Assembly (NCBI GenBank): GCA_038259585.1
Contig: JBBSOQ010000010.1
Span: 30,678 to 94,677 of the forward strand
DNA length: 64,000 nt
Direction: 5' to 3'
Source: Flavobacteriales bacterium
GTDB lineage: Bacteria; Bacteroidota; Bacteroidia; Flavobacteriales; Flavobacteriaceae
In this document: positions 1 to 64,000 of the stretch, piece by piece
Numbering within the stretch: the stretch's first letter is position 1
Layout of the letters: each line of letters opens with the position of its first letter
Notes under the pieces: model-generated
The model's database searches: none
Seen by the model: the letters and a program-made list of their open reading frames with translations, nothing else
What the model was told of the DNA's origin: nothing
Position numbers and translations under genes: made by a program

Positions 1-3
1 GAA

Positions 4-1053
4 TTATTCAATAGCCCTCAGACTTTCTATGTCTACAATGCGAATGTCGCGGCCTTCAATTTCAATAATTCCATCTTTTTTAAAATCGGAAAGTGTACGG
101 ATTAAGCTTTCGGTTGCTATTCCAGCTGTAGTGGCCAAATCGTTTCGGGAAATTCGAAGCGGTGCTTCAGGTTTCTTGTTCATAATATCAACAAACTGAA
201 GTATCGTGCTAGCTGTTTTCTTTCGTACTGAACTGTACGCCATTCTCACTAATTGTTGCTTTATTTCAGAAAGATTATCAGTAAGCATGTTCATCAATTC
301 CAAAGAAACATCTTGGCTTTTTTTAAGAATGTCCTTTACATGGTTTTTTGAAATGCCCACAACTTCAGTTTCTTCAACCGTTGTCGCGGATTCATTATAA
401 GGAATATTATCATCAAAAGAAGTGAAGCCTAAAAAGTCATCTGCTTTGTATAATCCTGTAATCAATTCCTTTGCGTTAGCATCCATAGTGTGTGTTTTAA
501 CAACACCTTTTAAAATAAGAAACAAACTGTTTGAGTGATCGCCTGTTCGGTAAATTGTTTCGCCTTTTTTATAAATTGATACTTGCCCTTCATCGCAAAA
601 AAAATTTTTCAATTGATTCAGGTTTTGGGGGTTTTCATCTTCAATTGAATTAGCTGCTTGATTTTTATCACGCATAGCAAGAATGCTAGCTTTAGCTAAC
701 CTGCTTTCTATGGCACTTATCAATTCCTCTTCATCAAAGGGTTTGGTTAGATAATCATCAGCGCCCATATCCATACCTCTTCTAATTTCCTTATGCTCTG
801 TTTTGGCTGATAAAAAAATAAAGGGAATATGCTTGGTTTTTTCTTCTAAGGATACTGCTTGCAAAACCCCATAACCGTCTATTTCAGGCATCATTATATC
901 ACAAACAATGACGCTTGGATTTTCTGTTTTTGCTTTTTCAATCCCAATTTTACCATTAGGAGCGGTGAAAACAGTGTAGCCTGCAAGTTCCAAAAGTTCA
1001 GCCGTATTCTCTCTTAATGCGCTATCGTCTTCTATGAGAAGTATTGTTTTCAT
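4..1053 (-). CDS. Response regulator: REC domain fused to cNMP-binding-like domain and Crp/Fnr HTH
   Basis: REC motifs LLIEDD, CDIMMP, SAK; C-terminal Crp/Fnr region with recognition helix GIATESLIRTL; 1 nt from the upstream kinase. Confidence 0.9.
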   Translation of the reverse strand: MKTILLIEDDSALRENTAELLELAGYTVFTAPNGKIGIEKAKTENPSVIVCDIMMPEIDGYGVLQAVSLEEKTKHIPFIFLSAKTEHKEIRRGMDMGADDYLTKPFDEEELISAIESRLAKASILAMRDKNQAANSIEDENPQNLNQLKNFFCDEGQVSIYKKGETIYRTGDHSNSLFLILKGVVKTHTMDANAKELITGLYKADDFLGFTSFDDNIPYNESATTVEETEVVGISKNHVKDILKKSQDVSLELMNMLTDNLSEIKQQLVRMAYSSVRKKTASTILQFVDIMNKKPEAPLRISRNDLATTAGIATESLIRTLSDFKKDGIIEIEGRDIRIVDIESLRAIE

Positions 1054-1054
1054 T

Positions 1055-2287
1055 TTATTCTAAATTTTTTATTGGAAAAGAAATTGTAAAAGTGCTGCCT
1101 TCCCCTTCTACACTTTCAAACTTAATTGTACCGCCCAGATTCTCTAAGTGACTTTTTACGATATTGAGCCCAATACCCGTTCCTTGATCTAAAAGTGCGT
1201 TCTCGGCTCTAAAATATCTATTAAATATATACTTCTGTTCCTTCTGGGGAATGCCCATCCCTTTATCTATTATTTTTATTTCAACAGCATCTTTCTTGTT
1301 CGCGACCACCACATCAATAGTTGTATATTCTGGTGAATATTTTATGGAATTATTTATAAGATTTGTAAGGGACAATTCTAGAATTTTTTCATCAAAATTT
1401 ATGGTAATATCGTCAATATTGCTGGGATAGTTAATTTTCTGTCCGTCTTTTAGTAGCATATTAGAGTTATAAATAACCTCATTAACCACTTTACTTAATG
1501 GAACATTGTCAAACTTATAGTTTGCTTTTCCAGATTCCAGCCGCTCAATAGAGAGGAAATCATTTAGAATGTTATTCAGGTATTTTACTTTACTCTGAAT
1601 GGTTTTTATATGCTTTTCCCTTTTATCTTGCTGGTCACTTTCTGTGTATTTTCCAGCTAAAGTTGCTGAAGTAAGAATGCCGCTCAAAGGCGTTTTAAAT
1701 TCGTGGGAAACCAATGAAAGAAACTTTGTTTTCAGCTCGTTAAGTTCACGTTCCTTTCGAAGTGATTCTTTTATTTTGTGTTCTGCTTCTTTTCGTTTTG
1801 CAACTTCTTCTTTTAAATCTTTTATGGTCTGATTAAGTTTTCTTGTGCGCTCCTCTATTTTTTGTTCCAAGTAAAGATTAAGAGATAGAATTTCCTTTTC
1901 TTGGTTTTTACGAACAGAAATGTCTGTCACAAGTGCCATTACATATTTACTGCCGTAAATTTCAAAAGGATTTAGACCGGCTTCTACAGGAAAAGTAGTT
2001 CCGTCTCTTCGTAAACCATACAAATCGCGCCCATGGCCCATCTGTCTTGGATCAGTTTTTTGCAAAAATTCGCCAACCTGTTTAGGATGATTACTTCTGT
2101 ATTCACGCGGAATTAAAATATTCAGACTTTCGCCCAAAAGTTCTTCGGGTTTGTAACCAAACATTTTACCCGCGGCATCGTTTGAAGTTACAATCTCTTG
2201 GCTTTCATTAACAATAACGATACCTTCCGAAATTGCTTCAGAAAGAATCTTGAAAATATTTCCCTTTTTTTCCTCAAAAACCTTCAT
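1055..2287 (-). CDS. PAS sensor histidine kinase, FixL-like heme-PAS
   Basis: PAS with NHPKQ...GHGRDLYGLRRDG; H-box LVSHEFKTPL; HATPase N/G boxes. Confidence 0.88.
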   Translation of the reverse strand: MKVFEEKKGNIFKILSEAISEGIVIVNESQEIVTSNDAAGKMFGYKPEELLGESLNILIPREYRSNHPKQVGEFLQKTDPRQMGHGRDLYGLRRDGTTFPVEAGLNPFEIYGSKYVMALVTDISVRKNQEKEILSLNLYLEQKIEERTRKLNQTIKDLKEEVAKRKEAEHKIKESLRKERELNELKTKFLSLVSHEFKTPLSGILTSATLAGKYTESDQQDKREKHIKTIQSKVKYLNNILNDFLSIERLESGKANYKFDNVPLSKVVNEVIYNSNMLLKDGQKINYPSNIDDITINFDEKILELSLTNLINNSIKYSPEYTTIDVVVANKKDAVEIKIIDKGMGIPQKEQKYIFNRYFRAENALLDQGTGIGLNIVKSHLENLGGTIKFESVEGEGSTFTISFPIKNLE

Positions 2288-2324
2288 TCACCAAAAGTAA
2301 GGATTTTAAACAGTTTTTGTTAAC

Positions 2325-2336
2325 TGATTAATGTCA
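2325..2336. promoter_or_regulatory. Fnr-like box TGAT-TAAT-GTCA between divergent kinase and TerB-like genes
   Basis: Centre 36.5 bp from + strand TAGATTTA (2360-2367) and 38.5 bp from - strand TACTTTTG (2292-2299). Confidence 0.7.
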
Positions 2337-2397
2337 TAAAATTGCCCGCAAAAACAATTTAGATTTACACCATTAGAAAACAAAAAGATATAGAATT

Positions 2398-2811
2398 ATG
2401 GGAGCCGTAGATAAGCCACAACTGCTTTTTTATCAAAAAATGGGAGAGCTCTTTTATGCCATTGCTGCGGCAGACAAAGTAGTGCGGAAGGAAGAATATG
2501 ACGAATTAAAAAAAATTGTTGCCAAGGAATGGAAAAATCTGGACGATTATGAAGATCCTTTTCACACCGATGCTGCGTACCAAATAGAAGTAGTTTTTGA
2601 TTGGTTTGATTATGAACAACTGGATGCAAATGATTGTTTTGAAAGCTTTGCTGATTATAAAACAGAATACCCCAATCTTTTTACCAAAGAACGAAATCAA
2701 CTTATTTGGAAAACCGCAAATGCAATTGCAACATCCTTTGCTGGTAAAAATAAAAGTGAAGTTATTATGCTTACCAAACTGAAAAATCTTTTGAAAGATA
2801 AAGTGGTTTAA
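2398..2811 (+). CDS. TerB-like/conserved hypothetical protein
   Basis: 137-aa ORF with AAADKVVRKEE motif resembling TerB-fold proteins. Confidence 0.5.
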   Translation: MGAVDKPQLLFYQKMGELFYAIAAADKVVRKEEYDELKKIVAKEWKNLDDYEDPFHTDAAYQIEVVFDWFDYEQLDANDCFESFADYKTEYPNLFTKERNQLIWKTANAIATSFAGKNKSEVIMLTKLKNLLKDKVV

Positions 2812-2873
2812 AAGATTATTTTCTCCCTGCTTAAAATTGTTTGCTTAATTTTATAAATCAATATCCAAAAACT

Positions 2874-3740
2874 ATGAAAATTCTTTTTCCTGCTCTTATT
2901 TTATTCATCTTTTTTGGTTGTAAAAACGATCCAAAAAAAGAAAGTATTGAAAATAACTCTGAAGTCAATGCTACAGAAATTGTAGATTCTTTAAAGGTTT
3001 CAAATAAAAATTTAGAAACTCAGCAAAGAACTCTTAACCTTAAACGGCAAGAACTTATAGAAAAGAAAGATGCAAAAGTAGAACTGGAAAAACTGCTAAT
3101 CTCAAAATCGTTTCTAAAAGAAGGCGATTGGTACACCCTCGATTTTAAATATCCATACCTCAACGAAAAAATAAAACCTCAATTCGAGAATTTCAACGAA
3201 TACATCAGTAAATATTATCTGGATGCTAAAGGCGTAGAAAAGCAGATTCTGGAAGAAAAACGACTGTGCGATTCTTTAGGAATTCCAAAGCAGAACGAAA
3301 AAAGATTGGTAGATTATAAAATCTACAATCTCAATGATAGACTCATTAGCGTTCTGTTTTACAAAGAGAATCATTACACTGGCGCAGCTCATGCGGCCTA
3401 TACTTTTGATTGTTTAAATTTTGATTTAGAACGAGCTGTATTTATGAACTACGAAGATTTTTTCAATAATGGTACTGAAGAAGAATTACGCGAAATTCTG
3501 AACACTCTTTTAAAAGAAAAAATCAATTCTGGGGAAATGTATTACGATTGCTGGGCTATCTCAGCAGATGACTTTTTCGATGCGAAAAATAATTTTGTTA
3601 TAAATGATAAAGTGGTGGAATTCTACTTTGACGATTGCGTCATTTGCCCGTCATACACTGGCACCTATTCCATTGAAATTCCCTTGGAAATGCTAATGCC
3701 TGTTTTAAGAAAATATAAAAAGAATCCATTACTTGGTTAA
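2874..3740 (+). CDS. Lipoprotein, DUF3298/RsiV-like
   Basis: Start moved to ATG 2874 (MKILFPALILFIFFGC lipobox); YTGAAH and C-terminal FYFD...SYTG motifs. Confidence 0.65.
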   Translation: MKILFPALILFIFFGCKNDPKKESIENNSEVNATEIVDSLKVSNKNLETQQRTLNLKRQELIEKKDAKVELEKLLISKSFLKEGDWYTLDFKYPYLNEKIKPQFENFNEYISKYYLDAKGVEKQILEEKRLCDSLGIPKQNEKRLVDYKIYNLNDRLISVLFYKENHYTGAAHAAYTFDCLNFDLERAVFMNYEDFFNNGTEEELREILNTLLKEKINSGEMYYDCWAISADDFFDAKNNFVINDKVVEFYFDDCVICPSYTGTYSIEIPLEMLMPVLRKYKKNPLLG

Positions 3741-3750
3741 AATCAATGCC

Positions 3751-4053
3751 ATGAAAAGCAATTTTAAAGACATAATAAATTCTGAGACTCCAGTATTGGT
3801 AGATTTCTTTGCTGATTGGTGTGGCCCTTGCAAAATGCTTGCGCCCATACTGAAACAAGTAAAGGATGAATTAGGAGACAGTGTGAAAATTGTAAAGATA
3901 GACGTAGATAAAAATCAGCCATTAGCAGCAGAGTTCCAAGTACGTGGTGTGCCGACGATGATTCTCTTTAAAAACGGAAAGCAACTTTGGCGACAAAGCG
4001 GGGTTTTGCAGAAAAACGATTTGGTGAATATTATCAATCAACATAAAAATTGA
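3751..4053 (+). CDS. trxA: Thioredoxin
   Basis: WCGPC active site; ATG at 3751. Confidence 0.95.
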   Translation: MKSNFKDIINSETPVLVDFFADWCGPCKMLAPILKQVKDELGDSVKIVKIDVDKNQPLAAEFQVRGVPTMILFKNGKQLWRQSGVLQKNDLVNIINQHKN

Positions 4054-4724
4054 TAAATCTGAACCAATATATTGACCACACCTTATTAAAAGCTACCGCA
4101 ACTCCGGATGAAATTGTAAAACTTTGCGATGAGGCAAAGGAATTTAATTTTTATGCGGTTTGCGTAAACAGTTGCAACGTCTTTTTGGCTGCAAATCAAT
4201 TAAAAAATACTGCCGTAAAAGTAGTTTCGGTAGTTGGTTTTCCTTTGGGTGCCAATAGTAACCATGCAAAAGTTTGTGAGGCGGAACAATGCATAAAAGA
4301 TGGCGCTGATGAAATTGATATGGTGCTAAACATTGGTTTGTTGAAAGCAAAGTTGCACAAATCTGTTCGTGAAGAAATTTTGGCAGTAAAAGAAGCGATC
4401 GGAACCCGAATTTTAAAAGTAATCCTCGAGACCTGCTATTTAACGGATGACGAAATACGAATGGCTTGCCAAATAACCAAACGTGCAGGCGCAGATTATG
4501 TAAAAACTTCCACCGGCTTCGGAACAGGCGGAGCAACGGAACACGCAGTAAATATAATGGTTAATGAAGTAGGCGACAGTTTAAAAATAAAAGCGTCTGG
4601 CGGAATAAAAGATGCCGTTACAGCTAAAAAATATATTGAGATGGGCGTGAGCCGAATAGGAACTTCTTCGGGAATTGGAATTGTAACATCCCCACAAAAA
4701 GACACAGATGAGCACACATATTGA
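4050..4724 (+). CDS. deoC: Deoxyribose-phosphate aldolase
   Basis: IDHTLLK, VVGFPLG, VKTSTGF, KASGGI motifs. Confidence 0.95.
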   Translation: MINLNQYIDHTLLKATATPDEIVKLCDEAKEFNFYAVCVNSCNVFLAANQLKNTAVKVVSVVGFPLGANSNHAKVCEAEQCIKDGADEIDMVLNIGLLKAKLHKSVREEILAVKEAIGTRILKVILETCYLTDDEIRMACQITKRAGADYVKTSTGFGTGGATEHAVNIMVNEVGDSLKIKASGGIKDAVTAKKYIEMGVSRIGTSSGIGIVTSPQKDTDEHTY

Positions 4725-5409
4725 AGCAAAGCCGGGTGAAATTGCAGAATCCGTTTTGTTGCCTGGCGACCCAATGCGCGCCAAATGGATTGCGGAAACG
4801 TTTCTTGAAAATGCGAAATGTTATAATGACGTTCGCGGCATGTTTGGCTATACTGGCACTTTTCAAGGAAAACGAATTTCAGTACAAGGCACTGGAATGG
4901 GCATCCCTTCAGCTTTAATTTATTGTCACGAACTTATTAATGATTATGGCGTAAAAAACTTAATTCGCGTTGGTTCTGCCGGATCCTATCAAAAGGATAT
5001 CAATTTGCGCGACATTGTGATTGCAATGGCAGCCTCATCCACTTCTGGCATTAACAACACGCGCTTTGTAAACTGTGACTTCTCACCTACTGCCGATTTT
5101 GATTTGTTTATGAAAGCTGCACTTTACGCAAAGCAAAACAATATTTCAATAAAAGCAGGCAACGTACTTTCCAGCGACCAATTTTATGAAGACAGTTTCG
5201 ATAATTATAAAAAATGGGCCGATTTTGGTGTGCTTTGCGTAGAAATGGAAGCCGCTGGGCTTTATACAATCGCCGCAAAATTTAATGTGAAAGCCTTGGC
5301 CATTTTAACAATTTCAGATTCCTTGGTTACAGGTGAATCTACTACAGCAGATGAACGTGAGGGCAGCTTTTCAAAAATGATTGAGATTGCATTAAATACC
5401 TTGCTTTAA
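4708..5409 (+). CDS. deoD: Purine-nucleoside phosphorylase
   Basis: LLPGDPMRA, GTGMGIPS, VEMEAAG motifs. Confidence 0.95.
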   Translation: MSTHIEAKPGEIAESVLLPGDPMRAKWIAETFLENAKCYNDVRGMFGYTGTFQGKRISVQGTGMGIPSALIYCHELINDYGVKNLIRVGSAGSYQKDINLRDIVIAMAASSTSGINNTRFVNCDFSPTADFDLFMKAALYAKQNNISIKAGNVLSSDQFYEDSFDNYKKWADFGVLCVEMEAAGLYTIAAKFNVKALAILTISDSLVTGESTTADEREGSFSKMIEIALNTLL

Positions 5410-5418
5410 AAATAAAAA

Positions 5419-5447
5419 AGCAGGAATTCAAAATTGAAACTCCTGCT
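5419..5447. terminator. Hairpin between convergent deoD and usp
   Basis: AGCAGGA...TCCTGCT stem with flanking A run. Confidence 0.6.
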
Positions 5448-5479
5448 CTTCAAAGTTAATTGATGTCGATAGCAACTAA

Positions 5480-6316
5480 CTATACTTTAAAAGTCATTAC
5501 CGGTAAATCTGAATGGTTTACCACATCTTCCCCAATACTTCCTGAGAAAAAGTGTGCCAAGCCTTGACGGCCTTGTGTTGGTAATGCAATTATATCTGCA
5601 TTGCTCACTTGACTGTAACCGAAAATTCCCGCTTCTACAGAATATTCGTTATATTGAATCACTGCATTCAAAGTTTCCAGTGGATTTGGCTCACCAGCAC
5701 TTTTCAAAAAGCTGAGAATTCGTTTTTCAATTTCACGAGTGCTTCGGAAATCGCCTGCAAGATTCACGTAAAGCATTTGCATATTTATTCTTAAAGTATC
5801 AAACAATTTTTGCGCACGCTTATAGGGGCCGATTGAGCTTTCCAAAAAATCACACGCAAATATTCCTAATTGCGGATTAAAATTCTCTGCGCGATGTTTA
5901 ATAACGAGTACTGGAATTTCAGAGGTTCTAACAACTTTTTCTGTGTTGCTTCCAACGAAAACTTCTTTTAATCCTGAGCTTCCGTGAGAACCCATTACAA
6001 TTAAATCTGCTTCAAACTCGCGAGCCACATCATTCAATTCACTGAAAATTTTATAATTATGTACGGCATCCGTAACCTTAATTCCTTCCAAATAGTCTTT
6101 GTCCAGAAATTCGATAAAACGTTTTTCAGCCAATTTCATATAATACATTGCTTCAAAAACTTCTTTGCTTTCATCGCGTGTTAAAACGGCATCACTAAGA
6201 CCCATCATATGAATTGCAACAATTTCAGCGTTTTGTTTTTTGGCAATATTTGCGGCAACTTCCAAAGCATACTCTGAATGTTTGGAAAAATCTACGGGAA
6301 CTAATATTTTTTTCAT
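5480..6316 (-). CDS. Universal stress protein (tandem Usp domains)
   Basis: MKKILVPVDFS start at 6316; VMGSHG..GSNTEKVVR motif; second domain ends DLPVMTF. Confidence 0.9.
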   Translation of the reverse strand: MKKILVPVDFSKHSEYALEVAANIAKKQNAEIVAIHMMGLSDAVLTRDESKEVFEAMYYMKLAEKRFIEFLDKDYLEGIKVTDAVHNYKIFSELNDVAREFEADLIVMGSHGSSGLKEVFVGSNTEKVVRTSEIPVLVIKHRAENFNPQLGIFACDFLESSIGPYKRAQKLFDTLRINMQMLYVNLAGDFRSTREIEKRILSFLKSAGEPNPLETLNAVIQYNEYSVEAGIFGYSQVSNADIIALPTQGRQGLAHFFSGSIGEDVVNHSDLPVMTFKV

Positions 6317-6326
6317 GATTTTAAGT

Positions 6327-6626
6327 TTAATGGGTTGTAAATTTTGCTTTTCGTTTTTTAAGCTGTTTTTCAATATCTGAGATAGTTTCTTTTGCGGCTG
6401 CTTCAAAAGTTTCTTTTGTTGAAGTAGCGAAAATTTTTGGACCTGGAAGACTAAGTTCCATTTCGCAAATATTGCCTTTTCCGTAATTATTGTTTTCAAG
6501 CTTAAAACTCACATCGGCTCTAATTAGCCATTCATACTTTTCTCCCAGTTTTTTGAGTTTTTTTTCTACAAACTCGTTCATGGCTTCGCTGGTGGGCATC
6601 TTTACATATTGTATGTTTATAGTCAT
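6327..6626 (-). CDS. hpf: Ribosome hibernation factor HPF/RaiA (short form)
   Basis: 99 aa with typical HPF pattern (EFVEKKLKKL...FEAAAKETISDIEKQLKKRK). Confidence 0.85.
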   Translation of the reverse strand: MTINIQYVKMPTSEAMNEFVEKKLKKLGEKYEWLIRADVSFKLENNNYGKGNICEMELSLPGPKIFATSTKETFEAAAKETISDIEKQLKKRKAKFTTH

Positions 6627-6683
6627 GATTTGTTAAATTGGTTTCTATTTTTCAAATATAGAATTTAATGAGATGTTTTAAAA

Positions 6684-6695
6684 TGACCAAAATCA
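6684..6695. promoter_or_regulatory. Fnr-like box TGAC-CAAA-ATCA upstream of hpf-usp
   Basis: Centre 36.5 bp from - strand TATATTTG (6653-6660). Confidence 0.75.
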
Positions 6696-6720
6696 TATAT
6701 AGAGTGATATTTTAAAAACA

Positions 6721-6746
6721 AAAACGCCCACTTTCGCAGGCGTTTT
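6721..6746 (-). terminator. Intrinsic terminator of the TBDR-lipoprotein operon
   Basis: AAAACGCC...GGCGTTTT stem just downstream of the stop at 6771. Confidence 0.7.
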
Positions 6747-6770
6747 AAGAACAATAAAAAACAACAATAT

Positions 6771-7625
6771 TTAAAATTCCAGTTCAAAGTAAAGACTACT
6801 TTCTGGGTTTGATTCTGTTACGTCTTCACCTTTTAAAACTTCACCACTTTGGTTCAGCAGTTTCAGGTTTACTTTCCAGTAACCTGTCATTGTTAATGAC
6901 AGTTTCCCATTATACATTTGGGTAGTCGCGTTATACGTTAAATCTACATTGTTAGGCGAACTGTGATTGCCCATTCCAGGCATTCTTGGGTCAACAGTGA
7001 TTTTATAATTTTCAACTACAGGGAAACTCATCATACTCTCCATTTTGTAAAGCACAGCCTCAAAATCATTGATTGCAACCTGTGGCGTTTTAGGGTTTAC
7101 GTAAGCCAAAACATATCTATTGTCATCACTTCCCATAAATACCTGCACTTTATTCAGCCCGTCGGCTGGTTGGGCTACAGAAACGCGGTGGGTTTCGGTC
7201 ATTGCTTGTCCATTCAAATTATAGTTGAGCGTTACATCCCAATATTCAGTGTCATTTCCTGGCATTTGAAAGACAATATGCCCCTTATAAACGGAATTGC
7301 TTTCAGCATTGGTCAACATACTGTGTGGTGCAGAATGCTCCATTGTTTCCATATGCATCATCGGCATCCAAGTTGCTGCAGCATTCGTAACGTATTTATC
7401 GCTAGCCATGTCTTTTATTCTGATGGAAATTTCATTATAACCTACTTCCAAAGCAGTCTTTTCTGAATAGATTTCTACGGAATGGTCTGCGGACGGAAAT
7501 TCATAAATTTTGTTCAAACCTTCTACAGGGTTTGCTTCCATTGGGGTTTCATCATTGTCATCAGAACAACTTACAAATGAAACCGACAGAATTAGGATTG
7601 CGAAAATATATTTTAGTGTTTTCAT
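6771..7625 (-). CDS. Met/His-rich lipoprotein, FixH/YtkA-like, likely copper handling
   Basis: Lipobox FVSC; WMPMMHMETMEHSAPHSM and PRMPGMGNHSSP segments; 10 nt downstream of the TBDR. Confidence 0.65.
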   Translation of the reverse strand: MKTLKYIFAILILSVSFVSCSDDNDETPMEANPVEGLNKIYEFPSADHSVEIYSEKTALEVGYNEISIRIKDMASDKYVTNAAATWMPMMHMETMEHSAPHSMLTNAESNSVYKGHIVFQMPGNDTEYWDVTLNYNLNGQAMTETHRVSVAQPADGLNKVQVFMGSDDNRYVLAYVNPKTPQVAINDFEAVLYKMESMMSFPVVENYKITVDPRMPGMGNHSSPNNVDLTYNATTQMYNGKLSLTMTGYWKVNLKLLNQSGEVLKGEDVTESNPESSLYFELEF

Positions 7626-7635
7626 AATTTTTTTA

Positions 7636-9675
7636 TTAATTAATTGAATAAGAGATTGTTAAATAAAAGTTTCTACCCATCCGTGGAATGTTGTTCCAAT
7701 CGGTATAGGAAGAGTAATACGTGTCAAGAATATTTTCAATTCCAGCTTTTACAAAAAGGTCATTTTCATTTATGAAAAATCGCTTCCCGAAACTCGCCGA
7801 AAGCGTAGCATAAGCAGCACTCTTTGTTTCGCCATACCTAGGATTGAAATTGATTTGCTCTCCAGCGCCATCAACGGATAGCGATGCAGAAAATTGGTTT
7901 TTATAAAAATCGAGGGCACTTCTATATGAAATTGGACTGATTAATGGCAAGTTTTCTCTTTCGTCGTCAATTCCGCGGTGATAGGAAATATTACTCGTTA
8001 ATTTAAACGCGTTTGAAATAGTATACTTTCCCGAAAGCGTTGCGTTGAAAAGCTGCGCATACTCCAGATTGGTATAAATTTTCACGCCGTCGGCGCCAAT
8101 AGTCATCGTGCTAAGCGAATTATCCACTACTCCAATTATATAATTAAAAATGTGGAAATAATTTGCGCCAGCAGTAATTTCAAAAATTGGCTTTTTATAG
8201 GTCACAGAAATATTGGCATCTGCAGAGCTTTCCGTATTTAAGTCTGGATCACCAATGTAATCGTGGTTATCAAAACTATTAAACAAATAAAACCCATACC
8301 CTTCTGAAACCGAAGGCGCGCGTTCGCCGTAAGAAACGCCACCGTTAAAATGAAAATCATTCAACATTTTGTGATATTGCGCAGAAAAGCTTTTCAAGAA
8401 ACGAGTGTTTGTACGATCCATTTCAGGGTAAAAGATTTTCAAACTATTCAACCCAAAATCGTCCGCAACCGTGTTTGAATGATACGCCAAACGTGTTGAA
8501 AGTTTCAGCGAAGCTTTTTCAAAAGCAATATGGTCTTCGGCATAAAATCCAACATCCTTTGTTCGCACATCTGGCCAAGTAAGCATAAACATTAACGGTT
8601 CGTTACTATCAACCGGATACATCGTCATTTCCGCATAACTCTTGTTATAAAACCCATCCAACTTGAAGAAAAAATGATTCTTCTCTTTATTGAAATAGGC
8701 TTGCGTATAAAACCCAGCAGTTTCACTCCATCCCGGCATATCCATATGTATTGGCACATCCGGACGTTTTGTATCGTCCATCACGTGCTTAATATCACTG
8801 TAATACAATTTAGATTCCCAATTGGTGAAATTGCCCAATAAGGTATCTTGATTAAAGCTCACCGAGCTAATCACAGCACGCGCTAAAGACACATCCATCG
8901 TCAATGCGGGATAGCCTACATCATTCGCTTTGTCATATATTAAAGTGGCAGAAATGGATTTATCGGCAGCCAATTTATAGCCAGAATTAATAGAGAAGTT
9001 ATACTTTTCAAATTGTGAAAAAAGCACTTCTTTATCACCTCCAGCATTATAGTTATCAGCTTTCCGATAGATTGCATCTGTATTCAGATAAAATTTTTCA
9101 TCGGAATAGTTTAGTTCACCACCAAAAACACGCATTGCGTTATTGCTTTCAAAAGCACTTTCTACAGAACCGTTCCAGCCAGTCGGTTTAAAATTGCTTT
9201 TGTCCAGTTTCAAGTTGATGCCACCGCCAATAGTGTTTCCAAATGCTGCGCCCTGCTGACCGGAACCAATCTGTGCTTCCGAGAGATTTGACACGTCAAC
9301 ATAAGAAGTTATTGGGTCCATTTTATCTGTACACGCGCCAAAAATCTGCATACCGTCAATGGTTACCGCCAAACGTTCCGAAGCCATATCGTTCATTGTT
9401 GGTTCCCAAGCGTAGGCACCGCGTTTCACCATATTGATGCTAAGCGATGATTCTAAAAATTCGTCTAAAGTAGACAAGGGTTTTCGCTGCTTTTGATGAT
9501 CCAGTTGCTTACCCGCCGAAATTACAATCACCTCATTGAGATGGATTAATTTCAAGCTATCTACAGGCGTTTCTTGGGCGTATAATTTCGGCATAAAAGC
9601 GCCGCAAAATAGTACACTCCAAAGGCAGCCCATAAGCATTCCCCGTGAAGGAAACACACTTATAAATGCTTTCAT
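7636..9675 (-). CDS. TonB-dependent receptor, OprC/NosA-like copper type
   Basis: Plug motif GACTDKMDP (CxxxM) and barrel KHVMD (HxM); C-terminal GRNFYLTISYSIN. Confidence 0.85.
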   Translation of the reverse strand: MKAFISVFPSRGMLMGCLWSVLFCGAFMPKLYAQETPVDSLKLIHLNEVIVISAGKQLDHQKQRKPLSTLDEFLESSLSINMVKRGAYAWEPTMNDMASERLAVTIDGMQIFGACTDKMDPITSYVDVSNLSEAQIGSGQQGAAFGNTIGGGINLKLDKSNFKPTGWNGSVESAFESNNAMRVFGGELNYSDEKFYLNTDAIYRKADNYNAGGDKEVLFSQFEKYNFSINSGYKLAADKSISATLIYDKANDVGYPALTMDVSLARAVISSVSFNQDTLLGNFTNWESKLYYSDIKHVMDDTKRPDVPIHMDMPGWSETAGFYTQAYFNKEKNHFFFKLDGFYNKSYAEMTMYPVDSNEPLMFMLTWPDVRTKDVGFYAEDHIAFEKASLKLSTRLAYHSNTVADDFGLNSLKIFYPEMDRTNTRFLKSFSAQYHKMLNDFHFNGGVSYGERAPSVSEGYGFYLFNSFDNHDYIGDPDLNTESSADANISVTYKKPIFEITAGANYFHIFNYIIGVVDNSLSTMTIGADGVKIYTNLEYAQLFNATLSGKYTISNAFKLTSNISYHRGIDDERENLPLISPISYRSALDFYKNQFSASLSVDGAGEQINFNPRYGETKSAAYATLSASFGKRFFINENDLFVKAGIENILDTYYSSYTDWNNIPRMGRNFYLTISYSIN

Positions 9676-9707
9676 TTTATGATAGTTTAGATAATTTAAT
9701 AAGAATT

Positions 9708-9745
9708 GTCATCTTGAAATATTCCGAGGAAATCTCAATAATGAC
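9708..9745 (-). other. Imperfect hairpin between leader ORF stop and TBDR start
   Basis: GTCAT..TTGAAAT.TTCC / GGAA.ATCTCAA..ATGAC complementarity. Confidence 0.4.
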
Positions 9746-9757
9746 CGTTGCTATAAA

Positions 9758-10135
9758 TTATCCTAACTGTGGCGGATGAAGGATTTCTAAAGTGAAAAGA
9801 GAAGAATTCAAATTTGGCTTGTAGCCAATATTTTTAAAGGAAGTAATTTCAGTTTCTGAAGCAAAAGTATATTCTGAAATATTTTCTGAAATAATAAACT
9901 GGGGAATCTCCGTTTTTAAAGTTTTGCCACTGAATGGATTTTTATCTTCGGCACCAGCTTCTTTTGCCAGTTCTTTGGTTAAATGACATTTTCCGTTGCA
10001 CTGCATTTCTGGTTTGTCTTTGTTTTCACAAAGTACATTTACTATGTAATCATAATTCACAACATACTCAACCACAGGCCACATTGGTTTGGTGAGCATT
10101 ATTAAGGATGCGACTATGAGAATTACATTTTTCAC
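9758..10135 (-). CDS. Putative Cys-containing leader/arrest peptide upstream of the copper TBDR
   Basis: GTG start; hydrophobic N-terminus; CENKDKPEMQCNGKCH; ends ILHPPQLG*. Confidence 0.7.
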   Translation of the reverse strand: MKNVILIVASLIMLTKPMWPVVEYVVNYDYIVNVLCENKDKPEMQCNGKCHLTKELAKEAGAEDKNPFSGKTLKTEIPQFIISENISEYTFASETEITSFKNIGYKPNLNSSLFTLEILHPPQLG

Positions 10136-10170
10136 AAGACAAATATACTATCTATAAGATGTTTTAAGAA

Positions 10171-10182
10171 TGATATTTGTCA
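10171..10182. promoter_or_regulatory. Fnr-like box TGAT-ATTT-GTCA upstream of leader-TBDR operon
   Basis: Centre 36.5 bp from - strand TATATTTG (10140-10147). Confidence 0.75.
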
Positions 10183-10226
10183 CATTTATTGGTCAAATAC
10201 AATAAATATTTTATTCAAAAAATTGA

Positions 10227-10433
10227 TTACATACAGCAGCTTTCTCCTTCGTCTTTTACGCCAAGTTTTTTCAATATTTTTTCCATCAAGCACCATTTTG
10301 TAAAAGATGATTGCAGCAAATTTACGCCTACGAAAGCCGTAAACCACAACCAATTAATATTCACATAAACCGCTAATACAATACTAATCAAAATAAATAT
10401 TCCGGCAATTGCTCTAATATATCTGTTAATCAT
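10227..10433 (-). CDS. DUF2892/YgaP-like small membrane protein
   Basis: Two TM helices, FVGVNLLQSSFTKWCL motif, C-terminal SCCM. Confidence 0.8.
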   Translation of the reverse strand: MINRYIRAIAGIFILISIVLAVYVNINWLWFTAFVGVNLLQSSFTKWCLMEKILKKLGVKDEGESCCM

Positions 10434-10451
10434 TTTATTAAAATTTAAAAG

Positions 10452-10757
10452 TTAAATACTCCGTTCTATCGGTACCACAACCGCGTGTATAGGATTGTTA
10501 GTTTCCAACGTTTTATTGAATTCCATTACCAAACTGAAAAACGAATCAATCTTCTCTTCTTCAGTAAAAGAGAAAAACATGCTGCTATCTGCTCCGCTTT
10601 TTTCCGATGGAAACCAGCTGGAATTCATCATAAAAGAAGATGCATTTTTATATCCTTCAATATCAGAGCCACTGTAGCTCTCAATAGTTGCTTTTTTGAA
10701 AAGTTGCAGCACGTCTTTCTGAAATTCATCTACAACAGTTACTATTAATAGTTTCAT
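10452..10757 (-). CDS. Small PII-like/DUF190-type protein
   Basis: 101 aa, MKLLIVTVV start, terminal NPIHAVVVPIE strand; lies behind the RND pump. Confidence 0.5.
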   Translation of the reverse strand: MKLLIVTVVDEFQKDVLQLFKKATIESYSGSDIEGYKNASSFMMNSSWFPSEKSGADSSMFFSFTEEEKIDSFFSLVMEFNKTLETNNPIHAVVVPIERSI

Positions 10758-10889
10758 CGGTTTAGTTTTTATTGTCTATTACTATTTTTTATTGCCATTA
10801 ATTAATCCGAAGGATTCCAAACTAAGTCGCAAGCAATCAAACAAATTAATTATTACGCCTAAGTCTTATAGCGCAGCGGTCTTATGTCT

Positions 10890-13800
10890 TTACTCTTTAA
10901 AGTTTTTACGTTCAATCATATAGTAAACTAACGGCACCACAAGTAGTGTAAGCACTGTGGAAACAATGGTTCCACCCATAAGCGAAATGGCAAGTCCTTG
11001 AAAAATTGGATCAAAAAGTATTACAAATGCGCCTATTACAACCGTTCCGGCCGTCAATAAAATGGGCGTAGTTCTTACCGCTCCTGCTTCAATTACAGCC
11101 TGTTTCAACGGAATTCCTTCAGCGGTTCTCAGGTTTATAAAATCAATCAGCAATACCGAATTTCGCACCATAATTCCTGCCAAAGCAATCATCCCAATAA
11201 ATGATGTTGCAGTAAAGAAGGCACCCAAGATCCAGTGTCCGAGAATAATTCCTATTAATGACAAAGGAATAGCAACCATCATAACTACAGGAGCTTTGAA
11301 GTTTTGAAACCAACCCACAATCAAAATGTAAATGATGATGATAACGCCCAAAAAGGCAATCCCCAAATCGCGGAATACCTCTAAAGTTATCTGCCATTCG
11401 CCATCCCATTTCACCGTGAAATCGTCTTCAAATTCAGGTTGTTGCAAGTACAGTTCATTCATTTTGTAACCTGCTGGCAATTTTATGTTGTTAAGCTTAT
11501 CGGTCATTCCCAAAATGGCGTATACAGGACTTTCAAGTTCCCCTGCCATATCTGCCAAAACATACACTACCCTTTTTTGGTTTTTTCGATAAATGCTTTT
11601 CGCTCGGGTACTTTCCTGAATATTTACAAGATCGCCCACAGAAATCATACTGCCTGATTGGGAAGCAATTTTCAACTGCGAAATATCCTGAATTGTAGAT
11701 TTTTCCTGTTCATCTAAAGCCAATATAATTCCCACTTGATCTGTTACATTTTCATCATACAGATTGGTTACGGGCTTATCTGAAAGTGCCATATTCATAG
11801 TGTAAACAATCTGTTGCGGCGAAACGCCATAGCGCATTGCTTTCTCTTTATCAATTATAAATTCGTATTCCGTTTGATCTGCTTCCACCATCCAATCTAC
11901 ATCTACTACATCTTGGGTCTCGTTTAAAATATTCTCAAGTTGTTTTGCGACTGCAATTTGCTGGTCATAATTAGGACCGTAAACTTCAGCAACGATGGTT
12001 GAAAGTACAGGTGGTCCCGGCGGCACTTCTACAATTTTTACATTCGCTCCAAATTTTTTGGCAATTTCCTGAATATGTGGCCGTAATTGTTTTGCAATCT
12101 CGTGGCTTTGTTCATCACGTTCTTCTTTATCTATCAAATTCACTTGAATATCCGCAGTATTGCTTCCTCCCCGCAGGTCGTAATGCCGCACCAAACCATT
12201 AAAAGTAATTGGTGCCGATGTGCCAACGTAATTTTGGTAATTTACTACCAGCGGCTGTGTGGAAAGGTATTGTCCAATTTCTTGGGCCACCACTGCGGTA
12301 CGCTCTAAGGTTGTTCCTTCAGGCATATCAATCACCACCTGCATTTCGTTTTTATTGTCGAAAGGCAACATTTTCACAGCAACCGATTTTGTAAAAAACA
12401 ACATCATGGAACCTAAAAGAAGTATGATCGTAGTTCCCAAAAACAACCAACGGGTCTTTTTGTTTTCAATCAAGGGAGTTTCAAATTTTGAATAAATCCT
12501 ATAAATGAAAGTACTTTCCAAAGGTTTTTCTGGTTTAGGCGCTTTTCCTTTTTTCTCTTTTTCACGAAGGAATATATATCCTAAATAAGGCGTAATTGTC
12601 AAAGCTACAAACAGCGAAAGTATCATCGCAATAGAAGCCCCAATTGGCATAGGCGACATATATGGACCCATTAGTCCAGAGACAAACGCCATAGGTAATA
12701 CCGAGGCAATTACAGTGAAAGTTGCCAATATAGTTGGATTTCCTACTTCATTGATAGCATAAATAGCAGCTTGTTTAAACGGCAAGCGTTTCATTTTAAA
12801 ATGCCGATGCATGTTTTCCGCAATAATAATGGAGTCATCCACCACTATTCCGGTAACAAATACCAAAGCGAAAAGTGTAATCCTGTTAAGCGTGTAATCG
12901 AGTAAATAATAGCTCAAAAGTGTTAGCGCAAAGGTAATCGGCACCGAAAGAAAAACCACCAAACCACCACGCCACCCCATAGCAAGCATCACTACGAGAG
13001 TAACAGCGAAAATAGCGCCAATAAGATGCATCAGCAGCTCCAATACTTTATGGGAAGCGGTTTCCCCATAGTTTCGTGTAATTTCTACGTGAACATCATC
13101 TGGGATTAGATTGCTCCGCAAATGATCTACTTTATCTATAATCACATCGGCGATTTTCATCGCGTCTGCGCCTTTTCTTTTTGCCACGGAAATAGTTACG
13201 GCAGGATACTCCGATTGATATTTTGAAGCATTTTCACTTGCCTGTCCATATCCGAAGGAAACATATTTACTTGGAATTTCAGGACCGTCAAAAATAGCTG
13301 CGACTTGCTTCAAATAAATGGGTTGATTCTGTTGCACACCCACAACCAGGTTTTCAACATCTGTAACTGATTTCAGAAAATTTCCTGTAGTCACCAAGAA
13401 TTCCGTATCATTTTTTTCAAAACTGCCCGAACTCAGCTGCTGATTGTTTGCCTTTATCATTTCGGCAACACTCAAAAAGTCGAGACCGCTTGCGGCCAAT
13501 TTATTTTTATCCAGCACCACACGCAATTGCCTATTTCGCCCTCCAATTTTATGGGTGGTGGAAACTTCATTAACCTTTTCAATTTCTTGGGTAAGCTCGT
13601 CGGCAATTTGTTTTAGTTGAAAATCGCTATAATTTTCGCTCCAAAGCGTGATACCTAGCATTGGAACATCGTCAATTGCACGCGGTTTTACAAGCGGCAT
13701 AGTAACACCCGGAGGCATTTGGTCCATATGCTTGTTCATTTCGTTGTAGAGCTTTACGAAAGAGCGTTCAATATCCTCACCCACATAAAACTGAACAATT

Positions 13801-14087
13801 ACCATTGCGCCTTCTTTGGAAGAAGTGGAATACACATATTCCACCCCAGGGATGTTCGAAACCAGTTTTTCCAATGGCTTTACAACTCTAGATTCAACTT
13901 CCGTTGGGGAAGCGCCTGGATAGCCCACAAATATGTCGGCCATTGCCACATCAATTTGCGGTTCTTCTTCACGCGGTATCAAAAACGAACTGTAAACACC
14001 GATGATGAGAAACACAATCATCAAGAGCACCGTAAGCTTTGAGCCTATAAATAATTTGGCAATTTTGCCTGCTAATCCGTCCTTCAT
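10890..14087 (-). CDS. RND efflux permease (AcrB/AcrD/AcrF family)
   Basis: 1065 aa, 12-TM pattern, GIVVDDSII and GIMVRNSVLLIDF motifs. Confidence 0.95.
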   Translation of the reverse strand: MKDGLAGKIAKLFIGSKLTVLLMIVFLIIGVYSSFLIPREEEPQIDVAMADIFVGYPGASPTEVESRVVKPLEKLVSNIPGVEYVYSTSSKEGAMVIVQFYVGEDIERSFVKLYNEMNKHMDQMPPGVTMPLVKPRAIDDVPMLGITLWSENYSDFQLKQIADELTQEIEKVNEVSTTHKIGGRNRQLRVVLDKNKLAASGLDFLSVAEMIKANNQQLSSGSFEKNDTEFLVTTGNFLKSVTDVENLVVGVQQNQPIYLKQVAAIFDGPEIPSKYVSFGYGQASENASKYQSEYPAVTISVAKRKGADAMKIADVIIDKVDHLRSNLIPDDVHVEITRNYGETASHKVLELLMHLIGAIFAVTLVVMLAMGWRGGLVVFLSVPITFALTLLSYYLLDYTLNRITLFALVFVTGIVVDDSIIIAENMHRHFKMKRLPFKQAAIYAINEVGNPTILATFTVIASVLPMAFVSGLMGPYMSPMPIGASIAMILSLFVALTITPYLGYIFLREKEKKGKAPKPEKPLESTFIYRIYSKFETPLIENKKTRWLFLGTTIILLLGSMMLFFTKSVAVKMLPFDNKNEMQVVIDMPEGTTLERTAVVAQEIGQYLSTQPLVVNYQNYVGTSAPITFNGLVRHYDLRGGSNTADIQVNLIDKEERDEQSHEIAKQLRPHIQEIAKKFGANVKIVEVPPGPPVLSTIVAEVYGPNYDQQIAVAKQLENILNETQDVVDVDWMVEADQTEYEFIIDKEKAMRYGVSPQQIVYTMNMALSDKPVTNLYDENVTDQVGIILALDEQEKSTIQDISQLKIASQSGSMISVGDLVNIQESTRAKSIYRKNQKRVVYVLADMAGELESPVYAILGMTDKLNNIKLPAGYKMNELYLQQPEFEDDFTVKWDGEWQITLEVFRDLGIAFLGVIIIIYILIVGWFQNFKAPVVMMVAIPLSLIGIILGHWILGAFFTATSFIGMIALAGIMVRNSVLLIDFINLRTAEGIPLKQAVIEAGAVRTTPILLTAGTVVIGAFVILFDPIFQGLAISLMGGTIVSTVLTLLVVPLVYYMIERKNFKE

Positions 14088-14177
14088 TTTTCGATATTAT
14101 TTATTTTTTTAGGTAAAATGGAATGCCTAAATGATTCAACTTTATTAATTTAAACCACGTAATCGGGCATTTCATCG

Positions 14178-15257
14178 TTATTGTTTAATTGTTATTTTCG
14201 CTCCGTTGAAAAGTTTTCCTTCGGAAGAAATAATATAATTTTCGTCTGCATTCAAACCTGAAAGCACTTCCACATTATCGCCGAACGTACGCCCCAATCG
14301 CAACCAGCGCAGTATTGCCATGTTGCTTTGACTCACTGTGTAAATTCCTGTTAATTGTCCGCGTTTTACTAATGCTTCTTCTGGCACTAAAACCGTAGTA
14401 ACGTCAGTTTTCTTTTCAATAGGAAACTGAACAGTAGCATACATCCCCGAAAGAATGCTTGCATCAGTCTTGTCTAAAACTACTTTCACCAAATACTGTC
14501 CGCCTGTGTTTTTTGCTGAAGTACTCACTTCGGTAACTGTTCCAGGAAGATTTTTATCTGAAGATTTTACAATTACCTGAACTTCAGTTCCAGATTTTAT
14601 TTTTGAGATTTCACTTTCAGGAACCGAGGCGGTAACTTCAAAATTCCCTGGGCCTTCAATTGATATTAAAGCTACGCCGGGATTAGCCATATCGCCAGCT
14701 TCAATGGATTTACTAGTAACAACCCCATTAAAAGGGGCGCGAAGGTTTACATAAGCAAACTGCGATTGCACTTCGTTTTTCATCTGTCTTGCACCTTCCA
14801 ATCTTGCTTTTGCCATTTCGTAACGGGCGCGCTGGTCATCGAGTTCTTTTTGACTTGCACTGTTATCTGCAAACAGGTTTTGGAAACGTTGGTAATCTTT
14901 TTCCGCATTGTTAAAAGCCGCTTGTGCTTCAGTTATTCCTGCGCTTGTTTGCGCACTTTTTGCAGAAAGATCAGAGTTGTTGATGCTTACCAATAACTGT
15001 CCTTTTGTAACTTTTTGACCCACAGTAACGTGAACCTTATCTACAAAGCCCATCATTCGGGTGCTTAGTGTGGCGCTATTTGCTGCTTCTATTTTTCCGC
15101 TTGCGGTTAAAAATGGCGTATTGTTTTCTTCAGCTACTGAACTTACTGTTACTTGAACAGCTGGAGTGCTATCAATTTTCTTTTCTTCGGAAGAATTACC
15201 GCAGCTAGTAAGACCTAAAACTGCTGTCAATATCAAGGTTGAGTATAATAATTTCAT
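14178..15257 (-). CDS. RND periplasmic adaptor (MFP) lipoprotein
   Basis: Lipobox LTSC; GQKVTKGQLL lipoyl half and LRAPFNGVV. Confidence 0.93.
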   Translation of the reverse strand: MKLLYSTLILTAVLGLTSCGNSSEEKKIDSTPAVQVTVSSVAEENNTPFLTASGKIEAANSATLSTRMMGFVDKVHVTVGQKVTKGQLLVSINNSDLSAKSAQTSAGITEAQAAFNNAEKDYQRFQNLFADNSASQKELDDQRARYEMAKARLEGARQMKNEVQSQFAYVNLRAPFNGVVTSKSIEAGDMANPGVALISIEGPGNFEVTASVPESEISKIKSGTEVQVIVKSSDKNLPGTVTEVSTSAKNTGGQYLVKVVLDKTDASILSGMYATVQFPIEKKTDVTTVLVPEEALVKRGQLTGIYTVSQSNMAILRWLRLGRTFGDNVEVLSGLNADENYIISSEGKLFNGAKITIKQ

Positions 15258-15283
15258 TTTTATATTTTTTAAATCTTGTTTGA

Positions 15284-15426
15284 TTTCGGTTTCGTTTTCG
15301 ATTTCTGTTTAAGAGAAATTTTAATCAAGAATTATTGGTTTCCATAAGTAGGTTTCGACTGCGCTCAACCTGACATTTGTTGAGTTTCGATTTCGATTTC
15401 GTTTTCGATTTGGTTTTCGATTTCAA
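15284..15426. repeat. TTTCGN hexamer tracts flanking a half REP-like element
   Basis: 4 hexamers at 15284-15307, 7 at 15385-15426; TTTCGACTGCGCTCAACCTGAC at 15353-15374. Confidence 0.75.
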
Positions 15427-15428
15427 TG

Positions 15429-16733
15429 TCAATTCTTCGTTAAAAATTGCAAATATGCCAAGGCGTAATTATGCTGAAAAACAGTGTTGAAATACTCCAA
15501 CTGTTTCTGAGAAAACTGTGTTTCCGCACTCAACAAATCGGTAGTTCTTTCCAGTCCTTCCTTAAATCTGTTTGTACGAATTCTAAGTGCTTCTTTTGAT
15601 TGTTCAAGCGCCAACTGGGTTAAGTTTAAATTGTTTTTTGCATCTTGAAACATACGTTTTGCTTTGTTCAGCTCTAGTTGACTTTCGGCCTTGTATTGAT
15701 CCAATTCAAGATTGGCTTGATTGTATTCTGCTTTGCTTTTTTGTGTTTTTCCAAAGCGTTTTGAACCTTCAAAAAGATTCCACGTTAAGGCTGCACCATA
15801 TAAATAGCCATTAGCATCTGCCTGAAAAATCTGATCGTCATATAGCTCATAGCTTCCGAAGGCATTCAGCCTTGGCAGAAACGTCATTTTATCTGCTTTG
15901 TAATTTTGTTTATAGGCTTCCGCGGCAAATTCCATTGCTTGAATATCTGCTCGGGAATCAGAAAGCTTTTCACCGGAATTTAATTCCGAAAAAACCATAA
16001 GCGAATCTGTGGGTTTCAAAACACCCACAACTTCTTCATTCATAAGCACCGCAAGATATTCTGAAGCGTTTATCACATTGCTTTTTGCGTATTGCAACTG
16101 ATTCTCCACTTCGGTAACGCGCACTTGCACTGCCAAAACATCACTTTGTTGCAAATACCCTTGCTTAAAACTGTTGTTTGCCAATCGCAAGTTTTCATTT
16201 GCAGCTTTGTGTGCTGTTTCCAAAACGGCTACACTTTTATAAGCCAATTGCAATTGCATATATGCCTTTTCAGTTTCCAGGGAAAGATAGTCGCCCGTGC
16301 GCGCCAACTGCATCTGGGTGGCGTTCCATTTTGCTTTTGCGGCTTTGCGTTGGAATATACCGTCAATATTTATAATGGGCTGTTGCACTTCAAGTTTTGT
16401 TGCAAACATGTTAATCTGAGAAGGATTGTTCAGATTGTTTGGATCAAAATCTGCTTGGGTAACTATTTCTTGGTTTAGTTTAAAACCGAAAGCCATTAAG
16501 GGATTGGTGGTTGACATTCCACTGTAAGAAGCTGATATATTAGGCAAAAACACAGCATTGGTTTGATTGTAATCGCCTTTTGCAGCAAGCACTTGTTGCT
16601 CTCCAATTTTTAATTTATTATTTTGTTGAACCACTTTTTCCATCACCTCAGCCTTGGAAATGGGTACTGTTTGTTGCGCGAAGATGATCGTGGGTAGCAA
16701 ACCAATTAGTGTAATTATATATTTAATCTTCAT
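15429..16733 (-). CDS. TolC-family outer membrane efflux protein
   Basis: Signal peptide, two OEP repeats (FLPNISASY, FLPRLNAFG), first gene of the RND operon. Confidence 0.93.
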   Translation of the reverse strand: MKIKYIITLIGLLPTIIFAQQTVPISKAEVMEKVVQQNNKLKIGEQQVLAAKGDYNQTNAVFLPNISASYSGMSTTNPLMAFGFKLNQEIVTQADFDPNNLNNPSQINMFATKLEVQQPIINIDGIFQRKAAKAKWNATQMQLARTGDYLSLETEKAYMQLQLAYKSVAVLETAHKAANENLRLANNSFKQGYLQQSDVLAVQVRVTEVENQLQYAKSNVINASEYLAVLMNEEVVGVLKPTDSLMVFSELNSGEKLSDSRADIQAMEFAAEAYKQNYKADKMTFLPRLNAFGSYELYDDQIFQADANGYLYGAALTWNLFEGSKRFGKTQKSKAEYNQANLELDQYKAESQLELNKAKRMFQDAKNNLNLTQLALEQSKEALRIRTNRFKEGLERTTDLLSAETQFSQKQLEYFNTVFQHNYALAYLQFLTKN

Positions 16734-16781
16734 TTTAAATTTAATTTAATGCAAACATACTTCAGAAAATAAGACTAGTCA

Positions 16782-16795
16782 GTAACTAATGTTAC
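16782..16795. promoter_or_regulatory. GTAAC-TAAT-GTTAC box upstream of tolC-RND operon
   Basis: Perfect palindrome; centre 36.5 bp from - strand TATGTTTG (16752-16759). Confidence 0.8.
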
Positions 16796-16800
16796 CGAAG

Positions 16801-16900
16801 GAGTATTGAGTAGTGAGTAGTGAGTAGTGAGTAGTGAGTAGTGAGTAGTGAGTAGTGAGTAGTGAGTAGTGAGTAGTGAGTAGTGAGTAGTGAGTAGTGA
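16801..16900. repeat. Tandem heptamer repeat (GAGTAGT)13
   Basis: 13 perfect units at 16808-16898, preceded by GAGTATT. Confidence 0.97.
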
Positions 16901-16940
16901 AAATTGATAATTAATCCCTCAATGCTGTTTTCTTGTATCT

Positions 16941-16970
16941 AAAAGAGACTGCCTTTTAGGACAGCCTCTT
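16941..16970 (-). terminator. Terminator after the cytochrome b gene
   Basis: AAGAGACTGCC/GGACAGCCTCTT imperfect stem with short U tail on the - strand. Confidence 0.55.
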
Positions 16971-17039
16971 CACTAACCAAATAAATCTGCACTCTATAGG
17001 AACGAACCAACCAAGAAACGTTCGTAAATACGTTCAATG

Positions 17040-17612
17040 TCATTCATTAGAGCCGCGTACAATTCTTGAAATTATTCCTTTTTGATCTGTAAATTCTGCA
17101 ATTAATATTCCGCCAATGTGTAGTACAATAAAAGCTATTAGATAATAAATACCAAGTACATGTATTTCTTCCATTGGTTCTTTCAAAGTCTTTGGGCCCC
17201 ATACTATTATAAGCCCCGTAACTAAAGAAATTACAACACAAATATAAAAAATGACGTATGCCCATTTCTGGAATTTCTGTTTTACAGTTAAGTTTTTAGC
17301 AAATGGACTTTGAAACTTCATACTTCCGAAAAAAGGAAGTATAAAGCGCAAACTGAACAAACCAGTTAAAACATATCCTAAATAAATATGCCAATCCCAC
17401 ATAGGTTTCCGTATCTGTTTGGCTAAAACAATTAATTGCTCGCTAGAGAGTGATTGATCTGTGCTACTTAGATAATTCTGAATAATATCTGCCACATTTT
17501 CTTTATTCATCCAAGTCAATCTCAGAAAAATAGTAATTAGTAAAAGCAGAAAAGTTACCGCTATTGTCCAGTGGATAATCCGATAAATTTTTGAATAGTT
17601 TACAGTTTCCAT
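17040..17612 (-). CDS. Di-heme cytochrome b (b561/CybB-like)
   Basis: Four TM helices with His ligands RIIHW, WHIYLG, EIHVLG, LHIGG. Confidence 0.85.
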   Translation of the reverse strand: METVNYSKIYRIIHWTIAVTFLLLLITIFLRLTWMNKENVADIIQNYLSSTDQSLSSEQLIVLAKQIRKPMWDWHIYLGYVLTGLFSLRFILPFFGSMKFQSPFAKNLTVKQKFQKWAYVIFYICVVISLVTGLIIVWGPKTLKEPMEEIHVLGIYYLIAFIVLHIGGILIAEFTDQKGIISRIVRGSNE

Positions 17613-17619
17613 TGTGTTT

Positions 17620-18009
17620 CTATAAACTTTTAATGACCTTGGTCAATCTTTTTTGAACATCTTTCGCAATATCAGCCAAAGAATTATTTTCTACAGCCAT
17701 CATTGAGGCCGCTGGATCTACTGCTGAAACTTCTATAATTCCAGGTTCACGTTCTTGAACTATTACGTTGCAAGGAAGCATCGTCCCAATTTTGTTTTCG
17801 GCTTGCAGGGCTTGATACGCCATTTGTGGATTGCACGCACCTAGAATGGTATAATTATAAAAATCTGCGTCCAACTTCTTTTTTAAGGTGGCCTTAAGAT
17901 CTATTTCGGTCAACACCCCGAAACCTTCTAATTTTAAAGCTGCGGTTGTTTTTTCAATAGCATCTTTAAAAGTTGTGTTTTTTAATGTTGTAGTGATGTA
18001 ATAACTCAT
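17620..18009 (-). CDS. DUF302 domain protein
   Basis: GFGVLTEID, ILGACNP, LPCNV motifs. Confidence 0.9.
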   Translation of the reverse strand: MSYYITTTLKNTTFKDAIEKTTAALKLEGFGVLTEIDLKATLKKKLDADFYNYTILGACNPQMAYQALQAENKIGTMLPCNVIVQEREPGIIEVSAVDPAASMMAVENNSLADIAKDVQKRLTKVIKSL

Positions 18010-18077
18010 GGTTTTTATTTTATATAATTTACAAAATCAATCTTAAACAAATGTAAGATTGCAAAATGGGAAGTTCT

Positions 18078-18091
18078 GTAACAAAGATTAC
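18078..18091. promoter_or_regulatory. GTAAC-AAAG-ATTAC box upstream of DUF302-cytochrome b
   Basis: One mismatch; centre 36.5 bp from - strand TACATTTG (18048-18055). Confidence 0.75.
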
Positions 18092-18109
18092 ACAACTCGA
18101 TTTTCTTAT

Positions 18110-18337
18110 GAGTAATGAGAATTGAGAATTGAGAATTTATTTAGTCCTCAAAATGACTTTAATAAAGCATTCTTTCTTCTTTTTTTCTTTGTTCCAATCT
18201 ACTGAAAACTGAAAAGGCAACAGACAACTCACAACCAACACCTAATTAGCCCCGTGTTGATGAACAATTGTATCGCGTTCCTCGTTAGGTCGAGCCTTTG
18301 AATACATTGAGGATAAACTAAAGTCGAGACTTCGACT
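18110..18337. repeat. Degenerate heptamer tracts and a composite REP-like element
   Basis: (GAGAATT)3 at 18117-18137; GGTCGAGCC...AAGTCGAGACTTCGAC at 18288-18337. Confidence 0.45.
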
Positions 18338-18476
18338 AGTTGGTAAACTATTCCATGGAGTTTGCAAGCTGATTTTGCTAGGAGTATTGTAAAATTTCAC
18401 AAAGCTTTAATATTTATAAAACCGTAAACTATCATAAATAGATTAAATTGAGTTTTTAAAATAAAATATAAAAGCT

Positions 18477-18998
18477 ATGATTACACCAAAACAACAAGCC
18501 CCAGAATTAGAAATTAATTTAGTTGGCGGAGACACTTGGAAACTCGCAGACCAAAAACCTGAAAACTTTACGATGCTGGTTTTTTATAGAGGCTTACACT
18601 GCCCTGTTTGTAAAAGTTATACTGAAGAATTACAAACCCTAAAAGAAAAATACGAAGCATTAGGAGTAAATATTATTGCTCTAAGCATGGATACGGAGAA
18701 GCGCGCTACCATTTCAAAAACTGAATGGGATGTTGCCGATATTCCTATTGGTTATGGCCTTTCTGAAGCAGAGGCTAAGGCTTGGGGTTTATATTTAAGC
18801 AAAGGAATAAAAGATGCCGAGCCCGAACTGTTTTCAGAGCCTGGAATGTTTTTAATCAGGCCAAATAATGAGGTTTATTATGTAGCGCTTAATTCAGAAC
18901 CCTTCGGACGCCCCCATTTGCGTTCCTTTATTAAATCTTTAGAATTTATTTTGGATAAAAACTATCCTGCTAGAGGGGAAGTAGCTTATAGAACGTAA
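18477..18998 (+). CDS. Peroxiredoxin-like redoxin (AhpC/TSA family, CxxC)
   Basis: FYRGLHCPVC motif. Confidence 0.85.
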   Translation: MITPKQQAPELEINLVGGDTWKLADQKPENFTMLVFYRGLHCPVCKSYTEELQTLKEKYEALGVNIIALSMDTEKRATISKTEWDVADIPIGYGLSEAEAKAWGLYLSKGIKDAEPELFSEPGMFLIRPNNEVYYVALNSEPFGRPHLRSFIKSLEFILDKNYPARGEVAYRT

Positions 18999-19075
18999 AA
19001 TAAATTTTGAGGATTTAATACTTTAATTAATAGAGAGTAACACCAAGAATTCTTACTAAGAACAAGTCAATAATT

Positions 19076-19116
19076 TAATGGGAACATAGCTTTAAACACA
19101 AGCTTTGTTCCCATTA
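19076..19116. terminator. Bidirectional hairpin between convergent genes
   Basis: TAATGGGAACATAGCT / AGCTTTGTTCCCATTA, 1 mismatch. Confidence 0.65.
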
Positions 19117-19147
19117 TTGTTTGGTATTATTGGATATATCTTTTAAA

Positions 19148-19993
19148 CTAATTTTTAAAAGCTCTAATCATCTCGAGAGGCGTCTTATGGGGGCGGCTCG
19201 CAGCTTTTTCATAATCGGAACTGACATTGTTGGCTCCCATATTAATTCCTTCGTAAATACCTGCAATTACAGTTCCCATAAAATCACCTAATTCTTTTTT
19301 ACGCTCTTTGGCATAATCTTCAATAGAAACCGAGTTATACTCAAGCTTCGTATTATAAATTTGATTTATATAATCGGCAAGTTGGGTTTGGGTTATAGGT
19401 TCGCCAACAAGATTATAAATACGGCCATTGTGTTTTTCTTCAGTAGCCATTTTCGCATACGCAAATCCTAATTCTCCCCTACTCGTATAAGTACATTTGC
19501 CCTCGCCTGCACAATTTCTAATTTCACCATCTTTTACATAGGTAGCTATATACTCTAAATCTGGTTCAATGTAAATTCCGTTTCTGCCAATTGCCCAATC
19601 AAGCCCTGCGTTTTGAACATCCTTTTCTGTTTGTCGGTTAGATTGTACAATGGGACTAAAGGCATTATTTTCTTCATCGCCAACAATACTGGTATAGACA
19701 ATCTTTTGTACACCATTTTGTTTTGCAGCTTCAATGACATTTCGGTGCTGTTGGATTCTTTTTTGGGGTTCGTCCATTCCAGAAAGTAATACAACCGTAT
19801 CAATACCCACTAAGGCCTCATCAAATTCTTGGCGATTTTTATAATCTCCTTTTCTAATTTCGATGCCCAAATGGTTTGCTTTTTCTGGGGTACGTGCTAT
19901 TCCAACAACATTTTCTTTTCCAATTTCTAATATCAGTTGTTTTACGATTGCGGATCCTAATTGTCCATTTGCGGATGTTACTGCTATTTTCAT
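19148..19993 (-). CDS. NmrA-like/atypical SDR NAD(P)H oxidoreductase (YtfG/QorB-like)
   Basis: VTSANGQLG Rossmann motif, IVYTS, LTGP-like LVGEP. Confidence 0.85.
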   Translation of the reverse strand: MKIAVTSANGQLGSAIVKQLILEIGKENVVGIARTPEKANHLGIEIRKGDYKNRQEFDEALVGIDTVVLLSGMDEPQKRIQQHRNVIEAAKQNGVQKIVYTSIVGDEENNAFSPIVQSNRQTEKDVQNAGLDWAIGRNGIYIEPDLEYIATYVKDGEIRNCAGEGKCTYTSRGELGFAYAKMATEEKHNGRIYNLVGEPITQTQLADYINQIYNTKLEYNSVSIEDYAKERKKELGDFMGTVIAGIYEGINMGANNVSSDYEKAASRPHKTPLEMIRAFKN

Positions 19994-20005
19994 AATTTTA
20001 ATTGT

Positions 20006-20860
20006 TTATTCTTTTATTTGATTGATAAGCTGAATTATATATGGAATGACAAGCTGAGTATCTTTATAAGAAATCTCGTGCCCTTTTTCTGGAATTGAAA
20101 TCAGTTCAATATTCTGAAAATTCGTTTTACTGAAATATATATTGTTGTAAGGCACAATATTGTCGTTTTCACCGTGAATATGCGTTATAGGAATAGTTAA
20201 GTTTTTCCAATCTTTTTCTAGCAATACAAGTTCCTTTGCGTGCACTGTTTTTTCATCACCTGCAACACGATAAGCTGTGGGAACCAACCATCTCGTTAAT
20301 TTCCATTGTGTAAACCTAGCTGCCCGAAAGTCTTTTTCAATAGTTGGGTCTATGGCTGGAGAAATCATCATTACAGCTTTTACATTTTTATTTAATAAAC
20401 CAACTCTAGCAGCAATTGGTCCTCCATACGAGGAACCAATTACAATCACATTTTCTAATTTTTTAGCCTCAATTATATCACTCATTATATGAGCCTGCCC
20501 ATCTATAGCGGGCATCTGTTTCCCAAAATTTGAATAGCCATAACCAGGTCTGTCTATTGCATACATATTTGTAGCTGCAACGAGAGTAGAATCTGTTAGG
20601 TACCCTTCCCAAGTAGAAAGTGAACTTGGCGCCCCGTGAATAAAAAATAGATTCACATTTTTATCTTCAGAATGAATTGCTTGAATTCGAATTTTTAAAT
20701 TAAGGCTATCTACATCAAAATATGAGATGTCGCTTTCAATTTCTAAATCTTTAAATTTTTGTTGAATTTCTCGGTCTGTCTTTCGCCATTGCAGAACCGT
20801 ACAGGAAGTACTGCTTAAATAAATAAGTATGAGTATTAATAGAAAAAAGAAATTCTTCAT
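20006..20860 (-). CDS. Alpha/beta hydrolase, probable lipoprotein
   Basis: FIHGAP, DRPGYG, GSSYGG nucleophile elbow, HGENDNIVP, GHE; start ATG 20860. Confidence 0.85.
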   Translation of the reverse strand: MKNFFFLLILILIYLSSTSCTVLQWRKTDREIQQKFKDLEIESDISYFDVDSLNLKIRIQAIHSEDKNVNLFFIHGAPSSLSTWEGYLTDSTLVAATNMYAIDRPGYGYSNFGKQMPAIDGQAHIMSDIIEAKKLENVIVIGSSYGGPIAARVGLLNKNVKAVMMISPAIDPTIEKDFRAARFTQWKLTRWLVPTAYRVAGDEKTVHAKELVLLEKDWKNLTIPITHIHGENDNIVPYNNIYFSKTNFQNIELISIPEKGHEISYKDTQLVIPYIIQLINQIKE

Positions 20861-20977
20861 ACACAAAGTGCTATAATTTTTTGAGGATTCCCTGCGTAAG
20901 CCATAGTATAAATGGAAATGGCATTTTGCTTGTTTTGTTTTAGATTCATAATTATATATTTTATAAGTCAGATCTTT

Positions 20978-21985
20978 TTAAAACCCTTCCAAAACAATCT
21001 TTCCCTTTGCTTTTCCTGTTTCTAGAAATGCATGTGCTTTACGCAGGTTTTCAGCATTTATAGTCCCGAAGTTTTCACCTAAAGTTGTTTTAATTGTGCC
21101 GTTATCAATTAAAGCAGCTACTTTATTTAAAATGTTGTGTTGCTCAATCATATCTTCTGTTTGAAACATAGATCTTGTAAACATAAACTCTATATGCGTT
21201 GACACTGCTTTTGCTTTAAATGGCATTACGTTTAATGTTTTTGGATCGTCAATAAAGCCAAATTTTCCTTGTGGTTTAATCAACTTCGCAATTTCATCTA
21301 CATGTTGTTCCGTACCATTTAAGCTCACTACATATTCTGGTGCAGCTAACTTATATTTCACGAACTCCTCACTCAATTTATTTCTGTGATTGATTACTGT
21401 ATCTGCTCCTAATTCTTTTAACCATGCTGTGGTTTCTTCGCGAGAAGCAGTAGCTATTATATTCAATTTGGTTAATTTTTTAGCCAATTGCACCATAATA
21501 GAACCTACGCCTCCAGCAGCACCAATAACTAATATGGATTTGCTAGCATCGTCTTTAGAAACCTGTAATCTATCAAATAACATTTCATAAGCTGTAAGTG
21601 ATGTTAAAGGTAATGCAGCAGCTTCAGCATACGATAAACTTGACGGTTTTTTACCTACAATACGCTCGTCTACAATTTGGTATTGCGCATAACTCCCTTG
21701 TCGTGTAAAATCGCCAGCATACCAAACTTCATCGCCAACCTTAAAAAGGCTTACCTCTGCCCCCACTTCTTTTACTATTCCGGTAGCATCCCAACCAATA
21801 ACTTTCCAATCGTCACCTTCTACTGGCATTCCTGCACGTATTTTGTAATCTGCTGGGTTTACAGAAATGGCTTTTATCTCAACCAAAATATCTCTTCCTG
21901 TTGCTTTTGGGGTTTGTATTTGTATGTCTTGTAAGGAATTTACATCTTCTATTGGAAGATTCTCTTTATATCCTATTGCTTTCAT
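20978..21985 (-). CDS. Zinc-binding ADH family / quinone oxidoreductase (MDR)
   Basis: SVNPADYK, GAAGGVG, GKIVLEGF motifs. Confidence 0.9.
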   Translation of the reverse strand: MKAIGYKENLPIEDVNSLQDIQIQTPKATGRDILVEIKAISVNPADYKIRAGMPVEGDDWKVIGWDATGIVKEVGAEVSLFKVGDEVWYAGDFTRQGSYAQYQIVDERIVGKKPSSLSYAEAAALPLTSLTAYEMLFDRLQVSKDDASKSILVIGAAGGVGSIMVQLAKKLTKLNIIATASREETTAWLKELGADTVINHRNKLSEEFVKYKLAAPEYVVSLNGTEQHVDEIAKLIKPQGKFGFIDDPKTLNVMPFKAKAVSTHIEFMFTRSMFQTEDMIEQHNILNKVAALIDNGTIKTTLGENFGTINAENLRKAHAFLETGKAKGKIVLEGF

Positions 21986-22038
21986 ATTATTTAGTATGTT
22001 CTTGGTATTTAATTATTTCTTTTCACTTTAAAAAATTA

Positions 22039-22212
22039 ATACTATCAAAAGTATAGGGACAAAAGTATAGCTAGTATTACGTTCTCACAAGAACGGTCAA
22101 AAAGGATAGTACTGTATTTTTGTACTATTATTTTTCAAAGCATTAACTATTAGCGATTTATAAAAAAATAAATATACTATAAAAAGTATAGTTGTATACT
22201 TAAAGATAGTAT
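22039..22212. promoter_or_regulatory. Putative HxlR-family operators TACT-N6/7-AGTA (three copies)
   Basis: Sites at 22040-22053, 22175-22188, 22197-22211, overlapping or adjacent to the divergent -7 boxes. Confidence 0.5.
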
Positions 22213-22243
22213 TGTAATTTTGTCAGAACTAAAAGAAATCTAT

Positions 22244-22612
22244 ATGGAAGTAGCACATAAAAAGCGACTTATAAAATATAACGAAAAACTGTTTTCGTGT
22301 ACTACAAGCGTTGCAATGGAATTGATTGGCGGTAAATGGAAAAGTGTAATTTTAATCTATTTGGTAAATGGCAAAAAACGGTATAATGAACTCTATAAAC
22401 TTATAGCTACTATCACGGAACGCACTTTGAGTTTGCAATTAAAACAATTGGAGCAAGACGGATTAATAACTCGAAAAGTTTACACCAAAAAACCCCCATT
22501 AAAGGTTGAATATGCATTAACTCCTTTTGGTGAAAGCCTTACACCTGTATTACTATCCATTGCGGAATGGGGAAAGATTGTTGCTGAAGAAAAAGGCGAA
22601 ATTATAGAATAA
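22244..22612 (+). CDS. HxlR-family winged-helix regulator
   Basis: C...MELIGGKWK, TLSLQLKQLE, PLKVEYALT; ATG 22244 lies after the TAATTTTG box at 22215-22222. Confidence 0.9.
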   Translation: MEVAHKKRLIKYNEKLFSCTTSVAMELIGGKWKSVILIYLVNGKKRYNELYKLIATITERTLSLQLKQLEQDGLITRKVYTKKPPLKVEYALTPFGESLTPVLLSIAEWGKIVAEEKGEIIE

Positions 22613-22761
22613 TTTATTAGTTCACTTCCACGCCTAGCTAATTAAAAGCGTTCTTTTCTGTAAAAATACCTAGTGCCCAATAAGTGTACTACATTGCGCA
22701 GTTAATTATTTAATTTAGAGGTTTCCCAACTTCGTTGGTGGCTCACTGTATGACGTTGCTT

Positions 22762-22832
22762 GTCAGGTAGAGCAGCCCATCCTGAGTGTAGCACTGTGCT
22801 GAGCCTGCCGAAGTATCTAAGGGCAGTCGAAA
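22762..22832. repeat. Nested (three-layer) REP-like element
   Basis: GTCAGGTAGAGC[...]GCAGTCGAAA encloses two further CTGAG...AAG units. Confidence 0.5.
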
Positions 22833-23066
22833 CGTCCATTGATAGTGTACGTATCTATGTTTATCGAGAGTATTGTGTTTATCCTCTTCCTAGTTACGGC
22901 TCATACCATAACGATAGGTATTTGCAGAATCGAAGTCAAGAAACTTTCGTAACATACTATGAAGTTGCGCGAGAAGAAGTGCAAGTAGAACACGAGCGAG
23001 ACGCCCCCGCCAGAGGGGGAAGTACTAGCTACAATTCTTAAAACTGAACCTTTAAAAACAATCACA

Positions 23067-23120
23067 TTTCGATTTCGTTTTCAATTTCGATTTCGTTTTC
23101 AATTTCGATTTCGTTTTCGT
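23067..23120. repeat. TTTCGA/TTTCGT/TTTCAA hexamer array (9 units, 18-nt higher-order period)
   Basis: Directly read; immediately downstream of the adaptor stop codon. Confidence 0.9.
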
Positions 23121-23125
23121 TTGCA

Positions 23126-24292
23126 TCAATGATCATGCCCACCGGCAGAATCTTCATTTAATAATACAAAAGCCCCTTTGGTTAAAAAGGTACTTTCAGG
23201 TTTAAATGCCTCAGATGTTTCAATAGCTGTGAAGCCGTTATAATTCGCTCCAATTTTTACTTCTACGGGGAGAATTTCAAATTCTTCATCGTTTTCGCTT
23301 TCAATTAATAAAACATAATTTTTACCATCCATTTCCACTATTGCATTTTCAGGAAGTGCCAATTGATCTGAAGTACCCGTAACAATCTGTGCTTGCACAA
23401 ACATTCCTGCGGTGAAGTTTTGCTCATCCCTTTCATCTATATGCCCGTGAACCATTGCAATTCTTGTATTTGGATCTATAGAAGTGCCTACTAAATGTAC
23501 TTCGCCCTTAAAGGTTTCTTTTGAAGCTTCAGGAACCGTAAAAAGTATTTCTTGTTCTTTCTTTAGCTGCAATAAATCCTTTTCAAAAACCTTTAATTCT
23601 AAATGAATATGGTCTGTGTTCATAATTTCCATAATCTTATCTGCAGGCGAAACGTAAGTGCCCGTATTTACATACACTTGGGTTACGTTACCATCAATGG
23701 GACTGTAAATATTTACTGCTGAAACAATGTTTCCCGCTTGAACCGAAACAGGATTTATATTAAGCATTTCGAGGTTTTTCTTCAAGCTGTTGTATCGTGC
23801 TAGATTCATTTTGTATTCGCTTTCGGCTTTTAAATAACTTTTTTGGGAAGTTATTTTTTCATCAAACATAATTTTCTGGCGGTCATACTCAGATTTTAAA
23901 TAGGAAAGCTGTTCGGCGGTTTCTAAATAATTCTGCTGCATCGTAATAAACTCAGGATTTTCAATAGTTACCAAACGCTGCCCTTTGGAAACTTTATTAC
24001 CTACCAATAAGGGTGTGTTTTTTATATAACCTCCCGAAAAAGCACTTACTACCGCCCTACTCTGTGGCGGCACGTCAATCATTCCACTAGTTTGGACTGT
24101 TTGGGCAAAAGGTTTTTGGGTGAGTTCTCCTATTTCCATCCTTGCATTTTCAAACTGCGCTTTTGAAAGGTGAATTATTTCTGAATTGTTTTCTTCCGAA
24201 GCCACTTCAAGAGTAGCTTCTTTTGTTTTTGAATTATTGCAAGCTGCCAAAAATAAAATGGAAAGCAACAAAAGTGATTTTATATATTTCAT
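23126..24292 (-). CDS. Heavy-metal RND adaptor (CzcB/CusB-like) lipoprotein
   Basis: Lipobox LAAC, IYSPIDG, C-terminal GGHDH. Confidence 0.9.
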   Translation of the reverse strand: MKYIKSLLLLSILFLAACNNSKTKEATLEVASEENNSEIIHLSKAQFENARMEIGELTQKPFAQTVQTSGMIDVPPQSRAVVSAFSGGYIKNTPLLVGNKVSKGQRLVTIENPEFITMQQNYLETAEQLSYLKSEYDRQKIMFDEKITSQKSYLKAESEYKMNLARYNSLKKNLEMLNINPVSVQAGNIVSAVNIYSPIDGNVTQVYVNTGTYVSPADKIMEIMNTDHIHLELKVFEKDLLQLKKEQEILFTVPEASKETFKGEVHLVGTSIDPNTRIAMVHGHIDERDEQNFTAGMFVQAQIVTGTSDQLALPENAIVEMDGKNYVLLIESENDEEFEILPVEVKIGANYNGFTAIETSEAFKPESTFLTKGAFVLLNEDSAGGHDH

Positions 24293-24302
24293 AATGTATG
24301 AT

Positions 24303-27300
24303 TTAAAGCGTTAAAAAGTTGATAGCGATAACCGCTTGATTGTAATTATTTAGGTTTTCTAGATGCTGTAGTTCAATTTCATAAGCGTTTTCAAGACTTT
24401 GGATGTATTGAAAAAAGTCTATTTCGCCATTCTTAAAACTTCCGTTTGCAGTTTTTAAGATTTCTTCGGAAAGTGATTTCCCTTCCGTTTCATAATATTG
24501 CAGCGCTTCTTCATATTTTGAAACTTCGTTGAGCAATTGCACTTTTCTGGAATCTAAATGAATTTTATAATCTTCAGCTTGCTGTTGGCTAACATTTGCG
24601 GCAATTTTAGAGGCCTTTATTTTTGAAGCATTGCCGCTGAAAAGCAACGGAATTTTTAAACCCACTTGATAGGCATACAGATTTTGACTCAAACCTGAAT
24701 TGCTTCCCAAAGAATACGAAAGACTTATATCTGGCAGCAAATGTTGCTTTTCAAGATTTTGCTTTGCTTCAAAAAAATCATTTCTATTATTATAATATTC
24801 TATCGCTGGATGTGCTTCCATTCCCGGCAGCGAAAGTTGTAGTTTCTCCAAAGGCTGTTCAGAAATCACCAAACTATCCTTGGATTGCACAGCTGCTTTC
24901 AAGCGCTCTAGTGCAATATTTACATCTTCTTTGCTTTGTTTATAATCAGTTTCCAACTGACGTTGCTTGGCGCGAGCGGTTATTTTTTCTAGATAATTGG
25001 TTTCTCCAAGATCAAAACGACGTTGGGCGGCGTACGCAAAATTTTGATACAGACTATCCAAACTTTCGTAAACGCGTTCCCTGTTTTTCTCAAATTGAAA
25101 CTGATAATATGCTGCCGCAACCAAGCCTTCCGTTTTGCGTTTTTGAAGCTCGTATTGACTGCTTTGCATTTCAAACTGGCGCTGATTTACCTTTTTTTCA
25201 GCAAAATAAACTGTCGGGAAAAGAAAACCTTGCTGTACTCCAAAAACTTCGAGAGGTTCGTTGTTTGGTGCTAAGTTATTCTCGTCAAACTCATAAAAGA
25301 CAGTAGTTTTATCGAAGTTGAAAGCACTACCAATTAAAGCATTTGCTTCTTCTTTTTGAAGCGATGTTGCTTTTAAGCCTGCGTTATTTTCTAAAGCCAT
25401 TGTTTTTAAATCCTCTAAAGTTTTAGAGTTTTCCTGTGCTATTCCTGTAACTCCAAGTAACAATATGATGATGGTTAATGGCAAAGCCTTCTTCTTAGAT
25501 TTTCGAAGTTTTATTTTCTTTTTATCTGAATCAAAAATTGAAAATAGAACAGGTAAAACAACCAAGGTTAAAATCGTAGCCGTTACCAAACCACCAATAA
25601 CAACAGTTGCTAAAGGTCGTTGAACCTCAGCCCCAGCTCCAGTTGAGATTGCCATTGGTAAAAAGCCAAGTGCGGCGGCGGCGGCGGTAAGCAAAACAGC
25701 TCGCAAACGGTTTTTTGCACCCTTCACAATAAGTTCCTTTTTATCTGTCATTCCTTCTTTTTTAAGTTCTTTAAAATGTTCTATTAAAACAATTCCGTTT
25801 AGTACTGCAATCCCAAAAAGGGCAATAAATCCAACGCCAGCCGAAATGCTAAAAGGCATATCGCGCAGCCATAACAATAACACGCCACCCACTGCCGCCA
25901 ATGGAATTGCTGAATAAATCATAAGCGCCTCTTTCACGGAATTGAAAGCGAAATACAGCAAGAAGAAAATTAACACCAAGGCTACAGGAACGGCAAACAA
26001 CAACCTACTTTTTGCGCTTTGAAGGTTTTCAAACTGACCGCCATAATCAATTGTATAACTTACGGGAAGTTGAATATTCTCGTCTATTAATTTTTGAACA
26101 TCGTCCACAACGCTTTGCAGATCGCGACTTCTCACGTTTATTCCCACTACAATTCGGCGTTTGGTGTCATCTCTCGATATTTTCGCTGCGCCTTTTGTAT
26201 ATTTTATTTCAGCGAGTTCGCGTAACGGAACTTTTTCGCCAGATGGGGTGTCAACATAAAGGTTTTGTAGGTTTGAAAGATCGCGACGGTTGTTTTCATC
26301 CAAACGAACAACAAGGTCAAAACGTTTTTCTCCTTCAAAAATACTTCCCAAAGATTTACCTGCAAAACCCATTGCTATCATTTCATTCAAATCTTGAATA
26401 TTGAGTCCGTAGCGGGCAATTTTAGCTCGGTCAAACTTCACATTCATCTCTGGTAGCCCTACTACTTTTTCCACAGTAATATCATCGGCTCCTTCCACAT
26501 TTTCTACAAGGCTCTTTATTTCGTTTGCTTTTTTGTTTAGTATTTCAAGATCTTCCCCAAATATTTTGATAGCAATATCTGCCCGTACACCCGTTATAAG
26601 CTCGTTGAAGCGCATTTCAATAGGTTGGGTAAATTCTACTTCCATTCCTGGAATTATAGCCAAAGCTTCTTTGAATTTGTCGGCCAATTCATTTTTGTTC
26701 TTGGCAGAAACCCATTCGCTCTTTGGTTTAAGGGTAATTATAACATCACTTTCTTCCATAGACATAGGGTCTGTAGGCACTTCGGCAGCACCAATACGGC
26801 TTACTACTTGATCTACTTCAGGAAAGTTTTCTATCAGAATTTTTTCAATATGCGTAGTAATATCGATCGTATTGCTGAGGGAAGTACCTGTTTTCAGAAC
26901 TGGTTGAATTACAAAATCGCCCTCGTCCAATGTTGGAACAAACTCGCCACCCATAGTTGAAAAAAGATAAATTGTTGAAACTAGAATTAATACCGCAACA
27001 CCCAACACCACCCTTTTTGCGCTTAATGCCCAGCGAATTGTTGGTTCGTAAAAACGATTTAGGAAAGCCATAATTCTAACAGAAATATTCTTTTCTGAAG
27101 TTTCCGTTGGTTTTAAAAATAAGGAGGCGGCAACTGGAACGTATGTAAAACAAAGCACCATTGCCCCAATAAGTGCAAAACTGAATGTAAGCGCCATAGG
27201 CTTAAACATTTTTCCCTCTACCCCGCTAAGTGATAGAATTGGGATGAAAACAATTAAAATTATAAGCTGTCCAAAAATGGCAGAATTCATCATTTTTGAA

Positions 27301-28637
27301 GAACTCTTTACTGTAAGATTGTCTTTTGCCAATTGTTTTTCTTCAGAAGAAAGTGAGTTTAGTTTTATAGCATTCTTACTAATTTGAAATGCTACAAACT
27401 CAACAATAATTACCGCACCGTCAATAATAATTCCGAAGTCAATCGCACCAAGACTCATTAAATTTGCATCTACTCCGAAAATGTACATTAACGAAAGCGT
27501 GAAAAGTAGCGACAACGGAATTACGGATGCAACCACCAGCCCCGAACGAAGATTTCCTAGCAAAAGCACCACTACAAAAATCACTATGAGAACTCCAAGA
27601 ATTAGGTTTTCAGCAATAGTGAAAGTGGTTTTGCCTATAAGCACGCTGCGGTCCAAAACGGGGTTTATGTAAACTCCTTCGGGAAGTGATTCTGAAATAT
27701 TAGCTACACGTTCCTTAACAGCTTCAATCACTTGGTTTGAATTGCCGTCCTTGAGCATCATTACCTGTCCGAGTATTTTTTCTCCTTGTCCGTTTCCAGT
27801 AATAGCACCAAATCGTGGAGCGCTCCCGAATTGGACTTTCGCAATATCCTTCACATAAATAGGAAAGCCATTCTCGCTTTTCACAACGATATTTCCAATA
27901 TCTTTCAAGGAAGAAGCCAAACCTTCCCCGCGAATAAAATAAGCTTGATTTTCCCTTTCAATATACCCACCGCCAGAAACGCTATTGTTTTTCTCCAAAG
28001 CGGTAAATACCTCTTGGGCAGTAATATTCATAGCGTTTAGCTTGTTGGTATTAATGGCAACCTCATATTGTTTTAGTCTTCCACCCCAAGTGTTAACTTC
28101 AACTACGCCTGGAATTCCGGAGAGTTGTCGTTTTACTATCCAATCTTGAATAGTGCGAAGTTCTGTAATTGAATATTTATCCTCATATCCAGGTTTTACG
28201 TCTAAGATATATTGATAGATTTCGCCCAGACCTGTGGTTATTGGGCCCATTTGTGGCGTTCCAAAACCTTCAGGAATATTTTCAGAAGCTGATTGTATTT
28301 TTTCTGCAATGAGTTGTCTTGGTAAATAAGCACCCATATTTTCTTCAAATACGATGGTAACCACCGAAAGTCCAAATTTTGAAACGGAACGAATTTCCAT
28401 TACCCCAGGCAAATTGGCCATTTCCAGCTCCACTGGATAGGTTATAAATTGCTCCATATCCTGTGTGGAAAGGTTGCGAGAAGTGGTGATTACCTGAACT
28501 TGATTGTTTGTAACATCGGGCACGGCACCAATGGAAAGCTGTGTGAGCGAATACACACCAAAGCCTATAAGCACCAGCGTGAACAAACCTATGATTAGTT
28601 TATTCTTTATACTGAATTGAATTATTTTTGAGAGCAT
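24303..28637 (-). CDS. czcA: CzcA/CusA heavy-metal efflux RND with fused C-terminal TolC-like domain
   Basis: GAVPDVTNNQVQV, SLGAIDFGIIIDGAVII, FVPTLDEGD; about 400-aa OEP extension. Confidence 0.88.
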   Translation of the reverse strand: MLSKIIQFSIKNKLIIGLFTLVLIGFGVYSLTQLSIGAVPDVTNNQVQVITTSRNLSTQDMEQFITYPVELEMANLPGVMEIRSVSKFGLSVVTIVFEENMGAYLPRQLIAEKIQSASENIPEGFGTPQMGPITTGLGEIYQYILDVKPGYEDKYSITELRTIQDWIVKRQLSGIPGVVEVNTWGGRLKQYEVAINTNKLNAMNITAQEVFTALEKNNSVSGGGYIERENQAYFIRGEGLASSLKDIGNIVVKSENGFPIYVKDIAKVQFGSAPRFGAITGNGQGEKILGQVMMLKDGNSNQVIEAVKERVANISESLPEGVYINPVLDRSVLIGKTTFTIAENLILGVLIVIFVVVLLLGNLRSGLVVASVIPLSLLFTLSLMYIFGVDANLMSLGAIDFGIIIDGAVIIVEFVAFQISKNAIKLNSLSSEEKQLAKDNLTVKSSSKMMNSAIFGQLIILIVFIPILSLSGVEGKMFKPMALTFSFALIGAMVLCFTYVPVAASLFLKPTETSEKNISVRIMAFLNRFYEPTIRWALSAKRVVLGVAVLILVSTIYLFSTMGGEFVPTLDEGDFVIQPVLKTGTSLSNTIDITTHIEKILIENFPEVDQVVSRIGAAEVPTDPMSMEESDVIITLKPKSEWVSAKNKNELADKFKEALAIIPGMEVEFTQPIEMRFNELITGVRADIAIKIFGEDLEILNKKANEIKSLVENVEGADDITVEKVVGLPEMNVKFDRAKIARYGLNIQDLNEMIAMGFAGKSLGSIFEGEKRFDLVVRLDENNRRDLSNLQNLYVDTPSGEKVPLRELAEIKYTKGAAKISRDDTKRRIVVGINVRSRDLQSVVDDVQKLIDENIQLPVSYTIDYGGQFENLQSAKSRLLFAVPVALVLIFFLLYFAFNSVKEALMIYSAIPLAAVGGVLLLWLRDMPFSISAGVGFIALFGIAVLNGIVLIEHFKELKKEGMTDKKELIVKGAKNRLRAVLLTAAAAALGFLPMAISTGAGAEVQRPLATVVIGGLVTATILTLVVLPVLFSIFDSDKKKIKLRKSKKKALPLTIIILLLGVTGIAQENSKTLEDLKTMALENNAGLKATSLQKEEANALIGSAFNFDKTTVFYEFDENNLAPNNEPLEVFGVQQGFLFPTVYFAEKKVNQRQFEMQSSQYELQKRKTEGLVAAAYYQFQFEKNRERVYESLDSLYQNFAYAAQRRFDLGETNYLEKITARAKQRQLETDYKQSKEDVNIALERLKAAVQSKDSLVISEQPLEKLQLSLPGMEAHPAIEYYNNRNDFFEAKQNLEKQHLLPDISLSYSLGSNSGLSQNLYAYQVGLKIPLLFSGNASKIKASKIAANVSQQQAEDYKIHLDSRKVQLLNEVSKYEEALQYYETEGKSLSEEILKTANGSFKNGEIDFFQYIQSLENAYEIELQHLENLNNYNQAVIAINFLTL

Positions 28638-28730
28638 AACTAATTATAATTTTATCTTTTTTCAACAGAAATTGCCGAAAAATGAAATATTAAAGATTGA
28701 TTTTAACCGCTTTGAAAAAGCGTTAGATAG

Positions 28731-28772
28731 TGACCTTATAAGAATTTGGAAATTTTTATTTCCAGAAGGTCA
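28731..28772 (-). other. Hairpin 6 nt downstream of the His-rich leader stop
   Basis: TGACCTT/AAGGTCA outer stem and TGGAAAT/ATTTCCA inner stem. Confidence 0.5.
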
Positions 28773-28778
28773 ATTTAG

Positions 28779-29177
28779 TTATGCAAATTTTGGGGGTTGG
28801 AAAATGGAAACTTTTTCCAAGGAAGAATATAAATTTTGGTAATGGAAAGTGTGAAATTGATGTATGTTTATTTCTGCTTTTAAACCTAGAATTTCAAAAG
28901 GCGCAAATACTACATCATTTAAAACGTGGTGACAAGAAATATGTTGAAAAGGCAGTTCTTGATGCTCCTGATCTTCTTCTTTATGATTTTTTTGATGTTC
29001 CGATTTTAAGGAACCGTAATGTTTTTCATAGAAAGTAAAAAAATCATCACCATAATTTTCTGAATGATATTCAGCATGTTGTACCAAACGCCCGAGTAGA
29101 AAAATATCCTGCATTCCAAACCCTACGCTTTGAAAAACGATAAGTAGAGAAAAAGTTATGGAGAATAGGTTTTTCAT
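28779..29177 (-). CDS. Putative His-rich leader/arrest peptide upstream of czcA
   Basis: Hydrophobic N-terminus, 12 His, LPF motif, ends SIFQPPKFA*. Confidence 0.75.
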   Translation of the reverse strand: MKNLFSITFSLLIVFQSVGFGMQDIFLLGRLVQHAEYHSENYGDDFFTFYEKHYGSLKSEHQKNHKEEDQEHQELPFQHISCHHVLNDVVFAPFEILGLKAEINIHQFHTFHYQNLYSSLEKVSIFQPPKFA

Positions 29178-29230
29178 TTAAAAAAATAAAATTAGACAAT
29201 AATTTTTAATCATTAACAGATGGGAAAATA

Positions 29231-29371
29231 TTATTTATGAGCTTCCCGTGTTCCCCCGTGGCCACCAGCCACAATAAGCAATACTTTAATGCTTAAAAAA
29301 ATAAATTTGAAAAACTGGATGATGGGGTTCATCATTACAAACCGTTTGAAATTTGATATTCTTTTTGTCAT
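29231..29371 (-). CDS. 46-aa small membrane protein directly downstream of sqr (not in the ORF track)
   Basis: Hand translation MTKRISNFKRFVMMNPIIQFFKFIFLSIKVLLIVAGGHGGTREAHK*; ATG 12 nt after the sqr stop. Confidence 0.65.
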   Translation of the reverse strand: MTKRISNFKRFVMMNPIIQFFKFIFLSIKVLLIVAGGHGGTREAHK

Positions 29372-29383
29372 GGTTATAAATTT

Positions 29384-30841
29384 TTATTCAGGAATTAAAT
29401 ACCAAAATGGTTTCATTTTAGCTTTATATATAAAAGCATAGTGCAGCGCAAGTTTTAGCCAATGACCTGCCAAACCGATTTCGCCAAAAGTCTTGCTTAG
29501 CTTTCTTCCCATAGTGTCTGGGTATTTTATGTAATCAGGGACAATTGGGAACGTAGTTATGCTTATACCACTGCCTTTGGTCATTCCAAAACCTGCGGAA
29601 GCAATACAAGCAGCGCCCATATTGCCCATAGAACCTTTGTGGCGAAGTGATTCTTTATTATTTTTTATACTATCAATAATATTGTCTGCAACTAATTTTG
29701 CCGTAATACCCGAGGGCATTCCCGTTCTTGGCGGGGCAGGAAAGATTTCTGTTCCGTTCGGACTTTTACGGGGTTTAGAGATACTGTGTGGTGGCGCAAA
29801 AGCTATTCCCGGTGCAAAAATATTTTTATAATTCGGGTTTTGATAGGTCTCTGGCCAGTCTTGTACGGTCCATTCTTCATAGGGTTTGGGTGTATAATCT
29901 GCGTCAACTATCATAAAGCCTTTAAATAGTTTCTCGGTGATGTCTTGCTTGTTTTTATCGAAAGCTTTAAACCCGTGTCCCGAAAAGGAAGGGATAAGCA
30001 TCGCAAAATCATATTCAATGTTTTTGTGCTCCCCGTTCAGCGTTTCATAATGGGCAAGACCTTCTTCAATTTTAGTAACCCCTGCCCCAAGAATCCAATC
30101 TATGTCGCGATCTTCAAAAACCATCTCTACCATTTCATTGGATTTCATACTATTACTTCCATAGCTTAGCAGCATCCCGTCCATTCCGAAATCGCCCAGT
30201 TTATATTCATTGGAAATCCACGTAATTTTGGCTTTGTCACGAACTTTTTGTCTGCGAAGTTCTTGCTCAACATTTAAAATATATTCAAAAGCTGCGCCTT
30301 GGCAAGTTGCTTTTGCGTGGCCAGTGCCAATAACAATTCGTGCTTCCTTTCCCTGTTTCATTTCTTCAATTAAGGCTTGTAAACCTTGATAGGCGTGCTC
30401 TGCGTGCGTATAAGTACATACGGAATACGTTTTGTTAGTTCCGGGATTTAAACCTTCGGTAGCTTCAAAATTAAGTTTGGGACCCGTGGCATTTATAAGA
30501 TAATCGTACGTAATTTTTTCAGTTTCGCCTCTTTTTTCTTCGGAAACGTATTCAGCCATTACGAATGGTTTTTCTGTTTCATTATCGCCTTCGGGAAAAA
30601 AAGAAGTCACCTTGGCTTGTTTGAACCCGATACCTTTCTTTTTGTATAAAGGCGCCAACGGAAAAAGTATTTGCTTGGATTTCATTCGGCCAATGCCAAC
30701 CCAAATATTGGAAGGAATCCATTGATACTTACTGTTGGGCGAAACCACAACAACTTCGTGGGTTTTGTCTAGTTTTCTGCGAAGATGGGAAGCAGCTACA
30801 TGACCTGAAATTCCAGCACCTAATATTACAATTTTTGACAT
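29384..30841 (-). CDS. sqr: Sulfide:quinone oxidoreductase-like flavoprotein
   Basis: GAGISG FAD motif; Cys in SVCT, ATCQGAAFEY and ACIASAG; PRTGM motif. Confidence 0.75.
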   Translation of the reverse strand: MSKIVILGAGISGHVAASHLRRKLDKTHEVVVVSPNSKYQWIPSNIWVGIGRMKSKQILFPLAPLYKKKGIGFKQAKVTSFFPEGDNETEKPFVMAEYVSEEKRGETEKITYDYLINATGPKLNFEATEGLNPGTNKTYSVCTYTHAEHAYQGLQALIEEMKQGKEARIVIGTGHAKATCQGAAFEYILNVEQELRRQKVRDKAKITWISNEYKLGDFGMDGMLLSYGSNSMKSNEMVEMVFEDRDIDWILGAGVTKIEEGLAHYETLNGEHKNIEYDFAMLIPSFSGHGFKAFDKNKQDITEKLFKGFMIVDADYTPKPYEEWTVQDWPETYQNPNYKNIFAPGIAFAPPHSISKPRKSPNGTEIFPAPPRTGMPSGITAKLVADNIIDSIKNNKESLRHKGSMGNMGAACIASAGFGMTKGSGISITTFPIVPDYIKYPDTMGRKLSKTFGEIGLAGHWLKLALHYAFIYKAKMKPFWYLIPE

Positions 30842-30892
30842 TTCTTAAAGATTTTAAATGTCTAAATTACTTCACATAAAAGAAGCCACAAA

Positions 30893-30904
30893 TGATATTA
30901 ATCA
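30893..30904. promoter_or_regulatory. Fnr-like box TGAT-ATTA-ATCA (proximal sqr promoter)
   Basis: Centre 36.5 bp from - strand TAATTTAG (30862-30869). Confidence 0.7.
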
Positions 30905-30960
30905 TATAACTGTGAGATAATTAGACATGTCAAAAATCTGCTTTTTAATGATCTCGCACA

Positions 30961-30974
30961 GTAACTTTTGTTAC
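30961..30974. promoter_or_regulatory. GTAAC-TTTT-GTTAC box (distal sqr promoter)
   Basis: Perfect palindrome; centre 36.5 bp from - strand GATTTTTG (30931-30938). Confidence 0.75.
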
Positions 30975-31001
30975 AAACCAGAAAATTAAACGGCTTTAAT
31001 G

Positions 31002-31296
31002 CTACTTATTCATTTTGTTTCTTATCACTTTAATAACCATCAAGCCAATTGCGCCTCCAAATAGTGATACCAAGATGTTTATTATAAACAAGAGACTATT
31101 AACCTCTCCTGTTTTCATTATAGATATAGGGGAAACCAAGTCTTCCAAATATTTTGATGAAGAAGATACTTCCAAAAATTCCTGCGATGGTGTTTGCTGT
31201 AAAACCCATAGTATATTTCCTTTTAATTGCACCAAAAACATTAGCGCCAAGAATGCCAATAAAAATGCTGATAATTGAAATAAGGGTATCTGTCAA
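31002..31296 (-). pseudogene. Frameshifted small membrane protein gene downstream of cydB
   Basis: N-half ...KIFGRLGF in one frame, C-half PISIMKTG...NKMNK in the +1 frame; switch at GGTTTCCCCT (about 31128-31137). Confidence 0.6.
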
Positions 31297-31319
31297 AATA
31301 AATACATTTTAGAACAGGA

Positions 31320-32396
31320 TTAATGTTCTCCATAGCCCACATCGTCCATCTTGCCTTTAAAAACTCGGTACTGAATAAACATATAGACTGCAACTAGAAT
31401 TGCGGCAATAACAAACCAATATACACCCACTGACAATCCATATTCATGCGCTGCCACATTATAGAGCGTTAAGGAAGGATTTACATCATTGGTTGAAGGC
31501 AAAACCTTTGGAAATATGGAAGCCACCGTAGAAGTTAATCCGCCAAATAGAAATAAGGATGAAAACAAAAAGCCTAAACCATCCTTTTTAAAGGATTTTA
31601 CTTTAAACAATCCGAAAAGTCCCGAGAATGCAATAAGGGGGAAAACCCATAGCCAAGGATTTTCTATAAAATTATGAAATGGTTTTGGCTCAATAATATG
31701 CCAAAGCAATAAAGAACTTATTACCAAAGCCAACAGTACAAAATTTAAATTGAAAACAACTTTTTTAAGCTTTTGGTTTAAGTCTGAATTGGTTTTGAAG
31801 ATAATCCAATTTGCCCCGTGAATCGTCAACGCTACTACCCCAACAACCCCAAGTAACAACGTAAACCAATCAATAATTCCCAATTGCTCAGCGTGCGGAC
31901 TAAACGTGGAATTCCATAAGGGCAAAAAGAAATAATGGGGTTCCTGTGCAGAAACACCATTGGTAACCATTCCTAAATTTACACCTCTCACCACGTTTCC
32001 TAAAGCAATTCCGAAAAATAAGGCCAGTAATAAACTTGAAACTCCAAAGGCTTTATCCCAAATAGTTTCCCACATCTTGTTATGGATTTGACCACGTAAT
32101 TCTAAACCAATGGCCCTAAAAATAAGCAGCCATAAAATCATTATCAATGGCAAATAAAATCCACTAAAAGAAGACGCGTATAAAGTTGGAAACGCAAAAA
32201 ACAAAACACCCCCAACGGCTATTAACCATACCTCATTGGCATCCCAAAAAGGACCGATGGCGTTTGTAATTGCTTTCTTGTCCTTTTCAGTTTTGGCAAA
32301 GAACAAATGAATGATGCCAGCACCAAAGTCATAACCATCCAAAATCACATAAATGGTGAGCATTGTAATTAAAACGATATACCAGAATAATTCCAT
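31320..32396 (-). CDS. cydB: Cytochrome bd ubiquinol oxidase subunit II
   Basis: LDGYDFGAG, GPFWDANEVWL motifs. Confidence 0.96.
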   Translation of the reverse strand: MELFWYIVLITMLTIYVILDGYDFGAGIIHLFFAKTEKDKKAITNAIGPFWDANEVWLIAVGGVLFFAFPTLYASSFSGFYLPLIMILWLLIFRAIGLELRGQIHNKMWETIWDKAFGVSSLLLALFFGIALGNVVRGVNLGMVTNGVSAQEPHYFFLPLWNSTFSPHAEQLGIIDWFTLLLGVVGVVALTIHGANWIIFKTNSDLNQKLKKVVFNLNFVLLALVISSLLLWHIIEPKPFHNFIENPWLWVFPLIAFSGLFGLFKVKSFKKDGLGFLFSSLFLFGGLTSTVASIFPKVLPSTNDVNPSLTLYNVAAHEYGLSVGVYWFVIAAILVAVYMFIQYRVFKGKMDDVGYGEH

Positions 32397-32398
32397 AG

Positions 32399-33733
32399 TT
32401 AGATTTGTTTTGTGGTTTCAGGCCCTTTTTTAATGATTTTTCCAGCTAGCATTAAGAATAATAATCCTAATAATAGATACAGACCAATAAAACCAAGCAA
32501 GGTGAATAAAGTATTCCCAGAAGAAACTGTTGGTGAAATGCCATCAGCAGTTCGCAAAAGGTTATAAACCAACCAAGGTTGCCTGCCCAGTTCAGCAGTG
32601 TACCAACCAGTAGTGTTCGCTATATATGGAAATGGCAACATGAACATCAGAGACCATAAAATCCATTTGGTTTCATAGAGTTTCTTTCGAAACAATTGAA
32701 TACTTCCAATAAACATCAACCCAATAAAAATAGTGCCTAAACCAACCATAATGTGGTATGAATAATACAGTCCTGGAATATTAGTGGGGTACACACTTTC
32801 ATCAAATTCATTTAAACCCTTCACTTGGGCATCCCATCTTTGATAGGTTAAAAAACTCAACACATTTGGAACTGCTATTTTGTTGTCGAGCTTTTTATTT
32901 TCCGTATCTGGTTGCCCAATTAGAATAATTTCAGAACCTTCATCTTCTGTTTCAAAGATACCTTCCATAGCAGCAAAGGTTACAGGTTGATGTTCTACCA
33001 CATTTTTAGCAGCCCAATCTCCTGTGGGAAAAGCCACTAAGACACTCGAAATCAATCCGAAAATCACACCCGTTTTTACAAAAAGTTTTCCGAATTCACT
33101 GTGTTTATTGCCTAACAGATAGAATGCGCCAATGGCTGCCACAACAAAAGATGCTGTAATAACGGAAGCCAATTGATTGTGTAAATAAGAAGGAAGCAAC
33201 CAAGGATTGGAAAATAAAGCTCCAAAATTATTAAGGACAAACTTTCCGTTTTCCAAAATTTCATACCCTACCGGATGTTGCATCCACGAATGGGTAGCTA
33301 TAATTAAATACCCGCTAGCCCAAGACCCCAAAAACACTAGAAAACCTGTTAGAAAGTGTAACTTTTGTCCCATTAGCTTTTCACCAAAAAGGAATAACCC
33401 CAAAAACGAAGATTCAAGGAAGAAAGAAAACATCCCTTCCATTGCAAGAGTCTGACCTATAATACCTCCAGTAAGCTCTGAAAACTTTGCCCAATTGGTG
33501 CCAAATTGAAATTCCATAGGAATGCCGGTAACTACGCCCATTGCAAAGTTGAGCGCGAAAATCTTCATCCAGAATTTGGCAGCATCGTTGTATTTATAAA
33601 TCTTGGTTCTGAGAAATTTCCATTTAAAATAGACAATCATTAAAGATAGTCCCATGGTCAATTGCGGAAATAAATAGTGGAAAGTGATAGTAAACGCGAA
33701 TTGCATTCTATCATAAAAGAGCATGTCTTCCAT
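32399..33733 (-). CDS. cydA: Cytochrome bd ubiquinol oxidase subunit I
   Basis: FHYLFP, EFQFGTNW, AELGRQPW motifs. Confidence 0.96.
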   Translation of the reverse strand: MEDMLFYDRMQFAFTITFHYLFPQLTMGLSLMIVYFKWKFLRTKIYKYNDAAKFWMKIFALNFAMGVVTGIPMEFQFGTNWAKFSELTGGIIGQTLAMEGMFSFFLESSFLGLFLFGEKLMGQKLHFLTGFLVFLGSWASGYLIIATHSWMQHPVGYEILENGKFVLNNFGALFSNPWLLPSYLHNQLASVITASFVVAAIGAFYLLGNKHSEFGKLFVKTGVIFGLISSVLVAFPTGDWAAKNVVEHQPVTFAAMEGIFETEDEGSEIILIGQPDTENKKLDNKIAVPNVLSFLTYQRWDAQVKGLNEFDESVYPTNIPGLYYSYHIMVGLGTIFIGLMFIGSIQLFRKKLYETKWILWSLMFMLPFPYIANTTGWYTAELGRQPWLVYNLLRTADGISPTVSSGNTLFTLLGFIGLYLLLGLLFLMLAGKIIKKGPETTKQI

Positions 33734-33788
33734 TCAATTAGTATTTTATTCGATACATCAAAAATACTCTATTGAACGGGTAATTTAA

Positions 33789-33802
33789 GTAACATTAGTT
33801 GC
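33789..33802. promoter_or_regulatory. GTAAC-ATTA-GTTGC box upstream of cydA
   Basis: One mismatch; centre 36.5 bp from - strand TATTTTTG (33759-33766). Confidence 0.75.
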
Positions 33803-33845
33803 ATAAATCAAAAAAGAAAAGATATTCTAAAAAATAGCATTTGCT

Positions 33846-33916
33846 GTCCATTCGAGCGCAGTCGAGAATTATAAATTACTGACTACTAACAAGGTCTCGA
33901 CTGCGCTCGACTAGAC
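33846..33916. repeat. REP-like inverted repeat pair
   Basis: TCGAGCGCAGTCGAGA (33852-33867) / TCTCGACTGCGCTCGA (33895-33910), 16-bp perfect stem. Confidence 0.85.
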
Positions 33917-33976
33917 AATTTAGCAATTTGTTCCCTTTTAGAAGAGCCTATTCTTTAATTTCAAAATGAATTCTAT

Positions 33977-35320
33977 TTAATTTTTAAAGTCATTTACTTT
34001 TTCACTTAAATCAAAAACATTCACTTCGCTAATCATATTGTCTACAATACTGCTTCCAGAAGTGCTTCTATAGCCTCCGGCGCAATGCACAACGATTGGT
34101 TTGTTTGTAGGGATTTTGTCTTTAGAATCTCTCAATTCGTTAAGAGGGATATTTATTGCATTTTCAAAAAACTTACCTTCTGAAACTTCGCTTTTATTTC
34201 TAATGTCTATAATTGTGTATGCATCTTTATTCTTTTTGAAATTTTCAAAATCAAAGGATACAGATTTTTCTTTTGCTTTTTCAGAAAGAGTAACCATAGC
34301 GATGATTTGTGATTCATATCCTATTTTGGCAATCCTGTGCATTATTTCGTCTCTATCTTGAATTGAATTTATAGCAACATAAAATTTTTCATTGGGTTTA
34401 ACAATAGCCCCAAGCCAAGTTTCTACTTTATCATCTTCATTACGCGCCATAATATTTATACTGCCAGCAATGTGATTCTTTTTAAAAACTGCTTCATCTC
34501 TAACGTCTATAATCAAACTATTTTCTGGAAGGCTATCAACTCCAACTTTTAGGGATACATTTCCTATACTTTTTTCAAAGTTCTTCGCCCCCTCTTTATT
34601 AATATCTACATCAAATCCAAAATAGGCAGGAATAAAAGGTTGGTCGCTTAAAATGTTATTCACAAACTGTTCTTCAGTTTGTTTTTTGAAGGCCCAATTG
34701 CCAACACGTTCATTGCCCAAGGTGCTTGAAGAATCTGTACTCATATTCTTACCACACAATGAACCTGCTCCGTGGGCTGGATAAACCAATGTATCATCAG
34801 GCAAATGATTAAATTTAGTTTGAATAGTATTGTACATACTCTTAGCCAGCTTTTCACGAGTGGCTCTCATATTTCCTGCTTTTTCGCGTAAATCTGGTCT
34901 TCCAACATCGCCAATAAACAAGGTATCTCCAGAAAACATAGCATACTTTTCTTTTTCATCTTTGGCAATAATGGTGATCCCGTCTGGGGAATGTCCAGGA
35001 GTGTTAATTGCGAAAAGTGTTGTTTTACCCAAGCTAACTGTATTGCCATCGTCAAACGGCTGATGTGGATAATTTGCACCTACCAATTTGCTTACATATA
35101 TAGTGGCACCCGTTTCTTTATGTATTTGCAAATGACTGCTTACAAAATCGGCATGGGGATGTGTTTCAAAAACAGCTACAATTTTCGCATTGTTTTCTTC
35201 GGCATATTTATAATATTGGAAGGGGTTTCTGGCGGGATCTACTAAAGCCATTTTGCCATCACTAATAATAGCATAAGAGTAATGTGCCAATGGCTTATCT
35301 TGAAATTGTTTAATTGTCAT
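33977..35320 (-). CDS. MBL-fold persulfide dioxygenase fused to two rhodanese domains (CstB-like)
   Basis: ETHPHADF, TPGHSP, GDVGRPDL, YPAHGAGSLC; second rhodanese has HCAGGYRS, first lacks the Cys. Confidence 0.88.
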   Translation of the reverse strand: MTIKQFQDKPLAHYSYAIISDGKMALVDPARNPFQYYKYAEENNAKIVAVFETHPHADFVSSHLQIHKETGATIYVSKLVGANYPHQPFDDGNTVSLGKTTLFAINTPGHSPDGITIIAKDEKEKYAMFSGDTLFIGDVGRPDLREKAGNMRATREKLAKSMYNTIQTKFNHLPDDTLVYPAHGAGSLCGKNMSTDSSSTLGNERVGNWAFKKQTEEQFVNNILSDQPFIPAYFGFDVDINKEGAKNFEKSIGNVSLKVGVDSLPENSLIIDVRDEAVFKKNHIAGSINIMARNEDDKVETWLGAIVKPNEKFYVAINSIQDRDEIMHRIAKIGYESQIIAMVTLSEKAKEKSVSFDFENFKKNKDAYTIIDIRNKSEVSEGKFFENAINIPLNELRDSKDKIPTNKPIVVHCAGGYRSTSGSSIVDNMISEVNVFDLSEKVNDFKN

Positions 35321-35356
35321 AATCTACAGTATTAAATTCTACTAAAACTATTAAAT

Positions 35357-35388
35357 AACGGTCTTGGCATTAAAAAGCCAAGACCGTT
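35357..35388. terminator. 12-bp perfect hairpin between peroxiredoxin and dioxygenase genes
   Basis: AACGGTCTTGGC/GCCAAGACCGTT; weak U tail in the transcribed (-) direction. Confidence 0.55.
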
Positions 35389-35398
35389 TTATTGGGAA

Positions 35399-36061
35399 TT
35401 ATATATTTTTCTTTGCCAAATACCAACTCACTTTTTCTAAAGAATCGTCTTTCAATCTGGCGTTAAGTTCATCTAAAGTTTTTGGAGGACCAACAATTAC
35501 TTTATCTCCTTTTTTCCAATCTAATGGCATTGCCACCTGATATTTATCTGAAGTTTGAAGGGCTTCCAAAGCGCGTAAAATTTCATCCATATTTCTACCC
35601 ACGTTTAATGGATAATACATTACCAATCGTATTTTCTTTTTATTGTCAATGAAAAATACGGCGCGTACGGCAGCTGTTTCACTTTCATTTGGCTGAAGCA
35701 TTCCATACAGTTTTGATACTTTCATATCAATATCTGCAATGATTGGGAAATCAAAATAAACACCTGTGGTTTCCCTTACATTTTGAACCCAGCCCAAATG
35801 TGCGTGAATACTGTCTATACTTAATCCTAAAAGTTCAGTATTTAAGGCATCAAACTCGCCTTTTCGTTTTGCAAAACCACTCATTTCGGTAGTGCAAACT
35901 GGCGTAAAATCTGCTGGATGTGAAAACATCACAATCCATTTGTCTTTTGCGAAGTCGGACATTTTTATTTTTCCTTTGGTTGTAACTGCTTCAAAATTTG
36001 GAGCGCTGTCACCTATTCTTGGCATTGCATTTACTTGTTGTACTTCTGAATTTATTTCCAT
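35399..36061 (-). CDS. 1-Cys peroxiredoxin (Prx6-like)
   Basis: HPADFTPVCTTEM motif; GRNMDEILR. Confidence 0.93.
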   Translation of the reverse strand: MEINSEVQQVNAMPRIGDSAPNFEAVTTKGKIKMSDFAKDKWIVMFSHPADFTPVCTTEMSGFAKRKGEFDALNTELLGLSIDSIHAHLGWVQNVRETTGVYFDFPIIADIDMKVSKLYGMLQPNESETAAVRAVFFIDNKKKIRLVMYYPLNVGRNMDEILRALEALQTSDKYQVAMPLDWKKGDKVIVGPPKTLDELNARLKDDSLEKVSWYLAKKNI

Positions 36062-36127
36062 TATAATTATTTTTAACTATTGTTTTTAAATTTTCAATAA
36101 AATTAAGCTATACTGTTATTTTGTACA

Positions 36128-36141
36128 GTAACATTAGTTAC
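36128..36141. promoter_or_regulatory. GTAAC-ATTA-GTTAC box upstream of the peroxiredoxin gene
   Basis: Perfect palindrome; centre 36.5 bp from - strand TAATTTTA (36098-36105). Confidence 0.78.
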
Positions 36142-36147
36142 AAAACA

Positions 36148-36957
36148 TCATTTTACGATAAATTCCATATAAAAGATGAAGATGGCCATTATTAAAATAA
36201 AATAACCAAAGGATTTTTTTAACTTATTTCCATCTATGAAATTACCTAGATAGCTACCTATGAAAATTCCTAGTAGTGATATAGCTGTTATGGTCAATAG
36301 AAAATTCCAATCTATTTGTCTTACTAATGCATCTCCAAGAAAAAACCCAATTAATGAATTTAGCGCAATAATAATAAGGGAAGTCCCTACGGCTACCTTC
36401 ATTTCTACATTGGCTAAAATAACCAAAGCTGGTATAATTAAAAATCCACCACCTGCACCAATCAAACCAGTTACTGACCCTAAAATTAAGCCTTCAATAA
36501 GTATTAGGGGATAATTATATTTTACTTTTCCTGTAGTTTCTTTTACCAAACTCTTTTTACCGTTTAACATTGAAAAAGCCGCTGGAATCATTAAAAGCGC
36601 AAACAATCCAAACATACCCATTCTTCGAGTAATTTGAAATTGGCCTATCGTAAATAATACATCTGGCAAAGCAGGCACTACATAATGTCTTATTAGCGTA
36701 ACACCTATAATTGCTGGGAAACCAAATACAATTGCAGTCCGCAAGTTTACATAGCCTTTAAAGTATTGTTTTATTCCCCCAACTAGTGCGCTGGTTCCTA
36801 CAATAAATAAAGAATAAGCGGTTGCAGATTTTTCATCTACTGAAAATAAATATGCTAAAACAGGTACTGCTAAAATAGAACCTCCACCGCCAATGATACC
36901 CAAAGATAAACCTATGAATAATGCACTTATATATCCAAAGATTTCCAGTAATGCCAT
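36148..36957 (-). CDS. Sulfite exporter TauE/SafE (TSUP) family
   Basis: GIIGGGGSIL and GLIGAGGGFLIIP repeats, 8-TM pattern. Confidence 0.93.
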   Translation of the reverse strand: MALLEIFGYISALFIGLSLGIIGGGGSILAVPVLAYLFSVDEKSATAYSLFIVGTSALVGGIKQYFKGYVNLRTAIVFGFPAIIGVTLIRHYVVPALPDVLFTIGQFQITRRMGMFGLFALLMIPAAFSMLNGKKSLVKETTGKVKYNYPLILIEGLILGSVTGLIGAGGGFLIIPALVILANVEMKVAVGTSLIIIALNSLIGFFLGDALVRQIDWNFLLTITAISLLGIFIGSYLGNFIDGNKLKKSFGYFILIMAIFIFYMEFIVK

Positions 36958-37005
36958 AATTTATAATTTAGAGATCAAAAATAGCTTCCTTACTTGAGGT
37001 ATCAC

Positions 37006-37019
37006 GTAACATTGGTTAC
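37006..37019. promoter_or_regulatory. GTAAC-ATTG-GTTAC box upstream of the TSUP gene
   Basis: Perfect palindrome; centre 36.5 bp from - strand TATTTTTG (36976-36983). Confidence 0.8.
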
Positions 37020-37033
37020 ATAAAACTTAAAGC

Positions 37034-37615
37034 TTATTTTTTCAAAAGTTTAAAAAACAATTCAATTCCACTTCGTTGCGGAATTGAATTGTAAGCTATC
37101 TCCATAGTCTCTATTTTGAATTTTTCTTTAAAAAGTGAAACGTATTCCTCTTTATTTCCTCCAAATGGAGGTTTGTCATCATTTAAAGGAATATTAAAAA
37201 GTAGCCCTACCAGCTTGCCTTTTGGCTTGAGCAGTTTGTGCATTTTTTGAACATATTCTTCACGAAATGATGGTTCCAAAGCACAAAAGAAAGTCTGCTC
37301 CAATATTAGGTCAAAGGTTTCTTCCAATTCGAAAAAGTCTGAATGCAACAGATGTTCCTTTGGAAATAAAGGCACGCGTTTCGCCATATTTTTTAAGGGA
37401 ATAGAAGAAATATCAACCACAAATACATTATTAAATCCATTTTTAACTAGGTATTCCGCTTCGTAAGAATTTCCACCTCCGGGAATCAATATTTTTAAAT
37501 TTTTATCTGAAAGTTGATCGATGTATTCCTTTAATGGCGTAGCAACATAGCCTATATCCCATCCCGTCTCACCGCTGATGTATTTGTGGTTCCAAAAAGT
37601 TTCGTAAAAATTCAT
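37034..37615 (-). CDS. Thiopurine/thiol S-methyltransferase (TPMT-like)
   Basis: FW...TGWDIG, ILIPGGGNSYE, EQTFFCAL, PPFGG motifs. Confidence 0.88.
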   Translation of the reverse strand: MNFYETFWNHKYISGETGWDIGYVATPLKEYIDQLSDKNLKILIPGGGNSYEAEYLVKNGFNNVFVVDISSIPLKNMAKRVPLFPKEHLLHSDFFELEETFDLILEQTFFCALEPSFREEYVQKMHKLLKPKGKLVGLLFNIPLNDDKPPFGGNKEEYVSLFKEKFKIETMEIAYNSIPQRSGIELFFKLLKK

Positions 37616-37618
37616 AGC

Positions 37619-38641
37619 TTATTTTTCAAAACTTATACTCCAAATTCCACGAACCTGATTTTCAGTATAACCAATTGCTTTATCAGCTGGGTATAGTTCT
37701 TTTATTTTGGACAAGTTGATCGTTTCCAGTTCCTTTCCGGGAGTTCCATGGCATTTTAAACACATGGAGTTAGTTATAATTGGGTAATAAAATTCTGTTT
37801 CAGTTCCCATTTCCACAATAATTGGATTCACTTCTGAGCCCGCAGCAACTTGTTTTTTGAAATTTTCCAAGTATAACAGTTCCGAATCATTTGCCTTGTT
37901 TTTAGGGTTTCTAGGCTTGTCTGAAACACGCTTAATATGTGCTTTATGAACAGTAGCCATACTATCAGTTATAGGCATTGCTTGGATATTGCAAAAATCG
38001 AGCGCCGCAATCACACCGTTTTTTTGAATTTGGCCCATCAGGTTTTTCCCCAATTCGGCTTTGGTGGTTTGTGTCATTTGCATGCCACGTTCCTTAAGCG
38101 TAAGCTTTCCATCACTATTTCCTTTTTTTTGTCCCATTCCCATTCCTTTGCCTTGACCCATTTTCCTTTTCATTCCTGGTCGGTCACCGTGCATTTGGTT
38201 GTAATGTGATTCAAACCATGCGGGTTCTTCTATTTCGTTGTCGAACATATAATCCGCGATTTGTTTTATGGTTTCCTCTGGAAAAAATTGATAAGGCATC
38301 AATCCAAATTTATTAATAGCACCCGGCATTTTTGATTTTTCTTCGGAAGGTTTTTTGGCCCAACCAACCATTGCATTTATAAAATCTTCCTTTGAAGTAT
38401 CCTGAGAAATATAATGCATTTTTACCGCTATCATTGGCGGTGCCATCATGCTTTCTTCTGAAGTTTTTGGATTGTGGCAAACGTAGCAATTGTTCTCCAT
38501 CAATTTTTTTCCTGGATGTTCCTGATGAATCTCAAGTTCGGGATTTTGAGTATTTTCAGCAATCGCCAAATATTCGTTTCGCGTATTGGTATTACAGGCC
38601 GTGAATAGGCTAATAAAAAAAAGTGTGGCTAAAAATTTCAT
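37619..38641 (-). CDS. Lipoprotein with cytochrome c domain plus DUF3365 (Tll0287-like) heme domain
   Basis: Lipobox FTAC; CYVCH and CLKCH heme sites; ALDFC, RVSDKPRNP, GYTENQVRG. Confidence 0.8.
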   Translation of the reverse strand: MKFLATLFFISLFTACNTNTRNEYLAIAENTQNPELEIHQEHPGKKLMENNCYVCHNPKTSEESMMAPPMIAVKMHYISQDTSKEDFINAMVGWAKKPSEEKSKMPGAINKFGLMPYQFFPEETIKQIADYMFDNEIEEPAWFESHYNQMHGDRPGMKRKMGQGKGMGMGQKKGNSDGKLTLKERGMQMTQTTKAELGKNLMGQIQKNGVIAALDFCNIQAMPITDSMATVHKAHIKRVSDKPRNPKNKANDSELLYLENFKKQVAAGSEVNPIIVEMGTETEFYYPIITNSMCLKCHGTPGKELETINLSKIKELYPADKAIGYTENQVRGIWSISFEK

Positions 38642-38697
38642 ATCTTAAGGATAAAGTGTGTATTCTTCAAAAATAAATTTAAACAGCACAATTGGCA

Positions 38698-38711
38698 GTA
38701 ACAAAAGTTAC
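38698..38711. promoter_or_regulatory. GTAAC-AAAA-GTTAC box upstream of the DUF3365-TPMT operon
   Basis: Perfect palindrome; centre 36.5 bp from - strand TATTTTTG (38668-38675). Confidence 0.8.
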
Positions 38712-38751
38712 ACTTTAAACTTTTTAAAATGAAATAATTAGATTTTTAATT

Positions 38752-39384
38752 TTAAAGTGAAATTATCTTAATGCTATTTCTATAAAGTTCTATTTTGCCC
38801 ATAGATTCCAGCTTTTTCAACAAGCGCGAAACCACAACCCGAGAGGTGTGCAATTCGTATGCAATTTCTTGGTGCGTTGAATTTATAGTATCGCTTTTAT
38901 TTACTTTTTGTTTATTCTGAAGATATTTAACCAAACGCTCATCCATATTCAAAAAAGCAATACTATCTATGGTTTCGAGCATTTCCGTGAGGCGTTCGTG
39001 ATAGCTTTGAAATACAAAATCGCGCCAGCTTTTATATTTTCCCGTCCATTCCTCCATTTTTTGAATAGGAATCATAATAAGCATGGTATCCATTTCTGCT
39101 ATCGCCCTGATTTCACTTTTGGTTTGACCCAAACAACATGTCATTGTCATGGCGCAAGTATCGCCGCGTTCCAAAAAATAGAGCAATAATTCATCGCCAT
39201 TATCATCTTCCCTTAAAATTTTTATTGCCCCAGAAATTAGCAGTGGCATGGACCGCACATAATCGCCAATTTCTATAAGTTTTTCACCTTCTTTCACTTC
39301 CTTTAAAGTTCCTACTTGATTGATTTCGTCAATAAGGGCATCTTCAAAAATTGCGGCGTAATTTTCTTTTAAATACGTAAGCAT
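38752..39384 (-). CDS. Crp/Fnr-family transcriptional regulator
   Basis: cNMP-like beta-barrel with TCAMTMTCC; HTH helix HTSRVVVSRLL. Confidence 0.93.
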   Translation of the reverse strand: MLTYLKENYAAIFEDALIDEINQVGTLKEVKEGEKLIEIGDYVRSMPLLISGAIKILREDDNGDELLLYFLERGDTCAMTMTCCLGQTKSEIRAIAEMDTMLIMIPIQKMEEWTGKYKSWRDFVFQSYHERLTEMLETIDSIAFLNMDERLVKYLQNKQKVNKSDTINSTHQEIAYELHTSRVVVSRLLKKLESMGKIELYRNSIKIISL

Positions 39385-39432
39385 GCAAAATTATTTAGGT
39401 GGATTTTGAATAGCTAAAATACGGCTTTAAAA

Positions 39433-40398
39433 TCACTTTTCTTTTGAGTCTTTCTTTTTCTGTTTTTCCAATTTTCTAAAATATCCGCGGAAAAAGAAGT
39501 TGTGTTGTAAGGCCTCCATATTTTGATTCAGTTTTTCAGACGCTTCTTTTATTTGAATCATTGTGGAATCCAACTCCTTTACAAAACTTTCATTCTGGGT
39601 GATATGATTGAGAGCTCCTTTTCCAGATTTTATTTCCCTTAAATAATCATCTAGATTTTTGGTAATTGCATTAATATCATCGCTGGATTTTTCTAGATTA
39701 CTAAAAACAGTTCTAATCTGAGTTGCGGTGGCAGTATCGCTCAAAATTACGGCCGCGGCACTTTCGTCATAATTTACTTTTGAAATAATAGTATTGATTT
39801 TACCCATAGCCAACCCTGCTCCTTCCGAGGTTTTCTTTAGTTCTAAAATTGTTTGGTAAATATTCTGCGCTAAAATTGTATCACTGATTAAGACCCCAAT
39901 AGTTCCTTTTCCTTCAAGAATTTGATGGGTAATTTTTAAAAGATCTGTACTTGTTTTATCTAATGTAGCGAGCATATCGTCCATCCCCACTTTACTGACG
40001 GATTGAATTACGTCTCCGGTAACAACACCCGCACCCTGCACATCATTTCCGGGAGTGATATTTACCACCATACTTCCAACCAAACCATCCGAACTGATAG
40101 AGGCCACAGCATCTTTTTTTATGAAATATGAAGCCTCTTCTTCCACCGTCATTTCAATAATAATCTTACCCACTTCTTTCATTTCTATGCCAGTTACCGT
40201 TCCCACATTAATGCCAGAGTAACGGACATTGTTTCCTAATTGTAGTCCGTTTACATTGTCAAAAACTGCATATACTTCTATATTTTTGGTGAAAATATGT
40301 TGTCGTGAGCCTATTAAATAAAGGGCGCCCACGAGAATAATAGTTCCTACGATCACAAAGATTCCAACTCTTATTTTTTGTGAATTTGATTTTCCCAT
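39433..40398 (-). CDS. MlaD/MCE family protein
   Basis: Start moved to MGKSNSQ; NGLQLGNNVRYSGINVG, SSDGLVG motifs. Confidence 0.88.
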   Translation of the reverse strand: MGKSNSQKIRVGIFVIVGTIILVGALYLIGSRQHIFTKNIEVYAVFDNVNGLQLGNNVRYSGINVGTVTGIEMKEVGKIIIEMTVEEEASYFIKKDAVASISSDGLVGSMVVNITPGNDVQGAGVVTGDVIQSVSKVGMDDMLATLDKTSTDLLKITHQILEGKGTIGVLISDTILAQNIYQTILELKKTSEGAGLAMGKINTIISKVNYDESAAAVILSDTATATQIRTVFSNLEKSSDDINAITKNLDDYLREIKSGKGALNHITQNESFVKELDSTMIQIKEASEKLNQNMEALQHNFFFRGYFRKLEKQKKKDSKEK

Positions 40399-40402
40399 AA
40401 AA

Positions 40403-41155
40403 TTAATTTTTAAAAAATGCTCTAGTTTGGGGATCATTCGAATTTGAAAGTTCCTCAAAAGTACCTTCGGCATAATTGGTTCCATCCACCAACAATATCA
40501 TCCGATCTGAAATAACCCGTGCACAATCTACGTCGTGCGTAATGATAAGAGAAGATGTGTTGTATTCTTTTTGAATGCTTCGCATAAGTTGAATAATTTC
40601 GTTTGCAGTAATAGGATCCAAACCTGTAGTTGGTTCATCATACATAATAATCTTCGGCTTTAAAATCAATGCCCGAGCTAATGCCACCCTGCGCTGCATT
40701 CCACCAGAAAGTTCCGAAGGCATCAAATCGATAGCATTTAAAAGCCCCACACTTTTGAGCGCTTCCTTTACCGATTGTTCAGTACTGTGGAAATCTTCTA
40801 GTTTATCCTTATGACGCCGAAGTGGAAATTCTAAATTTTCACGCACGGTCATAGAATCGTATAAGGCACTTCCCTGAAAAAGAAAACCGATTTCTGTACG
40901 TAAAAAATCCAATTCCTGCTGGCCCATAGTAATGATATCTTGATCTTTAATTGTGATACTTCCGCTATCTGGTTGAATCAAACCTACAATACACTTAACC
41001 ATTACAGATTTCCCCGAACCGGATTTCCCCATAATCACTAAGTTTTCCCCTTCATATAATTTCATACTAAATCCTTTGAGCACTTGGTTGTCGCCAAAAC
41101 TCTTTTTAATATTTTTCAGTTCAAGAACTGGTTTTTTATTTGTTTCAGAATTCAT
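40403..41155 (-). CDS. ABC transporter ATP-binding protein (MlaF-like)
   Basis: GKSGSGKS, LSGGMQRR, YDEPTTGLDP. Confidence 0.92.
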   Translation of the reverse strand: MNSETNKKPVLELKNIKKSFGDNQVLKGFSMKLYEGENLVIMGKSGSGKSVMVKCIVGLIQPDSGSITIKDQDIITMGQQELDFLRTEIGFLFQGSALYDSMTVRENLEFPLRRHKDKLEDFHSTEQSVKEALKSVGLLNAIDLMPSELSGGMQRRVALARALILKPKIIMYDEPTTGLDPITANEIIQLMRSIQKEYNTSSLIITHDVDCARVISDRMILLVDGTNYAEGTFEELSNSNDPQTRAFFKN

Positions 41156-41937
41156 TATGTAGTGAAAAATATATCGGTTACAAAAACGGCAATAAAGTCA
41201 ATTATAAACAGCAACATGGAGGCATAAACCACCGCCGAGTTTGATGCCTCTCCCACCCCAACGGTTCCAGTGGCGCAATTATATCCTTTGTAAGTACCCA
41301 CTAGGCCAATAGCAAAACCAAAGAAAAAAGTTTTGACGGTTGCGGGAAAAACGTCACTAAATTTCAAAGCGTCAAAAACTTGATTGAAATAAAGCGTGTA
41401 TGAAACACCTCCTTTTAAGTTTTCAATGATTGCAGAACCAATTAGAGCAACGGCATCGCCCAATATTACTAATAATGGCAACATAAGTGTTACCGCTAAA
41501 ATTCTAGTAACTACCAAATATTTAAAGGGATTGGTTCCCGAAACTTCCATCGCATCAATTTGTTCCGTCACTCTCATGGAACCTAGCTCGGCACCTATTC
41601 CTGAACCAATTCTTCCCGCACAGATTAAAGCGATAATTACAGGCCCTATTTCTCTAATTATGGAAAGACTAATCATTGAAGCCATCCAGGATTCCGCTCC
41701 AAATTGCATTAAGGTAGGCCGAGATTGAAGGGTAAAAACAAGACCTAATATAAAGCCCGTAACCACAACCAGAAATAATGAACGGTTTCCCATATTATAA
41801 CACTGCCTGAGCAATTCCCTAAACTCGAAAGGCCTGCTGAACAATTCCTTAAAAAAACGACTGGCAAATAAAGTCATATCGCCTATTTCGGTGAAAAACG
41901 ACTTTGCTCGGGTTATGATAGCGTTTGCTTTATTCAT
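41155..41937 (-). CDS. MlaE family ABC permease
   Basis: REIGPV, AGRIGSGIGAELGSMRVTEQIDA. Confidence 0.93.
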   Translation of the reverse strand: MNKANAIITRAKSFFTEIGDMTLFASRFFKELFSRPFEFRELLRQCYNMGNRSLFLVVVTGFILGLVFTLQSRPTLMQFGAESWMASMISLSIIREIGPVIIALICAGRIGSGIGAELGSMRVTEQIDAMEVSGTNPFKYLVVTRILAVTLMLPLLVILGDAVALIGSAIIENLKGGVSYTLYFNQVFDALKFSDVFPATVKTFFFGFAIGLVGTYKGYNCATGTVGVGEASNSAVVYASMLLFIIDFIAVFVTDIFFTT

Positions 41938-41985
41938 TTAGAATTGGGAAAAAGCAAATGTATTTGAGAATCTAGCGAATAACTA

Positions 41986-41997
41986 TGATATACATCA
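41986..41997. promoter_or_regulatory. Fnr-like box TGAT-ATAC-ATCA upstream of mlaE
   Basis: Centre 36.5 bp from - strand TACATTTG (41955-41962). Confidence 0.75.
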
Positions 41998-42136
41998 GTT
42001 ATTAAATTTATGCGATGGGTTGAAATTCTTAACTTAGGAAACTCAGCTAATTCAATTTTAAATTCACATTTATAAATCTAATCGCTAATAATTTTTTTGA
42101 GCCAAACAAATTATCTCTGGATTCTTTCCTTGATTA

Positions 42137-42148
42137 TGACCTATGTCA
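42137..42148. promoter_or_regulatory. Fnr-like box TGAC-CTAT-GTCA upstream of the patatin gene
   Basis: Centre 36.5 bp from + strand GAAATTTG (42172-42179). Confidence 0.65.
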
Positions 42149-42196
42149 GGGTTTGATACCTTTAAATTTTAGAAATTTGTTATATAATTTGATGCA

Positions 42197-42970
42197 ATGA
42201 CAAATATTGGATTAGTTCTTTCAGGTGGCGGAGCACGCGGCGCGGCGCATATTGGCGCATTAAAAGCATTTGAAGAGTACGGTATTTCACCTACACATGT
42301 TTCCGGAACAAGTGTTGGCTCCATTGTAGGCGCACTGTATTCGGCTGGTGTTCATTGGTCTGAAATATTAAAATTCTTTAAAACCATCTCTATTTTTCAC
42401 ACAAAAAGATTTGCCTTTAATAAACCAGGCTTTTTAGATTCCGAAAAGTTTTATGACGACCTTAAAGTGTTTTTTCCAAGAGACAACTTTGACGTTTTAG
42501 AAAAATCTCTATTCATAACTGCAACAAACGTGATATCGGGAAATTTAAAAATTTTTAGCAAAGGGCAGCTTATAAAACCGGTTATAGCTTCAGCTTCTTT
42601 TCCCGGATTTTTCACTCCTACTGAAATTAATGGTTCTTACTATATTGATGGAGGAATTCTAAATAACTTCCCCGTGGAACCTCTTAAAAAACACTGTGAT
42701 AAAATTATTGGGGTCTATATTAATTCGTTGAAGAAGATTAGTATTACGGACTTGAACCATTCCTATAATGTTGCTGACAGAGCGCTAAAAATAAGAGCGG
42801 CCTCAGATTCTCTAAAAAAATTCCCAGAATGTGATCTCATAATTTCGCCAAGAGATCTGGGGAATTATGCCATTTTTGGAATGAGCAAAATAGATGCAAT
42901 TTTTGAATTGGGCTATTCTGCCGCAGTTGAAGCTTTAAAAGAAAATGAAAATGATTTTAAAAACTATTAA
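42197..42970 (+). CDS. Patatin-like phospholipase
   Basis: GGGARG, GTSVG, DGG motifs. Confidence 0.93.
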   Translation: MTNIGLVLSGGGARGAAHIGALKAFEEYGISPTHVSGTSVGSIVGALYSAGVHWSEILKFFKTISIFHTKRFAFNKPGFLDSEKFYDDLKVFFPRDNFDVLEKSLFITATNVISGNLKIFSKGQLIKPVIASASFPGFFTPTEINGSYYIDGGILNNFPVEPLKKHCDKIIGVYINSLKKISITDLNHSYNVADRALKIRAASDSLKKFPECDLIISPRDLGNYAIFGMSKIDAIFELGYSAAVEALKENENDFKNY

Positions 42971-43732
42971 CTACTCAACTTCAAGCTGAATCGGGCAGTG
43001 ATCGGAACCATGATATTCTGATAATATTTCTACCTTTTTTATTTTTTTAACCAAAGTATCACTGACTAAAAAATAATCTATCCGCCAACCCGTATTACGT
43101 TCCCGAGCCTTAAATCGATAATTCCAGTAAGTATAAGCAACCGTATCTGGATGAAAATACCGAAACGTATCTACAAAACCTTCTTTAAGTAGACTGTCCA
43201 TTCCATCAATTTCTATCTGGGTGTAGCCTGCAGTTTTGTTGTAATTGGATTTGTCGTTTTTAAGGTCAATGGCATGATGCGCCACATTCAAATCGCCACA
43301 AAGAATTACTGGTTTTGTTTTCTCCAAATTTTTTAGATAATTTCGGAAATCGTTGTCCCAATTTTTTCTGTAATCCAGTCTTTCCAGTTTTTGTCCCGAA
43401 TTAGGAACGTAAACATTTACTAAATAAAAATTTTCGTATTCTGCGCAAAGTACCCGTCCTTCCGTATCGCGTTCGGCAATTCCCATATCAGGAGTAACTG
43501 AAAGCGGTTCTTTTTTGCTCAAAATTGCAACCCCGGAATATCCTTTCCTTTCTGCCGAATTATAATAAGAATGATAATTACTAATTTTAGACAGGGCAGC
43601 CTCAACTTCACTATCCTGTGCTTTTGTTTCCTGTAAGCAAACTACATCTGGATTCAATTTAGAAAAATCTTCAAAGAAATTCTTTTTTGTTATAGCCCTT
43701 ATTCCGTTAATGTTCCACGAGATTATTTTCAT
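42971..43732 (-). CDS. xth: Exodeoxyribonuclease III / AP endonuclease
   Basis: SWNINGIR, LQETK, GDLNVAH, GWRIDY, SDHCP. Confidence 0.95.
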   Translation of the reverse strand: MKIISWNINGIRAITKKNFFEDFSKLNPDVVCLQETKAQDSEVEAALSKISNYHSYYNSAERKGYSGVAILSKKEPLSVTPDMGIAERDTEGRVLCAEYENFYLVNVYVPNSGQKLERLDYRKNWDNDFRNYLKNLEKTKPVILCGDLNVAHHAIDLKNDKSNYNKTAGYTQIEIDGMDSLLKEGFVDTFRYFHPDTVAYTYWNYRFKARERNTGWRIDYFLVSDTLVKKIKKVEILSEYHGSDHCPIQLEVE

Positions 43733-43844
43733 AGCTGGTCTGTTCTTCTGTAAATATCAGAAAGGTGCAGCGAATTAACAATTAATATGAAGAAGAAATT
43801 CTATAAACATTTAGAACATTTATTTTTATAAATAGCCGGAAAAA

Positions 43845-43856
43845 TGATAAAAATCA
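43845..43856. promoter_or_regulatory. Fnr-like box TGAT-AAAA-ATCA upstream of the L,D-transpeptidase gene
   Basis: Centre 36.5 bp from + strand TATCATTG (43880-43887); overlaps the ORF-track ATG, implying the real start is 43904. Confidence 0.65.
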
Positions 43857-43903
43857 TACCATTTGGACAATTAACTAACTATCATTGGAATTCAATAAAA
43901 CCG

Positions 43904-44851
43904 ATGAGAAATATACTATTCTTTCTTTCTTCTTTTATACTTATAGGTTGCTTAAATAGTAATAAGGCTGGTATTGAAGGGAAATCAACTAACGAAACTG
44001 TTCCAGTTAAAACTGATACTTTAACGCAAGATATTTCTAGAAAACAAATTGAATTAATAGTCAATAAAGACGTTCCGATTCGCTCTTACTTTAAATGGAT
44101 GGACAGTATTGTATCGGAACACAACCAAACCCACAGTTATTCTATTGATGAGTATATTATTGTCCACAACAACAAATGGATTATGGACACTTTGGCACAT
44201 ACAGATTATTACTACCTAAAGGATAAAGGGATTTTTAATGAAGACTCCCAATCACTAATAGCCTTAAAAAAAAATCAAGTTTTAATCATTCCAGATTCAC
44301 TTGAAACCCAAAACTTGAGAACTCAGCTATTTGATACTTATTTAGAAATCAACATACCAGAATTTAGACTTAGAATATTTCAAGATGGGAAAGAAATTTA
44401 TAAGTTTCCCGTGAGAGTTGGAAAAAACGGTAAAAAATATATGGAGATGGCTAAAGCCCAAGTGGATATGCGAACAAAGATAGGAACTGGCGAAATTATT
44501 CGTGTAAATAAAAAGCCTGCATTTGCAAATCCTACGGATAATCATAAATACAAAAAAACAACACGCGATGATGGTAAAAGGACTGCCCTGCCCGCTATTC
44601 CGTGGCTGGAGCCTTCTATAAATGGCCGCAGTGTGGGGCAACTTATTCACCCTACCACAAACATTGCTACATTGGGAAAGGTTTATTCAAATGGCTGTAT
44701 TGGGTTAAGAGAATCTGACGCTTGGATAGTATATTATTTTGCACCGCTAGGTACAAAAGTGGTTATTAAATATGAATTGGAAGGTAAGAATGACGCAGGG
44801 GAAACTGTTGAATTTGAAGACATTTATTCCAGATTTAAGAATAAAAAATAA
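43904..44851 (+). CDS. L,D-transpeptidase (YkuD) lipoprotein
   Basis: MRNILFFLSSFILIGC lipobox; INIPEFRL, IHPT...SNGCIGL catalytic motif. Confidence 0.85.
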   Translation: MRNILFFLSSFILIGCLNSNKAGIEGKSTNETVPVKTDTLTQDISRKQIELIVNKDVPIRSYFKWMDSIVSEHNQTHSYSIDEYIIVHNNKWIMDTLAHTDYYYLKDKGIFNEDSQSLIALKKNQVLIIPDSLETQNLRTQLFDTYLEINIPEFRLRIFQDGKEIYKFPVRVGKNGKKYMEMAKAQVDMRTKIGTGEIIRVNKKPAFANPTDNHKYKKTTRDDGKRTALPAIPWLEPSINGRSVGQLIHPTTNIATLGKVYSNGCIGLRESDAWIVYYFAPLGTKVVIKYELEGKNDAGETVEFEDIYSRFKNKK

Positions 44852-44925
44852 AACATTTTTAGCCGTAGTATTAACTTGTTTTAAATATCATTTTTTATTC
44901 TGAATTCTTCATATTACGCTAAGTC

Positions 44926-45504
44926 TCAAAAATCCCAAGCCAACCCAATACCGAAAGAGATATAATTAAGCTTCAAGTTCGTTGAAACATTTGAAATCTC
45001 AAGATCTCTGGAAAGAGAACGATACCGGAGCATTGGTCGAAACGAAAGATTTGGGGCAAACTCATAGTCAACGCCAGCGGCAACTTGCCAGCCAAAGCCA
45101 TGACCAGTATCTGCAGTAATATCATTCGCGGTATTTTCGAATTCAATATGATTGTAAACCGCGCCTGCCTGTGCTATATATGAAAATACAGAGGTGCCAA
45201 TGGGATGCATAATCTGAAAACCGAAGGTATATCCAGTTTCGTCTAAATTATTGTTTTCCTTTGAAATTCTATCATCACCTTTCAATTGGTTCTGACCCCA
45301 ACCTGCATAAAAAGCTAAATGAGGCATAATTTTATATGCGCCCGTAATTTCAAATCCAAAGCCAACCTTTGCTTCAGTATTTCCCACATCATTAGTAGGA
45401 AAACTTAGACCAGGTCTAAATTCCACCGTCCATTTTTCCTGTGCCTTCACAGTAAATGAAATTAGTAGGATAATTATAGCAAGCCAAAAACTGTAGTTCT
45501 TCAT
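44926..45504 (-). CDS. Outer-membrane beta-barrel protein (OmpA-like TM/porin family)
   Basis: Signal peptide, alternating aromatic strands, C-terminal Phe. Confidence 0.8.
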   Translation of the reverse strand: MKNYSFWLAIIILLISFTVKAQEKWTVEFRPGLSFPTNDVGNTEAKVGFGFEITGAYKIMPHLAFYAGWGQNQLKGDDRISKENNNLDETGYTFGFQIMHPIGTSVFSYIAQAGAVYNHIEFENTANDITADTGHGFGWQVAAGVDYEFAPNLSFRPMLRYRSLSRDLEISNVSTNLKLNYISFGIGLAWDF

Positions 45505-45562
45505 AATGTTGGATTCTAATTAATCACTATCCAAAATTACCTATGAAATAAATTTTTTAATA

Positions 45563-45574
45563 TGACTAAAATCA
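45563..45574. promoter_or_regulatory. Fnr-like box TGAC-TAAA-ATCA upstream of the OMP gene
   Basis: Centre 36.5 bp from - strand TAATTTTG (45532-45539). Confidence 0.75.
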
Positions 45575-45607
45575 GTTTAATACTGTTTATCAATATTTTA
45601 AAGTATT

Positions 45608-48130
45608 TTATTTATTAGAATTGGGGTTTTTCGTGATTTGTAAACGTTTCCGCCATTTTACAATTTCAAACCAAATTACACTTAACACACCTATTCCAAT
45701 GCTAACACCAATCTGGTTTAAAGTAAGTCTTTCAAATCCAAAGAATTTAGTGAATCCAGGTACAAAAAGAAGCAACAAAGTAATCCCAACAGTAATACTC
45801 ACGATAATTGGCACCAAGGTATTTTTATATTTAAAAGTGGTGAAAACAGAATAGATGAAAGAACGGTTTACGAAAGTCAACACTATATTTGCGGTTATGA
45901 GTGCGGTAAAAACCATGGTTCTTGTTATTGATTCATTTGCGCCATTATTTACAGCAATTTGATAAACGGAAAGCATACCCACTGTAATTGCCAGTCCTTG
46001 AATTATACTTGTGAAAAGTTCCTGCCAATTAAAAAATGTACTCGAAAATGGCCTTGGTTTTTGAAGCATGGAATCTTTTTCCAGCGGTTCGTTTTCGTAG
46101 ACAATTGAGCAGGTTGGCCCCATTATCAATTCCAACAAAATTACGTGAACGGGTGTAAAAATATTCGGATATACCCAACCCAAAACCAAAGGGAAAAACA
46201 CCGTCAGTATAATCGGTATATGGATTGAAATAATATATTGAATGGCTTTTTTAAGATTGAAATAGATTTTTCTACCCATAGCCACAGCTTCCACCATTTT
46301 GGAAAGGTCATCATCCACAAGTATCAGCGAAGCGGATTGTTTGGCGATCTCCGTCCCTTTTTTCCCCATTGCCACACCAATATTTGCGGCTTTTAGCGCG
46401 GGACCATCATTTACGCCATCTCCCGTCATTGCCACTATATGTCCTTGGGCTTTAAGAGCATTTATTATTTTAAGTTTTGCTTCGGGAAACATCCGGGCGA
46501 AAATGTTTTTTTCTGAAGTGATTTTTTGCAGTTCAGAGTCATTCAAGGAAATAATATCGTCTCCAGATACCACTTCATCAGATCCTTTGAAGTTTACTTT
46601 TTTAGCAATGGCTGCAGTAGTTTCAGCAATATCGCCAGTGATTATTTTTACAGCAATCCCAGCATTATAAAAATCCTGAAACACTTTTGAAATGTTCTGT
46701 TTGGGCGGATCGTAAAAAGCGACCAATCCTTTGAATTCAAAACTGAAATCCTGTTGCTTCTTTGGCCAATCTGTTCCTTCAAATTTTGAAATCCCCACTC
46801 CCAAAACACGATATCCTTCTGATGCCAAAAAGATAATTTTATGTTTTAAATTTTCCTTTTCGCTATCACTTAAATCTGATACCGCCATCATTGCTTCGGG
46901 CGCGCCTTTGGCAGCAATAATTCGATTGCCTTCAGCATTTTCAAAAATATGGGTCATCATCGGGGGTTTGCCACCCAATGGATATTCATGAACCATTTTG
47001 AAATTGGGCCTTTCATCATTTTCGGCAATCTTTTCATAGAAATTGTGTAGCGATTGCTCCATCGTATCAAATGGAATAGGTTCACTGGCCCACACTGCTG
47101 TGGTTATAAGCACTTTTTCACTGTTAGAAAGTGTTTCTTCCACCGAATTAATCTTATCCGTTTCTAAAGTGTAAATCTTATCTAGACGCATCTTATTCTC
47201 TGTAATCGTACCCGTTTTGTCCACACAAATTACAGTCGCGCTGCCCAATGACTCTACGGTTTTCATTTGTTTTACAATTACTCCCAGATTCATCAATCTC
47301 CAAGCGCCAATGGCCATAAATGTTGTAAAAGCCACAGGAATTTCCTCTGGCAAAACGCTCATTGCAAGGGTAAGTGCTTTTAAAAGACTGTCTAAAACGT
47401 CTAACGAATTATAGTAATTGATGCCCCAAACCAATAAAAAAATAACCGCTCCCGCGATTACCATCTTTTTTACGAAATTGTTTATTTGAAGTTCAAGCGT
47501 AGATTTTTCAGAAGAAATATCTTCAATACTTTTGCCAATTTTTCCAACTTTTGTCTGGTTGCCTACTGCAGAAATTTTAGCAATAGCGAGCCCTCCCGCC
47601 ACTTGCGTTCCCATATAAATTCGGTTGTCCTCAGAAAAAGCATCTTTCTCTGAAGAAAAGGATTCTCCCGTTAAAATGGATTCGTTTACCGAGAAATCGT
47701 TGGAATGTACAATGGTTCCATCAGCAACGATTGTTGAACCCTCTTCAACCATCAAAAAGTCACCAACAACAACATCTTTACTCATTATTTCAATGACTTC
47801 CCCATTGCGGATTACCTTACAATGTGGCTGTGAAAGTTCTTTGAGCTTTTCAAGTGCGTTATGAGTTTTGGCGTCTTGATAGAGTGATATTGCAGCAACC
47901 AAAAGAATTGCGGCTGCGAGAAAAATTCCATCACCCGTATTTCCTGTGAAAAAATATAGCGTAGCGGCAACCAGCAATAAAATAACCATTGGTTCCTTTG
48001 CCAAGCCTTTTATAGCTTCCAGAAAATGGTTTTTCTTTTTTGACTCAAGAATATTACTGCCAAACTTTTTCCGCAGAGCTAAGACTTCGGAATCTGTCAG
48101 CCCTTTAATGTTGAAGTTAGTTATGGGCAT
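45608..48130 (-). CDS. Cation-transporting P-type ATPase (type II-like)
   Basis: LTGES, PEEIP, DKTGT, MTGDGVND. Confidence 0.93.
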   Translation of the reverse strand: MPITNFNIKGLTDSEVLALRKKFGSNILESKKKNHFLEAIKGLAKEPMVILLLVAATLYFFTGNTGDGIFLAAAILLVAAISLYQDAKTHNALEKLKELSQPHCKVIRNGEVIEIMSKDVVVGDFLMVEEGSTIVADGTIVHSNDFSVNESILTGESFSSEKDAFSEDNRIYMGTQVAGGLAIAKISAVGNQTKVGKIGKSIEDISSEKSTLELQINNFVKKMVIAGAVIFLLVWGINYYNSLDVLDSLLKALTLAMSVLPEEIPVAFTTFMAIGAWRLMNLGVIVKQMKTVESLGSATVICVDKTGTITENKMRLDKIYTLETDKINSVEETLSNSEKVLITTAVWASEPIPFDTMEQSLHNFYEKIAENDERPNFKMVHEYPLGGKPPMMTHIFENAEGNRIIAAKGAPEAMMAVSDLSDSEKENLKHKIIFLASEGYRVLGVGISKFEGTDWPKKQQDFSFEFKGLVAFYDPPKQNISKVFQDFYNAGIAVKIITGDIAETTAAIAKKVNFKGSDEVVSGDDIISLNDSELQKITSEKNIFARMFPEAKLKIINALKAQGHIVAMTGDGVNDGPALKAANIGVAMGKKGTEIAKQSASLILVDDDLSKMVEAVAMGRKIYFNLKKAIQYIISIHIPIILTVFFPLVLGWVYPNIFTPVHVILLELIMGPTCSIVYENEPLEKDSMLQKPRPFSSTFFNWQELFTSIIQGLAITVGMLSVYQIAVNNGANESITRTMVFTALITANIVLTFVNRSFIYSVFTTFKYKNTLVPIIVSITVGITLLLLFVPGFTKFFGFERLTLNQIGVSIGIGVLSVIWFEIVKWRKRLQITKNPNSNK

Positions 48131-48186
48131 TTATAGAAAACATTTTATTTATCTATAAATGTATGAATTGTTAACTCATTGATTTA

Positions 48187-48198
48187 TGACAACTATCA
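48187..48198. promoter_or_regulatory. Fnr-like box TGAC-AACT-ATCA upstream of the P-type ATPase gene
   Basis: Centre 36.5 bp from - strand TACATTTA (48156-48163). Confidence 0.7.
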
Positions 48199-48291
48199 TT
48201 TACAGAAATGAAATTGTATAAAAGTTTAAACGATGTCTCTACTTAAGTTTCTTTTGAGCCAATACGACCAGAAATATATGTTGGAAGAAAT

Positions 48292-49833
48292 TTACAGCGG
48301 AATATTTCCGTGTTTTCGGTTCGGTCTCGGGACATCCTTGGTTTCCAACATTGCAAAAGCTTTCAATAATTTCCTTCGTGTTTCACGCGGTTGTATTACT
48401 TCATCAATAAATCCGCGTTGTGCTGCTTTAAAGGGATTAGCGAATTTTTCGGCATATTCTGCTTCTTTTTCTGAAAGTTTTAGTTCAGGATTTTCAGCTG
48501 CAGCAATTTCCTTTTTGAAAATAATTTCACTAGCTCCCTTCGCTCCCATAACGGCTATTTCTGCAGTTGGCCACGCATAATTCATATCGGCGCCAATGTG
48601 CTTGCTATTCATCACATCATACGCACCGCCATAAGCTTTTCGTGTAATTACTGTAACTCGCGGCACCGTTGCTTCACTTAAAGCATAAAGCAATTTCGCA
48701 CCATTTAGAATAATCCCATTCCATTCTTGATCCGTTCCCGGAAGAAATCCCGGAACATCTACCAAAACTAAAAGTGGAATGTTGAAGCAATCGCAAAAAC
48801 GTGTAAAACGCGCTCCTTTTTTAGAGCTATCTACGTCTAGAACTCCAGCCAAACTCATCGGTTGGTTTGCAACAATACCAATGCTTCTTCCGCCCAATCT
48901 TGCAAATCCAACTATAATATTATCTGCATAATCCTTATGCACTTCAAAAAATGAATCTTCGTCTATAATTCCTTTTATTACTTCGTGCATATCGTATGGT
49001 TTGTTGGCAGAATCTGGGACGATTGTTTCCAATTCATCCCGAAATTCATCCGAAGTTTCATAAGGCAATTTCTCGGTAATCGATTTATTGTTCTGCGGCA
49101 GATAGCTGAGCAGCGTTTTAATCTGTTCCAAACAAACAATATCATTAGCAGCCGTAAAATGCGTTACGCCACTTTTTGTAGCGTGCGTTCGCGCACCGCC
49201 CAATTCTTCGGAAGTTACATTTTCGTTTGTAACGGTTTTCACAACACTTGGACCAGTAACAAACATATAGCTACTGTCTTGAACCATCAATGTGAAATCT
49301 GTCATAGCTGGCGAATAAACCGCGCCGCCGGCACAAGGACCCATAATGGCCGAAATCTGCGGAATTACGCCCGAAGCTTGTACGTTTCTGTAAAAAATAT
49401 CAGCATAACCACCCAAAGAGCGAACGCCTTCCTGAATACGGGCGCCGCCAGAATCATTCAAACCAATTATTGGCGCGCCAACACTTACGGCGTGATCCAT
49501 TATTTTACAGATTTTCTCAGCGTGCGTTTCCGAAAGAGCGCCTCCGAAAACTGTAAAATCCTGTGCAAAAATATATACCAAACGGCCATTTATAGTTCCG
49601 TAGCCAGTAACAACGCCATCACCGTAATACACTTCTTTCTGCATATCGAAATCGGTAGTTCTGTGGGTAACGAGGATGCCCATTTCTTCAAAAGAGCCTT
49701 TATCTAAAAGATATTCAACGCGCTCCCTTGCTGTAAGTTTTTTCTTTTCGTGCTGCTTTGCAATTCGCTTTTCGCCTCCGCCTTTTTTTGCTTCGGAAAT
49801 TATTTCTTGCAGTTTTTTATTGTTGTTGGTCAT
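48292..49833 (-). CDS. pccB: Acyl-CoA (propionyl-CoA) carboxylase carboxyltransferase subunit
   Basis: [37 protein letters not shown]. Confidence 0.88.
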
Positions 49834-49838
49834 TGTAT

Positions 49839-51290
49839 TTACTTAGAAGTTTTTGGTAAACGAAGTTTTTCAGAATCCTTTAAATAGTGTCTCAATGCGA
49901 AAAGTGCAGCTAGTCTAGCTTCTTCCTCATTGATAGCATTAAGTTTTTCTTCGGAATAGTACTTTTTCACAAAATTAGTGTCGAAATTTCCGCTTCTAAA
50001 AGCTTCATGCTCAAACACAAATTTTCCAAAAGGAAGTGTTGTACTCACCCCTTCAATGTGGTATTCTGAAATGGCTTCCAGCATTGTTTGCATCGCCTCG
50101 TTTCTGGTTTTTCCATAAGTTATCAATTTTGAAAGCATTGGGTCGTACTGAATTGGCACTTGCATTCCTTCGGTAAAACCATCGTCCACGCGAATATTTT
50201 TTCCGCTCGGCGGACGATACACTTCCAGTTTTCCAACACTCGGCATAAAATTGTTTAATGGGTCTTCGGCATAAACGCGAAGTTCAAAAGCGTGACCGTT
50301 GATTTTCAAATCTTCCTGCGAAAAGGCAAGCTTTTCATTATTGGCAACATTTATCTGTTGTTCCACCAAATCTAACCCTGTAATAAGTTCTGTAACTGGA
50401 TGCTCCACTTGTAGACGCGTATTCATTTCAAGGAAGTAGAAATTGAGTTTATCGTCCAAAAGAAACTCCACCGTTCCCGCACCAACATAATCGCAAGCTT
50501 TTGCAACTTTCACCGCAGCTTCGCCCATTTGTTTGCGCAATTCTGGAGTCAACACTGACGATGGTGCTTCTTCCACCACTTTTTGATGGCGACGCTGAAT
50601 ACTGCATTCGCGTTCAAAAAGATACACTGTGTTTCCAAAATTATCAGCTAAAACCTGAATTTCAATATGACGTGGTGAAGTAACATATTTTTCAATAAAA
50701 ACAGAACCGTCACCGAACGCATTTTCAGCTTCACTGATAGCACGCTTCATCTGGTCTTTAAACTCGTTTGCGTTTTCAACAATTCGCATTCCTTTTCCAC
50801 CACCACCAGCAGAGGCTTTTATAAGGATTGGAAAACCTATTTCTTTAGCAATTTCCTTTGCTGCACCAACATCAGTAATGGCTTCAGCGGTTCCTGGAAC
50901 CATTGGGATGTTGTATTTCTTTACTGCATCTTTTGCAGCAAGTTTACTACCCATAACACGAATAGCATGGGATTTTGGACCGATAAAAATCATTCCACTT
51001 TTTTCAACCTGCTCGCCGAATTCAGCATTTTCACTTAAAAATCCATAACCGGGATGGATGGCTTCCACATTCAATTCCTTCGCAACCTTTATAATTTTAT
51101 CGCCTAAAAGATAAGATTCATTTGAAGGCGGCGGACCAATGCAAACAGCTTCGTCTGCATACTGTACGTGTGGCGCATTTCTATCTGCTTCGGAAAAAAC
51201 AGCAACCATTTTAATGCCCATATTTCGGGCAGTTTTCATTATTCGAAGTGCTATTTCACCACGGTTGGCGACTAATATTTTTTTAATCAT
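49839..51290 (-). CDS. accC: Biotin carboxylase subunit
   Basis: [40 protein letters not shown]. Confidence 0.88.
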
Positions 51291-51774
51291 GTCTTTCAAA
51301 TTCTATTAACAACATTCCTTTATCTACAGTTTCGCCTTTGGAAATGTTAACCGATTTAATAATTCCGTCACGCGGTGAAGTTAAAGTGTTTTCCATTTTC
51401 ATTGCTTCCAGCACACATAGAAAATCACCTTTCTTTATAGTGTCTCCTTTAGAAACATTTACTTCCAAAATCAAACCAGGCATCGGGGCATGGATTTCAT
51501 CTTCAACTGAAGCATTGCCCAGAGATAAACCCATCTTAGAAATAAGCGCGTCAAGTTCGTTTTCTATTTTAACTTGATAGCGATTGCCATTTATTGATAA
51601 AGTGTAGCTTCTTTTAGTAAAATCTGTTTCAAGGGTTTCAACCTCTACCGATTTGTTATTAAAGATAATGTTGGATTTTTTGTTGTCGGAAATGATATCA
51701 AGTGTTTCCAAATCTTTCGAATTCAATGAAAACTCAAAGTTATTATTTACTATCGCCTTAAATTCTTCTTCCAT
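51283..51774 (-). CDS. Biotin carboxyl carrier protein
   Basis: APMPG, EAMKMEN biotinylation motif. Confidence 0.93.
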   Translation of the reverse strand: MEEEFKAIVNNNFEFSLNSKDLETLDIISDNKKSNIIFNNKSVEVETLETDFTKRSYTLSINGNRYQVKIENELDALISKMGLSLGNASVEDEIHAPMPGLILEVNVSKGDTIKKGDFLCVLEAMKMENTLTSPRDGIIKSVNISKGETVDKGMLLIEFERHD

Positions 51775-51906
51775 AAATAGAAATTTTTATAAAGGTACTA
51801 TTTGCAGAAAGATTATGCCACTGCTTACCCTCAGTAAAATAAAAAAAACCTTGAAGATAAATGATATCAACAAGGTTTTATAATTTTAAAAATTTTAGTG
51901 TTTAAC

Positions 51907-54900
51907 CTATTTTTTAGGCTTCGCTTTTGGTTTTGGTTTCGGACTTTGCTTTGCCGTTTTTAGTTTCTGTTTTACAGTGTTCTCAGACTTCATTTTTTTT
52001 CTAACACCACTTAAGGCTGTCCTCAATTCGCTTATTCGGATTTCCAAATCTTTGTTCGGTTTATAACCATCACCAATCAAACCCGCCTCAACGTTTAGAG
52101 ATTGTGTTAAAAATTCAAGATGCTCTAACTCTGCTGCTTTTTTTGCTTCAGAACCTGCTTTTCGCCAAATAGTCTTAAAGTTTTGAATTACTTCATTCCA
52201 TTTTATTTCAATTTTTTCGTCTTCAAGAATCAAGAGAAGACATAAATCAATATTTAAGAAGGCGATTAGATCCCAATAATTAAGGTCTTCAGATTCCGAT
52301 TTTTGCTTTAATCTGTTTTGTTCGTTCTCAAGTATTTGTTGTGCTTCGGAAATAGATCTTAATTTATATTTTTTTCCTTCAACAGTAAAATCTCCACCAG
52401 GTTTCATTGCTCCACTAAAAACCAACAAACAAGAGAGTTCTATGGAATTTGCTATTGAATAAATTTTATTTGAATTTGAATTATTGTTATAAGCCCTGTC
52501 ATAATGTGAAATCGCGTTTTTATAGGCGGCAGTTCTTTTATTGGAATCTTGAGCCAACATGGCCAAACGTTTATAGGCGCTTCCCAAAAGGTTGTGACGT
52601 TCAGCTGTTTCACCTGCGAAAAGTAATACCGTAAGATCACTAATTACACGTTCTGTTTTTTGATAGGCTTCTTTTTTGGAAGCTGCAGTGGTTTCTTCAT
52701 TATCAAAAATTTCCCTGATATACATTTTTGCCCGTGTATTGCAATATTTTTCCATACAGGAAAAAGAGAAATCTGCATTTTCCATTTTTAGAAGCTCTTC
52801 ATAATTTCCAGAAGCATCAATATACATAGCCAGTTCTTGGTAAATTTTGGCAACTCTTTCTATAATTTGCGGCGTTCTAAAAACATCTCTATCTACCGCT
52901 TTCATAATGGTGTTTAACTCTGCCAAATGATCTTTATCTGCACTTGTTGCCATTTGTAATTGGTTGAGCAGGTTATCAAGATCTATCTCGGCTTCCTGTG
53001 GAACAATATAACTTGGCGACCAAGAGCCTTTGCCTGCAGAGATCCCTTTCAGTTTGAAGAAAGGATCGCCATAACATTGATAGGCGCCCCAAGTATTGTT
53101 GCCTGGATGTTTTTCATAAATGTAATTTCGTGCATTTTTTACTGCATCACCGAAATTATCTCCAGAGAACATGCTGCTGTAAAAAACATGCGCAAAATCT
53201 AATGCTGCGGCATCATTGACAGCCCAACCAGCAGCGATTACGGCTTTCACACCTATGCTTATTAATTGTGTTCCGATGTTTGCAGCTAGTTTATAACGAT
53301 CGCGATAAAATTTTTCATCTTCTGAATTGCTATAACCAAGGTGACAGCAGTTTACGAAGACAAGTTCGGGTACCACTGGCATCTGTTGTATTTCAAATAC
53401 TGTAAGAAATATATCCTTACCGATAACCATACCTGATTTTTTCGGAGACTTTGGATTGAAAACTCCGTGACCAGCCAAATGGATTATTGTATAATCATTG
53501 CAGAAAAAGTTCTTGACTATGCTTTCGGCATCCGTTCCTATAAGACTTGTGGTAGGGTAACCAACATTTTCCAAGGTGTCTTTAACCATCATTCCCTCTT
53601 CTTTTGCACCTGGCAATTGGGAAATAAATCCATTCAAAATAGGATCGGCAATAATCAATGCACCTTTTTCGGCAACACGTTTTATATTGATTCTATAGTC
53701 CTTGGTGGACAGTTGCCGTATCATTCCTGCATTAATACAAAGCGGTTTGGCGTTGGTTGTATTGTCTTGAAGTAATTCCCAAGGATATGAAGCCGTTTTG
53801 GTATCTAATATCCAAGAAATATTTCCTTTTCGTTTAAGCTTCTCCTTTAAATTATTAGGTATCAACAATTCAAAGAGGGTTTTTGCAGTACAGGCAGACC
53901 ATTGATTACTACTAGAAACTTCCGAAATAAAGAGATCAATCAACGGGGTACTGCTGTACAATTCATTCTCTTCCTCCCTAGAATCGCCTGTAGAAGAACC
54001 AAAAATCATACTTGATGGTTCCCCAGTTTGTTCATTGCCTTCTTTGAATTTAATGGTTATTCTGTTCCACCAATCCTCTGCATTGTCCAAGGGGGTTCTT
54101 TTCTGGATTCCCAATAAGTTTTTAATTCGCTTATTGCCTATAATTATATTGTAAGTTGAATTTTCCTTATTAGCTATTTTGTTGAGCACATACATACAGT
54201 TTAAAGCTCGATCTGCATAAAGTTCAATAATTTCAATGTTTTGAACTGTTCTGTAACTTCCATCCGATAACATTTTTACTTTATCATTAGCTCTGTTTAC
54301 CCCATCAATAATTGCTTTAAGGGAACCTTCAACTGAAAGACCGCCATATCCTGTTGCAATAATTAAGGATGAAACTCCGATTCCTTTCTTAGGAATGGTA
54401 GTGCCACGGATGCTTAGCAAATAATTTAAAACTCCCTGTTCTATAGATTTTGAAAGTTGAAAGGAGGTGAGTTGGTCTGGTTCGCCCAGTCCAATAATAA
54501 TTGAGCCTTCAAAATCGCTTTCATTCATTTTGCCAAATAGGGCGTTGGTACCTATTTCACCAGGATAAAGGCCTAATCTATGTTTTGAAGTTAGACTGCC
54601 GTTAAGATAATTATCTATTGCCCTTTCAGCATAAAGAACGCCATCATTCAAAAAATGGCCGGCGATAATTGGATATTCCGCATACCTTAAATCGCCATTA
54701 CTAACTGTGACCGTAACCGGTATTTGGCTACTAACAGGTTGTATTTCCTCACCAAGACCCAGAATAGTTTTCTCCAAACCATTTTCTGATAGATCAAAAT
54801 CTATATCTGGTTCTGCTCTAAATATTTTTTCTTCCCCGCGCAACAATGGTTTGGTGTTTCGAAGCAATTTTGTTTGACCCGTGGAAAGTATTTCTTCTAT

Positions 54901-57390
54901 CGCATTAAAAAGATCTGGTTCATTGGCCAGTGCGCCGTGGGTTACTTGCGAGTAATAAACGGCATTGGCTTCAATAAGCTGTTTGGGGATACCAGATTCC
55001 CAAGTTACACTTTGATCTCCCTCGCTAGTATAAAGGAAATACAGTTGTTTTTTTGGAGGAATCTCGTCAAGATAATAACCGCAAGGAGTCATTTTATCTT
55101 TTCCAGCAATATATACCATGCTTGAATAATCAATCTCATCCCTTTTCTTCAGTATGTTATCGCGGTAATTTTTGAAATAATCTAGATCAGATTGAAGCGG
55201 TAATGGCCAATTCGATTTCCCGAAATACTTTCGCATATTTTCCCAAGTTTCCATTTTTGCGAAATCGTTTTTGGGATCGGTTGTTAAAGGAAGCAACGCC
55301 AAAATACCTGGAAGTTGAGAGAACATTTTTAGCAGGCCTTCCTTAGTATGGAAAAGATCTAATTTGCTCAACTTTTGGATTATGGCATCCTCTCCAAACA
55401 AAACCGAAGGAATTCTAAACGAACCTCCTAGCGGTGAGCCAAGAAAGAGCATTCTAAAACCTTTTGAAGCTTTTAAGTCTTGCCAAGTATCGTCGTGGTT
55501 AAGAATAAAATCGCGTGCTAAAAGTCCGCCCATGGAATGCCCGATAATTTTGATAGGTTGTCCAACTTTAAGCAAACTTTTAATTTTTGTATTGAATTCA
55601 CTTGCACATTCAGGTAGCGGTTTACGCCAATCAAATGGATAAACTACCACATCGTATTTAGCGGATAACCACTTATAAAGCTTGTAATACGAAGTTTTTA
55701 CTACGGAATCTGCAACAATTTTGTTCACATTAGAATAACCAAGATTGATCAGTCCTCCGCTAAGTATACGTCCGTAATGAAGCCAAATTTCCTTATCTTT
55801 TTGTGATAGGTTGGAGCCCATAATACCTGGGAGCATAATAACGATAGGTTTCGTACCTGAAGGTGGCCAAGGAGATGGATAAAGTTCCCCAGATTCCACA
55901 AGAGCTCTATCGCTTCCTGGAATTTCATCCTGTGCAATACATTTAAATCCTGGAATGAGTTCCCCTTCTGCAGTTTTAAGAACCAAGTCTATTGCTTCTC
56001 TAGTTTTATCATTTCCAAAATACTTTACATGGTTAACATCCGCACCTTGGTCAAAGAAATATTGAATGTTGTCTTTACGTTTTGCACCCAAATACATGGA
56101 ATCTGTATTCACCACCAGATCATTACGCTGCCAGTAGAACAATTTTCCGAGGATTACAAAAAGCCCTTGTCCAGAAAAGCTTACCCTTCCATTTCCCGAA
56201 ATAATAGCCAAAGGTTTCCCACTAATAGCGTTTTCTGACGATGGATCATTTAATATTTTGATGAAGGGCGATTCTGGTCTTTGTGCTTCCAAACCCGGAA
56301 GTACATTTACATCATCTTTGCTCTCAACTGCTGCGGAAAGTAATTCTTTTAATATATCTCCAAACGGACCTCCTACTATGTTTATGAGATTAAAAAATAC
56401 ATTCAGTATGTGGTCTAACCTTTTTGAAGCCAGCTTGGTTCCTGCGGCGGGACAACCTACCCTAATAAATTTGGCTACGGTTATCTTTTTATCTTTAAAA
56501 ATTTTGTTCAGCGCCTCTATATTCAGAATGTCATCTTCCCTGTCGCTTTCTTTTTCAAGCAATGCTATGTGATGGTTTGTAAACCCAATGGAAGCTTCAT
56601 CATTATTATTACTGTATTTATTTAAAATATCCCCCACAATTCCACCTCTAGAATGGGTAAGCATGTGCACAACAGAATTATCGGGTAGCATTTGGGCCAA
56701 TTTCACAACATTCAGCAACGGGCTTTCAGTTAGGGTTCTATGCTGAAAAGCTAGCACGTTCTTATCGTAAATTTGGTGTAGCGTGTTCCAAACAGCGGAA
56801 GACTTTAAATCTTGAAATGCTCCGAATGTATCAGAATTTGTTCCGTGGATAAAAAGAAAAAATGGACTATTAGAAGGCTTTCCATCAAAAGTCCCAAACT
56901 TAAAGTCCTTATCAACAGTAAATAGGGCTGCGCCTGTAGCCAAGAAGTTTTTTGGAAGAATGCTGATGTCGATTTCATTTTGCAAATGTTTGTCTTCCAA
57001 CTTTTTTGAAAGCTCTGCAACTCCTTTCCCTATAGCTTTCTTTGCAAATACTTTTAAAAGTTTTACCGCGATTTTACCAATAATTCCTCTTTCTGTTGAA
57101 GGGGTTTCCACAGAATCTGGCAATACAAACACATCTGGCTGCGTATCGCGACTACCGGGAGGTTTTAGGGCTGGATCGAGCTCTGGGAAAACCTCATGCA
57201 TTGTTGAGGCATCACACATCCAAGATGTGCCATCGTCAAGAACTAATTCCAGCAGCTTATCATTTGCCTCAAGTTCTATTTCGTGTTGATTGGAAACATC
57301 CCTATTGCTGGCCTGCAAATTATAAACAACAGCTCCCTCTTCGTCGGTTTCTTTTTTGCCATAAACAACAAGTTTTTTGATTGGTTCCAT
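51907..57390 (-). CDS. 1827-aa protein: two alpha/beta-hydrolase (lipase-like) domains, CHAT caspase-like protease, helical C-terminus
   Basis: THSRGG (Ser247), GHSMGG (Ser619), HLAGHG (His1308), FVNCCH (Cys1348/1349), YGDP. Confidence 0.85.
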   Translation of the reverse strand: MEPIKKLVVYGKKETDEEGAVVYNLQASNRDVSNQHEIELEANDKLLELVLDDGTSWMCDASTMHEVFPELDPALKPPGSRDTQPDVFVLPDSVETPSTERGIIGKIAVKLLKVFAKKAIGKGVAELSKKLEDKHLQNEIDISILPKNFLATGAALFTVDKDFKFGTFDGKPSNSPFFLFIHGTNSDTFGAFQDLKSSAVWNTLHQIYDKNVLAFQHRTLTESPLLNVVKLAQMLPDNSVVHMLTHSRGGIVGDILNKYSNNNDEASIGFTNHHIALLEKESDREDDILNIEALNKIFKDKKITVAKFIRVGCPAAGTKLASKRLDHILNVFFNLINIVGGPFGDILKELLSAAVESKDDVNVLPGLEAQRPESPFIKILNDPSSENAISGKPLAIISGNGRVSFSGQGLFVILGKLFYWQRNDLVVNTDSMYLGAKRKDNIQYFFDQGADVNHVKYFGNDKTREAIDLVLKTAEGELIPGFKCIAQDEIPGSDRALVESGELYPSPWPPSGTKPIVIMLPGIMGSNLSQKDKEIWLHYGRILSGGLINLGYSNVNKIVADSVVKTSYYKLYKWLSAKYDVVVYPFDWRKPLPECASEFNTKIKSLLKVGQPIKIIGHSMGGLLARDFILNHDDTWQDLKASKGFRMLFLGSPLGGSFRIPSVLFGEDAIIQKLSKLDLFHTKEGLLKMFSQLPGILALLPLTTDPKNDFAKMETWENMRKYFGKSNWPLPLQSDLDYFKNYRDNILKKRDEIDYSSMVYIAGKDKMTPCGYYLDEIPPKKQLYFLYTSEGDQSVTWESGIPKQLIEANAVYYSQVTHGALANEPDLFNAIEEILSTGQTKLLRNTKPLLRGEEKIFRAEPDIDFDLSENGLEKTILGLGEEIQPVSSQIPVTVTVSNGDLRYAEYPIIAGHFLNDGVLYAERAIDNYLNGSLTSKHRLGLYPGEIGTNALFGKMNESDFEGSIIIGLGEPDQLTSFQLSKSIEQGVLNYLLSIRGTTIPKKGIGVSSLIIATGYGGLSVEGSLKAIIDGVNRANDKVKMLSDGSYRTVQNIEIIELYADRALNCMYVLNKIANKENSTYNIIIGNKRIKNLLGIQKRTPLDNAEDWWNRITIKFKEGNEQTGEPSSMIFGSSTGDSREEENELYSSTPLIDLFISEVSSSNQWSACTAKTLFELLIPNNLKEKLKRKGNISWILDTKTASYPWELLQDNTTNAKPLCINAGMIRQLSTKDYRINIKRVAEKGALIIADPILNGFISQLPGAKEEGMMVKDTLENVGYPTTSLIGTDAESIVKNFFCNDYTIIHLAGHGVFNPKSPKKSGMVIGKDIFLTVFEIQQMPVVPELVFVNCCHLGYSNSEDEKFYRDRYKLAANIGTQLISIGVKAVIAAGWAVNDAAALDFAHVFYSSMFSGDNFGDAVKNARNYIYEKHPGNNTWGAYQCYGDPFFKLKGISAGKGSWSPSYIVPQEAEIDLDNLLNQLQMATSADKDHLAELNTIMKAVDRDVFRTPQIIERVAKIYQELAMYIDASGNYEELLKMENADFSFSCMEKYCNTRAKMYIREIFDNEETTAASKKEAYQKTERVISDLTVLLFAGETAERHNLLGSAYKRLAMLAQDSNKRTAAYKNAISHYDRAYNNNSNSNKIYSIANSIELSCLLVFSGAMKPGGDFTVEGKKYKLRSISEAQQILENEQNRLKQKSESEDLNYWDLIAFLNIDLCLLLILEDEKIEIKWNEVIQNFKTIWRKAGSEAKKAAELEHLEFLTQSLNVEAGLIGDGYKPNKDLEIRISELRTALSGVRKKMKSENTVKQKLKTAKQSPKPKPKAKPKK

Positions 57391-57498
57391 AGTTTCGATT
57401 ATTTGGTTATTTTTTTAAAATAAGTTAGACTTTCTTATCAAAAATCTGGATTTGAACATATATTGCTCAAATTCAATAAATTACTTAAACTTTAAAAG

Positions 57499-57526
57499 TA
57501 AGGTTAAATTAACAAATTTAACCTTA
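57499..57526. promoter_or_regulatory. 12-bp perfect inverted repeat overlapping a -7 box for the CHAT gene
   Basis: TAAGGTTAAATT-AACA-AATTTAACCTTA; - strand TAAATTTG at 57513-57520. Confidence 0.5.
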
Positions 57527-57704
57527 AATTGGTAGTTATGAGTTAATTAAATAAAAAAGAGAAGTGTTTGTGAGGAGATTAAAAATTACAATATTTTTTC
57601 ATATTTGAAAAAAATATTCGTCCATTTTTTTTGACATTATAAACTTTCAAAATATGTCATTTTTTATATCATATTTTCACTATCTTTTTGAAAACAAAAC
57701 CGTT

Positions 57705-58820
57705 ATGAAGGTAAAATTTACATTTCTTCTGTTCTTGACATTTTCAGTGTCTTGTAGTCAGAAAAAGAAAAAAGACGTTGCGCTACAAATTGAAACGCCT
57801 TCCTATAAAGTTGACGAAGTGGTAAAAAATCTTTCAAACCCGTGGGGAATGACGTGGCTTCCCGATGAAAGCATGTTGATTACAGAAAAAGATGGAAGAT
57901 TAATTCATTTTAAAAACGGTAAAAAGACCGAAATAAATAATGTGCCGAAAGTATACAACAGCGGCCAAGGCGGCTTATTGGATATTGAATTGCACCCAAA
58001 CTACAAAGAAAATGGTTGGATTTACATGACTTATGCTTCAGAAGAAGGTGCAGGTAAAGGCGGACATACTGCTTTGATGCGCTGTAAATTGGAAGGAAAT
58101 TCACTCACAAATATTGAAAGGCTTTATAAAGCTGAACCCAACACTACGGCCGGGCAGCATTTTGGGTCTCGGATTGAATTTGATAACGACGGTTTTGTTT
58201 ATTTCTCTATTGGTGAACGTGGCGAAAGAGACGTAAATCCTCAAGATATTAGCCGCGATGGTGGAAAAATTTACAGATTGAATGATGACGGAAGTATTCC
58301 AAAAGACAATCCTTTTTACAACGAAGCAAACGCAAAAAAAGCAATTTACACATACGGAAACCGCAATCCGCAAGGAATAGCGAAGCATCCTGAAACTGGA
58401 AAAATTTGGATGCACGAGCACGGACCAAAAGGTGGGGATGAAATAAATATTGTTAAAAAAGGAGCTAATTATGGCTGGCCAATTGTGACCTACGGAGTTA
58501 ATTATAGTGGTTCAGAAATTACAAATGAAACCACAAAACCGGGGATTGAACCGCCCATTTATTACTGGATTCCATCAATTGCACCCTGCGGAATGGCATT
58601 CGTTACCGGCGATAAATATCCACTATGGAAAGGCAAGTTAATGGTTGGTTCGCTGAAGTTTGGTTATGTGGAACTGCTTACGTTAGAAGGCGAAAAAGTT
58701 ACCAATCGTGAAAAAATTGTACAAGATATTGGCCGTGTTCGCAATGTAAAAATGGGACCTGATGGATTTATATACATCGGCTTGGAAGGACAAGGAATTT
58801 TCAGATTAATTCCTGAATGA
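57705..58820 (+). CDS. PQQ-dependent sugar dehydrogenase (soluble aldose/sorbosone dehydrogenase family) lipoprotein
   Basis: Lipobox SVSC; GQGGLLD, QHFGSR, YGNRNPQG, EHGPKGGDE, GANYGWP. Confidence 0.9.
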   Translation: MKVKFTFLLFLTFSVSCSQKKKKDVALQIETPSYKVDEVVKNLSNPWGMTWLPDESMLITEKDGRLIHFKNGKKTEINNVPKVYNSGQGGLLDIELHPNYKENGWIYMTYASEEGAGKGGHTALMRCKLEGNSLTNIERLYKAEPNTTAGQHFGSRIEFDNDGFVYFSIGERGERDVNPQDISRDGGKIYRLNDDGSIPKDNPFYNEANAKKAIYTYGNRNPQGIAKHPETGKIWMHEHGPKGGDEINIVKKGANYGWPIVTYGVNYSGSEITNETTKPGIEPPIYYWIPSIAPCGMAFVTGDKYPLWKGKLMVGSLKFGYVELLTLEGEKVTNREKIVQDIGRVRNVKMGPDGFIYIGLEGQGIFRLIPE

Positions 58821-58882
58821 AAAAAGCCACGAATTCACAAATATCTTTAAGATTATTCGTGAACTCGTAGCCTTAAAAAGTG

Positions 58883-60517
58883 TTACTTTTTAGCTCCTTT
58901 TTTCTTTTTCCTGTAGAAATCGAAAGCAAACCAACCAATCACAGCAATCACAAAATACATTAAGTAAGAAACAGGTTTTCCACTTCCACCAACGGTAGTG
59001 AAGAGGCGTTCCCAACGTATTTTATTTGCAATTCCTTGCGCATTACTATCCCAGCTCATCCAAATAAAAACAGGTTTACCCACCACATGATTAAAAGGCA
59101 CATAACCCCAAGTACGCGCGTCTTGCGAATTATCACGATTATCACCCATCATCCAGTAATAATCCATCTTGAATGTATATTCAGTAATAGGCTGGCCGTT
59201 TAGCAAAACTTGGGTTCCAGATTGGGTAATTTTATTATTGATTCCTATTTCTCTTCCCTCGTAAACTTCAATAATTCTTTTGTATAATGAAATGGTTTCT
59301 GGAGTGATTGCAACCTTTGCACCAGCTTCTGGAATATAGAGTGGTCCAAAATTACTATTGTTCCAATTTACCAATCCATTATTTGGGAACATTGCCTTAT
59401 TGTTTACAACAATTTGGTCATTCTCATCCATATATCTTTGAATTTCCATCTCTCCTTTTGGAGAAATATCTCTTCGAATAGCTTCAATGTTTGGATTGTT
59501 TTTCAACCTTGCGGCAACTTCTTCCGTAACAGCTCCAATCTTAAATTCGCCTGTTACCTGATCATATTGAGAAGTTCCATCAGTTATATCATATTGCAGG
59601 TATAATTGCTGATCGCTCAATCTGGAATTTTGATCTTTGTACTTAACCCAATAAGAATGTTGAAGTCTGGCGCGATCTGGTAATTCATTTTGTTTTCCAT
59701 CAATAAAAACATACCCATCACGAACTTCCAAAGAATCTCCTGGTAAGCCTACACAACGTTTTACGTAGTTTGATTCTTTGTCAATTGGTTTTGCAACACT
59801 TCCGCGCATGTGGCCGGGACGAATATCAATCAATGTATCTACTGGCCAGTTGAAAACTACTATATCATTTCGTTTAATTTTCTGAAAGCCTGGTAATCTA
59901 AAATATGGTATTTGAGGTTTCGGCAAATATGATTTTGTTCCAACAACTGGAATTGTATCGTGCACCATCGGAAAAGCAATTGGAGTCAATGGCGCTCTAG
60001 CTCCATAATGAAATTTGCTTACAAACAGGAAATCGCCCACCAAAAGTGTTTTTTCCAAAGAAGAACTTGGAATTGTAAAAGGCTGCATAATATAGGTATG
60101 CACAATGGTTGCCGCAACCACCGCAAACAAAATAGAACTAACCCATTCTCCAGTTGAAGTGCGTGGTTTTAAACTTCTATCTTTTATATAAGTCACATTT
60201 TGGGTGTAGTTTATGTAGTAAATATATAGACCCAAAGTCACGATGCCCATGATAGTATCGGTTGTCGAATTTCGACCAAAACTGCGCAAGGTTTCAACCC
60301 AAATTACTGGAAACATAATTAAGTTAACTATCGGCACGAACAACAAAATAGTCCACCATCTTGGACGATTTATAATTTTCATTAATATCACCGAATTGTA
60401 AACTGGTACAGCAGCTTCCCAAGCTTTTCTACCTGCTATTTGGTATAACTTCCAAGTTCCCGCAAAATGGATTACCTGAACTACCAAAAAAAATATTAAC
60501 CAACCTGTCCAACTCAT
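58883..60517 (-). CDS. lepB: Signal peptidase I
   Basis: IPSSSLEKTL, YVKRCVG, MMGDNRDNSQDAR. Confidence 0.95.
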   Translation of the reverse strand: MSWTGWLIFFLVVQVIHFAGTWKLYQIAGRKAWEAAVPVYNSVILMKIINRPRWWTILLFVPIVNLIMFPVIWVETLRSFGRNSTTDTIMGIVTLGLYIYYINYTQNVTYIKDRSLKPRTSTGEWVSSILFAVVAATIVHTYIMQPFTIPSSSLEKTLLVGDFLFVSKFHYGARAPLTPIAFPMVHDTIPVVGTKSYLPKPQIPYFRLPGFQKIKRNDIVVFNWPVDTLIDIRPGHMRGSVAKPIDKESNYVKRCVGLPGDSLEVRDGYVFIDGKQNELPDRARLQHSYWVKYKDQNSRLSDQQLYLQYDITDGTSQYDQVTGEFKIGAVTEEVAARLKNNPNIEAIRRDISPKGEMEIQRYMDENDQIVVNNKAMFPNNGLVNWNNSNFGPLYIPEAGAKVAITPETISLYKRIIEVYEGREIGINNKITQSGTQVLLNGQPITEYTFKMDYYWMMGDNRDNSQDARTWGYVPFNHVVGKPVFIWMSWDSNAQGIANKIRWERLFTTVGGSGKPVSYLMYFVIAVIGWFAFDFYRKKKKGAKK

Positions 60518-60556
60518 AATTATATGTTTTTCTGAAGTTAAAACTTCTGCAATTTA

Positions 60557-61258
60557 TTATTTAATGCCAAGAACATCTTTCATCGTATAGATACCTTTCT
60601 TTTTTTGCAACCATTCCGAAGCCAAAATAGCTCCTAGTGCAAATCCTTCACGGCTGTGCGCTTCGTGTTTTAGCGAAATAGTATCTATGGAAGAATCATA
60701 AGAAACAATATGAGTCCCCTTTACCTCTTCTTCCCTTTTAGCGGTAATGTTCAAACTATTTTCTTCAGAAGTGTTTAGCTTCCAATCCTTTTTATCACTA
60801 TGCTTTAAAATTCCTTCGGCAATGGTGATTGCTGTTCCGCTGGGTGCATCTTTCTTTTCAAGGTGATGGATTTCCTCAACTGAAACATTGTATTCTTTCC
60901 AAGGCGCCATCAACTTTGCGGCATATTCGTTTATGCTAAAAAAAAGGTTTACCCCTACGCTGAAGTTGGACGCAGTTATAAAACTTCCGTTACGTTTTTC
61001 ACATAAGTTTACCATTTCATCATAATTCTTCAACCAACCAGTTGTACCTGAAACAACAGGAATTCCAGCCTTCAAAGCTTTTGAAATATTAGCAACAGCA
61101 GCATCAGGCGATGAAAATTCTATTGCAACTTCCGCGGCATCAAAATTTCCTTCTTCAGAATTGCTTGTACTTTTAAAAACCACAGAATGCCCTTTTTCTA
61201 AAGCTAATTTTTCAATCGTCTTGCCCATTTTTCCGTAACCGAGTAATGCTATTTTCAT
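60557..61258 (-). CDS. dapB: 4-hydroxy-tetrahydrodipicolinate reductase
   Basis: GYGKMG, VSGTTG, EIHHLEKKDAPSGTA. Confidence 0.95.
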   Translation of the reverse strand: MKIALLGYGKMGKTIEKLALEKGHSVVFKSTSNSEEGNFDAAEVAIEFSSPDAAVANISKALKAGIPVVSGTTGWLKNYDEMVNLCEKRNGSFITASNFSVGVNLFFSINEYAAKLMAPWKEYNVSVEEIHHLEKKDAPSGTAITIAEGILKHSDKKDWKLNTSEENSLNITAKREEEVKGTHIVSYDSSIDTISLKHEAHSREGFALGAILASEWLQKKKGIYTMKDVLGIK

Positions 61259-61265
61259 AGAAAGG

Positions 61266-61847
61266 TTATTTAAAACGATAGGTTAAAGACATTCCATATT
61301 GCGTTTTGGCATTCAATGGATTTACATCAAAATTAGGTTGAAGCGAAAGATCGTCGCTCACTTCATATTGTCTTAAATGGGCGTCAACGTTAGCGTCAAC
61401 AACATTCAATAAATAAAAAGCAATGGTGACAATAATACTAATGTCTTTATTTGTTTGTGCAGATTTCTGGGCATTTATTAATCTGTCGTCCGAAATTCCT
61501 TGAAATTCATCATCGGTATAGCCCGCAAGCCTTCTTTTATAAGCATTCCTGAAACGGTCATAATCGTCATCCTGCTGTTTGTAGAAGTAAATTCCGGCCG
61601 CCATTCCCGCATAAATTATTGGGATTTTCCAATACCTCTTATTGTAAACTTGCCCAAGGCCTGGAATTACAGCCGAATAAAAGGCTGCTTTTGCGGGAGC
61701 CAATGGATTGTATTCTTCTTTTTGAAGAATTGAATCTTTTACAACGATAATTTTTTCATCCTTTTTTACCACCAATGAGTCAGAAGTCTGCGCAAACAAA
61801 GGTGTGGCAAAGAATAAAATAAAAATATATAGAAGGTTATTTTTCAC
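61266..61847 (-). CDS. Conserved membrane protein (DUF5683-like)
   Basis: SAVIPGLGQVYNKRYWK, NVVDANVDAHL; sits between parB and dapB. Confidence 0.65.
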   Translation of the reverse strand: MKNNLLYIFILFFATPLFAQTSDSLVVKKDEKIIVVKDSILQKEEYNPLAPAKAAFYSAVIPGLGQVYNKRYWKIPIIYAGMAAGIYFYKQQDDDYDRFRNAYKRRLAGYTDDEFQGISDDRLINAQKSAQTNKDISIIVTIAFYLLNVVDANVDAHLRQYEVSDDLSLQPNFDVNPLNAKTQYGMSLTYRFK

Positions 61848-62736
61848 TTTTGATTAGCTTCAAGATACGTTCGAAGTCTTCTTTATTTTTAAAAGGAACA
61901 ACAAGTTGCCCTTTCCCAGATTTAGAAATTTTAACCTCAACTAATGTTTCAAAAAGATCCGTCAATTCCTTTTTTGCTTTTTTAGCGAAAGGCGGGGCGC
62001 TCGTTTTTTCTGTTGCAGCTTTTTGATTGGGATTTTTATAATTTCGAACCAAAGCTTCCGTATCACGAACGGAAAGGTTTTGACTTAAAATTTTCTCATA
62101 AATATCAAGCTGCTCGCTTAAATCATCCACATTTATCAATGCACGACCGTGGCCCATACTGATGAAACCATCGCGCATTCCGGTTTGAATTATTGGATCC
62201 AATTTCAACAAGCGCAAATAATTGGCAATTGTTGAACGGTTCTTCCCTACTCTGTCGCTAAGTTCTTCTTGGGTAACATTTATTTCTTCAATCAATCGCT
62301 GATAGGACAGTGCAATTTCAATTGGATCTAAATCTTGCCTTTGGATATTTTCAACCAAAGCCATTTCCAAGGATTCCTGATCGTTTGCAATACGGATGTA
62401 TGCTGGAATGGTTTCCAAACCAATCAATTTTGAAGCGCGAAAACGACGCTCTCCACTAACTAATTGGTATTTATTAAAGTCTAATTTACGAACCGTAATT
62501 GGCTGAATAACCCCAAGTTCTCTAATAGATGAAGCCAATTCCCGAAGTGATTCTTCGTTAAAGCTAGTTCGCGGCTGAAAAGGGTTTACTTCAATACTTC
62601 CCAAATCCAATTCCACAATACTGCCAACAACCTTGTCGGCATTTTTGTCTGCAACAGATTTTATATCATTGGAAGGATCATTCAACAGTGCTGAAAGTCC
62701 GCGGCCCAAGGCTTGTTTTTTGGTCGCTTTCGCCAT
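61837..62736 (-). CDS. parB: Chromosome partitioning protein ParB
   Basis: ALGRGL, NPFQPR, SGERRFRA, ENIQRQDL. Confidence 0.95.
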   Translation of the reverse strand: MAKATKKQALGRGLSALLNDPSNDIKSVADKNADKVVGSIVELDLGSIEVNPFQPRTSFNEESLRELASSIRELGVIQPITVRKLDFNKYQLVSGERRFRASKLIGLETIPAYIRIANDQESLEMALVENIQRQDLDPIEIALSYQRLIEEINVTQEELSDRVGKNRSTIANYLRLLKLDPIIQTGMRDGFISMGHGRALINVDDLSEQLDIYEKILSQNLSVRDTEALVRNYKNPNQKAATEKTSAPPFAKKAKKELTDLFETLVEVKISKSGKGQLVVPFKNKEDFERILKLIKSEK

Positions 62737-63507
62737 TTAGTTTTTTTCGTTTTTCTTAATTAATTCGTGGGCCAAATTTAAATAATTATCGGCTCCTTTA
62801 CTTGAGGCATCATAACTAATAATGCTTTCACCATAACTAGGCGCTTCACTTAAACGCACATTGCGCTGAATGATTGTTTCAAAAACCATTTCGTTAAAAT
62901 GCTTTTTCACCTCATCAACTACTTGGTTTGAAAGTCGTAAACGCTGATCATACATTGTCAGTAACAATCCTTCAATATCAAGATTTTCGTTGTGTATTTT
63001 TTGAACGCTTTTGATAGTATTTAATAGTTTTCCAAGTCCTTCCAAAGCGAAGTATTCACATTGAATTGGGATGAGTACTGAATCTGCTGCAGTAAGGGCA
63101 TTTAACGTCAGTAAACCCAATGATGGCGCGCAATCTATGAGAATATAATCGTAATCTGCTTTTAAGCTTTCAATAGCTTTTTTCAGCATATATTCACGGT
63201 TTTCTACATCAACCAATTCGATTTCGATCGCTACCAAATCGATGTGGGAAGGTATTAAATCTAGATTGGGAGATTTTGTGGAAACAATAGCTTCCTTTGC
63301 CGTGGCGCTGTGCTCAAGCAATTGATAGGTTCCAACTTCAACACTTTCAACATCAATTCCCAACCCTGAAGTTGCATTGGCTTGCGGATCTGCATCAATA
63401 AGTAAAACCTTTTTTTCCAAAACGCCCAATGAGGCCGCTAAATTTACTGAGGTCGTGGTCTTGCCCACGCCTCCTTTTTGGTTTGCAATTGCAATAATTT
63501 TACCCAT
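62737..63507 (-). CDS. parA: Chromosome partitioning ATPase ParA/Soj
   Basis: NQKGGVGKTT, DADPQAN, DCAPSLG, LSEAPS. Confidence 0.96.
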   Translation of the reverse strand: MGKIIAIANQKGGVGKTTTSVNLAASLGVLEKKVLLIDADPQANATSGLGIDVESVEVGTYQLLEHSATAKEAIVSTKSPNLDLIPSHIDLVAIEIELVDVENREYMLKKAIESLKADYDYILIDCAPSLGLLTLNALTAADSVLIPIQCEYFALEGLGKLLNTIKSVQKIHNENLDIEGLLLTMYDQRLRLSNQVVDEVKKHFNEMVFETIIQRNVRLSEAPSYGESIISYDASSKGADNYLNLAHELIKKNEKN

Positions 63508-63668
63508 TAATTTGCTTGAAATTTTAGCAGTTAAAAGTACGATTAATTATGTGGATAGAAAATCATTTTGTTAACAGGAAGTGAACATTGGCTCTAGCCG
63601 GTAAGCTTTAGGCTATAAGCTTTTACTTATTTTCCTTAAAGCCTATCTTATATAGCTTAAAACATTTT

Positions 63669-64000
63669 TTATTTACTTTTCTTGTCACGGATCATTGCTT
63701 CCAGCATATCCCACATTTCTTGGGGAACTTCTTCTAGAAGGTTCATTTGTCCAGCACCTTTTAGCCATTCGCCTCCATCTATCACAACTATTTCTCCGTT
63801 TATGTAGGCTGAAAAATCTGAAACTAAGTAAGCTGCAAGATTTGCCAATTCTTGATGTTGGCCAACACGTTTAACAGGAACTTTTTTAGCTGGATCGAAT
63901 TTTTCCTTTAAATCGCCCGGAAGTAATCTGTCCCAAGCCCCTTTAGTTGGAAATGGTCCCGGAGCAATCGCGTTAAAACGAATTCCGTATTTTGCCCACT
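63669..64000 (-). CDS. 3' part of an SDR oxidoreductase (2,4-dienoyl-CoA reductase-like), truncated by the window edge
   Basis: Hand translation WAKYGIRFNAIAPGPF...YINGEIVVIDGG...KKSK*. Confidence 0.85.
   Translation of the reverse strand, partial: WAKYGIRFNAIAPGPFPTKGAWDRLLPGDLKEKFDPAKKVPVKRVGQHQELANLAAYLVSDFSAYINGEIVVIDGGEWLKGAGQMNLLEEVPQEMWDMLEAMIRDKKSK

Follow-up and report, generated by a model that had tools for sequence, protein, structure and literature searches.

The window analysed here is a 64,000-nt stretch of a Flavobacteriales bacterium genome (assembly GCA_038259585.1, contig JBBSOQ010000010.1, positions 30,678 to 94,677). On its minus strand lies a three-gene unit in which a small His-rich ORF, referred to below as the leader ORF, is followed by a gene for a heavy-metal efflux permease fused to an outer-membrane-factor domain (czcA-OEP) and then by a gene for a membrane fusion protein (MFP); the features of this unit are collected in Table 1. 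The permease reaches 1162 bits against TIGR00914 over residues 1-1044 (cut-off 701), which places it among the CusA/CzcA heavy-metal RND proteins, and its start codon is found 141 nt downstream of the leader ORF. The genes upstream of the leader ORF differ between genera, so that the conserved unit consists of the ORF, the pump and the MFP. Just 5' of the start codon of the leader ORF, a block TA(T/A)(A/T)TTTTG/A is conserved in 13 Aequorivita loci; from its likeness to the Bacteroidota -7 consensus TAnnTTTG this block may be part of the promoter.

Within about 8 kb of the leader ORF we find genes for an sqr-like protein, cytochrome bd, an MBL-rhodanese protein and the MFP, as well as an HxlR-type regulator paired with an alcohol dehydrogenase (ADH). 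No metal regulator of the MerR, ArsR or CzcRS type was identified in this interval. The claim of an earlier sequence-only reading, that the operon has no metal-sensing regulator gene nearby, thus holds for these 8 kb.

Table 1. Coordinates of the leader ORF, its spacer and the operon that it precedes, numbered along the window.
Feature	Positions	Strand	Basis
Element TAATTTTA, similar to the TAnnTTTG box at -7 of Bacteroidota promoters, some 10 nt 5' of the ORF start	29187..29194	minus	Conserved block in an alignment of 13 Aequorivita loci
Leader ORF, His-rich, 132 aa, ends FQPP-KFA-stop	28779..29177	minus	Homologues at 50-91% identity with a constant length of 132 aa
Hydrophobic N-terminal segment, residues 1-21, predicted signal peptide or signal anchor	29115..29177	minus	AF2 helix at residues 2-18, pLDDT >84
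Candidate His-rich ligand module, residues 34-84, HAEYH...KHYG...H...EH..LPFQH.SC.H	28926..29078	minus	H38, F49 and H53 invariant; H34, H61, H72 and L75-P76 nearly so (26-45% identity)
Predicted disordered C-terminal tail, residues 85-132, variable linker followed by F-x-Y...S...[IL][FL]QPP[KRQ]xx	28782..28925	minus	AF2 pLDDT 58-67, no secondary structure
F126-Q127-P128-P129 codons, candidate arrest or pause site	28791..28802	minus	P128 and P129 invariant
Closing helix, 5' strand: GCA (Ala132), UAA stop, CUAA	28775..28784	minus	Folding of related spacers, pairing counts
Two-stem hairpin TGACCTTCTGGAAAT-AAAA-ATTTCCAAATTCTTATAAGGTCA, 42 nt	28731..28772	minus	Begins exactly 6 nt past the leader stop
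Second spacer hairpin CGCTTT-TTC-AAAGCG	28708..28722	minus	24 Aequorivita spacers compared; each pair has compensatory changes in 5-13 sequences
Third spacer hairpin TTTTTCGGCA-ATTTC-TGTTGAAAAA(AG)	28656..28682	minus	Folding; no U-tract
Closing helix, 3' strand: UUAGUU, AUG (czcA start), C	28634..28643	minus	Pairing in 47 distinct loci, RNAalifold
CzcA-type HME-RND permease fused to an outer-membrane-factor (OEP) domain, 1444 aa	24303..28637	minus	TIGR00914; PF00873 at residues 5-1035; PF02321 at residues 1290-1443
Membrane fusion protein (CusB/HlyD_D23), last gene of the three-gene unit	23126..24292	minus	Retained downstream at each of the eight loci examined (L015, L027, L036, L040, L041, L057, L063, L076)

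The leader ORF was recovered as it had been described, with a hydrophobic N-terminus, 12 His residues and an IFQPP motif three residues from its end. It begins with MKNLFSITFSLLIVFQSVGFG, ends in IFQPP-KFA-TAA (the stop codon occupying 28781-28779), and contains a single Cys besides the 12 His. Scans of the leader ORF against Pfam and NCBIfam returned only noise and no family, and a Pfam scan of 35 diverse family members likewise gave no shared family. A Foldseek comparison of the AlphaFold2 (AF2) model of the leader with the PDB found nothing (best E = 8).

The N-terminus may be an export signal: it has an MK start, a hydrophobic stretch of 12-15 residues and a predicted helix over residues 2-18. 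I7, Q16 and G19 are invariant among close relatives, and the cleavage site is not conserved in distant members. When AlphaFold2 was run on an alignment of diverse members, this hydrophobic helix was followed by five more helices, all of them short and the last reaching residue 72, and pLDDT stayed >90 to approximately residue 80. From residues 80 to 132, by contrast, pLDDT dropped to 58-67 and no secondary structure was predicted. Positions that do not vary, or hardly do, among members of 26-45% identity are Q16, H34, H38, F49, H53-Y54-G55, H61, H72, L75-P76, Y113 and P128-P129. The conserved candidate ligands are accordingly H34, H38, H53, H61, H72 and possibly H79; the Cys is not conserved. 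The linker of residues 85-110 is variable in sequence and fixed in length. The LPF motif and the Pro pair are separated by 52±1 residues in 99 of the 116 representatives, and three residues lie between the Pro pair and the stop codon in 93 of the 116, or in 74 of 90 distinct loci.

The family is widespread. A word-indexed search gave 67 close relatives; most come from Aequorivita, and almost every one is exactly 132 aa long. A full profile search gave 466 cluster representatives at E<1e-3. In a six-frame search of 301 Flavobacteriaceae genomes, a sample of about one genome per genus, family members were present in 125. Among 76 related genome loci, a pump ORF begins within 200 nt downstream of the leader in 63, with a length of 1440-1463 aa in 61 of those 63, and the tails at the related loci conform to [FLW]QPP[KRQ]xx-stop. 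The same arrangement of ORF and pump is seen at 19 of 20 further loci from other genera. A second subfamily with mixed His/Cys ligands (HSHHQCCHP) and a PP-x2-stop tail also precedes RND pumps. In the genome studied here, only 5 of the 5490 ORFs of 60-220 aa end in [QH]PP-x2-3-stop, a rarity which argues that the leader is more than a chance occurrence. Three of these five are family-like: the leader itself (28779-29177), a Cys-type ORF elsewhere in the window (9758-10135) and a 133-aa ORF on contig C6.

Codon usage at the end of the ORF indicates what selection acts on. The core [FLW]-Q-P-P is found in all 90 distinct tails, in which the Gln codon is CAA 50 times and CAG 40 times, and all four Pro codons are used in comparable numbers. 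As the motif is invariant and its synonymous codons are free, selection operates on the peptide, and the comparison of these tails shows a leader ORF that is translated and under peptide-level selection. The last sense codon behaves differently from the freely varying Gln and Pro codons: it is GCA in 53 of 54 cases in which it encodes Ala, and NCA or NUA otherwise. This bias is explained by the closing helix described below, in which the codon is paired, and is thus a sign of RNA-level selection. Judged from codon choice, selection on the peptide and selection on the RNA adjoin within the same 30 nt.

The spacer between the leader ORF and czcA is highly structured. The 181-nt stretch that contains it (28620-28800) folds with -38.6 kcal/mol, corresponding to z = -6.2 relative to shuffled sequences, and Aequorivita spacers of 137-157 nt contain three conserved hairpins. 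The two-stem hairpin closest to the leader, which the sequence-only reading had placed 6 nt after the stop codon, is located exactly there. Its inner stem is retained in the Aequorivita relatives, with changes from G-C to A-U on both sides and covariation detected by RNAalifold. No intrinsic terminator was found in a scan of the coding strand, and the spacer matched no Rfam family; the hairpins were for these reasons dropped as candidate intrinsic attenuators. The two-stem hairpin is thus real and conserved within Aequorivita, but for function a long-range helix between the region of the leader stop codon and the czcA start codon is more telling.

This helix of 10 bp, first seen as a recurrent element when the spacers of related loci were folded, closes the whole multi-hairpin spacer. 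Its register is free of gaps, such that position stop+k pairs with position AUG-k for k = -3 to +6. Standard pairs fill 86.8% of the cells when 47 distinct loci are taken together, against 79.0±1.0% when partners were shuffled (0 of 500 shuffles as high) and 30-41% when the register was slid. Compensatory changes occur in 7 of the 10 pairs (e.g., U-A in 20 loci against C-G in 18, or A-U in 23 against C-G in 9), a separate second count of the pairing agrees, and RNAalifold recovers the helix unaided from 24 Aequorivita spacers. As a genome-wide control we took 632 same-strand neighbouring ORF pairs with spacers of 50-200 nt: only one showed 10 out of 10 pairs in the same register, and only 1.7% attained the duplex energy calculated for this locus. 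The helix is also retained in other genera, in which the spacer measures only about 70-95 nt. Pairing to the start codon is thus the conserved feature, which, from the comparison of loci, points to control of initiation.

Bacteroidota do not make use of Shine-Dalgarno pairing, and local mRNA structure is a main determinant of initiation, according to one study (PMC6847099). With initiation tuned by structure, a helix that contains the AUG should repress czcA. In the free mRNA the start of czcA would be hidden in the closing helix, and a ribosome that has reached the final four or five codons of the leader, or its stop codon, would have to unzip this helix. We modelled this by forcing the nucleotides held by the ribosome to be unpaired and recomputing the fold, with the mean unpaired probability of positions -6 to +5 around the AUG as the readout. 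The value was 0.19 for the free mRNA. With Pro128 in the P-site it was again 0.19 if 11 nt downstream were held open, and 0.54 if the ribosome covered 15 nt. With Pro129 in the P-site it rose to 0.46-0.65, and at the stop codon to 0.59-0.66. Within this model it follows that a ribosome dwelling on the final four or five codons would expose the start of the pump gene. As the helix stays intact in the model with Pro128 in the P-site and only 11 nt held open, the stalled state itself may not expose the AUG.

Elements of the same design recur in the sibling ORFs. The Cys-type ORF ends in ILHPP-QLG-stop and precedes the gene for a TonB receptor. A profile-profile comparison of the His-type and Cys-type families aligned only the C-terminal 63 columns (83% probability, E 9e-6), so that the architecture which the sequence-only reading had seen as common to both ORFs is borne out, with homologous C-terminal modules. 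Its further idea, a family of sensors with swapped ligands, agrees with what we observe, a common C-terminal module next to ligand modules that differ (His versus Cys). This fits a tail module that can move between proteins and be combined with one ligand module or another.

The RNA arrangement is also shared by these groups. For the Cys-type ORF, the last codons and the stop codon pair with positions -23 to -10 relative to the start of the TonB receptor gene, and in the PP-x2 subfamily the stop region pairs with positions -23 to -4 relative to the AUG of the pump gene. We considered whether the first Pro codon lies at a constant distance from the base at which the helix begins, and rejected this idea: the distance is +12 in the His family but ranges from +6 to +12 in the PP-x2 subfamily. 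The sole constant of the geometry across the subfamilies is that the stop codon lies within the closing helix, as it does in the His-type, Cys-type and PP-x2 groups. No comparable helix between stop and start was seen for the third paralogue, on contig C6.

A protein of similar design is encoded 115 nt before a czcA-like gene in a congeneric genome (L129). It belongs to DUF6660 (PF20365), a Pfam family of small, Cys-rich proteins from Flavobacteriia, and combines a hydrophobic helix at the N-terminus with a cluster of Cys and His and the ending FTQPPRV-stop. PF20365 gave no match in the leader, in the 35 family members or anywhere in the genome, and an hhalign comparison of the family with this DUF6660 protein was not significant. 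The uncharacterised DUF6660 is probably a Cys-rich sibling with the same architecture.

The general concept of such leaders is already known: a bioinformatic survey catalogues CutF-like proteins upstream of ACR_tran genes in Bacteroidota (PMC9973294). In CutF of Rhodobacter capsulatus, the nascent chain binds Cu with its periplasmic part, ribosomes then stay stalled for longer at a PPP motif of the C-terminus, and the stall melts a stem-loop that masks the ribosome-binding site of the next gene (PMC9973294; bioRxiv 10.1101/2025.02.05.636593). Bacteroidota proteins account for 19% of those listed in the survey, ACR_tran, OEP and TonB occur among the neighbours, and clusters with His-only ligands lie next to HupE/UreJ genes rather than pumps (PMC9973294). 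The locus described here resembles that of CutF, which acts in cis, in having a stem-loop before the next gene that hides its initiation region. In contrast to CutF, the leader has no match to DUF2946, carries His instead of CxxxC ligands and ends in FQPP instead of PPP, and the downstream gene encodes a Zn/Co/Cd-type CzcA-OEP fusion instead of a multicopper oxidase. Moreover, it is the AUG itself that is hidden here, in a helix formed with the leader's own stop codon, as would be expected since Bacteroidota do not use Shine-Dalgarno pairing. DUF2946 (PF11162) gave no match at E<=1 for the leader or for 35 family members, and none at E<=10 in a six-frame search of the genome; in other Bacteroidota classes, weak DUF2946 matches end in RAPP-x3-stop. 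The leader contains no CXXC or CxxxC copper-binding motif. What it does have in common with the DUF2946/CutF-like/CruR proteins is the Pro motif, the spacing between ligands and Pro motif, and the position as first gene before a short spacer that shields the next start.

CruR (Bp2923) of Bordetella pertussis carries a RAPP motif of which the Arg is essential for arrest, and the ribosome arrests while the two Pro codons occupy its P and A sites (PMC12992588); CruR acts through Rho-dependent termination in a GC-rich spacer (PMC9426467). As in CruR, the distance from ligand to Pro pair is conserved in the leader (45 residues in CruR, approximately 43-52 in the leader depending on the ligand counted). 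CruR, too, is predicted to be poorly structured, and like CruR the Cys-type sibling precedes a TonB-dependent receptor. In contrast to CruR, the leader has F/L-Q-P-P in place of RAPP, and the conserved feature is start-codon pairing rather than Rho-dependent termination; CruR is also said to be a sensor of cytoplasmic Cu that does not depend on its signal peptide. The core R-[AG]-P-[PG] that defines RAPP-type peptides (PMC12992588, PMC10951233) is thus absent from the leader family, all 90 distinct tails having [FLW]-Q-P-P. The arrest peptides SecM/MifM/VemP, ApdA and ApdP resemble the design proposed for the leader: they carry an export or membrane signal at the N-terminus, and their arrest segment lies at the C-terminus, with only a few codons left to the stop. 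In these systems the arrested ribosome remodels a downstream helix that masks the next initiation site, and arrest is released by pulling force; they monitor Sec or YidC and not metals, and their cores are R-A/G-P-P/G or unrelated (PMC10951233, PMC10987492). CzcI of Cupriavidus metallidurans, a small protein encoded directly upstream of the czc RND operon, has been suggested to be a metal-sensing regulator; it is set apart from the leader in that, according to the survey, it lacks a C-terminal Pro motif (PMC9973294).

Taken with the pairing data, these comparisons lead us to regard the 132-aa ORF as a cis-acting leader (upstream ORF) whose terminal translation gates czcA, a reading that we hold to be reasonably probable. 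The time that ribosomes spend between the Pro pair and the stop codon would then set the output of the pump gene. A fuller model, in which this time depends on metal, can be drawn by analogy and is put forward tentatively, our confidence in it falling a little below even. By analogy with CutF and CruR, the N-terminus would target the nascent chain to the membrane, and the His module would emerge on the periplasmic side with the FQPP tail still in the exit tunnel. Binding of Zn, Co, Cd or Ni to the His module would alter the pulling force or the folding of the chain, and thereby the length of the Pro-Pro pause. Ordinary Pro-Pro pauses are normally relieved by EF-P. Metal could lengthen the pause, as for CutF, or relieve it, as for CruR; either state could be the "on" state, since this depends on the length of mRNA that the paused ribosome holds open.

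What a nascent-chain sensor of the CutF/CruR type predicts is, at the level of sequence, all present: an N-terminus that may be of the export type, a conserved candidate ligand module, a variable and presumably disordered linker with a fixed length of about 45-50 residues, an invariant Pro pair three residues from the stop, the position in cis as first gene, and an RNA structure that hides the next start. By the same analogy, FQPP together with the upstream F-x-Y...S segment might constitute a non-RAPP arrest module of the Shine-Dalgarno-blind Bacteroidota, attached here to a His domain that, once it has crossed the inner membrane, senses periplasmic Zn, Co, Cd or Ni. Acting through the chain that runs from the translocon into the exit tunnel, this domain would determine the dwell time of the ribosome at the end of the leader and with it the time for which the start codon of the pump gene is free of the leader stop codon. 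Elsewhere the tail would be recombined with Cys or His/Cys modules for the control of TonB receptors and other pumps. For this reading, too, we would stop slightly short of giving even chances.

The most serious competitor is a stable His-rich metal-binding accessory protein, periplasmic or anchored in the membrane and with a role like that of CusF or CzcI, for which the helix would provide stoichiometric translational coupling and the QPP tail a protein contact or a degradation tag. We consider it unlikely, with several observations in its favour. Residues 1-80 are confidently predicted to form a helical module with invariant His residues, the protein is conserved along its whole length, and CzcI offers the precedent of a small protein before czcCBA that has no Pro motif (PMC9973294). 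FQPP is absent from the known strong arrest motifs (PMC12992588). In our masking model, moreover, the helix is opened by any terminating ribosome, and if terminating ribosomes of any kind open it, plain translational coupling without sensing would result. The tail fits such a protein less well: predicted to be disordered, it is nevertheless fixed in length to within one residue, and in about 80% of 116 representatives three residues separate the Pro pair from the stop, which would be odd for a flexible contact peptide. The same tail also occurs on unrelated ligand modules, and the genes that follow are unrelated too, one for a TonB receptor and one a 146-aa lipoprotein-like ORF. The leader is consistently the first gene, in cis, at the loci inspected.

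A gating leader need not act on initiation. The position of the ribosome could instead control Rho-dependent or pause-dependent termination in the 141-nt spacer, in the manner of CruR, the closest studied analogue before a TonB receptor, which acts via Rho (PMC9426467). The long Aequorivita spacers, whose three hairpins might serve as pause sites, would accommodate such attenuation. Against it stand the lack of an intrinsic terminator on the coding strand and the composition of the spacer, which is AT-rich and highly structured, whereas a rut site is C-rich and unstructured. As the helix between stop and AUG persists in genera with a spacer of only roughly 70-95 nt, initiation control is indicated, and we judge attenuation to be improbable. 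Finally, short inverted repeats are common in AT-rich DNA, and the ORF and hairpin might be fortuitous and without function. To this reading we attach practically no weight, and regard it as refuted by the covariation in the closing helix (with a single equal among the 632 control pairs), the occurrence of the family in 125 of the 301 sampled genomes and the signs of peptide-level selection.

To our knowledge, nascent-chain metal sensing has been shown for only two systems, the proteobacterial copper systems of CutF and CruR. Our literature search found no His-rich FQPP family before CzcA-OEP fusions in Flavobacteriaceae, no helix between a stop codon and a start codon, and no arrest peptide from Bacteroidota. 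If the sensing model is correct, the principle would extend to another phylum and, by virtue of the His ligands encoded in front of a Zn/Co/Cd-type pump, to a second class of metals. It would likewise extend to ribosomes blind to Shine-Dalgarno sequences, with hiding of the AUG in place of hiding of the Shine-Dalgarno sequence, and an arrest core would be defined that lacks the Arg on which all RAPP-type peptides depend. The result would be a modular family of transmembrane nascent-chain metal sensors in approximately 40% of Flavobacteriaceae genera.

There is also a gain for annotation, as members of the family are at present listed as "hypothetical protein" or given a wrong start at an internal Met. 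If the model holds, they could be recognised as likely regulators of HME-RND operons next to which no two-component system is encoded. The His-type and Cys-type ORFs, which in one and the same genome precede an efflux and an uptake operon, respectively, offer a natural comparison for experiments.

The fusion of an RND permease to an outer-membrane factor that follows the His-rich leader ORF is a single reading frame in which CzcA (residues 1-1044), a Lys-rich stretch, a signal-peptide-like segment (KKALPLTIIILLLGVTGIAQ) and the OEP domain succeed one another. The fusion varies little in size across genera, measuring 1440-1463 aa in some 60 loci. One polypeptide could serve both membranes through, for example, internal cleavage by signal peptidase, a candidate route.

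The Cys-type sibling of the leader ORF, located ahead of a TonB-dependent receptor, ends in ILHPPQLG-stop and belongs to a larger family (399 matches), with an invariant C-x9-C-x3-C cluster. Its last codons and stop, GUUAGGAUAAUUUA, pair with UAAAUUAUCUAAAC, located at -23 to -10 of the receptor start. On another contig of the same genome, a third family-like ORF is followed after 71 nt by a 146-aa lipoprotein-like ORF; no obvious stop/start helix was found at this junction.

Features examined in the window and on a second contig (C6) of the same genome
Feature	Position	Strand	Basis
Cys-type sibling ORF and adjoining region	9758-10135 and 9676-9757	-	C-terminal motif, RNA pairing
RND permease and outer-membrane factor, single 1444-aa frame	24303-28637	-	domain matches
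-7-box-like element before leader ORF	29187-29194	-	alignment of Aequorivita loci (A6)
46-aa ORF between sqr and leader ORF	29231-29371	-	alignment of Aequorivita loci (A6)
Third family-like ORF, 133 aa	C6:50314-50715, outside the window	+	C-terminus KVFHPPIIS-stop

Several related loci depart from the usual arrangement of PP, three residues and stop with a pump ORF within 200 nt. At the Nonlabens ulvanivorans locus (L058) six residues separate PP from the stop, and no pump lies within 500 nt of the leader ORF. The next large ORF begins after approximately 965 nt in two loci (L014 and L026) and approximately 1140 nt in another (L032), long gaps that suggest insertions or decay. Many database entries of the leader family are only 104-111 aa, because gene callers pick the internal Met22 and thereby drop the conserved hydrophobic N-terminus; GTG or TTG is a frequent true start.

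Upstream of the leader ORF, 13 Aequorivita loci share a -7-box-like block, TA(T/A)(A/T)TTTTG/A, only about 10 nt 5' of the start; the untranslated 5' end of the mRNA would then be very short. Several relatives (L017, L027) carry a TGAT-N4-ATCA palindrome approximately 35-40 nt 5' of the leader ORF and about 20-25 nt 5' of the -7-box-like block; it is absent from this position in the window. The palindrome may be a Crp/Fnr-type site, and transcriptional control of the leader may therefore differ among species. Further upstream, the 46-aa ORF (...VAGGHGGTRE) displays a codon-like conservation pattern throughout the aligned Aequorivita, consistent with a real microprotein.

What the first reader, a model, noticed from the sequence alone, without database searches (positions are those of the whole stretch)
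38752..39384. Candidate persulfide-sensing Crp/Fnr activator with an NtcA-like helix
Seen: helix HTSRVVVSRLL and a C-x5-CC cluster (TCAMTMTCC) in the effector barrel; the gene borders the regulon. Known: NtcA has STRVTVTRLL and binds GTA-N8-TAC, whereas CRP/FNR use E-x3-R for TGA. Inference: helix and motif match each other independently, and the Cys cluster could sense sulfane sulfur by persulfidation.
Basis: partly seen in the sequence, partly recalled or inferred. Interest (0 to 1): 0.68.

Follow-up and report, generated by a model that had tools for sequence, protein, structure and literature searches.

The report
Cysteine-pocket Crp regulator of sulfide detoxification
This Aequorivita gene encodes a Crp/Fnr-type switch that almost certainly turns on the seven neighbouring sulfide-detoxification promoters; its three pocket cysteines make it a candidate for an undescribed kind of reactive-sulfur sensor, but the sensing chemistry is untested.

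Summary
ORF 38752-39384 (-) encodes a 210-aa Crp/Fnr protein. Its only cysteines are C77, C83 and C84 (TCAMTMTCC), and its recognition helix is HTSRVVVSRLL.

- All seven good GTAAC-N4-GTTAC boxes in the 3.1-Mb genome lie in the 22-kb island beside the gene.
- Each box sits exactly 22 nt before a Bacteroidota -7 box, which is the class II activator position.
- In 80 Flavobacteriaceae ortholog loci the gene is followed by TauE and/or PDO-rhodanese genes, with 2.7 perfect boxes per locus on average.
- 115 of 222 boxes show the identical 22-nt spacing.
- Relatives with Glu instead of Val183 use mainly GTGAC half-sites.

The sensing part is plausible but unproven.
- C77 is nearly invariant across the family and C83 is kept in nearly all sulfur-linked clades.
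- C84 is lineage-specific.
- The cluster lies where CRP binds cAMP, and the cAMP-contact residues are not conserved.
- A haem-based mechanism remains a live rival, because the possible relative PgRsp binds haem.

No Crp/Fnr-type dedicated reactive-sulfur sensor was found in the literature searched. An August 2026 review lists only the CsoR, ArsR and Fis families.

The parts
38752..39384 (-). Crp/Fnr-family regulator gene, 210 aa (sensor beta-roll, dimerisation helix, HTH)
   Evidence: ORF. Pfam cNMP_binding and HTH_Crp_2 both above cut-off. AF2 model pLDDT 94.3 with the canonical Crp fold.
39133..39159 (-). Codons for T76-C84 (TCAMTMTCC): C77, C83 and C84, the protein's only cysteines, at the position of CRP's cAMP phosphate-binding cassette
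   Evidence: Read from the sequence. Aligns to CRP residues I70-E77. Conserved in 79 of 80 orthologs. C77 in 133, C83 in 71 and C84 in 78 of 137 family representatives.
38818..38850 (-). Codons for the recognition helix H179-L189 (HTSRVVVSRLL). R182, V183 and R187 correspond to CRP R180, E181 and R185.
   Evidence: Alignments to CRP and NtcA. R182, V183 and R187 are invariant in the V-type alignment A1.
38698..38711 (-). Box 1, GTAACAAAAGTTAC, 41 nt after the regulator's stop. Promoter of the Tll0287/cytochrome c gene and the TPMT-like methyltransferase gene.
   Evidence: perfect palindrome, TATTTTTG 22 nt downstream on the minus strand.
37006..37019 (-). Box 2, promoter of the TauE/SafE sulfite-exporter gene (36148-36957)
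   Evidence: Pfam TauE.
36128..36141 (-). Box 3, promoter of the 1-Cys peroxiredoxin gene (35399-36061) and the PDO-rhodanese gene (33977-35320)
   Evidence: Pfam.
33789..33802 (-). Box 4 (one mismatch, GTAACATTAGTTGC), promoter of cydAB (31320-33733)
   Evidence: TATTTTTG at 22 nt.
30961..30974 (-). Box 5, distal promoter of the SQR-like flavoprotein gene (29384-30841)
   Evidence: Pfam and NCBIfam.
18078..18091 (-). Box 6 (one mismatch), promoter of the DUF302 gene (17620-18009) and the cytochrome b561 gene (17040-17612)
16782..16795 (-). Box 7, promoter of the TolC-MFP-RND efflux operon (16733 down to about 10890)

Best explanation
The gene encodes the dedicated transcription activator of a 22-kb sulfide-detoxification island. 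The island holds SQR, PDO-rhodanese, TauE, a 1-Cys peroxiredoxin, sulfide-insensitive cytochrome bd, a Tll0287/cytochrome c protein, a TPMT-like methyltransferase, DUF302/cytochrome b561 and an RND pump. A dimer binds T-GTAAC-N4-GTTAC. This has the geometry of the CRP site TGTGA-N6-TCACA, with G changed to A because CRP Glu181 is Val183 here. The box overlaps the -33 region and lies exactly 22 nt before the -7 box TAnnTTTG, so its centre is at about -41.5 and it would recruit RNA polymerase as a class II activator. That the protein is the regulator of these boxes is shown by comparative evidence. Activation, as opposed to repression, is inferred from the geometry. The signal is most likely sulfane sulfur (persulfide or polysulfide) made from sulfide by SQR. 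C77, at the N-cap of the pocket helix, is proposed to be persulfidated and then bridged to C83 or C84 as a tri- or tetrasulfide. This would reshape the pocket where CRP binds cAMP and so switch the DNA-binding domains to the active state. This last step is inference only. My odds: regulator of the island 0.9; activator 0.8; sulfide or reactive sulfur as the signal 0.7; cysteine-based sensing 0.45.
For: In this genome:
- There are nine perfect palindromes. Five are intergenic and all five lie in the island; the other four are intragenic.
- With a -7 box required at 22 nt, the seven best sites in the whole genome are exactly the seven island promoters.
- No CsoR/CstR homolog exists in the genome, and no ArsR-type gene lies near the island.

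Across genomes:
- In 80 ortholog loci the gene is followed by TauE (48 loci) and/or PDO-rhodanese (55 loci).
- These loci plus the window hold 222 perfect boxes in about 1.49 Mb. The background in this genome is about 1.3 per Mb.
- 115 of the 222 boxes have TAnnTTTG exactly 22 nt away, and only one has it at 23 nt.
- The oriented consensus is T-GTAAC-nnnt-GTTAC-TG-N20-TAntTTTG.
- A box lies within 150 nt after the regulator's stop codon in 51 of 80 loci.
- Members at 39-52% identity in other families, and in one other class, are still beside TauE or PDO with boxes.

Helix and motif:
- At V-type loci 92% of half-sites are GTAAC. At E-type loci 67% are GTGA[CT], in the same register.
- NtcA shares the R-V-x-V-x-R helix.
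- HcpR2 regulators, with Pro at CRP position 181, were predicted to use GTAAC-N4-GTTAC (PMC1274295).

Sensor:
- The protein has only three cysteines, all in the pocket.
- C-x5-CC is present in 79 of 80 orthologs.
- C77 is present in 133 of 137 family representatives.
- C77 plus C83 are kept in all sulfur-linked clades of the family tree.
- The cAMP contacts E72, R82, T127 and S128 are M79, K89 (variable), M135 and L136 here.
- The regulon matches those of the known persulfide sensors CstR, BigR and SqrR, which control SQR, PDO, TauE and the switch to cytochrome bd (review PMC13467558).
Against:
- C84 is variable (A, T, S, N or M) in E-type relatives that are still beside sulfur genes.
- Members lacking C83 form one clade, so the link between C83 and sulfur context rests on about one to three independent events.
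- L130 lacks C83 and C84 yet sits beside TauE and PDO.
- A box overlapping the -33 region could also serve a repressor.
- PgRsp of P. gingivalis was modelled on the same closest structure, 3DV8, and has a Cys76-x-Met78 motif. It binds haem in vitro, and C76A did not change its spectra (PMC6955866).
Confidence: 0.5

Rival explanations
1. The protein is the same activator of the same regulon, but the sensor is a bound haem, possibly with C77 as thiolate ligand. Sulfide would bind or reduce the haem and trigger the switch, as CO does in CooA and NO does in HcpR and DNR.
For: PgRsp, a 207-aa Crp/Fnr protein of P. gingivalis, was modelled on 3DV8, which is also by far the closest solved relative of this family (profile E 9.5e-40). 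PgRsp is red as purified and binds haem in titrations (PMC6955866). CooA's haem ligands Cys75 and His77 lie in roughly the same pocket region; this mapping is from my own knowledge and was not computed here. C77 is nearly invariant in the family while C83 and C84 are not.
Against: No conserved His or Met exists in the sensor domain: M79 is present in only 60 of 137 representatives, and the only conserved His is H171 in the HTH. There is no N-terminal Pro or Ala ligand. The PgRsp C76A, M78A and H85A variants bound haem unchanged, so haem binding there may be non-specific. Membership of PgRsp in this family was not tested here.
Confidence: 0.2
2. The same activator senses a non-covalently bound small molecule in the pocket. 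Candidates are a sulfur oxyanion such as thiosulfate or sulfite, or a thiol metabolite held by the conserved Ser90 and the helix N-terminus. The cysteines would only line the pocket.
For: S90, which corresponds to the phosphate-contacting S83 of CRP, is present in 124 of 137 representatives, and R131 corresponds to CRP R123. Reversible ligand binding in this pocket is the norm for the family (cAMP in CRP, 2-oxoglutarate in NtcA). TauE, a sulfite exporter, is a very frequent neighbour (48 of 80 loci).
Against: The residue at the position of CRP R82 is not conserved (K, P, Q, R or E). The tight conservation of two to three cysteines in sulfur-linked clades is not explained. Known regulators of the same gene set all use thiol chemistry.
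Confidence: 0.15
3. The protein is a repressor that occludes the -33 region and is released by sulfide or reactive sulfur, as CstR, SqrR and BigR are.
For: The box overlaps the -33 position, and the TG following the palindrome lies where the -33 TTG is expected. All well-studied dedicated persulfide sensors except FisR are repressors.
Against: The spacing is invariant: 115 boxes at 22 nt against one at 23 nt. That is typical of stereospecific class II activation and is not required for occlusion. The promoters have a weak -33 element (cTG instead of TTG). Crp/Fnr proteins at -41.5 are activators as a rule.
Confidence: 0.1
4. The cysteines form a general thiol-disulfide redox switch that responds to oxidants or O2 rather than specifically to sulfane sulfur, like the FNR-like protein FLP of Lactobacillus casei.
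For: The regulon includes a peroxiredoxin and cytochrome bd. Thiol switches are known in the family (FLP and CprK, from my own knowledge).
Against: The core conserved targets are PDO-rhodanese and TauE, which are specific to persulfide and sulfite handling. No catalase, OxyR-type or thioredoxin targets appear among the seven promoters.
Confidence: 0.05

Closest known systems
NtcA (cyanobacterial global nitrogen regulator, Crp/Fnr family)
   Same: The recognition helix pattern R-V-x-V-x-R is shared (STRVTVTRLL against TSRVVVSRLL). The core motif GTA-N8-TAC and class II activation at -41.5 are shared. NtcA is the second-best PDB hit (E 4.4e-9 with the protein, 1.5e-20 with the profile).
   Different: The NtcA equivalog model scores 34.9 bits against a cut-off of 245. 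NtcA senses 2-oxoglutarate and works with PipX. It has no pocket cysteines and a nitrogen regulon. The box here is longer and stricter (T-GTAAC-N4-GTTAC).
HcpR2 branch of Crp/Fnr (predicted regulators of hcp in Bacteroides, Clostridium, Thermotogales and Treponema; Rodionov et al. 2005, PMC1274295)
   Same: The predicted DNA motif GTAACnnnnGTTAC is identical, and the Glu at CRP position 181 is lost in both.
   Different: HcpR2 has Pro at that position, whereas this protein has Val. The HcpR2 regulon is hcp and the signal is NO or nitrosative stress through haem. This genome has no hcp gene and the boxes are confined to sulfur genes.
CstR (CsoR family), SqrR/BigR (ArsR family) and FisR (sigma-54 activator): the known dedicated persulfide sensors
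   Same: The regulon content is the same: SQR, PDO-rhodanese fusion, TauE and rhodanese. The regulator is local and dedicated, encoded beside its targets. Conserved cysteines could form a polysulfide bridge.
   Different: The protein folds are unrelated. No CsoR homolog is in the genome and no ArsR-type gene is near the island. This protein is probably an activator at a class II site, whereas CstR, SqrR and BigR are repressors. The cysteine chemistry here is untested.
3DV8 (EUBREC_1222, Crp/Fnr regulator of Eubacterium rectale; structural-genomics entry) and PgRsp of Porphyromonas gingivalis (PMC6955866)
   Same: 3DV8 is by far the closest solved structure (profile E 9.5e-40) and shares the C-x5-C motif in the pocket. 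PgRsp was modelled on 3DV8, has Cys76-x-Met78 like C77-A-M79 here, and is described as a redox-sensing member of a new Crp/Fnr family.
   Different: 3DV8 has no known function and carries R-E in its helix. PgRsp is reported to bind haem and to affect oxidative-stress and virulence genes, with no link to sulfide genes.
E. coli CRP and FNR (class II activation)
   Same: The fold, the dimeric HTH, the site geometry (5-bp arms with 6 bp between TGTxA cores) and the activator position near -41.5 are shared.
   Different: The cAMP contacts are not conserved, and the CRP model scores 51 bits against a cut-off of 266. There is no N-terminal FNR cysteine cluster, and the FNR model scores 27.8 against 228.

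Membership tests
Crp/Fnr superfamily | N-terminal cNMP-binding-type beta-roll plus C-terminal Crp-type HTH, joined by a long dimerisation helix | tested here: met
   Pfam PF00027 scores 39.6 bits (cut-off 27.5) and PF13545 scores 36.9 (cut-off 27). The AF2 model has pLDDT 94.3 with helix 118-145. Foldseek top hits are all Crp/Fnr proteins.
CRP (cAMP receptor protein) | cAMP-contact residues E72, R82, S83, T127 and S128, and the equivalog score | tested here: not met
   E72 is M79, R82 is K89 (variable in the family), T127 and S128 are M135 and L136; only S83 (S90) and R123 (R131) are kept. NF008732 scores 51.4 bits against 266.
FNR ([4Fe-4S] O2 sensor) | N-terminal Cys cluster plus a fourth Cys near the dimer helix; E-x2-SR helix and TTGAT box | tested here: not met
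   The only cysteines are C77, C83 and C84. NF008365 scores 27.8 bits against 228. The boxes are GTAAC, not TTGAT.
NtcA | Equivalog-level similarity; 2-oxoglutarate sensing; GTA-N8-TAC box | tested here: not met
   TIGR03697 scores 34.9 bits against 244.95. The helix pattern and GTA..TAC core are shared. The 2-oxoglutarate contacts were not mapped.
HcpR2 | GTAAC-N4-GTTAC box upstream of hcp; co-occurrence with hcp; Pro at CRP position 181 | tested here: not met
   The motif is shared. However, there is no hcp (PF03063) in the genome, the residue is Val and not Pro, and all boxes lie at sulfur genes.
Dedicated persulfide (RSS) sensors, as a functional class | Regulator encoded beside, and controlling, SQR, PDO, rhodanese and TauE genes | tested here: met
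   Supported by comparative genomics only.
Dedicated persulfide (RSS) sensors, as a functional class | Conserved cysteine pair that forms a di-, tri- or tetrasulfide on exposure to sulfane sulfur and so changes DNA binding | not testable with these tools
   A conserved C77/C83 pair exists, but its reactivity needs mass spectrometry and EMSA.
Haem-based Crp/Fnr sensors (CooA, DNR, HcpR, PgRsp) | Bound haem with defined axial ligands (His or Cys plus an N-terminal Pro or Ala in CooA) | tested here: inconclusive
   There is no conserved His or Met in the sensor domain and no Pro2 or Ala2. C77 could act as a thiolate ligand. Haem binding itself cannot be tested in silico. CooA is only a weak profile hit (E 1.5e-8).

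The most novel reading that the evidence does not exclude
This Crp/Fnr subfamily would be a fourth structural class of dedicated reactive-sulfur sensors, after the CsoR, ArsR and Fis types, and the main sulfide sensor of Bacteroidota (found in 148 of 401 sampled genomes). Unlike the repressors CstR, SqrR and BigR, it would be a class II activator. A cysteine pair in the former cAMP pocket would be bridged by sulfane sulfur, so that a covalent polysulfide link takes the place of the nucleotide ligand as the allosteric trigger.
Probability: 0.4. Interest if true: 0.8.

Novelty: new variant of a known kind. Interest (0 to 1): 0.7.

Why it matters
Sulfide and persulfide sensing is well worked out in Firmicutes and Proteobacteria (CstR, SqrR/BigR, FisR). 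No dedicated sensor is described for Bacteroidota, a dominant phylum in marine particles, sediments and the sulfide-rich gut. If this family is that sensor, it gives a ready-made regulon map: a strict 14-bp box at a fixed promoter register. It would also show a new way of operating the classic CRP allosteric pocket, through covalent sulfur chemistry or haem, and it would provide an activator-type sulfide biosensor part. The prediction is directly testable with one knockout, one EMSA and one mass-spectrometry experiment. If the cysteines prove irrelevant, the finding shrinks to an ordinary local Crp/Fnr activator with an unknown ligand.

Tried and rejected
- **cAMP receptor** (some orthologs are annotated 'cAMP-binding protein'): rejected. 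Contact residues are not conserved and the equivalog score is far below the cut-off.
- **FNR-type Fe-S sensor:** rejected, because there is no N-terminal cysteine cluster.
- **HcpR2 or NO sensor:** rejected, because the genome has no hcp and no box lies outside the sulfur island.
- **Global regulator:** rejected. A genome-wide scan finds no credible site outside the 22-kb island.
- **Autoregulation in this genome:** no box within two mismatches lies upstream of the gene. Twelve of 80 orthologs do have an upstream box.
- **GTATTAAATTCTAC at 35329** (a GTA-N8-TAC match 9 nt before the PDO start): judged a chance match, with no GTAAC arms and no -7 box at 22 nt.
- **Paralogs in the own genome:** none found by tblastn at E of 1e-3 or better.
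- **Statistical link between C83 and sulfur context:** roughly 31 of 48 against 1 of 12 (my hand count from the rows). It was downgraded after the tree showed that the Cys83-less members form one clade.
- **Cys-Cys distances:** model coordinates are not exposed.

Full report
**1. Observation**

The ORF at 38752-39384 on the minus strand is intact and encodes 210 aa. It has a cNMP-binding-type beta-roll (residues 28-112) and a Crp-type HTH (149-208), both above Pfam cut-offs. TCAMTMTCC is residues 76-84 (nt 39133-39159) and HTSRVVVSRLL is residues 179-189 (nt 38818-38850). C77, C83 and C84 are the only cysteines in the protein.

An AlphaFold2 model built on a 43-sequence alignment is confident (pLDDT 94.3), and Foldseek finds only Crp/Fnr proteins. 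In the model C77 directly precedes a short helix spanning 78-86 that carries C83 and C84. That helix lies between strands 65-72 and 92-96. In the HMMER alignment to E. coli CRP these residues fall on I70, F76 and E77, inside the phosphate-binding cassette where CRP holds cAMP.

**2. Surroundings**

Downstream on the same strand lie the following genes:
- a Tll0287-like/cytochrome c protein
- a TPMT-like methyltransferase
- a TauE/SafE exporter
- a 1-Cys peroxiredoxin
- an MBL (persulfide dioxygenase)-rhodanese fusion
- cydAB
- an SQR-like flavoprotein
- further on, DUF302 plus cytochrome b561
- a TolC-MFP-RND operon

This is a sulfide and persulfide detoxification set, including the sulfide-insensitive oxidase. 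Earlier notes of this scan identify the genome as an Aequorivita, and the protein's closest homologs agree.

**3. The boxes and the regulon**

The genome (3.14 Mb) holds nine perfect copies of GTAAC-N4-GTTAC, against about 3.5 expected from base composition. Five are intergenic and all five lie in this island. The other four are inside coding regions elsewhere.

I then allowed up to two mismatches and required a Bacteroidota -7 box (TAnnTTTG, at most one mismatch) exactly 22 nt downstream. The seven best sites in the whole genome are then the seven island promoters, at window positions 16782, 18078, 30961, 33789, 36128, 37006 and 38698. The regulator is therefore local and dedicated, not global. 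No box precedes its own gene here.

**4. Comparative evidence that this protein reads these boxes**

- A scan of species-representative genomes returned 80 Flavobacteriaceae loci with orthologs at 65-91% identity.
- In these loci the gene is followed by TauE (48 of 80) and/or PDO-rhodanese (55 of 80). Tll0287, cydA, TPMT, Prx and TolC-RND recur less often.
- The loci carry 2.7 perfect boxes each on average. With the window, that is 222 boxes in about 1.49 Mb, roughly 100 times the background of the home genome.
- A box lies within 150 nt after the regulator's stop codon in 51 of 80 loci.
- 115 of the 222 boxes have a strict TAnnTTTG exactly 22 nt after the palindrome, and only one has it at 23 nt.
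- The oriented consensus is T-GTAAC-nnnt-GTTAC-TG-N20-TAntTTTG. The downstream arm therefore abuts a weak -33-like cTG.

From established knowledge of Bacteroidota promoters (-33 TTG, about 19 nt, -7 TAnnTTTG), this puts the palindrome centre near -41.5, the classic class II activator position. That step is an inference from recalled promoter knowledge, not from a mapped transcription start.

Homologs at E of 1e-15 or better occur in 148 of 401 sampled Bacteroidota genomes and 83 of 180 genera. Members at 39-52% identity in other families, and in one other class, are still beside TauE or PDO and still have boxes.

**5. Helix and motif**

The alignment to CRP gives R182, V183 and R187 as the counterparts of CRP R180, E181 and R185. 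NtcA has the same R-V-x-V-x-R pattern. T-GTAAC-N4-GTTAC-A has the geometry of CRP's TGTGA-N6-TCACA, with G changed to A at the base that Glu181 contacts in CRP.

The family offers a natural test. Among representatives of 50%-identity clusters, position 183 is Val in 45 and Glu in 87, and the tree shows several switches between them. At boxes in the fixed 22-nt register, V-type loci use GTAAC in 218 of 238 half-sites. E-type loci use GTGA[CT] in 16 of 24 (examples).

Independently, Rodionov et al. (PMC1274295) predicted GTAACnnnnGTTAC for HcpR2 regulators, which have Pro at CRP position 181.

**6. What it is not**

- It is not a cAMP receptor. E72, R82, T127 and S128 are not conserved, and the CRP equivalog scores 51 bits against a cut-off of 266.
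- It is not an FNR. It has no N-terminal cysteine cluster and scores 27.8 against 228.
- It is not an NtcA. It scores 34.9 against 245.
- It is not an HcpR2. The genome has no hcp gene, and the residue at CRP position 181 is Val, not Pro.
- The genome has no CsoR/CstR homolog, and its four ArsR-type hits lie on other contigs. None of the known dedicated persulfide sensors is therefore encoded at the island.

**7. The sensor**

In favour of thiol-based sensing of sulfane sulfur:
- The three cysteines are the only ones in the protein and line the ligand pocket.
- C-x5-CC is kept in 79 of 80 orthologs.
- C77 is present in 133 of 137 family representatives.
- C77 plus C83 are kept in every sulfur-linked clade, whether V- or E-type.
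- C77 sits at a helix N-terminus, a position that usually lowers thiol pKa (inference).
- The regulon is the one that CstR, SqrR, BigR and FisR control through cysteine pairs (review PMC13467558).

Against, or limiting:
- C84 is lineage-specific. It is A, T, S, N or M in many E-type members beside sulfur genes.
- The members lacking C83 form a single clade of 10 rows, nine of which are not sulfur-linked. The correlation therefore rests on very few independent events.
- One member of that clade (L130) is still next to TauE and PDO.
- The closest solved structure, 3DV8 (profile E 9.5e-40), shares the C-x5-C but has no known function.
- PgRsp of P. gingivalis was modelled on 3DV8 and carries Cys76-x-Met78. 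It is reported to bind haem, and C76A did not change the spectra (PMC6955866).

A haem-based sensor, or a reversible ligand held by the conserved S90 (CRP S83) and R131 (CRP R123), therefore cannot be excluded.

**8. Novelty**

Full-text searches found no report of a Crp/Fnr-type regulator of sulfide oxidation genes or of this box at sulfur genes. An August 2026 review lists only the CsoR, ArsR and Fis superfamilies as dedicated RSS sensors. Other agents of this scan reached the same reading on other genomes and on this island. Those notes are not independent evidence, but I re-derived their main claims here. One of them supplied the PgRsp lead.

**9. Verdict**

The regulator-regulon assignment and the fit between helix and motif are as strong as comparative genomics can make them. 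Activation is likely. Sulfide or sulfane sulfur as the signal is probable from the content of the regulon. Cysteine persulfidation or polysulfide bridging is the best single mechanistic guess, at about 45%, and it is untested. The finding is a new variant of a known kind: a Crp/Fnr fold put to a use not yet described.

Noticed in passing
window 24303-28637 (-): A 1444-aa protein joins a full AcrB-type RND transporter (Pfam ACR_tran, residues 5-1035) to a C-terminal outer-membrane efflux (OEP/TolC-type) domain (residues 1290-1443). This is an unusual single-chain fusion.
   Followed up: no
window about 16796-16835 and 18092-18131 (upstream of boxes 7 and 6 on the minus strand): Short tandem heptamer-like repeats lie directly upstream of two of the boxes: 'actactcactactcactactcactactcaatactcc' and 'caattctcaattctcattactcat'. 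They could be UP-like elements, sites for a second factor, or plain simple repeats.
   Followed up: no
genome contig C7:8273-9634 (outside the window): A second PDO-rhodanese paralog (34% identity to the island copy) has no GTAAC box nearby, so it is probably regulated differently.
   Followed up: partly
window 22220-22612 (+) and 20978-21985 (-): An HxlR-type regulator is transcribed divergently from a Zn-dependent alcohol dehydrogenase-like gene inside the island. It has no GTAAC box and appears to be an unrelated small module.
   Followed up: no
loci L004, L008, L013, L022, L023 and L080 (other genera): A second paralog at about 35% identity sits in the same sulfur cluster. It has Glu in the helix (SREVISR) and only Cys77. 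GTGAC-N4-GTCAC-type boxes lie next to it in L004 and L013. This suggests two related regulators with distinguishable boxes in one cluster.
   Followed up: partly
loci L157, L163 and L167 (another class of the phylum): Family members without Cys83 (CAA, CAG, CSG at positions 77, 83 and 84) are each next to a DUF302 gene rather than TauE or PDO. DUF302 is also a target in this window (box 6).
   Followed up: no
window 39386-39393: A TAATTTTG -7-like box on the minus strand ends one base before the regulator's ATG, too close to serve that start codon. The regulator may be co-transcribed with the upstream MlaD/ABC genes (39433-41937) or start from a promoter inside them.
   Followed up: no
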